Source: Ruditapes philippinarum
Taxonomy: Eukaryota
Length of the DNA stretch: 64,000 nucleotides
NCBI RefSeq assembly: GCF_026571515.1
Contig: NW_026852659.1
Span: 1-64,000 of the forward strand
Direction: 5' to 3'
Within the stretch, counting starts at the first letter, position 1. Each line of letters starts with the position of its first letter. Position numbers and translations under genes: made by a program. Below the pieces are notes generated by a model. The model was not told the DNA's origin. It saw only the letters and a list, made by a program, of their open reading frames with translations, and searched no databases. Shown in pieces: positions 1-64,000 of this stretch.

Positions 1-370
1 TTTAAAATTTGCGGCGTAATTATGTTATAATAACCATTATTATATACATATTTAGGTCGCATTGTTACCGTTATTATTATTATTATTATTTTTACTATTA
101 TACTTTGCTTTAGCTCGTGCGAGATTTTTTTATTAAAGGTCGATAAACACTTACCAAGGCATTGTCACTCCAGGGGATGGTCCAGTGAAAATAATATAAA
201 ATTCAAGTTTTAGTAGAATCAAACAAATATTTATCCGATTTACGTAATTAATAAAGTATCTGAAAATCGAAGGAAAACGAATGTTACGCTTTTTATTATT
301 ATTATTATTATTATTATCATAATAATTTTGAATACAATGAATAAATAAAAATAATAAAATAGATACATAA

Positions 371-517
371 GGGTGCCTAGTGGTTAAGATGTTTGCCTCT
401 TGTTACAGGGATCGTGGGTTCGAACCATACCAGGGTCACGAGCATGTTTTCTTAAAATTAAATACGCAGCAAGCTTTTTTTTACAATCGAGCTAAAAGAA
501 ATAATGTTTAAACTAAA
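371..517 (+). mobile_element. tRNA-derived SINE (internally deleted), left-arm copy
   Basis: A box-like TAGTGGTTAAG, B box GGGTTCGAACC, 3' tail ACAATCGAGCTAAAA...AAACTAA resembling bivalve SINE tails. Confidence 0.7.
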
Positions 518-791
518 ATAAATGCGTTATTATAACTGATAACGTACTAATACTTGACAAATAGTAACTAATTTTGAATACTTACTATTATCTCTTCGTT
601 GAAAGATCTTTTCCGAAAGAAAGAAAAAAAAGTACTTATAGGCTGAATTATGCGAGTTATAAATTTACGAGCTATTCAGCTAGACGATAAATTACTTAAT
701 TACGAGAGATATCGGGCACGCTCGAATCATAACCCACGTTTGAGTCACAACCCACGGGCTATTTGTTGACTATATGATTCATATATAATTA

Positions 792-1485
792 CAAGTAAAA
801 TGGTTTCCTGCGGGGAATGATATAAAGATATTTCATTTAACTATTTTCAACATTGTTTTGGGAGAGGGGAATAAATAAACGTTTGTATCAGGAATATAGT
901 TGACAATAATCGATCAAAATAGAAGAAAGTCTTTGGAAACTGGTGACCGTTGATGACAGGAGAAGGTCGAACATTAAACAATTATTTCTTTTTAAGAAAA
1001 TGATTAAATAAGCCTACCATTTTATGAATAATTCCAAGCAAAAAAAAATAAAATAAAGTAAACACACAAATTTACGCAGAAAATATCTCTATTTATTATG
1101 GCAGATGCCACTACGAATATTTTAATTTTGTAGATTTTCAGTATAAACAATTTATTGTTTGTAAAATTTGAGATACAATGATAATTTTCAAATACATCAT
1201 TCAAGTTTTTCCACCTAAAACGGTAAAATAATTATAGAAAATTAGAAATATCACGTAACAGTTTTTTGTTCTTAATTAGGTGTAATTCTGACTAATTCCC
1301 TAGAGGTTATTCCGTAACGTACCGACAAACGGTATTTAGCCAGGTTTTCGAAAAGGTCAATTAACCAATCGTGTACGGTTTACAGATCACATGCTCCTCC
1401 ATGTACCGAAAACAGGTCACGTGCTCCTCCATGCTTCAAAAGTTAAACGCGTACCAATACCCTGCGGTCTCCAGACCGCAGGGAA
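792..1485. mobile_element. Helentron-associated non-autonomous element (HINE-like), inserted in left arm only
   Basis: 694 bp absent from the right arm (empty site ATAATTA|TAAGTTTT near 9459). Subterminal TTCCTGCGG / CCGCAGGGAA inverted motif and terminal 11-bp hairpin CCCTGCGGTCT-CC-AGACCGCAGGG (1460-1483). Confidence 0.75.
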
Positions 1486-1569
1486 TAAGTTTTATAGACA
1501 ATAACAATGATTCGTAGTTTGTGATGCTTTCGTAAAAATATGCTACATATTAATGATGCGTTATATTGA

Positions 1570-1670
1570 ATAATCCAATCGCGGGTTTGGAGAAAAGACT
1601 TTTAAATAAAATAAACCAATGAATGCCCTTTTATATAGCGTAATTTATCGCATTCGGGTATAAATACGAT
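1570..1670 (+). promoter_or_regulatory. Putative Pol II promoter of the BIR gene (CCAAT x2, TATA)
   Basis: CCAAT at about 1576 and 1616, TATAAATA at 1658, upstream of the micro-exon chain and BIR ORF. Mirrored near 9275-9370. Confidence 0.4.
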
Positions 1671-2171
1671 GAATATAAATTTTGAAAATAACGTTTAAAG
1701 TTTTACCAGCACAACTCCTTATATACTGTTATCGCAAGAGCCATATGTAGTCGAATTATATAGCATCGCAAGATATAATACAACAATTTTGTTTATATAC
1801 AGTGAAGGTTATTTAATTATATTTTACATCTTTACAACCTTGTAGCAAATAATTATAAATGTCGGAAAACCCTGTGAGGGAACCGTATTTTTATATATTT
1901 TATTTTACAGAAAGCTAGCTGGCAAGTAACATTTATTAAGTGTTAAGTGTTATTAAGTGTATTACTTTCCAGTTGTATCAAGTAAAGAAATATATTTATG
2001 TGATAACAGATATAATGTGGAAATGTAATTTAGATAAAAATATGGAAAAAAAAAACATAAAAAAATAAAAAAACATTAAAAAAAAACATTAAAAAGAAAA
2101 TGGAAATCTCAATACAACATTCACCTAAATGAAATGTAACATTAAATGGATTCTTTGTTTTTTAGAAAAAA

Positions 2172-2633
2172 ATGGAGCAAATAGATTGCGCAACAATGGT
2201 TCCACAAAATATGATGTTTCACGAAGACAGACTTGAAACTTTTAAAACCTGGTCTAATCAAATAATACCTAACAAATATACTTTGGCAAAAGCTGGCTTT
2301 TTTATACTCCTTGTGGTGACATAACAGAATGTTTTGCCTGTCACGTAAAAGTGCGGGATTGGCTTACAACTGATATTGCCTTAGATGAACACTTAAAATT
2401 TTCACCTCAGTGTGTTTTTCATAAAATGCTTGGATACGGATGTAATGACCAGCCTGATAACAAAAATCAAGTGAACAATCCCTTTTCTTCAGAACCGCAA
2501 AAATCATTATTACCAACGACACAGACATATATTTGGACATTCGGCACCTGCCAATTGCTTTGTGGGACGTCCTGAAAAACCTGCTACAAACTTTGGTACA
2601 TTATCTGGTGGATTTAAGTGGCCTTCTAAATAA
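2172..2633 (+). pseudogene. BIR-domain inhibitor-of-apoptosis (IAP)-like gene, left copy, frameshifted
   Basis: MEQIDC...RLETFKTW...LAKAGFF / YTPCGDITECFACHVKVRDW...DEHLKFSPQCVF gives a complete BIR CX2C-X16-H-X6-C. One T is missing in the run at 2298-2303, and there is a 5-bp deletion near 2528 relative to the right arm. Confidence 0.88.
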
Positions 2634-2709
2634 AAGGTTTAAATCTCTTCTTTTTTTTTGAAAAAGAGATATTATTCTTAAATTGCACATAAACTTTTTA
2701 AGCATATAA

Positions 2710-3050
2710 GATTGTGAAATATCATCCTCTAATACTATTAATGAAGACATATTGACTACCGAGCACGTTGATTACGTAACTCCTACTTCAGGGAGTAAAA
2801 AAACAGAATGGTGTTATTTATGCAAGTTAGTGCTGAAAGCTCATTTAAAAAAAACAACTTTATGTGGACATCTATGTTGTGGAAACTGTTATTCCAACAT
2901 TATCAAAGGATGGTCCTGTAAATGTTCCATTACAAATTTACAAAATTTGAAGTTGTTCCATGGATTGAATGTAAAGTTGACACACGGCCAATATGGGAAA
3001 GGGCGGTCAATACGGGATTTAGCCAAGCAGGATTTAGGAAAAACTTGGCT
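2710..3050 (+). pseudogene. RING-finger (C3HC4-like) ORF, degenerate, left copy
   Basis: CYLC...CGHLCCGNC...CKC pattern in ORF 2752-3252. No clean start codon. The 3' part is altered by a ~49-bp deletion relative to the right arm. Confidence 0.65.
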
Positions 3051-3799
3051 TAGCTTTTTTTGTGCAATAGTGTTAGTTTATTTGGTTTGGAGAGACGTAT
3101 ATGTCTATACGTGCTGTACTGTTTTTTATAACAAGATGGAGCATTGCAATTTATATACATTTTTTTTAGATTTCTCTATATGTCTTCCAACAGTATTTCT
3201 TTTTGATGACAATACCATTCATATCCATGCATATATTTTCTTTCTCATTTGAACAGAAAATTTGAAATTTGATCAAGTATACAACTACGGCCTCAGGCCA
3301 ATCCAATAACAAGGCCAAAATGAATTCAACTAATTAATAACATAATTAATAACATAATATTATTAAATGTGTAATTGATCGGCTGGTTTAGTTAATTTTG
3401 ATGACATTATTCTTATTATGCTAAATGTATTTACATAATGTAAGAAAAATATATTGAGTGATATCTTTTTATGTATATCGTCCACCAGCTATGAATAGTG
3501 CCTATAAAATTCACCACCTTTTATATATAGACATTATATAGAAAGTTAAATTTTTATGAGTTTTTTTCTTTCTGGTCACATTAAACCTTATCAAAAATAT
3601 TATGCAATATTTTTATATCTTTTTTTCTAATTTTTAAATCATCTTTCACTTGGTATCAGTATCTGTATTGCATTTAAGTGATCGATGTATTTGATTTTTT
3701 CGTTTGGGTTTGGGTTTTATAAGGTACTTTTTCCTGATAATTGTGGATTTTGTTATTTCATTTTTATGGTGGTATATTTCTGCCAACAGTGAACCATAT

Positions 3800-4300
3800 A
3801 ATTATCGCGTTAACTATCTGACTAACTAGTTAGTTTTCCTGTTAACACGATACATAACAGATATTGTTCAGACTAACTAGATATATTTTTTTCTGTTAGA
3901 TAGATAAATAACGAATAAGTATGTAACTTCTAAAAACACTAAAAAGTGTCCAGAACTGCCAACATTTACCAGTTAAATATCAGATAATTATCTGTTTATC
4001 TATAAAACTTTTGTGTTTGTAAGTTAGTAACCTAAGTATCAGATAATTATCTGAATAACCATATACAATTTTAGTTAATACATAATGCGAAATATTTCGG
4101 ACATATCCTTGCGTTTCTTATTATTATCTAACACATTAAGTGATTATCTGGAAAGGTTTTCTGTTACCAGTTAAATAACAGATAATTATATTATTATATC
4201 TACATAAATTTTGTATTAGTTACTTAACTACATAAATATTAGATAATTATGTGTATAACTAGTTAAATTTTCAGTTATCAGATAAAAGATAGATATTGCT
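3800..4300. repeat. Degenerate array of palindromic CAGATAATTATCTG / AGATAA and ACTAG motifs (mirror at about 6590-7090)
   Basis: Perfect 14-bp palindromes at 3981-3994 and 4040-4053, partial copies at about 4141, 4179 and 4241. Confidence 0.7.
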
Positions 4301-4562
4301 GAATGCTTTGGACATCCCTTGTAAGGGCGCGTTACTGACCAAAATTCAATTTTAACGACCGAAACATTTAACGACCGAACATTTTTTCTTTGAAAAAGGT
4401 GTAAATTGATGATTTGTAGAAAGTAGTACATTTTTCATTGTTAAACTTTCAAATTACCTTCATGCTAAAATTTGATAATGTTATAGAGTTTGCGAGCGTT
4501 CTTATATTATTGATTGTCTACCTCAATAACTAAAAAGTACGCCAAACTGAAATGACTTATAA

Positions 4563-5010
4563 TTAAATAGTACGATATTTTGTAAATTTTTTTAGTTCCC
4601 CATCTCTTTTTGCTGAACGCGCATTTAAAATTATGGAATTTAAAGACAGCAAAGTAGGATCACAAACTTGTTTCCTAACTGAACAACAATTAATGTAAGT
4701 AATCAAAGAAAAAAGCCTTGCAATTTGTGGATAACTTGGCAATAGCACTAAATGGAGACAGTTCTGTAAGCGGCGTTATAGAAACGAAATGTTTAATATC
4801 CTGTCGCCAGTTGTACGACTCCATAGAGAAAGCGTTATCCATCCCAGACTCAAATTTATGTATATGACCCGAATTAAGCATGTTAAGCATAACAAATGCT
4901 TATCACTTTCTGTCAAAATTTGATTCGCTTCATAATTGGAACTCATAACAATGCGCTGCACGTCCTTATAGAATGAGTCATCTAACACTTTCAGATAGAA
5001 TGACTAACGC
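4563..5010 (-). pseudogene. Degenerate unknown ORF (mirror at about 5880-6327 +)
   Basis: Overlapping ORF pieces (LDDSFYKDVQRIV.../MLNSGHIHKFESG...FFFDYLH) join by one frameshift. Mirrored with amino-acid differences in the right arm. Confidence 0.45.
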
Positions 5011-5191
5011 TTTAGCTTCTACTATTTTCTACCCAGACTACTGGGTGACGTTACGATGACCCATTAACGAATCAGAAATGGGGACGCTATCATTACGTTT
5101 TTAATAGCCAATTGCAACCGTTCTCACTCATGTTAGATTGATGGTATATAAATTGGAGTTAATTTTCTAAGCGTTATTTAGAGAAATATTA

Positions 5192-5402
5192 ATGTGGAAG
5201 CACTCCATGTCAAACCAGACGATGAAAGTAACTTTTGACGAAGTGGTAAAAACTGTAGTATTTTTCGTAGAAGAGGGTAATCGTCTAAGACCAGTACCCA
5301 AAAAGACACAAAACAGAAAGACTAAAAGAAATTTTGAAAGTTCTGAAACCAGTGCCATTTACGTCGCAAGATCGACGCGATAGGTCAGTTAAAAGGGATT
5401 GA
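5192..5402 (+). pseudogene. Small basic ORF with KVxF motif, left copy (1-nt frameshift at about 5335)
   Basis: CCAAT 5109, TATATAAA 5145, ATG 5192. MWKHSMSNQTMKVTFDEVVKTVVFF... One extra T relative to the mirror copy. Confidence 0.5.
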
Positions 5403-5485
5403 TATTTATTTTGACCAATTGTCAGCTTGATTAATAACGCGTTCCGCGTTATTCTGGTACTCATGACGTATGGTCAAAATAAATA

Positions 5486-5695
5486 TCAATCCCTTTTAAC
5501 TGACATATCGCGTCGATCTTGCGACGTAAATGGCACTGGTTTCAGAACTTTCAAATTTCTTTTAGTCTTTCTGTTTTGTGTCTTTTTGGGTACTGGTCTT
5601 AGACGATTACCCTCTTCTACGAAAAATACTACAGTTTTTACCACTTCGTTAAAAATTACTTTCGTCGTCTGGTTTGACATGGACTGCTCCCACAT
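5486..5695 (-). CDS. Small basic 69-aa protein with KVxF (PP1-docking-like) motif, right copy
   Basis: Intact ORF MWEQSMSNQTTKVIFNEVVKTVVFFVEEGNRLRPVPKK... with mirrored TATA/CCAAT promoter. Confidence 0.5.
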   Translation of the reverse strand: MWEQSMSNQTTKVIFNEVVKTVVFFVEEGNRLRPVPKKTQNRKTKRNLKVLKPVPFTSQDRRDMSVKRD

Positions 5696-7849
5696 TAATA
5701 TTTCTCTAAATAACGCTTAGAAAATTAACTCCAATTTATATACCATCAATCTAACATGAGTGAGAACGGTTGCAATTGGCTATTAAAAACGTAATGATAG
5801 CGTCCCCATTTCTGATTCGTTTATGGGTCATCGTAACGTCACCCTGTAGTCCGGGTAGAAAATAGTAGAAGCTAAAGCGTTAGTCATTCTATATAAAAGT
5901 ATTAAATGACCTATTCTATAAAAGGACGTGAAACATATTGTTAAGCGTTCCAATTATAAAGCGAATCAAATTTTGACAGAAAGTAATAAGCATTTGTTAT
6001 AGCTTATCATGCTTAATCCGGGGCATATACAAAAATTTAAGTCTGGGGTGGATAACGCTTTCTCTATGGAGTCGTTCAACTGGCGACAGGATATTAAACA
6101 TTTCGTTTCTATAACGCCGCTTACAGAACTATCTCCATTTAGTGTTATTGCCAAGTTATCCACAAATTGCAAGGCTTTTTTCTTTGATTACTTACATTAA
6201 TTGTTGTTCAGTTAGGAAACAAGTTTGTGATCCTACTTTGCTGTCTTTAAATTCCATAATTTTAAATGCGCGTTCAGCAAAAAGAGATGGGGAACTAAAA
6301 AATTTTACAAAATATCATACTATTTAATTATAAGTCATTTCAGTTTGGCGTACTTTTTAGTTATTGAGGTAGACAATCAATAATATAGGCACGCTCGCAA
6401 ACTCTATAACATTATCAAATTTTAGCATACAGGTAATTTGAAAGTTTAACAATGAAAAATGTACTACTTTCTACAAATCATCAATTTACACCTTTTTCAA
6501 AGAAAAAAATGTTCGTTCGTTAAATGTTTCGGTCGTTAAAATTGAATTTTGGTCAGTAACGCGCCCTTACAAGGGATGTCCAAAGCATTCAGCAATATCT
6601 TTTATCTGTTAACTGAAAATTTAACTAGTTGTACACATAATTATCTAATATTTATGTAGTTAACTAACTAATACAAAATTGATGTAGATATAATAATATA
6701 ATTATCTGTTATTTAACTGGTAACAGAAAACCTTTCCAGATAATCACTTAATGTGTTAGATAATAATAAGAAACGCAAGGATATGTCCGAAATATTCCGC
6801 ATTATGTATTAACTAAAATTGTATATAGTTATTCAGATAATTATCTGATACTTAGTTTACTCACTAATAAACACAAAAGTTTTATAGATAAACAGATAAT
6901 TATCTGATATTTAACTGGTAAATGTTGGCAGTTCTGGACACTTTTTAGTGTTTTTAGAAGTTACATACTTATTCGTTATTTATCTATCTAACAGAAAAAA
7001 TATATCTAGTTAGTCTGAACAATATCTGTTATGTATCGTGTTAACAGGAAAACTAGCTAGTTAGTCAAATAGTTAACGCGATAATTATATGGTTCACTGT
7101 TGGCAGAAATATACCACCATAAAAATGAAATAACAAAATCCACAATTATCAGGAAAAGTACCTTATAAAACCCAAACCCAAACGAAAAAATCAAATACAT
7201 CGATCACTTAAATGCAATACAGATACTGATACCAAGTGAAAGATGATTTAAAAATTAGAAAAAAAGATATAAAAATATTGCATAATATTTTGATAAGGTT
7301 TAATGTGACCAGAAAGAAAAAAACTCATAAAAATTTAACTTTCTATATAATGTCTATATATAAAAGGTGGTGAATTTTATAGGCACTATTCATAGCTGGT
7401 GGACGATATACATAAAAAGATATCACTCAATATATTTTTCTTACATTATGTAAATACATTTAGCATAATAAGAATAATGTCATCAAAATTAACTAAACCA
7501 GCCGATCAATTACACATTTAATAATATTATGTTATTAATTATGTTATTAATTAGTTGAATTCATTTTGGCCTTGTTATTGGATTGGCCTGAGGCCGTAGT
7601 TGTATACTTGATCAAATCTCAAATTTTCTGTTCAAATGAGAAAGAAAATATATGTATGGATATGAATGGTATTGTCATCAAAAAGAAATACTGTTGGAAG
7701 ACATATAGAGAAATCTAAAAAAATGTATATAAATTGCAATGCTCCATCTTGTTATAAAAAACAGTACAGCACGTATAGACATATACGTCTCTACAAACCA
7801 AATAAACTAACACTATTGCGCAAAAAAATGCTAAGCATTTTCAAATTGG

Positions 7850-8222
7850 TGTCCAAAATAGTCAATATCTAATCTCTTTTAACGCCAAGTTTTTCCTAAA
7901 TCCTGCTTGGCTAAATCCCGTATTGACCGCCCTTTCCCATATTGGCCGTGTGTCAACTTTACATTCAATCCATGGAACAACTTCAAATTTTATAATTTTG
8001 TAATGGAGCATTTACAGGACCATCCTTTAATAATGTTGGAATAACAGTTTCCACAACATAGATGTCCACATAAAGTATTTTTTTAAATGAGCTTTCAGCA
8101 CTTACTTGCATAAATAACACCATTCTGTTTTTTCACTCCCTGAAGTAGGAGTTACGTAATCAACGTGCTCGGTAGTCAATATGTCTTCATTAATAGTATT
8201 AGCGGATGATATTTCACAATCT
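7850..8222 (-). pseudogene. RING-finger ORF, degenerate, right copy
   Basis: Mirror of the left RING region with indels and stops. Confidence 0.6.
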
Positions 8223-8305
8223 TATATGCTTAAAAAGTTTATGTGCATAAATTTAAGAATTATATCTCTTTTTCAAAAAAAAAAAAAAGAAGAGATTTAT
8301 ACCTT

Positions 8306-8771
8306 TTATTTAGAAGGCCACTTAAATCCACCAGATAATGTACCAAAGTTTGTAGCAGGTTTTTCAGGACGTCCCACAAAGCAATTGGCAGGTGCCGAAT
8401 GTCCAAATATATTTGATGTCTGTGTCGTTGGTAATAATGGTTTTTGCGGTTCTGAAGAAAAGGGATTGTTCACTTGATTTTTGTTATCAGGCTGGTCATT
8501 ACATCCGTATCCAAGCATTTTAAGAAAAACACACTGAGGTGAAAATTTAAGTGTTCATCTAATGCAATATCAGTTGTAAGCCAATCCCGCACTTTTACGT
8601 GACAGGCAAAACATTATGTTATGTCACCACAAAGAGTATAAAAAAGCCAGCCTTTGCCAAAGTATATTTGTTAGGTATTATTTGATTAGACCAGGTTTTA
8701 AAAGTTTCAAGTCTGTCTTCGTAAAACATCATATTTTGTGGAACCATTGTTGCGCAATCTATTTGCTCCAT
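8306..8771 (-). pseudogene. BIR-domain IAP-like gene, right copy
   Basis: Mirror of 2172-2633. Same T6 frameshift plus GAA>TAA nonsense just before CFAC (~8614-8616). Intact C-terminus ...NFGTLSGGFKWPSK*. Confidence 0.88.
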
Positions 8772-9730
8772 TTTTTTAAAAAAAAAAAGAATCCATTTAA
8801 TGTTACATTTCATTTAGGTGAATGTTGTATTGAGATTTCTATTTTCTTTTTTAATGTTTTTTTTTAATGTTTTTTTTATTTTTTATGTTTTTTTTCCATA
8901 TTTTTATCTAAATTACATTTCCACATTATCACTGTTATCACATAAATATATTTCTTTACTTGATACAACTGGAAAGTAATACACTTAATAACACTTAACA
9001 CTTAATACATGTTACTTGCCAGCTAGCTTTCAGTAAAATAAAATATATATAAAAAATACGGTTCCCTCACAGGGTTTTCCGACATTTATAATTATTTGCT
9101 ACAAGGTTGTAAAGATGTAAAATATAATTAAATAACCTTCACTGTATATAAACAAAATTGTTGTATTATATCTTGCGATGCTATATAATTCGACTACATA
9201 TGGCTCTTGCGATAACAGTATATAAGGAGTTGTGCTGGTAAAACTTTAAACGTTATTTTCAAAATTCATATTCATCGTATTTATACCCGAATGCGATAAA
9301 TTACGCTATATAAAAGAGCATTCATTGGTTTATTTTATTTAAAAGTCTTTTCTCCAAACCCGCGATTGGATTATTCAAAATAACGCATCATTAATTTGTA
9401 GCATATTTTTACGAAAGCGTCACTAACTACGAATCATTGTTATTGTCTATAAAACTTATAATTATATATGATCATATAGTCAACAAATAGCCCGTGGGTT
9501 GTGACTCAAACGTGGGTTATGATTCGAGCGTGCCCGATATCTCTCGTAATTAAGTAATTTATCGTCTAGCTGAATAGCTCGTAAATTTATAACTCGCATA
9601 ATTCAGCCTATAAGTACTTTTTTTTCTTTCTTTCAGAAAAGATCTTTCGACGAAGAGATAATAGTAAGTATTCAAAATTAGTTACTATTTGTCAAGTATT
9701 AGTACGTTATCAGTTATAATAACGCATTTA

Positions 9731-9878
9731 TTTTAGTTTAAACATTATTTCTTTTAGCTCGATTGTAAAAAAAAGCTTGCTGCGTATTTAATTGTAAGAA
9801 AACATGCTCGTGACCCTGGTATGGTTCGAACCCACGATCCCTGTAACAAGAGGCAAACATCTTAACCACTAGGCACCC
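9731..9878 (-). mobile_element. tRNA-derived SINE, mirror copy in right arm
   Basis: Reverse complement of 371-517. Confidence 0.7.
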
Positions 9879-9929
9879 TTATGTATCTATTTTATTATTT
9901 TTATTTATTCTTTGTATTCAAACTATATG

Positions 9930-9945
<16 letters not shown>

Positions 9946-9992
<47 letters not shown>
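9946..9992. repeat. (AAT)n microsatellite
   Basis: Direct observation. Longer than the mirror copy at about 293-325. Confidence 0.95.
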
Positions 9993-9996
<4 letters not shown>

Positions 9997-10182
9997 GCGT
10001 AACATTCGTTTTCCTTCGATTTTCAGATACTTTATTAATTACGTAAATCGGATAAATTTTGTTTGATTCTACTAAAACTTGAATTTTATATTATTTTCAC
10101 TGGACCATCCCCTGGAGTGACAATGCCTTGGTAAGTGTTTATCGACCTTTAATAAAAAAATCTCGCACGAGCTAAAGCAAAG

Positions 10183-10215
<33 letters not shown>

Positions 10216-10701
10216 GGTAACAATGCGACCTAAATATGTATATAATAATGGTTATTATAACATAATTACGCCGCAAATTTTAACACAACTTCCTAAAAAT
10301 ATATAGAAAGTTTGTTTGTTTTTTTCCTTTTAGAAACGAAAGATAGAAGCGGCAAAAAAGCCGTACAAGTCCTGCTGGATAAACTCGAGAAACTGGTATA
10401 GGTAAGTAGACGAAACATTTTATAATAATTTCTACGACTGTTTGTTCGTAAATAATCCGATTACGAGTTAGTTGTAAATTTTTAATTAATTTCATGTATC
10501 GTGTCAATTGGTAAATACTAACGCTCAGAATATTGGATTATATATTGACTAATTAATATCGTTCTGGAAGAACACTCGAGAATTTTTTATAATATTGTGT
10601 CGTTTTTTTTTTTTTATTTAATCTTTTTTTTTTAATTTCATTTTTTTATGTCGTTTTGGATGTTGTTTTTTTTTTTAAATAAAAATAGTGGTAACAATTT
10701 A

Positions 10702-10974
10702 ATAAATGGCTTTGTTGTGTACTTATTGGTGATAAAATACCTTCCGACTTAAACTATTCTGCTTAGAACTTGGCGTTCTTTAAGCGATAATGTTTTTATG
10801 TTTAAAAGTCGTTATAGCGCGACCTTAAATGTAGAAATTTATAAATGGCTCTGCTGTGTACTTATTGGTCATAAAATTCCTTCCGACTTAAACTATTCCG
10901 CTTAGAACTTGGCGTTCTTTAAGCGATAATGTTTCTAAGTTTAAAAGTCGCTATAGCGCGACCTTAAATTTAGA
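10702..10974. repeat. 139-bp tandem duplication in subterminal region
   Basis: ATAAATGGCT...GACCTTAAAT units start at 10702 and 10841. Confidence 0.92.
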
Positions 10975-11096
10975 GTCATATTATGCTAAAATCGATAACT
11001 GTGCAGCGTATGGATGTAGTTATTGGATTAATATAGGAACGTTATTGCGTTTCGGAACTAATCGATAAATAGACTTATAATTTAAGAATTAATATA

Positions 11097-11286
11097 GACT
11101 CACGCGATGACGCATTCTTTTAATGACCCCTCATTAGTGAGTAACAGTTGACTCACGCGATGACTCATTCTTTTAATGACCCCTCATTAGTAACTCACGC
11201 AATGACGTCATTGTAATAGGGCCTGGGGGCAGCTCCAGTGGCTCCATCTCCAGTGGCTCCAGTGGCTCCAGCTCCAGTGGATCCAG
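11097..11286. promoter_or_regulatory. Subterminal repeats with AP-1/CRE motifs followed by (GCTCCAGTG)n
   Basis: Two 41-bp units (11097, 11150) plus a partial third. TGACTCA at 11149 and 11161, TGACGTCA at 11203. GCTCCA(GTG) repeats at 11232-11286. Confidence 0.65.
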
Positions 11287-12462
11287 GCATTCTGCCCAAG
11301 TCCGCATCATATACTACTAGCATGTAGTCAACAACTTAACAATGTTCTCGAATTTTCTATGTCGTAAAAGAAATTTGCACCCACCTATTCGTCGATTTCA
11401 GAGTCCACATCATGAATGAAAATGTTAAATCTCTACCAAGTATTTATAATCCTGACACATATATCTCTTGTTTACTACAGTATCACCATTGTTCATTAAA
11501 ATGTTTGCAGAAATTTTATCAATACTGGTATAAACTAAGAAGAAATTTTAACACAAAAACAATAATCTGTCTCAGAATATATATAATTCATTTATGTTAC
11601 TGGTCATCTACCAAGGTAAATAATGCAATACAAGTTTAACAAGTTTATTTATCTTTTCCCAGAAGGTCATAGACCCATGTGGTACAATATGCAAAATATA
11701 TAATATGACAAATGGCATCAATATTAAATTGACATGATCCCAAACATGCATTATAGTAGCACATCTTACATAGGAAATGGAAACATATAATCACCTATTA
11801 CATGATGTACATGCTTATACTTCTCATTTTCGTCGAATGTGTCAATAGTATATAATTATGCAACATAAAATCTAAGGAAAAATTAAACGTGATAAAAATC
11901 CAATTGTAATAACTTGACATATTACACCAGATCTATTACTGGTGAAGTAGATACTTTAACAGATTAAAAATCTTTCTGAATTGAATTTAAATCATGTTGA
12001 TAACGAAAGTGTGAATTTTACATACATTTTTACATATTACATGCATCATCTTTGACATTAGTAATATTTAAAGCATTTATTTAACAAATTTGATTGTGCA
12101 CGGGAGATAATTGCTAAGGTCGCTCGACCTGTATATCGAGTTATGTAACATCCGCCGCACTATAGCTTTAACAATATATTGACATACAATATAGTTTCTT
12201 AACATAATTAACTGCAGTTATCTAATAAAATGGAACAAATTTGTAAATAAATATGTATTATGTAATACATGTTTTCAGAGAAAGAGGCAAATCCTTCAAG
12301 GAACAATAGTCCTAAACAGGTCTTCAGCTAATGTTCAATTTACAGTGTTATAATTTGATATTTTAGGACCTGAATATGCAATGTTTATAAAATGAAAATA
12401 AAAAAATTCAAAATTTATAAATTTTTCTCAAAATGAAATAGTTTGCTTTCTTTTATTAACAG

Positions 12463-13178
12463 GCTTTTCGCAAACAAGCCAAAAATCAAGGAAGCGTTTA
12501 CCAATTGTGATATAAAATTGCAGTCCGGTTTGTTTGGTAAAATGGTTCAGTCATGGATGGAGAACCTCGATAATGCCGGAACGTTGGATCAAAAAGTCAG
12601 CGGAATGTGTGACAGTCATAAGAAAAGAGGTACCACAGACATGGGACTTTTTAAGGTACTGAGTATTACTCTGAGATGGGATTAGTGGTTGTTATATATT
12701 TTTTCAGAACTGAAATGCATTGCATTTTTTCAAAAACAGAAGTCACTACAAGTAGATCTAAACAGTTAGATCATTTGCCTGCAAGCATTCGACAGTATAT
12801 TTTGCTTTAAGAGTTGATTGCGGATTTTTTTAAGATAATAAAATAAATGTGAACAGTTGTGCATCTAATATATTGTTGATCGCTGGTCCAACACTTACAA
12901 ATTAGTATCTTTCCTGTAGATATCGTAACATATCAAAATTTAACATTGCAATCGCGGAAATCAGACAGTCAAGCGCAAAAAAGAAAATATATCAAAATAC
13001 TTAAATACCTTTTCGTTAGATTTATTTTGTATTTTCGCTCAAAGACAACTTTTTTCAGGATGCACTGACTGAACTTGCAGGTTTCGTTAGCGACACTGTA
13101 GAAATGAATGGTGACCAGCAAACATCATGGCAGAAAATTAACGAGTCGATCTTGGATGTTATGAAAACCAAATTTTAA
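12463..13178 (+). CDS. Globin (bivalve hemoglobin/myoglobin-like), exons 2 (12463-12655) and 3 (13059-13178); exon 1 not found in window
   Basis: LFANKPKIKEAF...LQSGLFGKMV...NLDN...SHKKRG...LFK | DALTELAGFV...SWQKINESILDVMKTKF*. Canonical globin intron positions (phase 2 at B12, phase 0 at G7), CD1 Phe, F8 His. Confidence 0.9.
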
Positions 13179-15248
13179 ATCTTTTAGACATTTCCTACTC
13201 TTTTGCTTAATTGATTGTTTGAATTATTCATGACACTGACGCTATCAGCTAAACGAACTTAGACACATTTGGCGGTTGTATTCACATCGGTCTTGCAGTG
13301 GTTCAACGAGATCACCATTGTCATTTCAAAACAATCGTAAAGCCAGCAATATACTCGTATGTGTACAAAGAAACGATGAATTATAATAGGGCATTCATGG
13401 ACGATAAGCATTTCACGTAACTCTTCTAAATCTATCATATTTTGGCAATACAATTTGTATATTTTGGAACTTAAAAGCGATTCTTCATATTTCGACACAT
13501 TCCAATATAAATAAAATGTTTATGCATTTAAAATTGGTATGTTACATTATTTTAGTATTCAATATACATCTAAGTTTTTTTTTATTTATACTATAATCTT
13601 TCTGGTACACGTACTAAATAAATAAATCAAGAACCTATCCATTCACATACTAATGTACATTTTGCAGATGAATCTCGAGAGGGCATTTCCTTAGTACAAT
13701 AGCAAATTTTATTTAAATTTGTAAGGTTGGCGAATCACTCCTTATTCTTAAATACAACAAAATGAATACATCATTGACGCATGCGAAGAACTTTTTGAAT
13801 TTGCATTTTTTTCTAAGAATTTGACATAGGAAATACAACAGTTGTTTTTATAAACAATATATTGTTACTTTAAATGATATGACGAAAGATTGCGTCAATT
13901 ACAAAATGCTGTATTATCTAGCCTTAAAATATATTCTTTTGTTATTTCTAATTACGTTGTTATTTGTTTTCCCTTTATTCATTTCTAATCCAATTCTCAA
14001 GGACTGTTTGATAATGTTTGTAGAATATGAGTTTGTATGCGTTTCAATGCTTAGATCTTTGTTAAGTCTGTCAACGTAGATACCTTACAGTTTTTCCTTT
14101 ATTCATACTCTGACATTTTATGGTCCTATCCGGGAATTTTCATTTTCCATCTTTTTGTGCATGTTTCCTTTCATACACGTGTACAGTTGTATACAACTAA
14201 ATTATTTTTGTGATCTAAGACACGTACGAATATATGATTACATACAAGGTTAGTGTCAGCAAGGTGTTCCAAACGGACCTATCGGCCGAATAAGGCTCAT
14301 TTGCTTTTAACAAGCATCATAGTATACCAGTTTTTCAAAAGGGTTTCGTGAAAGTGAGTTGTGGTGATAATATACCTTTTATTTTAAAAAGAGCTAAAAT
14401 ATACTATAAATTCCAGAAAAAAATAAGAACTTTTTACATTAAAAGACAAGATAGTTTCTTAACAGCAATGTTTGAAGAAAAAATCAATTATTTGGTTTTG
14501 CCAATACAATACCAAAACTTTATTTCGCTTAAAGGCATCCGGATTGTGCAAAAACATATATACAAAGAAACAATTTACACAAAATTATATATGATGATAC
14601 AAAGTATATGTTGTGCTTCTCAAAACTACGTATTGGTTATATTATTAGTCCCAATTGATTCGGAACATTTATGACTTTTCTGACAAAGCAAAGTAAATGT
14701 ACTTATGAAACTTCACCGGTTTATACTCGACCATGTGTATACCCTTAGGATTAAGTCTTTATCTCGCGAATATGTCAACAGAATAGATACGTGTAATGAT
14801 TAGCAAATTGCAAGGTTATTAATTTGGTCTTTCGATCTTCAATCATTTTTGCTCGGTCCATCCCTTTAACCTTTGCGAGCTTTGTTCTATCCTTTTTAAG
14901 TTCCCAATTTTTTGTAACAAATGAAGCTCTTAAATCTTTCAGAATAACACTTTGAAGAAAATGCTTTGCAAACCTGTGGAGTTAGATTATGTGTGATGTT
15001 ATTTTAGCATCATAATGAAGAAAGACATCAATAAATATGCGTTATTATTGTTGCCTTAAAAGGGTTTGTTAACCACTTTGTCATAGGAAGAAGTTTCTTT
15101 ATTTTTTATGTGAAAAGTGACAAACAACTCACTTCTTCATAAGGTAAAATGTTTTCAGTGGCACATTTCCTCAAGAGGCATTTCTGTCAGATAATATTGA
15201 AGAAAACACTTATGCTTTCATGTCTGTCATAAATACTTTTAAGAAACG

Positions 15249-17824
15249 TCAATGGCTTTTTTTTAAGGTAAAGACATTAAGTATGTCACTTTCTCTACAG
15301 GAGACAAAGGCCCTTGATTTTTGTTTCGGAAAAAAAAAACCCCAAAACGGGTTTTTTGAAAAACCATTCTGCCTGTAATAGTTTAAACCTTATCCCCCGT
15401 CATTTTTTGACATTAAAGAAATTGTTTGATTATACAAACCCAAACATAAACTGACTTTTTTTTTTCCCCAAAAACACAACAATCTGAAAAAAGTTGCTTA
15501 TCTACAGTAATGTGTTTAATACTTTGGTTTTTATCAACGAGAAAGATACCTTCATATACGTCAGACACAAATATTTCCATTTTGAGGCTTGAGATTATAA
15601 CACGTGAAGGACATTGAATGTCACCAAAGTACGATGCTAACAATTGTCCAGAAAGAGAATATACCGCTAAATGGCCGACGTCTTCCTCTTCTCGTTTCTT
15701 TGATCCACCACAGCAAACATAAATCATCCCGTCATTGTATGCAATACCTCGACATCTATCGCCGACTTTAAAGGAATGTTGTAACTTCATTGGCTCTGTC
15801 TGAGAGATAAACTGAACTGTCTTATCATTAATCAGAGTAACGGCCAGCAGTGTCGAGTCTATCTGACAAATACCAAAAGGATTGTCATTGACATTCAGCG
15901 ACGATATGATCTGGAAGGAATCATTCATTTTCTTAATACATTTATTATGATAATCTGTCATAACAATACACCCATCTTCACACATGCACATGTCAAATAT
16001 TGTGCACGAATGCTTATCATTCTTTGTTCTCAAATTAATAACATGACATTTTTCTGCTTCAATTACTGGAAGATGAAGAACATTTCCAATAAAGTTACAT
16101 TTCGAATCAGTCACATGTCCGTCCGGTTCAAACCGTAATCTGCCTGTTTTTCCCGACCCTCCTAAGTTTTCTAAACAATCGCCTGCATCTTTTCTTCTCT
16201 CGTTAACAAGTTTTATCTGCACATATTTCTCGGATACGTTTTCATGTTTAGCAACACTGATCTTTTGCATATTTTCTTGAAGTGAAACGATCTTTGCATC
16301 AACTTCTTTCATGCATGACTCTATATGTTGCAGTTTTATCTGAAAGGTGGCATCCACTTCTTGAAGAAGTTGCATTTCCATTTTGTCCAAATGGTCGTTG
16401 ATTTTCTTCCTTTCTGATTTTATTTCTTTAATCAATTGGCTTTTTTCTTTGTTCGCATTTTCTACTTCTTCCTGCTTGATTTGTTTTAAGGCGTGGAAAC
16501 GAGACTGTAGTGTGTTTAGGTCAGCTTCCAGCAGGTTTAGTTTTTCGGAGGTTTTAGCTTTACAAGCTATGTCTGGTATGTAGCTTATACCTTTGCAGCC
16601 ACTGCAATGAAATAGCCAAGACAAGGTGTTATCAATATGAAATGTCAAAATACAATATAAATGCTAAAAATTACCTGGTAAAAAATTGTCATTCTGTCAT
16701 TATGATTTTATTACTTCTTTTTCAAAATATGACATTAATATAATAATAAATTAATGTCACACGACAGTTAATTAATAAATTTGTTTTGTTAATAATAAAA
16801 AAGTTTTCAAACAATAGCGTTATTATATGTGGCATAAAACTAGAATCTTCTGTTTTGTTTGAATTGTATATTCATAATATTCATATTTCAGTGAAATACT
16901 AAAATTGCTATACTAGAATCAATTAACAGGATGTCTTAAATAATAATTGTGAACAAGAAACATTGAGGGGGTGTTATATCCCGAGAACTCAAAATGAGAT
17001 ACAGATGATTTTAAGTGGTATTCAACTTTAATTCATTCTATAACTTATCTAAACAACAAAAGACATGACGAATGGCGATTTCTGCCAGCTTCCACATATT
17101 TAAAATGGCCGATTTACCCAGAATTAAAACGTACAAGCTGATAGACTCCGAAGAAAATATTGTAATGAACTTTATTGCTATCTCTGGAACAATGATACAA
17201 TATACTAAAAATCATTTTGACGACAAAAAGAGGCAGTTATTTTATTCTTTATATTATTTATTTTTTGGTTGGGCTTTTCGCCTTGTCAATGCATCGAAAA
17301 CGAAAGTAGAATTTTTCAAACATATGTTCAATGGATATATAGGTTGAACAGCCAAGATATCAGACTACAAAAAGGGCTAGCTATTAATATACTAGTATTA
17401 AATATTTGTTTTTCCTTGCTGGGTCTTACATCAAAATAATTCCCTTGTCAATGCACCGAAACCGAAAGTAGAATTGTTCAAACCTGTGTTCAATAGTCAT
17501 ACACGTTGCGCAGCCAACTTTATCATGACCAGGACAGTAGACATCAATCAATTTTCCTCCGTGTCTCTCACATCTCTGACTTGGTAATTCCTGCTTTATC
17601 CCGCTCGGTTGTTTTACCGTGTCTAGTAACTGATGTCCTCTCATTGACGAAAACTTATTATGATCACCTAAACATTTTTGACACAGATTTTCATCACATT
17701 CCACGCAATGTTTAATAGCAGCCACATTCTTCCCTTCTTTAAAACAAGGAGAACACGGAAAATCATGTTCTATGTCCGATCCTTTGTAAAAAGATGGGTT
17801 TAATTTACGGCCACTAACGGCCAT
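15249..17824 (-). CDS. B-box/coiled-coil/NHL-like beta-propeller TRIM-like protein (2 coding exons: 17824-17484, 16601-~15249)
   Basis: MAVSGRK start, B-box CSPC...CVECDENLC..C...H and CERH...C..H...C..C...H, phase-2 GT-AG intron, coiled coil, NHL-like repeats. The last ~230 bp are frameshifted in homopolymer-noisy sequence, but the frame VSCRESDILNVFTLKKSH* is recoverable. Confidence 0.88.
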
Positions 17825-19036
17825 ATTTTCTGCTTAAGTTTACCTTCCTTCTACGGTTGTCATAGGCGTAACATGATTTACCATACTATCAAGTTTAAAC
17901 TAATATTACGAAGGTAGTATGGTATAGCCTTTTTCCGTTTATTCGTTCATCTTAAATGTTCGTACATTTCTAAAAAGTAAAATACATTGATTCGGTTTAA
18001 TATGTATTAAAACACCAATAGATAACGTTATTAAGAAATCAGTTATTAAAAACATATCTGTTATATTTTCATCTACCGTTAGTGGACTAATATTAGAATC
18101 ACATAGTCACATTTTTATAAAACATTTATAAACATTGAGATGTAAATAGATAAAGTCTGACGAAGATAAAGCAAGCATTAATGAATTGAGAAATGATTGA
18201 CTTCTATGTAAGAGTGACATTGTTGAACTTGACATGGTTAATTGTTTTTATTTGGTACTATTTTTTCGTGTAGAAGAGCTATTTGGGTTTATTGAGGTAA
18301 AAACAATAGAGGTTTCATGCTTAATGAACACATTGAAAATGATTTGAAAATAACGTTTCATGATCTTAAATAAACTCTGTCAAACAATTAATTCGAGGAC
18401 TTTTTATTTTTATTTTGTGAAAAAATAACTTTATAAAATATAAAAAGCTTATATAAATGTAAAATAAAGGGTCTTAAAGTGTTATTAAAAGGTTATTCAT
18501 TTTAAAACGTGATTTAGATTTACCATTTTATTATGTACACTGAAAAGGAAAACTGTATCAAAGTCTTATAATGTTGCCATGGTGTTTGTTTAGACAACTG
18601 TTTTGCGTCAATAGTTTATAATTAACATTCAAGAGACATAAGTTATTTTACTTGAACAACAAACGACAACTTTACTGAAATCTATCTTGGAGATAATGCC
18701 ACATTTTGTTTATATCTTATTTATTGAAGAAGAAATGAATTGGAGAATTTTGAGATAAGGTGAGTGATAAACGTTTTGATATCTCTAGCTGATTCTTACA
18801 TCAAATACTATTTGTTTGATCAGTCACGATTGTAATACTACGTGTTGTAATCTCACGTCTTCGAAATGTTATATTGACCGCTATGTACTTCTTTATTTTA
18901 CACAGGCTTAACATAAAAATGACCTTCATATAATTATTTAAAAGGGTGTAAAGGACGCCTTTTCACATGATTTCAATAGCAACAAGACTTATTAAGCTGA
19001 TTAGAAACACATTTTAGATATTTTCAACAGAAGACA

Positions 19037-22000
19037 ATGGGTGGTTGCTATAGTTCGGATCTGAACAAACCGCCAGATGTCGGTGAACCTGCCAAGCGAG
19101 CTAAACAATCGAATATAGTTGTTCTTACTGAGCTGTCTGATTTAGAAGATGACGATGCCGTACTTAAAGAGCCCACCAAATTTACTTACAGAGGTCGGGG
19201 TTCCAACAGCGTGGGGATCATGCAGGTACTTTCTATTTTAATTTAATGAATATAAACAATATATATCTGTGGTTTTTGACAAACTAAATAAAAAGCAATG
19301 ATAACATGACCTTACAACGCAATAAACGCCTTTACATGGTGACGTCTCTGAGATATAAATACATTATTGCAACAAGCTCTGTTTTTGAAGCAGTGTCTCG
19401 ATCGTTGTTTCTGCACTTAACTGTCTAAGACAGTTCGGTTTTAAAGCGTCGCCACCAATTTCCTCATCGGTAAATGACTGGATGTGATACTGTAAACCTT
19501 TAATCTCTAGATTCTTTTGAAACGACTCTTACCTACCATTTAGGGTGTGCCTTCTGACAAAGATTGATAAATAGTGTTGCGATGTCTTAGAAAACTGTAC
19601 TTATAAAATGACATGTAATTTTAAAATGTATTCTAATTATTTATCACATACAAAAATATATCTATGGAAATAAACTATCTAGTATGAGGTTTAACTTATT
19701 TACTTATGCCAAAATTCAATTCAATATTTTACAAGTCCATGTAAATTGTTGAATTCTGCTTAAGCCGATGCTAGGGGGAATGGACGATAGCTAGCAATTA
19801 CCACTACCGTCCATGAACAGACTAAATCAAACCAGGGCTGCAACATGTTTGATTTTGCCATCGTGGGCATTCTTAAGAGATAATGTTTTTTCTGTATTTT
19901 AAGTAATTAAAACATCATTGTACTATCGCATAAATTTACATTTGTTTTCATTGTATCAATATTTTTGTCCACTGTATATATTTTTTGATAACATAAATTG
20001 AATTTTACGGCCGTTTTCTTTGTTATTTTTGTAAGATACAAATATTGTCATATCTCGTTATCATTTTTAGCCTTTGCAAAAGGAACGTGTGGAAAAAGAG
20101 CTTAAAGAGATACAAAAAGAATCAAACAAAGAAGTACGAAGGAAACAGGAGCTACAACTTCAAGTTAGTAAGTTATTATCAACTCGAAATTAATAATGTT
20201 GGACACTCAATGAAATGAATAATATGAATTATATATTTAAAAACATGTTTTGTTGAAAAATCTAAAAGAGAAACAACTGAACAATGTAAAACATGCAATA
20301 CGTGTATTTTACCTACTTCCTGTCTATCTGTATCTCTCTTACACAAATTCCTCAATCCTCATACAAATAACTTGTACGGTATGTCTATAATTTTTCACAA
20401 CCAGGGCACTTTTTTTAAATTTTATTTCTGAAAATAAATGTTCCGCTTCATTTCGTTAAATTTACTTCCTGAGATAAAAACTTGTCTCTATGTACCATTT
20501 CCCTCTTTATTTGCAAGATAACTTACTTGTAGATCTACGTGCATACTCAAAAGTTGTTGCAACTAGCTAGCATTCTGTATATTTCCTGAGTGTCTAAAGT
20601 TGAATGTATGAGATATCACAAGATTGTAAAAGGACATACATTTGTTTTTCGGTTTATGACAATCCTGATAATAACAATGTTCAATTTAGTATAAAAAGGT
20701 TTTTTTCCTTTTTAGGAAAAATTTTCCCCACAAAACATAATTTAAAATTTTCGAAAAAAAAATTAAAGTTCAGGGAAGAAATGAAAGTTTTTGACTGAAA
20801 CGGAACAAAAAAGTCAAGAAGTATTACAAAAAGAAAAGGAGAGACGGCGAGAGATTTTCAAAGTAGATGACAACATCAAAGGTTTGGCAACGGTTGATGA
20901 GGCAGAAGAAGTATGGACAAATCCAAATAAAATTATAGAGAGTAGGGTGTACAGACCTCAGGTTGGTTGATGATGTAATGATTAATAATTATAATTAATT
21001 TTCTGATATCGTTTTATTGATATTCTTATTTATTCCATTGCAATACAAATATGGCTACATTAAGGTCTCAATTGTGATGCCGAAATGAATTAGTATGAAA
21101 TTGACTTCATTCTTTACAGCTTACAAACACAATCAATCGGTCGGTCAATTGATAAATCGATCGATCAATCAATCAATTAATCGAAATAAAATAAGTTACT
21201 TTGATACATTGCAACACTGCAAATTACCCATCCATTTCAAAAATTTTATTGGACGAAAGAAGGAAAATTAGCAATTTGAAAAAAATATAACCACATCAAA
21301 TTGTTTTGGGTCAATAACACACTTCTTGCAAACCTATTTGGTAATTAAGAATCATGCTTTAACATGCAGGACAAAACTAATTGTCTATAGAGTCTTGACT
21401 TAAATACTTGCATGTGTAAGTTGTTACGTTTATAATTTTGATATTATTTTTCTAGCAATTTAATCTAACGGGAATAACCAACTCTGGATGGGGATTGGAG
21501 GTGCAGGAATTGGGAGATGACCCGGAGCCGAAGCCACCTACATATAGAAAGAAAGACATTGTCCCGAATTTAAACGAATTTAACATGTTTGACAAACATG
21601 CTGTGAAGGTAATCATTGTCACAAAAGTGTTAAAGATATAATAATTATGCTCAATTTTGATATTGAAAAATATTGATAATTACTCTACATGTATGTTTCA
21701 ACAAGCATCTTTTGAGAACACAGAAGAAGATCTGTTACGTTTTAAACGCTACATATTACTCGTAAACCCATTATAGATACATAGTACATATCATTAAACA
21801 AAATTTAAAGTTTTTTAAATGACCAAATTAACTTGACCAGCATTAAGGACTTCAAGCTCCAAAATATAGTGTGTGCATTCTTTTATCAAAGTAGAAAATT
21901 CAGTTTGAATTCCATATATTTAAATGCATCTCTGCAATATAACTAGTTTAACTAAAAGATAAGCATAGTATTTGCTTATTTGCTATAGATAGACTATGCA

Positions 22001-25000
22001 CATCTTTCAGAATTTGATTGATACTGCTCATGTATCTATTCGACATGAGAATATCCCATGAATAAGATTAAAAGTAGCTAGATTCCTACAAGAATGGTAT
22101 CCCTGTATTGTAAAACTCATCACCCAATTTGAAGTGGATTCAGTTCTAGTTTCTTTTGGTTATAATAAATCAAACGTTATTTCAAATGTCCAACTAAAAA
22201 CACAAAACAATACAAAACTTTGCCAATTATTTCATAAGGCAAACATAAGTACGATTGCTTTTCATATTTCCAGGCACCTGTAAATGCTAAAGCATCTGTG
22301 TCAACTCTTGTAAACTATTTCAAGTCGGCGGCGGAGAATCATTTTCAACTTGTCAGGATGTTTTACAGATGGATCACTTTTAACATTAGGTAAGCTTTGT
22401 TTATTGTTTATTTCAACTAACGCGAGATCTACTTAAACGATATGTACTTAATAATTTAACTCTGGAAAAGCAAGCAAAGCAAAACTCATTGCGTAACTAA
22501 CTTAAGATGGCAAGTTAGATAAAATACATTAGTAAGATTCTTTTTAAAAAATGATTTAATATGTAAGTCATCAAATAAGAAAATTATACTTATATAGTCA
22601 TTTGTATAGACATTAAAATAATCTTAAAAGCATAAAACAAATTACCTGAATACAAGATTTTACTATTTTCTCATTTATATATGTTTCGCTGTTGTTTTTA
22701 TACTTTTTATTCTTATCGTTCTCGTAGATTCAAACTTTGTTGCTTGCGTGTTACAGCTAGTATTCGCATAATACATGCATTCACGTATATAACAATGTAA
22801 GATATTTATATCGCTTATCTCTATCAAATGTAATTATCTCATTTATTAATATTTCACCTATATCTAGTTTGATTGAAAGAGAAATTTCATTGTAATTTTC
22901 TTGTTTATCAAAGATTCAAAGTGTTTGGTCCATGTATCGCAATTTAAGTTCATGCCTCTCTACACGTGTCCAAATGTTTTGATTTTTTTCTCACCGCGAA
23001 TTACAATATCAACATATTGTTTACACAATCTTAATTTCGGCATATGTTTTTGCTATCACAGTTTTGACATAGAGGGATATTTCGGAGAGAAGATGTTACA
23101 GTCTGTTGACGCTGAGGATGTCCTCCAGACCGGTTACACTATATCAGAAGGGTATGCCAACCTAATGGAGGCAATGTGCAGGTTAATTGTTTACCTCATT
23201 ACAATAAATGTAGCACTCTTTGATTCCACAGTACATTCTGTCTTTAACAGATCAGTCTTGTTAACTGGAGAGCTGGAGAGTAAAAATATCTTTTCTACCA
23301 GGTTGCTTCTCACACAAAAGGAATTCGACATAAGAACACTAGTGGTATTTTATGAAATGCGTCTTCGACTCATGTTTAATAATATATTTGATTTCCAGAA
23401 ATTATTTTATAAGGTTCAACGTTCAGCAGTTCAAATTTTGATTCAATGTCATAAGTAACCTTTATTTATCATGTAGGTTTCTGTCGTATTTGTTTTTATC
23501 AAACACTACTTACATAAAAAATGATAAAAGATAGAAAACTGGAAGATCTTGCCCGATGCAACACGATTAAAAATGTTACTGAATCGGTTTGATCGATCGA
23601 GCGCTTCATGAACGGCAGAGCTAAATGCAAGCTATCGTCCATGTCCCTTAGCACCGGCTTTGATCGGCTATGGTCACGGAACCTTTATATTTGTGCCATT
23701 TCGTGGTTCTGCTTTCTCCCTGTTGTTGTACATTGTAATTAGTTTTCAAGTTTTAATTTCAGATTTGAAGGTATCCCTGTCAAGGTAATTTACGGTGTAG
23801 TCAAAGGTTACGACCATCAGGTCGGAGATATTGTTAGCTTCACTGAAAGCAGTATCTTGCATTATTGGAACGCTGTTTACATCAACCGCAACTGGTTTTT
23901 CATTGACTGCACATGGGGAGCAGGACACATGGACAAACAACGGAAATGGCATCGTAAATTTCAGGTCGGATATTATTTAACATTGCTAATATAGATAAGC
24001 ACAACATATTAAATTTGTAAACTATCACTATAACCACATGCTTGGATAGCGCCCTTGTAGCTGAAGGGTTGTCTTTAAGGGTTGAAAAATCAGAATTGTA
24101 GCCACCCTTTCTCCCTGCATAATCAAAGGACCAAATTACTGGAGTCTATGCATCTCTCAGCTCCAGCAGATGAGGTAGCTTTGACCCTTGGTCATGCTTA
24201 AAGTTTGAAACACCCGATGTTAGCCAAAATCATTAGCCAAAATCATCTTTCCTTTCCTGTTATGTTTTCAATATGACCTAAGTTGATGCGCCGTAAATCA
24301 AACAAGACAAAAAACATTAATCAACATGAACGGATACACAAAAACACACACAAAGATAGAAAATAAACATGAATTGCATCCGTGTAAAATATGTTGTACA
24401 ATACTGATCAATGATTAATTTTTAAATCATATACGTACCTTAGAGATGACTTGGCTAATTGTTTGTTTCTATTTTTAGGAATTTTATTTCATTGTTGACC
24501 CAGATAAAATGATTGTAGACCATTTCCCGTACATGGATGGAGATTTTAGAGAAAGTGCTAGATGGCAACTGCTACCGTCACCTGTTAGTGCAAACTCCTT
24601 CAATCAAAGGTATGTACAATAGTAGTAGTTCAGCAATGAGAATGTCCTCATCCATTTGTTGAATATCAAATTGGTCCAATGCTAATTCGAAAGCATACAG
24701 GCAAAATTGTTTTTTTTTCTTTTTTTTTCTTCTTTTTATGTGACAAATAAACGACATATACTAGTATCTTTTTCTGACACTTCATGCATATAAAATCGGT
24801 CACAAAATTTTACTTGTGTATTAAATAGGTCACAATAATTCACTTATCGCCAAATCCAAAATAAACTTGATTTTTGAGGGAAATAGTATTTTGTGTGTTT
24901 GTACTTTAAACAAATAGTTGATAATTTCGAGTTTTTGACGATTTGTTGATTCACCATCATTTCAAGATATAACATAACTAAAACATCCTCGTGGACCACT

Positions 25001-26076
25001 GCTTTAAATTAATAAAGAGGCGAGTGCCTGGACAAATAATGCATTTGTTAGCCTTGTTTACCAGCAAATCACATTGACGTATGTCCATTTTCAGATTGAA
25101 AATGGAGAAGGCGGCTTTAGAATGGGAAGTCAAACCAGTGACTCATACTCAACACCATATTATTACAGTACGTAAGACCATTGTGGTACAGTTAGAGGAA
25201 GTTGCTAGCATTTTAGAAGACTACACCGTACAGTTCCAGAGGAAAGATGGAAGCAGGAACCTAGATAAGTTCTTTTTCGCCTGCAAGCTTAACGAAAGAA
25301 CGCTTAAAATCGAAATTAGACCACCTGAAGAGGTGGACTACCTTCTAAATATATTTGCACAAAAGAGTTTAGATGCTGCTGGTGAATCTGAACTTCTCGT
25401 TACTTATATCTTGAAGTGTGTTGAAGTTCTAGAAACTATTCGGCAGTTTCCGACAAATTTCCGTATATTCGGAGCCGTTCCGGATTATGCAAAATATGGC
25501 TTTTGTTCGGATATAACGAAATGTTGTGAATACACTTGCTCTTCCGGTGAGCTAATCCTTCCGCTGAAAACCAAACGTAATGTTGCAGGCATGACGAAAC
25601 TAGAACACATCACTGAAAATAAAGACCTCACGAACTATTGTCTAATAACTACAAAAGAACGCGGGATTTCGATCAAAATGCGGTTTCCGTTTGAGGGATA
25701 TTTTAAGTTTACGTTATTCGGAAAACAGGATGCCAGTAGTGGTTTTAGACCGGTTGCAACATTTCTGATAGACTGTGACCAATCTAGTCACGTGCATTCC
25801 GGATTTCCGGTTGCGTTTGAAGCTGCGCTTGAATTAAAATGTACGTTATACAAACCTCTCTGGAAAGATCTACCTTCAAACTCTACTGTTGTTATTATCA
25901 TGGGGTGTCCAAACATAGCAAGAGCCAGTGTGATGTACCAGGACCTGGTGAAGGATGAAAACGGCATTTTCGAAGGAACTGTGAATACACCTCCTGCTGG
26001 TCAGCCCTTTACTATATATGGGCAGAAAACTAGTGATGGCCCTCTTGTAGGATTGTTTCATTTCACAATATTCTAG
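19037..26076 (+). CDS. Kyphoscoliosis peptidase/hillarin-like transglutaminase-fold protein, paralogue 1 (exons 19037-19225, 20071-20163, ~20716-20961, 21456-21608, 22274-22389, 23062-23181, 23763-23964, 24479-24609, 25095-26076)
   Basis: FYRWIT, TISEGYANL, HYWNAV, IDCTWGAG, YFIVDP..MIVDHFP, WQLL motifs and KY-type Ig-like C-terminal repeats. GT-AG junctions with consistent phases. The 5' part of exon 3 is garbled. Confidence 0.88.
24050..24315 (+). mobile_element. Degenerate SINE-like insertion in intron
   Basis: tRNA-like head remnant and 3' TGACCTAAGTTGATGCGCCGTAAATCAAACAA tail resembling the SINE at 41436. Confidence 0.4.
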
Positions 26077-28596
26077 TATTATCTTTTTCAGCCAAAACAT
26101 ACATATTTGGGTATATCTTTGCTACGTTTATTACAGAGTTTGTCGATGGAGTATTTTAAAATAATTCGATTTTAGTAATTCTTTATTTATACAAATCATC
26201 ACTACAATTCTTATCATGTGATTGAATTATTTGGTTTGTACAGTAGTTTATATTACTAAAATATATTGCATGAATGTAGCAATAATTTGACGCATCTGCA
26301 TGTATATGATTAAAGAAAATAAGTAAGGAAACGTATGACACACATATACCCACAATCTTCCCACCGTGTTTACTTATTTGTTATAATAATTTGTTGAACA
26401 AATAAATTTAAAAACATATCTCGTTATCCTTTTACTGCATTAGAAAAGCGTACAGAGCTCGACAAAGGTTTTGAAAGCAACTCGTCCTGCAGGACGAGCA
26501 ACTTAAAAAATTCACTTGTTCTGCTAAAATGTGTACTCGTTCTGGAAAATGCTTTATAATTGCTAGGAAAAACTTGTATTATGTAAAAGCTTATTAAGCA
26601 ATCCTTATATATATGTAATCGCGATCATTCTAAGAGTATGGGTCCTCGGATCATATTAGTGTTCAGTGTATACAAACCTTGCTTGTGAAGGAGGCTATAA
26701 GCTAAAAATCAGCTTGTTGAACCAGCCAGTGCTGAGCGATGAATATCAAATTTCTTGCTCAAGCAAACAAGGGCTTGTCCCGCGGCATGCGATCACTAGA
26801 AATGTTAGCGTTTAACAGCTCTGGTTATTGAAATGTCATACATTACAATAACAAGACGATATATACACCTTAACTAAAATAAATGGTAGGAATGACTGCC
26901 GTGCTTTTTGGACCAGAAGGAACATTATCATTAAAGTAATTTAGTGAGTACATGAAAATTTTTATTTTCAAGCAAAATAACACTGTTCCCTATCTTCAAA
27001 ATGTATAAATGTTTCATTCCGACAGCTTCATTAAAAACACACACATATCAAAGACCACTAGTCCCAAAAAAAAAAAAAAAAAAAAAAAAACAACATTATT
27101 TCTCAAAATTTGTTATAGTTTGTAACAGTAACTAATATGCCTTTTTTCTGAAACATTTTTTGTTTCTGTACCTTTTTCGCAATTAGTACCAGTATATTTA
27201 TTGAGATTTAGTATTTTGGATTGAAATTACTACATGTAGTTTCTTTACATTTTGCTACTTTCAAGACAAAAAAAAATAATTTCACACTCAACGTTTTTTT
27301 TTTTTGCATGCGATAAGCATCTAACATACTGTTAAACCAATTATTTAAAAGTGTGCCCTTTCTAAAGACGGAAAATAAAATTTCCGAGGCAAAATGTGCC
27401 TTTAAATAGTGTGTCTGAATTTTGCCTTTTTACATAATATTAACATGGTCCAATAAGAATATACATTTATTTTGGTGATATGAAGCTTTTAAAATAACTG
27501 AAAATACTTTGAGAGATATAAAACTTAATTATACTTTATAATTACACGTTTCATATAACCACTAAAGTCTTCAGTGTTTGCAAGTACTTGTAATTGAACT
27601 TTTACATAGGTTTTATGCTAATTACTACGAGTATCACAACGCCCCATGAGTCCGTCTGCTTCAAGACAGCACACTATTTTTCACTCTGCCAAGATTTTTC
27701 ACCACGACCTTTCCTTTTAAAGCTATGCTTAATTTTATTTAAGTATAGAAATTGAGTGAGAAAATAAAGAAATTTAAGTTTACAAAAGTCACTTACAATC
27801 AATATAAATTACATAAAATCTACCAGAATATGCAAAACTACCGTTTTTTCTGTTAATAACAGATAGATAAGTTATGATAAAAACACTAACTACAGCAAAA
27901 TTTATGCAAATAATAATAAACTTTGTGAATTGAGAATATACATGTATATACAGTTGTAAACCTTTTAACTCTTTTTGTTTTTAAAGTATGATTTCTTGAA
28001 ATTTTATTCTTTGCACATCTGAAGGCGAGTATCTTTAAAACTTAACAACACCGAAAGTTGTGACGAACTTAAATTTAATTTACGTAAAACTCGATCAGAA
28101 AGAAAAATCTGGTGAAGATAATGTACGACTAAAATAGATTAATAGAGCATTACAAAATATATAAAAGATTTAAATGTAACGTAAATCGATAGATTAGATT
28201 TGCTTGGCGGTCTACAATTGATTCCTTTGTAATAGAATAATAATAAATACCCATGTATGAAAACGAAACGTCTATTTAGAAACAGGAATATGTTAGTTCA
28301 ATAATTAAACTTTTAATTTTTATCAAAACGAAATTAGTTAAAATTAGTAATATGTAAATTTATTATTTTAATTGTGCGCGAATGCAAAATGGAAAATACG
28401 TTCCTTTAAAAATCAAATTATTTAAATAATCTAAAGTTGGACTTTAAACTTTAATAATGAGAAAACATTATGAAGGTTGAATCGGGCAGACCTCATTTCT
28501 GCAAAACCTTTCCGAGGACATGTAGAATTTGGATAATCATAAATGTAAAATAATAACGCGTCTGCTCGGAGGAGTTTGCGATCTGAAAACGAGGCT

Positions 28597-31500
28597 ATGG
28601 AGGATCTAAAACCGGATCAATCCGGTCACAAGCAAGAGTATCCTTTGGCATACCGGGATAAAGATGGCACAATAAAAGTTTATGAGGAGGGCAAAGAACC
28701 GTTTGTGTGGATAAAAGATGGGTCTGAGACAACTAAAATTACTGAAGACAGGGGCAGTAACTCTCCTACAAGTTCGATGTCCAGTCAGATATCCGGTACC
28801 GGTGAAAGCTACACAGAATATAAGAAATCAAGTGGCAGTAGGGTACAGTATATTATTTTGATGTAAATGTAGGCCTATACAAAATGTAAATTATTATGAG
28901 TATGCCCCATGTTTGCAACAAAACAGTACTAGTCGCAGCAGCAGCAGCAACAGCAGCAGCAGTAGTAGTAGTAGTAGTAGTAGTAGTAGCAGTAGCAGTA
29001 GCAACAGCAAAAATATTAGTAGTATTAGTAGAAATAGTTGTAGTAAGTAGTAGTAGTAGCAAGAAGTAAAAGTAGCAACTGCAGTAGCAGGTGGTGATAA
29101 TGATTATGGTGATGATGATGACAATTATGATGACGATGATGATGACAATGATGATGATGATGATAGTATTAAAATTGAACAGTAACTGGAAATAGTTTGA
29201 TTTTGATGGGTGGTCAGCTTAAATAGATATCTTTACTTAATCTTGACAAATCCTATGTAATATTTGTACAAGACATTTATTTTTTCTTATTTCGGTTGGT
29301 TTGATTAGAACGCGTTGAACACATTACAGACGGCATTTCCTGATGAAGAGGTGGTGGTCCCGTTATCTCCCGTACCTGAGCTGGCGTTACCATGGAAACG
29401 AAGACATGATATTATGCCAGACGACATGGCTTTCCGGGAAATTGACGAGCATGCAATGAAGGTTAGGATTTTTGTCATTCAAACATTTGTGAAAACTTCG
29501 TTTAAAACCAATTTCGAGTATAGCCTGTTTGCACTTCTGCGTTAATGTCAACTTTAAAAAAGACAATATATGACTCTTTCAGAGGTGGTCCTTAAACACA
29601 GGTTATTTTATTTAAGATTTACATGCTGACCATCTTAGTTCCTTTCTTAACATTTAAGATGTCGCGTGTATGATAATTGCAGCCAACTGTAATTCATGTA
29701 CATGTACAAGTTGATTAAGCTACACTTATGTTTATTCATATAATTATCTACCATTATATCAGTTGTAATTACTAACTTAAACACAGTTATTAAATGTAGT
29801 GTTCCAAAGAGCTTAATTTCAATTGATGTACACTCGATAAGGAACTTTTGAGATGAAATACAACAAAGAAGCTATCACTAAAAACATACCGTAATATGCT
29901 TATTACATTTAAAAGTTAAATGTATTTGGTCTGTTTCCGGCAGACGACATAATTATTTTCCATGAAACAATATTTGATTACAAATACGCTCTGAATCTGT
30001 TTGGAATTCAGGGGAACTGTTTTACAGTACATCAAGTATGTTACAAAGGATACCATTTGACATTTTTGAAATTTAAACAATAAGTATACAAAATAATTTC
30101 TGTAAATCAACTCCTGATAGTAAAAGTGACTTTTCTATTTCATTTCATAAAACTAGCTTAGCACTACAAGTACAAATACTTTAAAATTCATCAAAAAACG
30201 TATATGTTACAGGCTCCTCCATTGGTCAAAGAAGATCTATCTCAGCTCGTGCAATATTTGTCATCAGTGACTCGAACAAATGTTGAACTGGTACGGGCAT
30301 TCTACGTCTGGATTACGCATAATATAAAGTAAGGTTCATAAACGGATTTGTTCGTAAGATGTTTTTCTTTCTGGTTCAATGGCATTTAATAAGTTAACCG
30401 CTTTAAATATAATAGAGTTTGTTTGTCTTTTAAGGCCCATTATGCCTAAAATGTTGTTGTTTATTTCTCAAAGTTTTTTTATTTTATTTTTCATTTGTGG
30501 CATCCTTTTATAGTTTCCAGATAGATACTCATTGGCCGATTACCTGAATCATATTTTGCTTCTATTACTTTTCGGCAATTAATACAGATTTAATATTTTG
30601 TATGGAAGTCAAATACAACGTACTTTGTTAACATTTTGTTAATTTTATGATAAATTTCACATTCAGCGCTACAAGAATTTAACCTGCTCTAAAACCATTA
30701 TTTAAACGACATAAATGTTTGCTCTTTTTAAAGAAGGAAAATGTAATCGTTTCAGATTTAATGTTACGATATCAAAGATTTTCATAGACCCCATTTACAC
30801 ATACAAGGTGACAATAAAATTTTCTCCATGTTACATTCACCAAAGATATCTTTAAAAAATGCGGAAGATTTTAGTAATGTTAAGAAATAAAATATCTAAT
30901 TTGTGTTTTTAGCTATGATACATCCGGGTACTTTGGAAGAGCCCCCATGCAGCCGACGGATGTGGAATCGGTTCTGAAAACGAGGCTTACCGTTTGTGAA
31001 GGATACTGTAAATTGTTTGAAGCATTCTGCAGGTGTGTATGCTTAAACCTAGTTCATGCGCTTTTATCAGGAGAATTAACAGAAAAAGACCATTGGTAGA
31101 ACACTGGGTAACTGTCCATCCTTAGAACACTGGGTAACTCTTCATTGGTAGAACACTGGGTAACTGTCCATCGATAGAACACTGGGTAACTCTTCATTGG
31201 TATATCACTGGGTAACTGACCGTCGGTAGAATTCTAGGTAACTGTCCGTCAGTAGAACACTTGGTAAATGTCCGTCGGAAGAACACTGGGTAACTGTCTG
31301 TCGATAGAACACTGGGTAACTGTCTATCGGTAGAACACCAAGGGACTGTCCGTAGCTATATGGCATAAATATTGATCTTAATTGAACTTAAATAAAAAAT
31401 AGTCAAACATTCAACTTATGAAATTTTAGTAAGCAGAGATCAAGCAGTGATTGTAGATATTGATCCCAAAATACACATATTGAATATTTTAAAGGGACGG

Positions 31501-33149
31501 AATAGTAATGAGCACATCAAAGTAAATCAGCAGAGTTAACCCCCTTAAATATTATTTATATCTACCGTCTACATGCTGCAGCACTATGAAAATAAGGAAG
31601 TTCTAATTATTCACCTTTGCTCAATAAATGGTTGAAATGACATTTTCATATTTCGAATATGTGTTTATCTACCTTCCAGAAAATTACTGTTCGGCTTGAA
31701 CGTCATTTATAAAGAAAGAAAAAAAAACATAATTAAAAACCTCATTATAATCTTGAATACAATATTTTAAAAGAGATTACATAACATTTCAGACAGGCAA
31801 GCATTCCCGTCAAAATTATATGTGGTTTTGCCAAGGCCTTTGGTTGTAAACCGGAAGAAGATGTCACGAAAGAAATTCACAATGCGCATGCGTGGAATTC
31901 TGTATTTCTTGAAGGTGGTTGGTTCCTTCTCGACGTCACGTGGGGTGCCGGATTTGTAAAAGCCAAGGAGAAAAAGTATGTTCCTAGGTTCAACAATGCT
32001 TATTTTCTTACCGATCCGGAAGTGTTTATAACGGACCACTTTCCGGCATCAGTCCCTGGCTACTCAAACTGCGAAAGCGGAAGAGAATGGCAACTTATTT
32101 CTTCTAAACTTTCTAAACGAGAGTTTATCAATGTAGTTAATTTCGATAAACATGGAAAAGAATGGGGAATAAAACCCGTGAGTCACATACAATCGGTTAT
32201 TCACAATGTTGAAAATGAGCTTGACATAGTTCTTAAGGCTCAGTATACGGAAATGCTGGACTTCATCGCGTTTTTGTACGAGGATGACCGGAAACTAGAT
32301 CAGTTTACATACACGTACATGTTGAGTGAGAAAAAAGTCAACATTCACATTTGTTTGCCAACGACTGGAGTTTTTGCGCTTCAAATATATGGACGACGTA
32401 AAAAAGATGGCCGCCGCTCGGATTATCAACCTATTGTGAAATATATATTGCAGTGTATAAAAGCTGATGAAGACACGGTTCCTTATCCGGCGTATCATAC
32501 GCTGTATGGTCCTGTAGAAGATTTACACAGTTATGGAATCAACGAGGTGGGAGCCACATATCAAGAATCAGAAGAAGGGGAGATAATCATTTCAGTAAAA
32601 CCTACTCGGTATGTTGATATCCTTCCAAAATTGCAATTTGGTAACCATAATGTCAACTTGAAGGAATACTGTTTCGTAGACTACTCGGATTGTTTCCAAT
32701 ATATCAATATCATTTTACGATTGCGATATGAGGGATATTATAAACTAGAATTACTCACTACGCCAAATGATTCTAAAGAATTCAGTCCATTTGTAGCTCA
32801 TCTAATAAAATGTACAAAAGCCTGCACAGACGGCATTTTCCCTACTACCAAAGAATATGCTCTAAAATTCAAATGTAGCATTCTCGAACCTTTGTCAAAA
32901 CATTTGCCGCCAAAATCAGAAGTTTTCGTCTGCGTCAAGTCGCCCATTGTGAAAGAGATGAAATTTAACGATTGTCGTCTGAAAAAAGTGGACTCTGTAA
33001 CCTTTGAAGGAACAATTAAAACACCTGCGGAAGATTGTCCACTCTCGATTGACGCATGCGCAAAGGACGGCATATATCATACTCTTTATACATACGACAC
33101 GGTTATACCCCTTGATATGATATCATTGATTCCTTCAAATTATTCATAG
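28597..33149 (+). CDS. Kyphoscoliosis peptidase/hillarin-like protein, paralogue 2 (exons 28597-28842, 29309-29461, 30213-30328, 30913-31032, 31793-33149)
   Basis: FYVWITHNI, TVCEGYCKLF, HAWNSV, LDVTWGAG, YFLTDP..FITDHFP, WQL. Intact Cys-His-Asp. The true start may lie further upstream (~28470). Confidence 0.9.
28935..29165. repeat. Compound (GCA)n/(GTA)n/(GAT)n microsatellite
   Basis: Direct observation. Confidence 0.92.
31092..31352. repeat. ~24-bp minisatellite (TAGAACACTGGGTAACTGTCCATCG-like), about 10 copies, intronic
   Basis: Direct observation. Confidence 0.92.
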
Positions 33150-33456
33150 TACATGTGTATTTCGACAATTATAGCTTAACAGCAGAAATTGTTTGCTCTT
33201 TATCATTTTAAGTGTTTTGTTGTACAATTTGTTCTTTCAATTTGGTATGTTGAATGTATCGATCAGAAGATAAAAATGCAAATCTACATTACAGCTATTG
33301 TTTTATTTCAATACAGTAAGTAATTTAGTAAAGGAAAACTCCAGCTATGACAACATAAAATTTAAAGGTAAAAAATGTGAATGTAAAGTTAAAATTTAAT
33401 TTTAAAGATATAAATGCAACAAAATAAATAAAGTTTCAATAACGTATACATCAATA

Positions 33457-34023
33457 CTAAAAATCTTCAATGTCATCAATGTACATGTCTTTTTCCTCGC
33501 GACTAAATCCTTTCTGGTTTTTATTTATCCTTGATGGTAAATTATTCCTTTTGTTTGTTTGTATTGTCGTAAATTGCTGATTTCTTGTAAATTGCGTAGA
33601 CGAAGATGCGAATCCGCGTGAGGGCGCTGGTGTTGTTGTCGTCGTCGTTGATGTCGCGTGCGAACTACTTTGCGTAGAAATTCCACTTTTTTGTCCGGTT
33701 TGCACAGTCAATGAACTTTGCGACGTTTTCTTTGTGAAAATACTGTCATTGTTCAACGACGATTCAGGTAATTTATGATTGCTGATTACATTAAGTTTAC
33801 TCTTCTCTGCAAACGGATCTTTTACGGTTATTGTCTTTAATGGGTCCTTATAGCTTTTTGAAGTTAACGGATCCGTGTATTTCGGCTTCACATGCCCGTT
33901 TATTCCACTTGTTATTGTCTTTGGTTTGTTGGACAGAGAAAACTCGTCCAAATCATCGTCAATCTCAGTTACGTTAATAATATCGTTTCTTGCCCCTTTT
34001 CCTCCGCGACGATGATGCGCCAT
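33457..34023 (-). CDS. Uncharacterised 188-aa low-complexity protein, single coding exon
   Basis: 567-bp ATG-initiated ORF (AAAATGG context) with GC/CpG content above the flanks. S/T/K-rich, acidic C-terminus YIDDIEDF. No domain recognised. Confidence 0.6.
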   Translation of the reverse strand: MAHHRRGGKGARNDIINVTEIDDDLDEFSLSNKPKTITSGINGHVKPKYTDPLTSKSYKDPLKTITVKDPFAEKSKLNVISNHKLPESSLNNDSIFTKKTSQSSLTVQTGQKSGISTQSSSHATSTTTTTTPAPSRGFASSSTQFTRNQQFTTIQTNKRNNLPSRINKNQKGFSREEKDMYIDDIEDF

Positions 34024-36467
34024 TTTACCGCTATTTAAATGATAACTACGAGTGAAGTCTCTCGCTATTCATAACATTCTTCTCTTCCAAAATCACCTAT
34101 TTTTCTTCCACTATTACAGCGGAAAATGGGATATTTGCTTAAGATGTACACTATATGATTACAGGGTTATTAAGTTTTAAAATCCAATATAAATCACATT
34201 GATGGATATATCGTGCAATATATCAGAAAAAAGTCCTTCAGTAAATTGTATGCAGGCTAAAGTTCTTTTTTCAATCCTAAAAAGATAAATAAAAAAGACA
34301 TCAGCGATCTTTTTAAAAATGACATAAAAATACCACTTGTTAATTGCAAGCTATTTTCTAAAACCTCTTTTTCATTTCATCTCTTCACAGGCTTTTATTT
34401 ACTTTGGCTTCTTATGTTACAATTCTGGAAAAGTAAAAAGTAAACACGTTCATTAAACAACGGTGCCGTTTTCAAAACACACACATTTTTAAAAATTCCT
34501 GTATTTGCGCAAGGTTAAGCGCTTGAGTGACAATATTTGTTTAAATTCATACTTAATACCTCCGTTGGCTGTATTACTTTTGAATTAAATAAAACGTTGT
34601 TAACAAGTACCTTTGAAAGGGGTAGAATTAATACTAAGAGTAAAAAAGAATTCTATTTTTCTTGGTCAAACAAATGAATGTAGCTTTTCAAATAAACACG
34701 CCTTAAAAAATATCAATCATCGATTTCAACATTTTCTGTACATAATATCAAAATCAACTCTTAAAAAACTAGAAGAAAGTCATTTGCCGTCTATATAACT
34801 TAACTTTTACACGATTATTTGACGATATAAAACTATTTTCATTCGATGTCATATAAACGTTTTTATTCAAATAAATTGGAAGTATTACACCAATGTTAAA
34901 TAATCGTTTGAATTTACAGATGAAAACATTAGGACTGCAAGATCTCGTCATAATGGGTTCGAACCCCACAAGTTAGGAAGCTAATTTGCTAACATTCTGG
35001 TTGGTATGTGATTCTGTCAAAGGTCCCTTTTTTTCTCTTTTGTGATGGATAATTGTCTTGTATTTGTCTTACAAATATTCCATCGGTTACTCGAGTCTAT
35101 TCGGATAAACCCAAAGCTCATGAGAAAAAGTAGGTCAACGACTTAGTCAATCTAAAGACGGCCGCTCCTCCAACCCCTTTTATTAACTGTTTTATTCGTT
35201 TTTTCCCATATTACAGGAATTCAGTAGCTTTTTGAAGAATGTGTAAAAAACACTGTCAAAATGTCGCTTACCTTACCTCAAAATCCAATGACCCCTTTTA
35301 TATTATTTCATCAAGTTGTCGATCTTTTTTAAGTGCATTTAATCCAAGTGAGCAACTATTAGTTATTGAAATCAATTCGCACCGAACAGCAAATACCCAT
35401 GATTATCTTCCATTCCTATCTCCCGTCACAAAAAAAGCAAATAATTTACACACGTTTCGTTTCATTTATCTATATTCCACAGTCACGATTTTTAACTCGC
35501 AAATAAACCGTTAAAAAATATTCCCGATTCGCGCTACCTTTTTTCAATCTAAGGTATCCGATATAAGGATAGATAAAACGTCACCGCTTAAGGTTGAATT
35601 GACTTTAAACCATTTATCTGCCCAATATCCTTCCAATTGATAGCAAAAAAACCTTTAAGTACCAGTTGTAGTGTATTTGGACTATTGGTAATATTAGTTA
35701 CAACCTGAATTGCTTTATAATTACATATACATATTAAACTTTTAAACTGTTTATCTTAAACGGGTTTAGATCTAGTAACCAAAGCAAGAAGTGTAAATGT
35801 AAAAGTCGAAAACTAATGATGACTCTAATCCTTGACCGACAGACATGTACAAACAACGTAACTAGTTACGCCTCGTTTGATGATTAAAAAATAAGATTAA
35901 TATTAAATACCGTGACATTATTTTATTTTTTATATCCGCCATCGTAAGATAAATAAATACTTCACACGTGTTAACGCGGAGATATAATTATCTGTCTTTT
36001 AAAATGGTGCAAAACAGTTTTTTTTCTTGAAAAATTTTCATTTTATTTAAAAATACAAAAAAAAAACAACAAAAACAACCCCCCCCCCCCCCCCAAAAAA
36101 AAAAAGACAACACCTTCTTTATAATGGTCACTCTTTTTCATATATGCAAAGTGAAATATGGTCCAGTTCTACTTAAAGCTATCAATTTAGCTATCACCCA
36201 GTCAATATAAATCACGAGATTATATGATCGCGCGATAAGTTTTACTTAAACAGGCTTCTTAAAAAATGAAGTATGATAAATTACAATAAATAATCAGAGA
36301 GCTGTTACTTTTATCTCCTTGTGCACATACTATCATTCGAAAGCAATTTATTTAACATAGTTTGCAACAACGGAATCGAATAATTCAAAGTATTTACTTC
36401 TGCCGTGAAGAAACAACCGTCATTATCACAAAATGAATTGTATAAAAAATTATGTGATTCTGAACTA

Positions 36468-36630
36468 TAACAAGAGCCCACCTCCGAGCGCTCGACTTTT
36501 TCTTATTTCTAAAGTCAAACACATTTGAGGAAGAATATTGTAGAAAGAATATTCCCAGAATGAAAAAAATATAATTCAAATATAATATTTGACCTTGACG
36601 GTCAAGGTCATTGAAAGGTCAAATCAGAGT
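36468..36630. mobile_element. HINE-like fragment
   Basis: AACAAGAGC start and TGACCTTGAC-G-GTCAAGGTCA palindrome. A similar fragment lies at about 39430-39745. Confidence 0.4.
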
Positions 36631-37565
36631 TTATCATAGTTTTCGAACGGCAACAGCATCAAGCAACATCAACGACGCCATTACTGTCAAATTCGAGCTA
36701 AAATGAAGCTAAACTGTGCTGTTATTTTTGAAATACAATACTTCAAGACATAACAGAATAGATTTTGCTTTTCAAAATGAAAAAAAAATCTTTGAGAAAT
36801 ATTAAACAGTAAATTAAAAAAAAAACAAAAAAAAAAACAACAACAACAAACAACAGCAGCAGCAGCAGCAAAAAACAAAGAAAAAAACACGCACACTCAC
36901 AGTTCCATTAAAATCCTACCTTGAAATCTTGTGCAACTAGGATCCAAACAAGATTAAGAGATGGTGACAACTATATTACAAAAACTGAAAATTACAACTT
37001 TCCGAAAAACAGAAAAATATAAGTGCAGCTCAAGAAGTGCCGTTTCACCTTTTCCTTTGAGTGACATTCGATTGATTTTAGAACATGTTCTGACATAATA
37101 TTGATTGATCTAATCAAACATTGCTTCAAACTGATGATACTCGATAAATTCCCCTTTTAGCATCACTCAACATAACAGGTAATTTAATCAAATATGGATA
37201 TTGGTCTGTTGTAACAATGTTTTCCCAGGGGTCACCAATATATCTATTTGTACAAACGGCATCAATAGCACGTCTGTTTTTTTATGCGAAATTAATTAAT
37301 GATGGGAACTGATCGGTGGGATTCACGGAAAATGATCAGAACATCCCATTAAAAGCTTAGGAAATACTTTGGAATGTTGTTTACCATGTAACTAAGGTGA
37401 AAATGTTGTTCAGATGAAACTAATTAAGATATCTGTTTCCTGTGTATGAAGATATATGAGTCGTCCAAGTTGCAATGTAAGGTGAAATTAAAGTCAAAAC
37501 ATAATTCAATACAGAATCAATTCTATATTTATCTGTTTATTTAATAACTATTGAATCAATCATTG

Positions 37566-38639
37566 AAACACGAGGGCCAAGAGGGCCCTAGATCGCTCGC
37601 CTGACCCATTAAACTCATCCGAGCAATTACTGGCACAGGCATCCTGACCAAGATTGATGACCATTGTGTCAAAAAATGTGACCACTAGAGTGTTAACAAG
37701 GTTTTTTCTATATTTGGGCAGTGTGACTTAGTTTGTGACCCCAGGTGACCCGTATTTGAACTTTGCCTAGAAATCATCAAAACAAACTTGTAGACCAATT
37801 TCAATGATATTTGGAAAACAACAGTAGCCATGAGAGAGTTAACAAGAATTTTCTATTTTTAGCTAACGTGACCTAGTTTTTCATCAGAGATGACCAATGT
37901 TCATACTCATACCAGCAATTAACTAGATAAGCATCCTGATCAATCAAGTTTGATGACAATTGAGTCAAAAATATGACCACTAGAGTGTTAACAAGGTTTT
38001 TCCATATTTAGGGAGTGGGACCTAGTTTTTGACCCTAGGTGACCCATATTGAAACTTGACCTAGAAATCATCGCAAACAAACTTTCAGACTAATTTCCAG
38101 GATATTTGGATCAAAACAGTAGCCAGTAGTGTCAACAAGATTTTCTTTTTTTAGCTCCTGTGACCTAGTTTTTCATCAGAGATGACCCATGTTCGAACTC
38201 AGCCATGTCCTAGACAAGCATCCTGACAAAGTTTGATGATGATTGAGGCAAAAATATTACCACTAGAGTGTGAAAAGGTTTTTCCATATTTCAGCGGTGT
38301 GACCAAGTTTTTGATCAAAGGTGACCCATATCCAAACTTGACCTAGAAATCATCAAAACAAACTTTCAAACCAATTTCCTGGATATTTGAATCAAAACAG
38401 TAGCCACTAGAGTGTTAACAAGATTTTTCTATTTTTAGCTCCTGTGACCTAGTTTTTCATACGAGATGACACATGTTCGAACTCATCTCAGCCATGTCCT
38501 AGACAAGCATCCTGACAAAGTTTGATGATGATTGAGGCAAACATATGACCACTAGAGAGTTAAAGAAAAAATGTGGACGGACAACGGACATTCAACTATC
38601 CTTAAAGCTCACCCTGAGCTAGCTCAGGTGAGCTAAAAA
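37566..38639. mobile_element. Helentron-associated element (HINE) with internal ~290-bp tandem array
   Basis: Subterminal GCTCGCCTGA / TCAGGTGAGC inverted motif, terminal hairpin AGCTCACCCTGAGCT-AGCTCAGGTGAGCT, GGAC(A/G) microsatellite. CCACTAGAGTGTTAACAAG recurs at about 37682, 37977, 38260, 38404 and 38549. Confidence 0.85.
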
Positions 38640-39215
38640 TTATATCAAGAACTACTAGTATTTATCACAGTTAAGACAATTCTTACATTGTTAAAGAATA
38701 ACTATCAAAATCAAAACAGTAGTCAATGATTTTATGTAATTTTCTGATTTTATACAAAATGTCACCAAGATCCCTTAACATGGGCAAAGAATCCTGTAGC
38801 CGAACTATAATTTGTGTTACCATATATGGTAAATAAATAATTAACATATGGTTTTGGCAAAGTTAGTCATGCTTTAATTTTTGTATGCCCTGCAGATTCC
38901 AAACTTTAAAAAAAAAAGAAAAAAATAATTCTATGTTCAATTTTATATGAAAATCAATGGCCAAATTTCTTGTTATTCTAGTCCTGCAACATGTTCATTA
39001 TCACTTGGTAAGTGAACTATCCAATATAATTCAATAATTCAACAAGTTTGCAATGAAGATGATGCAATAAAGATGATGTATATTTCATAATCATAAATAA
39101 ATCAATCGCCATAAAGATGATGTATATTTCATAATCATAAATAAATCAATCGCCCGTATTTCCAATCAATCTAAAAATCAATAAAGAATTAAAAATCGCT
39201 ATTGATAGATTAACA

Positions 39216-42200
39216 TCAAGTATCATATGGAGGTAATCCGAACATTTCAGGCTTGAACTCTTCCAGAGAGTCTATGATAAGTTCCGTTTTTCCCTCCAGT
39301 AATGTTTTGTCCTGCTCTGCATGGGGAACCCAAACACATGGCATGCCAGCTGCATGTGCGGCCTCAACACCATTCATAGCATCTTCAAACACCAATATCT
39401 GAATCAGTTAAAAAAATACTTGTAAATATAACAAGAGCCAATGTCAGGCGGGGAGGGGGGGGCAACACTATTTTTTTATTACTTTTTCAAAAAAGCAAAA
39501 AAATAAAATAAAAAAAATGTTTAAAAAATGTTTCAGTCAATTATAGCATAAATCAGTAAAAAAAATTCAATAATTAACCTTTAAGGTCAAGGTCATAAAT
39601 GAGAGGTTTGATATACATGTACATGTAGGTCTCATCCTAATAAATGTCGTTTCTTAAAAAGTTATAGCCGGTTACAGCAAAAAATGGAAAATTTCAATAA
39701 TTTGACCATCAGGGTCAAGGTCATATATGAGTGAAGGTCAAGGTCTGTCTGGTTAACTTGAATTTCACCTAATACATTTATAATGATTTACCTCTCTTCA
39801 CAAGTTTATGTATTTCAACATGGTTTGAAAGCTTTGAAGGAGACAGTTTAGAGAATACAAATTTATTCAAAATATTGATTCTATATTTAATTCATGAAAA
39901 TATGTTTCAAAACATAGATCAATCCTGCAAAATATTGACATCATTTATTATATATTTATATCTTGATTTAAAATGAAATGTTTAAGTTTAACTATTGAAA
40001 CTAATACTGTAAACACAGGCCAATAATTAATAGGTTAGTAACCATAACCGATAATTTAAAACGTATTTTGGCCACAAGTATCCTGTTTCAAAAATGTTTT
40101 AAATATTTGGAGTGGCAAATATGTATCAAGGAAAGGCAAATTAAGAGTGGGAATCATATCATTACAAGAGCAATCTTAATTTTCTGCCAATATAAAGTTT
40201 TGCATATTATATTGTATCTTATATTGACAAACATTTCCTTTAGATAAAGGGAGACAAATCATGAAGTTTCTCAACTAATGAACTGAAAATGAATGGCATG
40301 AAACTATAGTACTGGGGTTAACAAGTATGATAAAAGTTGACATATTTCCGTAAAGTTATGGTCTTGTATTTTGAACTTTGAACTATAAAGGGAGATAAAT
40401 CCTTAAAATATTAAAGCAAAGTACAGTACACAGACAAATCAAAAGAAATAAAATCTGATTAAAAAAATCACTTACTCTCTTTCATGTAAAATAACAACAC
40501 TCTCTGAATCTTAGAACTTTGATTTGAAAAGAAAGATTATTTCTATATGACATAGAATCGTCTGTGTGGCTAATGGAACATTTAAAATATTTGTAAAACT
40601 ATTTGAAGAGTAAAATTTGTTTTAATTATACTCATTTCTAGTACTTGGTTTTAAATATTATAATATCAACCAAGTTAAGCTCCCACATCCCTCTCTATGC
40701 ATGATTATTCCAAGCACCAGGGTAGAACCTGACAAACTCAGTAGTTCCCTATGCCATGATAATTCAGGATTCAAACTCATAGTAATAAACATAAAAAGTT
40801 TTGAAAAAACATACATATCAATTTCAGACTATTTGTGAAATGAGTTCTTGCAACCTATAAATTAAACCCTTTTTGACTCCACACCCTAAAACTAGTACTA
40901 ACTGGTTTTATATCAACCTACATTAAACCCTTTTGACTTTGCATCCTAAAACTAGTCAAAACTGGTTTCATATCAACCTACATGTACATTAAAGCTTTTT
41001 GACTTTGCATCCTGACACTAGTCAAAACTGGTTTTATCAGGAAACATGGTCATGACCAGTGTAAAACTTAAAATAACAATCCAATGGTTTCACAGACAGA
41101 CACCTTAACTACAAGGCCATGGCATAAAAAGTACCAGTAAATACCTTTGCATGGTCAGGACTGTCATCAAACCTTATGGCCCCTACTTCAAAAGCATCTG
41201 GGTGTGGTTTACCATGCTTGACGTCTGGATCATCACCACATAGTACATGATGGTGGAACAGTGAGAAAAAATCCTTGTGGTTCACAGTCTTCAGCTCAAA
41301 ACTGTGTGTATTAGACCCCGTCACTACTGCTATAGGCACACTGTGCTTGTGTAGGTGTCTGACTAGTTTTTCAGCTCCTGAAGTTATTAAACAATTTATG
41401 TGAGTACCTACTGCTTGTGTAGATGCTAGACTAGTTTGTTTGGGTTTTACGTCGCACCAACACAGTGAAGGTCATACAGCGACTTTCCAGCTTTATTGCT
41501 GGAGGAAGACCTCAGATGCCCTTCTGTACATTATTTCAGGCATGAACAGGCACCTGAGTAGAACCACCGATGTTCCTTAAGCTAGCTGGATAGCTTCCAC
41601 ACAAGAAAGAATCCAAAGTCCCTGTTGGGATTCAAACCCACAGCGGTGAGGGGCAAGTGGTTTTAAGTCAACATCTGTGACCATGTGAGACTAGTATTTC
41701 AGCTCCTAAAGTTATAAGACAATGTAACTACAGCTATAGGCACAATATTGTGTAGATGCCAGAAAAGATTTTCAGCTTGAACCTAAACTTATAAGATAAC
41801 TTAAAATACTGAATGTTCATAACTATTACTCTCAATGGCCAATCATAACATTTAAATTATCAATTCTTAATTCATGATTTATAATTCACTTAGAGGCCTT
41901 CCGCTTTTATATTCTGTTGGGAAAACAATTCTGTTTGAAACAAAGTAAGCATTTCAGTAATCTTATCTTGGAAAAGTGAATCTTGTCACTGTTAAACCTT
42001 CTTCAAAACAGAGTTTAAAGAGCTATTTATATTGCGTCAGTGACGTTTGTGTCTTAAAAACAGAAGATTCGGAAACAAATCATCTGCTAAATGAGAGCAG
42101 ACAGTAGATCAGGGGTATCAAGGGATTTAAGTATTTTATCATCCCAAGATTTCAATTTCCATCTAACTTCTTTTGATTTGACAATTATATGAGAAGAGTT

Positions 42201-44305
42201 GTATAAAAATAGCATAAAGACTAGCCAGGTTAAAATGGCTATGTAAATATGATTTATCAATACAAAATTTTCTATCAATGACAGCCCTTGGCCTAGCTGA
42301 TATTGACTTGTTTAATCTCAGCTAACACATACCTGGTAGGAATGGTACTGAAGGAAAGAGCCTATCATATTCTTTATGAATCTTTATTAGGTACTCATCA
42401 ACTGTCATCGGAAGTTCCAGCATATCTGCAAGTATACAGCAATTGTAAAATATATGTACAGTGATCAAATAAAATATCTGAGTTTGTGTGTGTATTTGAG
42501 TTTATTTAAACTCTCCACTGGGCAATGGGCCAGTCATACAGGGTAGTATTAGTCATTTTAGATTTTGGAGGATAGTGCAAGACACAGAAAGATGCCCTAA
42601 TAACAGAAGCTTCTACTGGTTCTTTAGAGTTTAAGCATTTTACAGCAAAATCTGAGTATTATCAGTGAAAGAGGACCACAAGTATATTTTATGTACGGTA
42701 CATGTACAATACAGTGTTTATTCTAGGATTCGAAAAACGGGGGATTTGTATTGAAAAATGAGAATTTATTAAATTTGTTGATCTTTTACCTTCTATGTCT
42801 ATGTAAAATTTTCCCCCTTCCTCTCAAAAAATGGGGGTGAATTCTCAAAAATAGGGGTGAATCCCTCAATCGCCCCTCCTAGAATAGACACTGCCTATAA
42901 TTTATAAAACCACATAGTTTCCTACATTGCAGCTTTCTTTTACTCATATGAAATATCTAAACATACTTAGGTAAGGGACTAATGATTTGATGTCTGAGAA
43001 ATATACATATTAAAACATAGTAAAACATATCTCATTAAAGCCTTTTTAAGGAAAAAGTGAAGTGATGAATTTTAATGTTTGCTGAGAAAAGAAACCTACC
43101 AACAATCATTTTGGCTGACACTGCTTCTTTTTTCCCCATGATCTGTTGCTTTATTTCCCATGTGTATTTTTTGCCAAATTCATCACAAATGTTTTGAGTA
43201 GCTTCTGTATACAATCTCTCTGTATCTGTAAAAAACAATAATATATTAACCCAGACGGCCCCGAAAATGCTTAATTTAGTATTTTCTTTGTTCAGTGGTT
43301 GTAAGTTACTTTTTTATCAACAATAAGTGCATGTTTATTTTAAAATTAAGTAAATACATTCATTACAACCTCCGTAAATGGTGATATTTTAATAATTTAA
43401 TGTCTATTTCAAGAATGTTGACGTTGAAATTTGGGGGTCAAGAAAGCAATGCCTGACCTCATATATCAGCTATAATCATTTGCAGACTGAATAATAGAAT
43501 ATCCAAAACTTCACCATTTGTTGCTGACATATTGTATATCATGTTAAAAATCAAAACACCCAAGCTTTTATCTGAATTAAATCACGTCATGTACATATCT
43601 GTCCAGACACATGGTACTGTAGTGTAGACAATTTAGATAATTTTGATACCCTCCTTGTCGAGCCTCAGATATAAGTGTCAATAAAATCAGAAATAAACAA
43701 ACTAGTTTATTAGTTAGGAGAAGAACCTAGCTGAACTGTGTCAAATTTTTGGTCTCTAGGTTAAAAATTATGAAATCTGTACGGAAAAATGTTCCAAAAG
43801 TGTCCGGTTGATGGTCTCCAACCAGTATATGTATATTTTGTGATGTATTGATGAAATTTCAGGTTCCTGTGCAATGATCAAACATAAAAAATGGCAACAT
43901 GTTGTTTGGATGAACAAGCACTTTTCTCCAGTTCGAGAATAGCCTATAATTTATTTCGACAGTTTGAAAGCCTGTTAAACAGTTAAATATTCACATTTAC
44001 TTTTTAAAAAGACCCAATACATTTTCTATACTCCTAAGCAACACTATCTACATTTGAACAAAAGTCTGAAAATACAAGCAATATTGAATTAACAATAACC
44101 AGATAACACTAACAGTTCCCAAACTCTACAAATATCCAGAATAATTTTGTCCGATTCACTCACACTATATCGCGAAAATATATTGCATTTAAATTTTACG
44201 GCGGTTATGTCAATATCTGGTATTAACCAATGTGGGGAAATAATGTTCACCTAGAAGAAGACCATCCATATCAAATATAACATGTGTCACTGTTTTCTTC
44301 TCCAT
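39216..44305 (-). CDS. PUDP: Pseudouridine-5'-phosphatase (HDHD1/GS1-like HAD hydrolase); exons 44305-44251, 43225-43100, 42425-42333, 41377-41145, 39398-39216
   Basis: [19 protein letters not shown] (HAD motif I), [19 protein letters not shown]-terminal [11 protein letters not shown]. All junctions GT-AG and in frame. Confidence 0.95.
40855..41040. repeat. ~60-bp tandem repeat x3, intronic
   Basis: ATTAAACCC-TTTTGACT...ACTAGT...ACTGGTTT units. Confidence 0.85.
41436..41687 (-). mobile_element. tRNA-derived SINE with 8-bp TSD (AGACTAGT)
   Basis: Minus-strand head with GTGGGTTTGAATCC B box, tail ...GGTGCGACGTAAAACCCAAACAA. TSD at 41428-41435 and 41688-41695. Confidence 0.88.
42712..42893. 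mobile_element. MITE with 16-bp TIRs
   Basis: CAGTGTTTATTCTAGG ... CCTAGAATAGACACTG (1 mismatch). No clear TSD. Confidence 0.7.
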
Positions 44306-44869
44306 ATCTAGGAATGGCTACAATATTTTTTTGATTTTGTATGATGCAATGTAAGAACAAGGCAAGCGTGTGATTTGAAAAACAACACGAAATTGGGGTT
44401 AGAAAACACCAAATTATAACATACTTTGTGACATCGAAAAGAAAGTTCATTTAAGTTTTCAAAAGCAAAGATATTTTAGGTGTGGAGCTCAAAACACCTT
44501 TAAAATCCAAATAAAATGTATATTTGTCAATCCCAGCACACGTACTGATCATCATATTTATATAGGTGTTCGATAGGTCACTACCCCGGCCCCCTTTCAC
44601 CCACGTACTCTACAACCCTCCTACCTCTCAAAACCATGTAAACTGCAGTGTTTTTTCATTTGAAACATGTTTTAATATTTGGTATATGCTTTTAATTCAA
44701 TTTCCTTCATTTCCCACAAAAAATAAAAAAAAAATGATACAAATATATTTATACTAATTATATATGTATCATTTTATATTTATACTTTTCCGTCAAAATT
44801 TGTCCATATATAGATCTAGTTGTTTGTCAGAAAGTTCTAGCTATCTAAGTTTGTAATATGAAAAAGGCA

Positions 44870-45600
44870 AAGCCTCAAAGCGAGCTCGATGTACTTTTTA
44901 CGTGAAATAGTATGAAATAATCGCTCATTTTTATTTCAAATGCAGTAACGAGTGCGTGTGGCGTCACACGTACTGTGTTAAAAACTTTGTTTATTTTATT
45001 TCACTCTATAATTTTTCAAGCGAAATAAAGATTATTTAAAGTGAAATAAATGTAAAACTTAAAACGTTTGCGACATTAAAATAGCGTACTTGATTTGTTT
45101 GTTTTGCACGTGCTGTTTGGCGCTACATTGTGACGTCACGTAAACAATACTTTAAACGTCTGTACAGCGTTAACGACTGAATAAAAGATATTGGTGTTCG
45201 GATTCATTTTCTTAGTTAGACCATTTTCTTTCATTCTAGATAGTTTTCACAACAAAATTCGACAAAAAATTGTTTTTATTTATCAGATTTCAAACAAAAT
45301 GGCGCCTTCGATTTTCATTTTTTATACACAGCTTCCGTTATTCTGGTTCCCTGTCCAATTATGGTTCCCATAGACGTGCGCGGGTGACCAGTCTACACAT
45401 CCGTTTTCAGTCAGAATTCCTCAGTTTTTATCGTTATCTTTTAATTCGAAAGGTTGCGATGTGTCCAATTCGGTACTTTGGACGAAAGTTTTCAAAACCA
45501 TCACTTTGCAGGTACTCGCGTTACCGTAAAGCTCGCTTTGCGAGCAGGCCCTTCGGGCCAGCTCGTCGAGCTCGCTATAAAAATATTGCAATATGTAACT
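44870..45600. promoter_or_regulatory. CpG-enriched promoter-like region upstream of PUDP
   Basis: Local CpG enrichment, TGACGTCA at 45131, YY1-like AAAATGGCG at 45296. Confidence 0.5.
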
Positions 45601-46184
45601 AAGAAACTATTCGAAAAAACTAAAGTTATTTGTCTCCATTCTTAAATTACTCACAGATTTTAGAACGATACCACGGGTTTTATGAATACATGTATACCGG
45701 AAATAAATGATTCATCGTCTGCTTCTGGTTGATAAACAACAACAACAACAACAACAAAAAGAACAACAAAACAAACCACAACAACAATCCCCCTCAAAAA
45801 AAAAGAGAGAAAAAGGGAGATAACAACAACAACAAAACAAACAAACAACAACTACAAAAACAAAAAATATTTTAAGAATTATAGCGCGGCATTTTTTTCT
45901 GTCAAAATATGTAGAAACTGTAGATTAATTTTGAAATGTCATAATTTTATTTAACGAGATAACAAAAATTATTTTATAAGTCCCGTGGCTACAGTTTAAT
46001 TTGTATGTACACATTGTTATCTAACTAACACGATTATGATCATCAAAAAATCCAAAGATAATTCTTACGCACATATTCCCATCATTCTGATTGTCCATTA
46101 TAAACCCATTTTCTTCTTAATTTATTAATATATTATTTATCTAAACCTAAATAATTAGTGATAGCACGAAAAGAGGGATGCATA

Positions 46185-46550
46185 TTAAAGCCACGCCTCC
46201 AGATTTATGCTAATTTTCAAAATGTGGAAAATTTTGAAAATGTGTTTAAAAGTATTATTTACTGAAATAACCAAAAAAAAAAGCAATTTAAACATTATCA
46301 ATGACTCTTACAACCTACGTTAATTACTAAAAAGAAGACAAAATATGCAAAATAGCCCTTACTGCGTTAGTAACGCAGTAGAAATATAGTTATTAATACT
46401 GGAAAATCGGTCATTAATCACACATAACATGTAAATTATTACTAGAACTTTGAATCTTTATACTTTTCCTAAAATCTAAGTAGGCCTACATTTTTCTCAG
46501 GTTTGATTTTATCGAAATATTTTTGTACATCTGGAGGCGTGCAGCTTTAA
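46185..46550. mobile_element. TTAA-flanked MITE (Kolobok-like)
   Basis: TTAA-AGCCACGCCTCCAGAT ... ATCTGGAGGCGTGCAGCT-TTAA. Confidence 0.8.
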
Positions 46551-46609
46551 GTGGTAATTTGATTTTTCAAGTTTTTAATCAGATTTTGAAAATAGATTTT
46601 AGCACTAAG

Positions 46610-46900
46610 TGCATCATTAAGTGTATGATAAGAAAATAATTATATTTAAATAATCATTAAGAATTTATAATAAAACAATACTAAAGAAAATATATTTAAA
46701 GAATCATTAAGAATTTATATAGTATAAGAATCTTAAAGAAAATATATTTAAAGTATCCATTAGAATTTATAGTAAAAGAATCACAAAGGAATCATATTGA
46801 AAGAATCATTTAGAATTAGTAGTAAAAGAATCATAAAGAAAATATATTTAAATAATCACCAAGTATACAATGCATTGTGAAAGAATAATGATTAAGAATA
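46610..46900. repeat. AT-rich ~52-bp degenerate tandem repeat
   Basis: AAGAAAATATATTTAAAGAATCATTAAGAATTTATA recurring. Confidence 0.8.
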
Positions 46901-47681
46901 TAAAGGAAAAGAAAAATGTCAGTATATAGAAATTATTGATAAGCACAGGGTCCTCGTTTTTAATCTGTTTGATTCATTATGTAATAATAAAGAGAGAATG
47001 ACACTTTGTTGTATCTTTATCAATCATGTGAGTGTGGTCAGACTTTAATATATATATTCTGTCTGGTTCCCTGCATAATATAGCAGTATCACGAGAAGAT
47101 AATCCATATGTGTTACCCAAGCGATTATTGTGAACGCTATAAATAACCGTCCTGGATTTTAACTGATTAAGATACAAATATAAATATAGCTGAAACGGTA
47201 GTAAAATAGTTTAACAAACAGACTCTGTTAACGCGGTAAGTACTTTTTATGTTTGAAGACGTATTTTTATATGTATTTGTATTATGTTTTATATGCTTAT
47301 TGAATACAAACTATTAATGTGCTTACCCAAAATATGTTTAATCTTGTTATTCATGCAATATAAAAAAGAAAAAACACATCTGAATTTTTGTTACATTGTC
47401 TTTAAATTCAAATTTTTTTGATAAATAGATATTATATTGCATGCATAACAAGATTATACATATTTAAGAACACATTATTAATGCGACTAGCACCTTTGAT
47501 TGAATAAGTATATTGTGCCTATAAAGTTTTATAAGAAAATGGTGTTAAATTGGCATATTTTAAAAATGTTTGATAGTGTTTGACATCTTGACTATTTATT
47601 CGTACACATGGAACTGAATGTGTATACATGTATCTGATACAGACGCTGTCATGACTTAAATTAGTTCTTCACTTTCGCATC

Positions 47682-47791
47682 TATATATAAAAGCTGCATG
47701 TCTCCACATGAAACAAACTATTTCAAGAAAATCAGACTTGAGAAAATTGTAATAAGATTTTTAGAAAAGAAAAAAAAGATCCGTGATTCAG
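47682..47791 (+). promoter_or_regulatory. TATA box and non-coding first exon of arylsulfatase gene
   Basis: TATATATAAAA at 47682, donor CAG|GTAATA at 47791/47792, acceptor TTTTTCAG at 48568 three bases before ATG. Confidence 0.6.
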
Positions 47792-47849
47792 GTAATAATG
47801 TACATGTTTTATGCGATTAATGACTGATTTTGCAACATTTATAACCATA

Positions 47850-48035
47850 TGGCTACTGCGTGACTCACGCAGTAAGGGCTATTTTTGCATATTTTGACTC
47901 CATTTTGGTAATTAACGTCGATTGTAAATGTCGACTGCAATGTGTAAATTACTCTCTTTGTTCACGTCACAATATTTTACTTTTAAATATATATTTTCAA
48001 AAATTCAATGAAAAATAGCATGAATTTGGAAGCAT
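47850..48035 (-). mobile_element. Truncated inverted copy of the 46185-46550 MITE
   Basis: CTACTGCG...CGCAGTAAGGGCTATTTTTGCATATTTTG is the reverse complement of about 46340-46381. Confidence 0.7.
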
Positions 48036-48571
48036 GTATTAAAATGTCCAATAAGGACCATCATTAAAGTTAAAAGCATTTAAACAACCATATGAGACTG
48101 GAAAATCGAATTGACGAAAAAGAAAAAAAACAACTAGATAGTAAACAATTAAAAACAAGGCAAATATTTTATGCCCACTCTGATGTTCTGACGTTCCATT
48201 ACCGTAGTTTCGTTATGTCAACATTTTATCATCTTAACTGATTTGCTTCATTGATTTTTATTTTACAAAGACGTATAGTGATGGTCCATGCGGGACACCG
48301 TACCTTCAATAAGAATGTTTCATAACCTTAATTGAAGATTCAATACTAATTAAGTCTTTAAATACTGATTTACTCATGGTTGATAAGACTTTATACTCAT
48401 ACAGCTGTTTTATCTGAAATCTTTAAACTTAAGTAAAGCATATATTGAATTGTACAAAATAGATGTATACTCTTTTATTTTCCCAAAACACCAAGCTGTA
48501 ATGATTTGTTAGCTTATATGCGGCCAAGTTACCTTTTTCTGTATGTACACTTACAAAATATTTTTCAGAAT

Positions 48572-50071
48572 ATGATGGAAAAAAGGATTTCGTTGATCAC
48601 GGTACTAATGTCACTGATACTGTGCAAGACATTCGGGCACACTCAAGCCAGACATATTGTGTTTATCGTAGCTGACGATCTCGGATGGAATGACGTTGGT
48701 TTCCATAATCCAGATATGATAACCCCAAATATTGACAAGCTTGCTAGACAAGGAGTAATACTGAACAGTTCGTACGTTCAACCAGTATGCTCTCCTTCTC
48801 GTCACTCCTGGATGACTGGAATTTATCCATTCAAAGCCGGTTTACAGCACGGGGCTATTTTACCACAACAGGCAGTATGCTCCCCTCTCTCTATGCAATT
48901 CTTTCCTGAGAGGCTACAAGAACTAGGGTACTCCACACACATGATTGGCAAGTGGCACCTGGGATTTTGCAATACGGAATGCACGCCTACAAGACGAGGA
49001 TTTGAATCGTATTTAGGATATTACAATGGTATGGAGGACTTTTACAATAAAACAATAATTAATGGTGTTGATTACAACGACGGTTTAAAGGCCATACCGG
49101 CAGACGATAGATACTCAACTTACGCTTATGCAGATAGAGCAAAGGAGATTATAGATAACCACAATCAAACTAAACAACTGTTCCTTTACCTTCCATTCCA
49201 GTCAGTGCATATACCGATTGAAGTTCCTAAGCGATTTGAGGATATGTACCAACACATCGCCAATGATGACAGAAGAAAGTACTCAGGCATGGTGTCTGCT
49301 ATGGATGAAGCCATTGGTAATGTGACACAAGCTTTAACTGACAAGGGAATGATAGACGATACTTTGTTTATATTTACGGCTGACAACGGTGGTTGGCCCG
49401 GTCACGGTGGTAACAATTACCCTTTGAGAGGTGGTAAAATCACAATTTTTGAAGGGGGAACGAGGGCTGCAGCATTTGTCTCTGGGTCTGGAATCGAGAA
49501 GAAAGGGTCCACATATGAAGGACTAATACACGCAGTTGACTGGCACCCAACCATTCTTTCAGCCGCGGGTAGTTCTAATGATGAAACAATCAACAATATT
49601 GATGGTCTTGATCAATGGAAAGCGATTAGCACAGGCGCTGAATCGGCTAGGAATGAGTTCGTTTATAACTTGGATGACTCATTGGATCCAGTAACTGGTC
49701 ATGCTGCCATACGAGTAGGCGACTTTAAGCTGATATCCGGATATCCGGGACCCTATCGGGACTGGTACAAACCGGAACAAGAAATCAAAGGCAGCATTGG
49801 CGTCTCAGCTCAACCATATGACTATTCTGCGATAGTTTATGAAGATCTGAGCAAATCGAATGGTATATGGTCAGGAGATGGTTTATATAATTTGAGAGAT
49901 GATCCAACAGAGCATAATGACCTCTCTAAACAATTCCCAGATGTTGTTAAAAAACTCAGAGCTAAACTAGACGAGTACAGGAAGGCATATGTAAAACCAA
50001 ATTTTCCAAAAAATGACGACAAATCTGATCCAAAATATTACGATGGTCATTGGGCACCCGGATGGTGTTAA
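48572..50071 (+). CDS. Arylsulfatase B-like sulfatase, intronless CDS
   Basis: Signal peptide, HIVFIVADDLGWNDVG, CSPSR (FGly motif), GKWHLG, DNGG...NYPLRGGK, C-terminal WAPGWC. Confidence 0.95.
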   Translation: MMEKRISLITVLMSLILCKTFGHTQARHIVFIVADDLGWNDVGFHNPDMITPNIDKLARQGVILNSSYVQPVCSPSRHSWMTGIYPFKAGLQHGAILPQQAVCSPLSMQFFPERLQELGYSTHMIGKWHLGFCNTECTPTRRGFESYLGYYNGMEDFYNKTIINGVDYNDGLKAIPADDRYSTYAYADRAKEIIDNHNQTKQLFLYLPFQSVHIPIEVPKRFEDMYQHIANDDRRKYSGMVSAMDEAIGNVTQALTDKGMIDDTLFIFTADNGGWPGHGGNNYPLRGGKITIFEGGTRAAAFVSGSGIEKKGSTYEGLIHAVDWHPTILSAAGSSNDETINNIDGLDQWKAISTGAESARNEFVYNLDDSLDPVTGHAAIRVGDFKLISGYPGPYRDWYKPEQEIKGSIGVSAQPYDYSAIVYEDLSKSNGIWSGDGLYNLRDDPTEHNDLSKQFPDVVKKLRAKLDEYRKAYVKPNFPKNDDKSDPKYYDGHWAPGWC

Positions 50072-51569
50072 ATGTTTGCTTATGTATGTTTTAGAACTCT
50101 TGAAAATCTGGCATAAGTTATCAGTTTACGTGTTTTATGTATCATTTTGACAAAGAGCAACATAAACTATGACAATTCAACTTTCAGGAAATATATACAT
50201 GTATATTTTCAGTTGGCTGAAGCTATTCATATAATTAGAAGTAAATTCAAATAATATGCTTATTATCATGGTGTAAAATACATTGCATATTCTATTGCTC
50301 AATAACATTATATACTGTCTAAATCGTATTTTTTAAACGTTATTTAAGTTATACATTGAAAATAATTTGAAATCCTGTCATGAAAATATATAATAAATTC
50401 AAGTACACGTACACGAAAATACAGGTAAAAAACAGTAAAAATAACAACATACATGTACTAGTAGTACTGTAAAATAACTGTTTATTTTAATAAACCTGTC
50501 TTAGTTATTGTCTTGTGTTAAACTTATATTTTACTGAGTTCATTTTTTTCTTTTTGTAATAATATATACCAGTCATTTTATATTTTATGTACATATTATG
50601 TCCCTTACATGCTATTTAAATAATTTCGATATTCTAAATGTTAAAATGTTTCAAAAGCCATTTGTTTGTCTTCATTTAAATAATTTATTATTGCTCATTC
50701 AATGCAAATGAAGTAATTCTGGATAATTATTTTTGGGAATTTTGCTATTTCATATAGATGTAGTGGTGAAGTGATGTATCCCCCGTAAGGGGTATAATAC
50801 TATTTACGCTAACTTCACATATAAAAATTGAAATGTATTTAATCACAAGTTCAGGTTGTTTTGTGAATTGTTAAGTTTTTTTTCCGGTAAAACCATACAG
50901 TAATTGTTTAATTATAATACATTTTATTAAGGAATTATTGCATAAAATGTGCACCTTAAACTAAAATATAACATGACTTTTAGGACTGTTAAATGCCATT
51001 GTTATATGTCACCATTGGCCTATATTTATTTATAAAATGATTGACACCCATGGGTTTGTAACCTTTTGTGAATAAAGATATTATTTTTATAATATGCTAT
51101 GCATGTTCAATGTTTTTATACTGTTTAAATGCCCAATAGATTTATGTACTCCTAGAAATGTTCGCGAATACAATATTTCGCGTTTTTCACAACGTCGGCA
51201 TTTTCGCGGAGACAAACTTTCACGGATATGTAGTAACCGCGACTTCCGCGAATGTTAAGTCGCTACGGCCTAACTTACAGCTTTTGGAGTATCAGAGTTT
51301 TTCTTTACTATATACTGGTACATGCCACACATCACAGTAAAGGTAAAAATGTTTCACGGTGTGTTTAGAGTGGTCAGTTTGTTACCTCTGCATCATGTTA
51401 CATCTGTCAATGTGGCTCTGGAAAAATGTCTGCTAATTAATGCACATAAACTGTATGTGGAGGCAGAAAAGAATGTTCCCTAACAAAAAAAAATCATCTG
51501 CTTTTTTCAAAAGGTAAAGCTATAATTTAACGCATGATGCCATATTTTTTAGATTACAAACATTATCTA

Positions 51570-51780
51570 AGCTTAAAAGCCTGCTGGTGGCAACAAGTTC
51601 CATCCATGCAACCATGCAGTGCAGACCGAGATCAGCTGGCACCGTACGTGTTTACAATACATGGTCTGCACTGCTCGCTTCGCTTTACAGTCAGGTTATT
51701 TTATGAAAATTGTCCTAAAATGATGAATGGTTTCATCCAGATAGTAAGATGGACAGTGTCCATTTAAGTTATTAAGCGTT
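51570..51780. mobile_element. Degenerate bivalve-type MITE fragment
   Basis: Internal GCAGTGCAGACC...GGTCTGCACTGC inverted repeat and AAGATGGACA...TCCATTT motif. Confidence 0.5.
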
Positions 51781-52099
51781 CATTTATATATTTTAGCATG
51801 TATAAACCAAACACAAAGAAATATTCTACCGAGTGTGGACAGCCAAAAGTAGCTTAAACTCTTTTTTTAAAATCCACAACATGAGCGTTATAGGAAGATC
51901 CTAGTAAAAATGTCATGAATTACCATATACAAATGTATACAGTTAATTTCGAAACAAAAACTTTGTTGTTAATATTAAACGATACTTTTCAAAAGAATGC
52001 CGTAATATACATGTATTATTATCTTAGAATAAGGTTTGCTGTCAGGCATACGCTGGAAAGATTATATGGAAATGCCAAATGCCAGGATAAACCCGAGAT

Positions 52100-52195
52100 A
52101 CGGCTTCCTGCATTATTTCAAGCACAAGCGGGTGCTAGAATAGAACCACCGACCATCAGTAAGCTGGCTTATGGACAGGAAGTTAGTTTATGAAG
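52100..52195 (-). mobile_element. SINE fragment (same family as 41436-41687)
   Basis: CATTATTTCA...TAGAACCACCGA...TAAGCTGGCT matches about 41528-41590. Confidence 0.65.
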
Positions 52196-53999
52196 AAGAC
52201 TCTAGTTTATGATATTTAAAAAAAATGTAGTAGACGGGTAGTGTATCAGAAGTTGGTCGAGTTTATTAGAGGAAATGGCACGAGCAGAGTTTTCAAATAG
52301 ATGAAATACCCTAGCATATATTTTTGGAGTTTGGAGAAAACAAATATAAGATAAATACTATTAAATGTTTTATCTTCACCTTAAGCGTGCTCTCATAACA
52401 TCAAATGTATTAACAAGGGTGAAAACGTATCAAAAAACGGAGAAAAAAAATCGGAGGAAAAAATAAATGCCCATTTATAAATTAAGAACAATTTCGTTTT
52501 ATTTCTCTGAATCACTGTTTTTGGTTAAAATATATATATATATTCATAAAACAGACAGAAAAAAATATAGTGATGAAAATTTTCTTTTAAAATTATAACA
52601 TTTAAAACATTGTAGCACTCTGAACACAATACAATTAAACATTGTAACAATGAACATACATATAGTAAACAAAAATAATCATTTGTATTTATACGTAATT
52701 AAAATATGATATACAGAATCAATGACAACAATAATTATCAATAACATATAAGCTCACTTCATTAACATATATTAAAAAATGACAAACAATTGATGTTATT
52801 ACCCGAAGTACATTCTACAGTTCAAGTGATATATAGAGAAACACGGAATCTCTAAAGAACGCCGAAAACGGCAAAATAACAATTGTTGATGGTATTGAAA
52901 TAATATATGAATAATGATTTAAAACGGAAAATAAGCAAAGTTTTGTATGCCATCAGCTGGTTTTATAAAATAAACTCAAAAGAGATTGACTAGTAAACTT
53001 AAACAATAGAAATATTTTTTATCTAGCAAGAAGTAAAAATGTATTTGTTGTGTAGTATTTCTAATTTCTATAAGCATATTCTATGCAAATGTAAGCTTTT
53101 CAAAATGCTTTTTAAATATAAAAGCCATAGTTTCTTACTAAATCTAAAACAAAAGCGATCGTTATATATTGTATATATCATTTCGTCTATATTTCTATGT
53201 TTTCTTTGCAAATCGGATAACACGTACAGTGAAACCTGTCTGAGTAGATACGTCATGTGATAGTCACAATATCTATTCGTTACATTCATTAAACGTGCTA
53301 AATTTTAAACCGATGGCATTGTTTTTAACGCTTTGCCTGCTAGCGGCAATTAAACCTGCATTAGCCAAAGAAGTAAACATCTCTTTCTGTTCTGGGATGG
53401 TCCTTATATCAATATTGTTTGTACTGTTACACTATTTATGAAGACTAAATGAACAAGACAAAAATTAAAAATGACATTCAAAAACCTTTGGCATTTTCGA
53501 CACAGGCACTAAAACGTTATTTCCCCTTTATTGACAAAAAAAATCTTGAATTTAAAATTAGGAAAAATTAGGGGCTAAATAACTCAAAAAATTAAAAATT
53601 TTTAACAAATAATATGACATTACAAACATTAAAAACAAGCACGCGCAGATGGTTGTAAAATAGTATCTTTAAAAACCGACAACATTGCAAATGAAACTAT
53701 TGCAAACTCGACAAAGTTCATACCTACAAAATATCTCTGTAGTACCACCCAATTCAGGAGTCAGCATTACAATACAAGTTGTCCCTAATTCTGTTACTGT
53801 GTACTTTTTATCGTTCCGTAAAATTTATTAATGAATAACAATCTACCATTGTATATAAAAGAAACGGGATATAGGTTAAACACAATACAAACATGTAAAC
53901 CGTTTATCCTCAAAATTTACATTCGTATAAAAGAAAGTGTTTGTATATATAAGTAATAATATATTTTATAAATAAATTTGAGCCATTTTGCCCTGAACA

Positions 54000-55888
54000 C
54001 TAATCGCATTTGCTTGTAAAATCTCCAATACAAACTGTAAAGTTTAATAGCAAAATCAGTAATGCCAGCAACAGCACTACAGATACACTCACGATAATCT
54101 TCTCTCTCTGAAAAGATAAAACAATGTTTGTCACTTGTTTATCTTTCTAGAATTTATCTACATTAATAATCAGGATTAATTTTAATAATAAAGCAAACTC
54201 GACAAAATTGGTATATGTCCAAATATTACATAAAAATACACTTAACGAAACTTATAAGTACTCCGATTTCAAACTTGCAGGAAAACTCCGGTTTTCAAAA
54301 TATATACCAAAGCAATGTTGAAAATGTGTACTGACTCTACTTTCCGACTGCATGAATGATTTTAAAACAAAATCAATCATCCGAAACGCAATATGGCTGT
54401 CACATGCAAAAACCCGAAAATGGGCACGTGCATTTCGTGCAAGATGCCCACATTGTGTATTTTGATGCAAATTGTTAGTTTATTGATGTGCCTAACATAA
54501 AAACACAAAATAGCCCGAATGTCGCTGCAACAAAGAGGCATTGCAATTGGGCTATTACAGGGCGGCGCATCGCATGCAGAGGTATGAATTGACTAAACTT
54601 GAAGGTATTTGATTTTTTTTACAATGGTGATCTCAGTTACTGATTTTCTGTTAAGTTTGAGTTATTGTAAAATGCATTTACTATTATAAAATGATATTAC
54701 TATGATTAAAGTTTATACAGTATCGACTTAGACTAGTTATAGTAATTCTAACACAATATAATAAAAAAATGGTCGGAGTACTTATAAGTTTCGTTAAGTG
54801 TATGTATTATAGGTATCAACTGCGTTTGGTAAATTGGACAAGGCAGTATCAATAGACATATATATTGCTCACTTACGAGTATGAACGACGTGCGAAACTT
54901 ATGAGAGTCCATTGATTTATAACGACGGTTCTGCAGCAAGATAAAGGTAAAATAGATTTTAAAAGGCTATGTGCTGTCTGTGCATTGTGAACGTTGGTGA
55001 TATGCATTGGTTTCACTAGTTAAATTCATTGACATACAATATGTTTATTTAAATATTTTGAATTCGTCATCCACAACTTTAATCATAGTAAGATATAAAA
55101 CATGTTAGATGTGTGAGGTATTGTCAACAGGGTTACCTTTGTAAGTCTGCGACATTTTCGTTTTGGCTGTTCCTGAAATAATCACAAGAAAAAAGCATTT
55201 ATTTATTGTCTTTAGCCATAAATATAATCCTACTTCAATCAAAAGTAATTACTTATTGATTAGACTGCCTTTGTCAGACGTGTAGAGCCATATTTAACTA
55301 ACTTTCTGGTAATTTTTTAAACAACGAAAACAAGAACATGCAACTACTTAAGATCATTTGTCAGTGTGGACATTTGACTTTGAGAAAGAGGGATAATTAA
55401 TGTTTGTCCACTCGACTTTATATTTAGATATTTTAGGGAAAGAATTGTGTGTGTTGATATATCAAATCAATCTATCATTAGAAGATGGTCCATCAACCCC
55501 TACCTGTTTTGATGGTTCGTATAGAAAAGATGTATCTGCTGCAGTTGATGCAGCAGGTGACTTTGTGGGGTCGCTTCTTACCTGGAAAGATAAAAACAGA
55601 CGTGAACAATAACTAATGCTACCCATTCTAGTTTATATCACGAGCCCTGTTTTCATTTACATCAGACGACAAACTATTGCAATTCAAATATGGCACCGTA
55701 TACAAAATAACAAATATTGACGTCGTCCGCATGATTAAATAACGGGAACGTTAAAAAATTAAAAACATATCTGATTTTTGATTAACCTATTGCCATCGAT
55801 ACTTAATCCAAACCAGTTATGTTTCTAGCAAAGTGTTTGTAAAATGGTATATTTCAAATAATGATAATTTCAAGTACATGTATATCCA

Positions 55889-55959
<71 letters not shown>

Positions 55960-58689
55960 TAATAATAATAATTCGTAACAATGATAAAAAGTATCAATAA
56001 ATAGAACAGATATATTTACCGACGATGAGTACACAAATGTGGAATCAGTTGGCGTAGGGGAACCTGCTGGATTACTCACAATCTAAAACAGAGGAAGAAG
56101 ATCTATATTACCATTTCACATTTTATTTCAAATTCTTACAACAACAACAAAAAAACTGATACAAAAATATGAAATTACCGTATCATTTATTTCGATACTA
56201 AATTTCACCAGAAATATTTTAAATCAATCATTAGGTGCTTGTTTGTATGTATGAACACTATTGGCTAATTGATTAAAGGAGGCTTGATTTAATAAAAAAT
56301 TCGCAATATATAATGCATATTTGTTTGATTTTATGACTTAATTAGGTAGTTCTTTTTTACAAATGCATTACGTTTTTCGTACAAAACATACCAGTTTTAA
56401 ATGGAAACATAATACGGTCCGAATGTACAATATCGGGAATGGCAGGTAAGCCACAGCTCTACCTTTATACATACTAGTACATAAAAAAATTAGTCTACCT
56501 CAATGTTAAGGTCCTGTGATTTGGAACTAATTCTTACGATCGTCTGCTGTTGCTGTTCAGGCTGTCAAGAATTCAAAACAAAACATTACAAAGGCTGTCA
56601 AAAATGATCGTTTGTAAAATGCAAAAAATATAGCAATACAGAGACTTGTTCTCTAAAGTAAAATATAGTGAATTTACAGTGACTATTTTCCAACTAGTAT
56701 TGAATAATCAGTCCGAATTACATATCCTAATGTTTTATTTAGACCAAAGGCGAAGTTTAGAAACTTCGCTGTCAAATTATGGATGAAGTTAAACAACTTC
56801 GCTGCCAAATTGCGGTCGATGTGAGGCAATCTCGCTGGCAAATTGCGCATTGGTGAAATAAGTGATATCATGAATAATGATTAATATACCGAGAAGCAAG
56901 TTGATTGTACCTTAACTGCAATTTGAATTTGATCAGCCAAAAGTGTTCATATCTATAGTCACATTTAATTGTGCTATTAGATATCTATTTTTGTTAATAA
57001 ATGTTTAAACGTCCTGATGTGACCAATTTATTGACAGTGAACATACCTTTTCTGTTATAAGGGGAACTCTGATTTCTTGTCTCCCTACTGGACTCGACTG
57101 GACATCCACAGCAGCTCTCGGATAATCATTCTGAAAAAAAAAAGATAACCGACATTGCAATATAATAAAAAGTACCATAGATTTTTAGGCTTTAAAAGTG
57201 AAAACAAATCTTTGCAATACATACATACGTATAATAAAAAGTCGGGCTCAATATCAAATTGTTATTTATTAGAAGTAATCTAAATATGAAAGAAAATACT
57301 AAGGGTAGTAATTGTACGAAGATTAGTATAAGCTGAAATTAATCCGTTAAGCACATCAATTGCAGCATGTTAGAGATTTTGTTAAAACAAAAAAAGGAGT
57401 AACATACACGTTTCGAGTCTTCTGAAAGCAATGGGATAGTGGTTTCATAATCCTTCCTCGGACTTGACTGTCCACCGGCTTTATACCTCGGTAACATATA
57501 ATCTTTAGTCTGAAAATAAAATAAGGAACACATAAAAGTGTATATCTCTTCAGACGAGATGTATTGAGTGTGCTTATGAGAGACGGTGTAATTTCTAATT
57601 TTTAACTTGTTCTGATTATATCATCGCTTATGGCACACTATGAAACATTTCCATTTTCATATTTTTTTCTTCAAAGTTATAAGTTATAAATTTATAAATA
57701 TCTAACTCTTATTCGTGCATTGTTTCAACCGGAGCAATAATGTTGTTGACAATTGTTTGTTATTATGTACAAATAAACCATTGACTAGACTGTGAAATAA
57801 TTAATACTAATAACCATAGATAGTGTATATGATGTAAGACACTTCACAATCTCAGAAGATGTGTAAGGCTCTCGTGATTTTAGTACCACAAGTATTTATA
57901 ACGCTCGTCAACAAAAAGATAAAAACAGGCATACCTCTCTTACTTACATCTAACTTAATATGAACGGGTCATTTTAATTCAGTTGATATTTACCTGTACA
58001 GGAGGGTCATCATAATCCGGTGGCGGTTCAGCCGGGTACACTGCTCTGACATCTTCCTAAAAAGCCAGATAAGCATATAGAATCAAGGCGCTATTGTATT
58101 CGGTTTTTGGAAAAACATCTAATATTCAGTGGTAGATTCTTAAAAATCAAGTTTCAAGCGAAATGTGAAAATCGCAGATATGGTTTGAGTTTTGTAAATT
58201 GAGAGAATTATTTGTGCAGTATTCCCATGACAAATTCACAACTGACTGCAGGATCATTTAATCTTCAACACTGAAAGCATTGGAATGAATGGCCACTGCA
58301 GGACCAATAAAACATAATATTGCAACGCATAGCACTGCATGTTGTTATAGATGTCACCTTCTACTAGTACTTGGCATCTACATAAGCACTAACCATATTG
58401 TCTGTGACTACTTTAATAATCAAAACCTATTACACTATACGTAAAACGACTTCGATTCTGGCAGGTGTTTCTTACAATGTTCATGCAAATAAAACTTCAT
58501 TAACATTGTTTGAATTTGAAAAATCAGTAGTTTACTGTGTGTGTATATATAATATAACGTAATATTTATCAAGACGTAAGCATGTGCAATAGATGATCAA
58601 GTATAACATAGTTTTTAAGTGCATTTGAAATTGCACCCTTCCCATTCAACACCGCAAAGTCATCTTTGCTATGAAAGTCATTTTCAAAT

Positions 58690-58720
<31 letters not shown>

Positions 58721-59907
58721 ATCGTGGTAGACTGTCATAGGCTGGTAAACCTACAAGTTTGTTAAATTCGTTTTAAGTCGTGTGATGAAATTCATGATAG
58801 CTTATCAAGATGAATTCTTACAGGTCCATTAAGCCCAAAAAATGTTATAATTACTATGATTCAAACGCTTTTTAATTTTGGCATCCTGTTATAGTTTCAA
58901 AAAGTGTACTTTTACTCGTGTTTATATAACTTAGCTATCTTTTGATTCTATAGCATTATGGCAATTACTATAGTTTAAGTGATTTAGTATTTTGTATGGA
59001 AACCTAGAAACAAAGTGATCCCTCGGAAGCATTAATCACAGCAGAATTACATGTAAATTGTAGACTCGGTTTGATTTGAGTCTGTACATATAACAAAATA
59101 CCAATTTGCTTACATTTTTCTACCTTTATGACAAATTATTTCACTTGCAACGTTACTTCATCTTATTGATAAACATCTTATAGTCTCTAAATCCATTATT
59201 ACAACATTCTAAAACACGTGTTTGCGATTTTTAAAGAAGAATAAATAGATTAAATATTTCAAAAAATTTGCACCTTTAAAAATGCAGTGTTTACTTAAAT
59301 GATATAAGGGAGACAAATATGATATTTTATCTTCTTTAGATTAAATCATAAAACCTTTCTCACAGGCAAATGCAAATATCGTAAACAAATCTATAATTGC
59401 TTTATTTTTACTTATATTACATTGAAGGCAGATAACATTCCATTTATTTCAAAACCTTCTTTATTATTTTGCTGATCAAATTACAACCAATGTCTTGACA
59501 TATTATAGTTAGATGGATTAAAAAAAAAACAAATTTTGTTTTATTTAACCTTACATTAAAAATTAAAGAGTAAAAATACTTTAAAAACTGTTCTTTTAAC
59601 TCTCATAGACTATAGAAGTTTTTTTGCATTCTTTTTGAAAAACAAGTCAAATCTTCTTATCTTATCAATATCTGTCCCTATATTTTGACACCAAAAATGT
59701 TTGATGAAAGTTGTTTAAATGATTAGTAAGAACATGCACATCTATGAACATTGTATTTTTAACCTGAAACGGTTGTAAAAAGTGCAAGTGTACCCGTTGT
59801 TTCCCGGGGACAGAAATGATAGCGTATCCAGATGACGCCGTTGATATAGTAGACCTCACTGAAGAGACCGTTGATTCTTCATACTCGATAGAGGTAATCC
59901 CAGCCAT
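54000..59907 (-). CDS. Uncharacterised ~264-aa protein with PPxY motif and C-terminal transmembrane anchor; 10 exons (59907-59764, 58056-57994, 57509-57408, 57130-57047, 56561-56499, 56082-56020, 55581-55504, 55172-55137, 54930-54877, 54107-54000)
   Basis: Every exon is bounded by polypyrimidine-AG and GT, is a multiple of 3 and open in phase 0. Ends IIVSVSVVLLLALLILLLNFTVCIGDFTSKCD*. Confidence 0.75.
54239..54800 (+). mobile_element. Internally deleted Tc1/mariner element
   Basis: 28-bp TIRs CACTTAACGAAACTTATAAGTACTCCGA, TA TSDs, transposase N-terminal remnant ARMSLQQRGIAIGLLQGGASHAEV at about 54513-54584. Confidence 0.9.
55889..55972. repeat. (AAT)n microsatellite
   Basis: Direct observation. 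Confidence 0.95.
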
Positions 59908-61745
59908 GACAATGGTAGTTATTTCACCTCCAGGCGTTCGTCATCATAGAATTTGAGTTAAGTTTTAATAACACTTCCTCAAAACATGTATTATGCTTCT
60001 TTCCTGATATTCAAGGTCCATTAAGGGTCCATGCATCATAATTCATCTGACACATACTATCAGATTTGTATAGTTTTATGCAAGTATATTATGTATAAAT
60101 AACGTTAAATCCTTTCCTTCCCTGAATGCAGTTTATCTGTTCTAAATGTTATCTTTATATCGCAACAAAAACATCATTTTAACAGTTGCAGTATACACTT
60201 TAATTTTAAAACAAATATAATACATAGATATATTTTCCAACCGTGCACATGCATATAACCAGAACAGCTCGATATCTTCACACGTATTTGTAAACAATTG
60301 AAAAAAAGATGTTATTTAAACGTTATGTCCCCATTTCTTTCATCTTTTTTTTATTCCTTTCTGTGCATGATCAAACAGTAGTTTGACAGATAGAACACTT
60401 AATATGGTTTAAGTGGTTTAACACTGTCCTTAACACACATGGATAATGTAGTCTCAGCTAAGACATGTATTGATCGTCCAGGTGAATCATTACTTGGATT
60501 TATTTTTAGATATGACATATCATTTTTCCCAGGTGAAAACTGAACTATATATTTAGTTGTTAAATGATTTAATGTATTAATGAAAATAATTATTGCTAAA
60601 AAAATGAGCCTAGCCTAAACTAATGAATATACACAAATATGTTACACGTTATGATTATGAAAATATAAGTTAAATTTAATATTTTTTTTAAAACATACTT
60701 TCTTGCCGTTGTTAGTTATTGATTTAATACACATTTCAATGAATGAATCTAAAGGGAGGGGTGGGGAAGCGATAGCGATTTATGGGGTTTGGCTAGTATT
60801 TAGAAACCCTCTATATCAATTTATATGTTTCTTTAATGAAATTCAGTAAAAATTTGAGTCATAAAAAAGCTAGTAAAATGAAAACCCGCCTCTTTGATTA
60901 TGCATTAGCCCTTTTCAAAATTTTGTGACCCCCTGTGGTAAAAAGTTCTAGAGCTGCGACAACAAGGAATAATTTCGTTATAATTTAGCATATAAGTAAT
61001 TGCATATTAATTGCTTTTGACTGAAAGAAAACTGCATTTGCTGCTGTCATACTGTTAAAAGCTTAGCTGTCATGATTTAAGGAAAAACACACGCAAGTAT
61101 GAAAACTCAAACTGAACACACAGTACGGCCCATTTTAAAAAAAAAAAAAACTAACTTTTCATAATACCTTATTTTAAAGAGTTTTCAGCATTAAAAGTTA
61201 TTAGTGAAGTTAATGAAGCTATTTTGCAAACCGCGAGTAGGCTTGTCAATTAATTTGTTACTGATATTTTTACAATGTTCGTGGCAGTCGGTTGCCTGCG
61301 ATTCTACACCTGTGCTTAACCAAACTATTGGAGTCTATGTAGATCAATAAGAAATAAAGATTTAAACTTTCCAAATGCACTATGCCTTTTGAATTTTTAA
61401 TATGCATGTATAATCAAACTTTTTTTTATAAATATTATTTATCACGGAATATGTTATCATAATTACATTGCATGTTAGTAACAGAAAACGACATTTCGTT
61501 GTAAAGATAATTAACAGTCTTGTTTTTATCATTTTAGATCATTGAATCGGTATAGATTATTATAATATAATATATAATTACATTGTATGGTGCGCACTTG
61601 TTATTGATACATTATAGATATGATAAAGAGTATAAAGCTATATATCTGCGGCTTATAGTGTACACAATTACTGTATTAATTCTGAAAAAATAATAATTCA
61701 GTATTCTGTTTACGTACAATATACATGTGCCTGAAATAACACAGA

Positions 61746-61888
61746 NNNNNNNNNNNNNNNNNNNNNNNNNNNNNNNNNNNNNNNNNNNNNNNNNNNNNNN
61801 NNNNNNNNNNNNNNNNNNNNNNNNNNNNNNNNNNNNNNNNNNNNNNNNNNNNNNNNNNNNNNNNNNNNNNNNNNNNNNNNNNNNNNNN
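61746..61888. other. Assembly gap (N run)
   Basis: 143 N. Confidence 1.
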
Positions 61889-62925
61889 TACTGCATATTT
61901 TGAGGCTATCACCGCGGGTTAACTTGAGATATTATCACTCAAAAAGGTCTGTCACCGTAGGTTGTGTGCGCTTTACTGTATTCCCTTCAGCTGTCACCTC
62001 AGGTAAATATGACATATAACTCATCTTAACTGCCTATCAAATAGAGTTGTGCGTGCTTTACTTTGTATTCTGAGGACATCCCCGTGAGTTAACTTAAGTT
62101 AAGAATCCTGTGAAAGGCCTATCACCGTTTACTGCATTCCATGAAGCCATAACCGTTGGTGAACCGGCATAAGAACCCTCCAAAAAGGCCTATTAAATAG
62201 GGTTGTGTGAGTTTTACTTTGTATTTTGAAGGTATCATTGTGGGTTAACTTGAGATTTTTACGCTCTTAATGACCTAGCACAGTTTGTTATTTCAGCATT
62301 ACGTCTTCACTGAGGCTATCACCGTGGGTTAGCTTGAGATATTAACTCTCTAAAATGCCTATCACCGTGGATTGTATGAGCTTTACTGTATTGCCTGAGG
62401 CTAACACGTACGTGGGTTCGCTTGCGATAAAAATCCCTTTAAAGAGGCCTATCAAATAAGATTGTGTGACCTTTACTGTATTCTTTGAGACCATCACCGT
62501 AGGTGAACTTGAGATAAGTGTGTCAGCTTCACTGCATTCTTTGACGCTATGACGGTGGGATTTATTGCGACCAGAACCCACTTAAAGGCCTATCACTGTG
62601 GGTTGTGTCAGCTTTACTGCATTCCTTGAGGCTAACACCGTGGATCGATTTTATCGCAATCAAAACGCTGAAAAAAGCCTGTCACCGTGAGTTGTGCTAG
62701 CTATATTGTATTCATTGAGGCTATCACAGTAGGTATATTATTGCAATCAGAACTCTGTAAAAAGGCCTTTGTTTCAGGTTAACTGCATTACTTGAGGCTA
62801 TCACCTGGGGTTTATATGTGATTAGAAAATTACTGATAAGAACCCTCTAAAAGGTGCATCAATGATACTGAGGCTACCACCGCGGGATTGATTGAGACAA
62901 GAAACCTATAAAATGCCTATCAGCT
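61889..62925. repeat. Degenerate ~90-bp tandem satellite with two related subunits, abutting the gap
   Basis: Recurring AGGCTATCACCGTGGGTT / AGGCCTATCACCGTG...TGTG.GCTTTACTG(T/C)ATT. Confidence 0.88.
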
Positions 62926-63012
62926 TCCAAGGGAGTGTCGAAAATTGTATCACTCAAACAACCCACGGCGTTACACCTTTTAGACTGTTTTTAAATTTCT
63001 ACACTTTTATAA

Positions 63013-63382
63013 TTAAAGGGACTCCACTGAGATTTATTGACATGGCGGGACTGACAATGATTTTTTTAGATAAATGTTCCATTTGATGTTGATCAAGACA
63101 AATAACCTTTGTGCAAAATTTCACATCATTTGCTCTCTCCTTATTTTTAGAATAATTATTCAAATTGTTAAATATGACCCCAAACTGAAAAGCGTGGCAA
63201 CGCTTTTCACAGTTAATCGCACAAAAGCACAAAATACAACTTTCAATTTATTTCTAAGTACATTTCTTAACTATCGTTGCATATCTGTCTGTTTTAAATG
63301 CCTTAGCTAATTAATGTAAGAAATGCAAAAACATTACATGTATGTTTTTTTAGGATTTTAGACATCAGTGGAGTCCCTTTAA
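63013..63382. mobile_element. TTAA-flanked MITE (Kolobok-like)
   Basis: TTAA-AGGGACTCCACTGA ... TCAGTGGAGTCCCT-TTAA. Confidence 0.85.
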
Positions 63383-64000
63383 GTAGTCCTGACATATCTT
63401 CAAATTCTTCATTGGTGTTTTCCCTGCTTTTTAAATTGATGTTAAACTATTCCTGGGAATGACCCAAGCACGTTGATTGATCTCTACTCATTGCGCAAAA
63501 GAACAACAAATAAAAAAGATGCATTATAATTACACTAAATTTACAGTAATTTTGACAGCACTGGTCACATGAAAATATGCCATTACCGTGAAATAAGTGA
63601 GGACGCGGAATTGGTGATGTTGAGTATATACAGATACTACATGTACTGTACAGTATGTATCTCGATCGCACCGCCTGCAGGACAGGGCGGACCATACTGT
63701 ATGATATAAAATTATATAATTATATAATATCATATAATTCTCTTGCACCAACCTTAAAATGAATAAAAGTTGATAAATGCATAAATAGCTAAAAAATAGA
63801 GTCTCATTTCATTTCCCCTTCCTTTTATTATTGGCTAAAAACAGATTAACTGATTGAATATTGGTTGGTTAGACTTTATGTAGTACTTTAAAGTGGGTAT
63901 AGATGGATACCGAAAATAAGCTATTTTCGCGAAAATAAGATTGCGGCTACGAAAATAAGATTTATTTTTGAAATAGTGCATTTACATGTATCTGTTGAAA

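Follow-up and report, generated by a model that had tools for sequence, protein, structure and literature searches.

A palindromic, non-autonomous Polinton/Maverick derivative in Ruditapes philippinarum and the probable fold-back origin of its axis

The 64,000-nt stretch of DNA analysed here (hereafter the window; C1146:1-64000 within a 1.4-Gb assembly) begins with a palindrome of about 12 kb, which runs from the contig start to position 11318. This palindrome is a non-autonomous derivative of a Polinton/Maverick and duplicates the integrase-side end of the parental element. With moderate confidence, we read the unpaired spacer at its centre as the scar of a strand switch in this derivative, made by fold-back copying. 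The two arms are about 97% identical (96.5-98.2%), and position 1 is mirrored at about 10283. No contig continuing the palindrome past the contig start was found, and the left end is absent together with its target duplication (TSD); a terminus on contig C4367 was considered as the missing left end and rejected (87% identity, mismatched flank). The features of the element are as follows.

1..5417, forward strand: left arm of the element, truncated at the contig start, with about 1.0 kb including the left terminus missing
797..1488, no strand assigned: insertion of a 692-bp high-copy repeat, in the left arm only
2282..2434, forward strand: decayed BIR (IAP) fragment of the left arm, resembling the BIR gene of the full-length Polintons of this genome
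5413..5417, forward strand: junction microhomology GACCA, present in the left arm and in native family sequence, and the reverse complement of 5471-5475
5418..5470, no strand assigned: unpaired spacer of 53 nt, which is internal arm sequence in the sister copies (56 nt there)
5433..5453, no strand assigned: 9-bp stem with a 3-nt loop, private to this copy (sisters: 7-bp stem, 10-nt loop)
5471..5475, forward strand: TGGTC, which together with GACCA forms the 5-bp inverted repeat closing the native hairpin
5471..11318, reverse strand: right arm, complete to the element end
5776..6075, no strand assigned: diverged stretch in the right arm, differing from each of the other arms by 20-30 mismatches per 300 bp (2-14 in neighbouring bins)
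8512..8786, reverse strand: decayed BIR (IAP) fragment of the right arm
10696..11286, no strand assigned: sub-terminal tandem repeats (139-bp dimer; 9-, 15- and 24-bp units)
11298..11318, reverse strand: Polinton/Maverick-type terminus, 5'-AGTAGTATA... read inward, with the motif as in PMC8097293

The axis has the geometry that an earlier, sequence-only reading of this DNA had described. The arms indeed pair up to 5417/5471, unbroken for 34 pairs outward until the first mismatch at 5383/5505, and there is no pairing at 5418/5470 and 5419/5469. Within the spacer, which that reading had called structured, GTCA (5421-5424) and TGAC (5464-5467) are present, and the claimed stem was recovered as AATAACGCG (5433-5441), the loop TTC and CGCGTTATT (5445-5453), with its axis at 5443, only 1 nt from the arm axis at 5444. 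Other readings of the DNA around the axis were tried and set aside: a 58-codon frame that ends 30 bp before the spacer was dropped, as its full length is open in the left arm alone and Pfam gives no match, and as a structured RNA the region reached only 100 bits for Rfam MIR8562 (cut-off 211) and 19 for RSV_PBS (cut-off 47), both of which the palindrome explains. A tRNA search gave no hit.

The same reading had proposed that the axis resembles a hairpin-telomere concatemer junction. On this view, the element would stem from a replicon with hairpin ends: the spacer would be its telomere, programmed and incompletely paired, and the palindrome a concatemer junction that had been integrated. The concentric imperfect hairpin on the axis speaks for this proposal, the folding energy of the 53-mer being -9.2 kcal/mol (z -3.05; equalled by 1 of 200 shuffles). 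The sister copies speak against it. A search of the genome for the axis yielded six further arms on four contigs (all 7 of 7 candidates were scored), and in each of the six sister arms the match begins at window position 5413, preceded by the same unique inner sequence, which is the arrangement that the sequence-only reading itself had named as contradicting a telomere. The spacer is thus internal, and a junction at a 5-bp inverted repeat forms the axis. All six sister arms carry the longer-loop form in place of the 9-bp stem (with two extra changes in C1302), this form was also found in the short-read contigs of 4/4 runs, and the inner sequence appeared as a loose end at 5413 in 3/4 of them. 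A search of genome and reads for the spacer had been suggested as a check on a programmed end; in the 1.4-Gb genome, a single site matches the 21-nt stem-loop with one mismatch or fewer, and the four short-read runs give the sister form only. The window junction is likewise single-copy, flip and flop orientation being arbitrary in a symmetric insertion, and only in the window copy does an incompletely paired hairpin connect the two strands of one arm. As an end or axis the hairpin fails across the family, since the sister palindromes are centred on other sequences; moreover, the ends of the element are protein-primed-type Polinton ends with TSDs, and the spacer has 41.5% GC vs 30.3% in the arm. 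We therefore consider a telomere exceedingly improbable. A parvovirus-type rolling-hairpin replicon would carry a gene for a Rep/NS1 HUH endonuclease; the longest stop-to-stop frame in the arms has 180 aa, and of two arm frames scanned one is the BIR and the other lacks a Pfam match.

The assignment to Polintons rests on the ends and on the order of gene remnants. The Polinton end motif 5'-(AGT)2...(ACT)2-3' was met at the right end of the window element and in its sisters; AGTAGT-type ends are the commonest end motif of Mavericks and are associated with 6-bp target duplications (PMC8097293). Both of the sisters in which both ends are present have 6-bp TSDs (TGCAAG in C7783, TATAGC in C9107), and these two (C7783:127-29619 and C9107:140491-169694) are giant palindromes interrupted by nested insertions. 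A tyrosine-recombinase frame (Pfam Phage_integrase) in the left arm of one of them, at C7783:11415-12263, is probably a nested DIRS-like element. From the end inward, the family carries a decayed BIR, the spacer sequence, a TBP fragment and the C-terminus of pPolB in antisense, which is the parental order and polarity. The pPolB gene is absent from the window copy, and its C-terminal fragment (60-69% amino acid identity) was detected in three sisters only. A tblastn search with the integrase, capsid, ATPase and protease frames of four full-length elements found no match in the window or the searched sister loci; lacking these genes, the element is a non-autonomous derivative rather than a full member of the Polintons.

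Potential parents are available in the genome, in which 94 pPolB matches were counted. All four of the likely full-length Polintons that were fetched are 16.1-16.8 kb long, with AGTAGT ends, 0.9-1.6-kb terminal inverted repeats (TIRs) and 6-bp TSDs, and such elements encode PC4, BIR, rve integrase, TBP, A32 ATPase and pPolB, in addition to a weak adenovirus-protease match and a presumed capsid frame without Pfam match. The TBP-fold protein (Pfam TBP, E 7e-29) adjoins the integrase in them, for example at C4304:49998-50540. A full-length element with the exact terminus of the family was not found among the 8 matches to the 21-nt motif in the genome, and the termini on C824, C3620 and C4367 were rejected as parents, all being short, truncated or at contig ends. 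One of the matching loci, C824:320841-321240, is an element of about 400 bp that consists of the family terminus and scrambled sub-terminal repeats.

Since the palindrome stands at a contig start, we evaluated whether it is a long-read or amplification fold-back. The same assembly contains at least one genuine-looking example of such an error, a perfect palindrome at C15372:1397-4001 that is likely a long-read fold-back artefact, its 99% arms being joined by a 4-nt loop and its tail at the contig start consisting of low-complexity junk; in addition, the window junction is absent from all four short-read contig sets (four studies), a type of contig that drops rare variants, and the window copy may be polymorphic. 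The history of the two arms points the other way. The 692-bp repeat, for which 2462 candidate copies were counted in the genome (the 40 scored are 91-100% alike) and which we take to be Helentron/HINE-like from its terminal stem-loop and short sub-terminal inverted repeat, is inserted in the left arm alone, so that the palindrome predates the insertion. Compared with unanimous sister arms in two segments, the left arm has 15 private substitutions (9+6) and the right arm 27 (23+4), and 3+8 are common to both window arms; the right-arm excess is confined to the one 300-bp patch at 5776-6075, which may reflect conversion from a diverged relative or error-prone repair. The sister palindromes, furthermore, have differing flanks and TSDs. 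Given the arm-specific insertion, the private substitutions and the dissimilarity to C15372, we conclude that the window palindrome is biological, and regard an artefact as very improbable.

The junction of the window lies on a pre-existing 5-bp inverted repeat, GACCA/TGGTC, which closes a native hairpin of the family. This hairpin folds at -7.9 kcal/mol, a value matched by 1.6% of 1812 66-nt windows of a sister arm, and ranks 23rd of the 1070 5-bp-closed hairpins in the sister arm; the ranking is suggestive, not decisive, of a hairpin-associated breakpoint. In the 9-bp stem private to the window copy, five bases are replaced by two that lengthen the pairing, a change that probably reflects templated correction of the quasi-palindrome at a later time; as a single event it is weak evidence.

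The sisters extend further inward and preserve other junctions. In C7783 (both arms), C9107 (left arm) and C1302 (right arm), the sequence turns from pPolB antisense at about codon 1500 to sense at about codon 1442, and in C1302 it then becomes antisense again (1454-1465) and sense again (1532 on), amounting to two more switches within 70 nt. Each longer sister leaves this switch region at its own point, and the window axis lies about 2.4 kb further out than the old pPolB junction. A simple perfect ancestral axis near C7783:18413 had been considered, and mapping gave serial switches in pPolB instead. The family thus descends from a single fold-back within pPolB, after which the copies switched individually. 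Because the pPolB junction is mirrored on both arms of C7783, whole-arm re-copying is needed and deletion alone is insufficient. Arms of the same copy cluster together, with support of 100/98 for the window (in one segment) and 100/100 for both C7783 and C1302; the window grouping was not recovered in segment 6253-6795, and that of C9107, whose arms are 2.6-3.2% apart, was weak (81/89) and not recovered in another segment. Gene conversion can also produce such arm sisterhood.

Mechanistically, a strand that is being copied inward from one end, whether nascent or displaced, would stall at the native hairpin, its 3' TGGTC would pair with the GACCA 60 nt away, and its own arm would then be copied back to the terminus, which would result in a palindrome with two functional ends. 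Beyond the anatomy, which is read directly from the bases, we infer that the switches took place during extrachromosomal, protein-primed strand-displacement replication by the pPolB of a helper, and that the integrase of the helper would have inserted the two-ended product. Two observations weigh against fold-back at this site: the hairpin is weak, with 22 stronger 5-bp-closed hairpins in the arm, and the 53-56-nt spacer exceeds the 3-12 nt of the yeast data in PMC7999016, where inverted repeats of 5-9 bp suffice for fold-back in yeast mutants. The sequence-only reading had offered a one-off, structure-primed fold-back as its alternative to a telomere; the priming by a fold-back has held up, and the one-off character has not, as the event recurs in this and other Polinton families.

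The main competing explanation is that a longer palindrome, with arms of about 8.4 kb as in C7783, C9107 and C1302, was inserted and later lost its centre in the chromosome through break repair or slippage that brought the two GACCA words together, so that a 53-nt asymmetry remained. In the window copy taken by itself, microhomology-mediated central deletion and fold-back predict the identical sequence, the 5-bp microhomology at the junction included, and the deletion account retains the descent of the family from one old fold-back inside pPolB. Central deletions are known to stabilise long palindromes, and all three longer sisters are rearranged no more than about 50 nt from the shared old junction, as would be expected of unstable centres. 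What a deletion does not predict is a breakpoint that falls on a native hairpin, concentric and among the top 1.6%, and it leaves unexplained both the mirrored junction in the two C7783 arms and the independent palindromes from the other Polinton end. On balance, we hold central deletion to be a serious yet rather unlikely explanation, and probably a fold-back produced the window axis.

Fold-back derivatives were also recovered from other Polintons of the same genome. Three contigs (C1197, C15746 and C12449) were chosen for opposed pPolB matches, and two of the loci, C1197:48086-60466 and C15746:62627-71830, each consist of the pPolB end in palindromic form and carry 6-bp TSDs; C12449 was rejected as a clean example, being palindromic yet complex and lacking a matching TSD. 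In the C1197 palindrome (12.4 kb), two pPolB frames of 1582 and 1568 aa are open and lie tail to tail, and one of the arms is about 700 bp longer, reaching into a 21-bp tandem array before turning. Two further loci, chosen for opposed PC4 matches, are integrase-side inversions. An end pattern for other Polinton families had 445 matches vs 11 for the control, and 18 facing terminus pairs, 4.6-9.2 kb apart, were sampled among the first 100 of the 445 listed; a 6-bp TSD is present in 17 of these 18, and self-inversion reaches at least 89% in 5, the remaining sampled elements having arms of about 1.5-2.4 kb that flank a unique middle. The centres of the sampled palindromes lie in GGT/GGC/GGA-rich tracts and are copy-specific, unlike the window hairpin. 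Opposed pPolB fragments at C6095:162717-167864 are possibly another inverted Polinton derivative. A packaging constraint, suggested by the agreement of a doubled long arm (about 16.7 kb) with the full-length elements (16.1-16.8 kb), was dropped, as the other palindromes measure 6-12 kb.

We see about an even chance that animal Polintons, in the manner of defective-interfering viruses, shed copy-back (snap-back) defective genomes by serial template switching of the protein-primed polymerase, that these have one end in two copies, are re-replicated and re-folded over generations and inserted by a helper integrase, and that the genome thus preserves a series of them from both ends, including palindromes with two open pPolB frames, whose junctions would be a fossil record of replication.

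The rest of the window contains further features. Host-type frames were found at 15413-16663 (reverse strand), 25081-26076, 32022-33149 and 48506-50071 (all forward strand), with a coiled-coil plus beta-propeller content (presumably TRIM/NHL-like), two KY-like Ig-domain frames and a sulfatase. A second, diverged inverted-repeat pair (76-81%) at 46273-47962 flanks 25-bp AT-rich tandem repeats and is probably another foldback-type repeat, and diverged tandem arrays occupy 37670-38570 (units of about 145 bp) and 61890-62920 (units of about 85 bp).

Protein-primed strand-displacement replication of Polintons has been inferred from gene content, and we know of no direct observation of Polinton replication in animals. 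Integrated palindromes with strand switches resolved to the base are a by-product expected of the protein-primed mechanism, and the recurrent turn-backs in this genome hint at the replication mode of Polintons. The junctions supply testable sites (short inverted repeats and G-rich triplet tracts), and they show a route by which palindromes of several kilobases, which are normally unstable, enter the germ line of an animal. They also serve as a warning that such features of contigs are neither telomeres nor always assembly artefacts. No description of palindromic Polinton derivatives was found in a search of the open-access literature; this locus contributes the collinearity with the parent, the base-level junctions and the derivatives from both Polinton ends.

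Among known systems, Foldback transposons (FB, Galileo-type) share the long inverted arms, internal repeats and variable centre, and differ in belonging to a MULE or P-type transposase lineage, whereas Polinton ends, a 6-bp TSD and Polinton remnants are present here. Linear plasmids of yeast and Streptomyces give hairpin or palindromic derivatives. In protein-primed replication of phi29 without SSB, displaced strands are unprotected and short palindromic DNAs arise (PMC2175359). Such by-products are alike in that one terminal-protein-type end is duplicated by a strand switch, giving two origins. In contrast to these phage and plasmid products, the elements described here have been inserted, with TSDs, into the germ line of an animal and are known from sequence alone. 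Chromosomal fold-back at short inverted repeats (PMC7999016) likewise gives a large palindrome with a short asymmetric spacer and a 5-bp repeat, whereas the duplication here ends at the element terminus and not in flanking chromosome, as judged from the TSDs of the sisters. The flip-flop telomeres of poxviruses, ASFV and Kaumoebavirus also place an imperfect hairpin between inverted arms (PMC7909422); the window hairpin, by comparison, is not a replicon end, is unconserved between copies and is not the axis of the family. The closest relatives are the Polintons/Mavericks themselves (PMC8097293 and PMC6431247), which share the (AGT)2 ends, the 6-bp TSD seen in the sisters and the collinear BIR, TBP and pPolB remnants. 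The family differs from them in that both of its ends derive from the same parental end, in that its arms measure 5.9-8.4 kb as compared with 46-1,447 bp reported for the TIRs of vertebrate Mavericks, and in that integrase, capsid, ATPase and intact pPolB are lacking. By analogy, the window element would work like the snap-back defective genome of a terminal-protein replicon.
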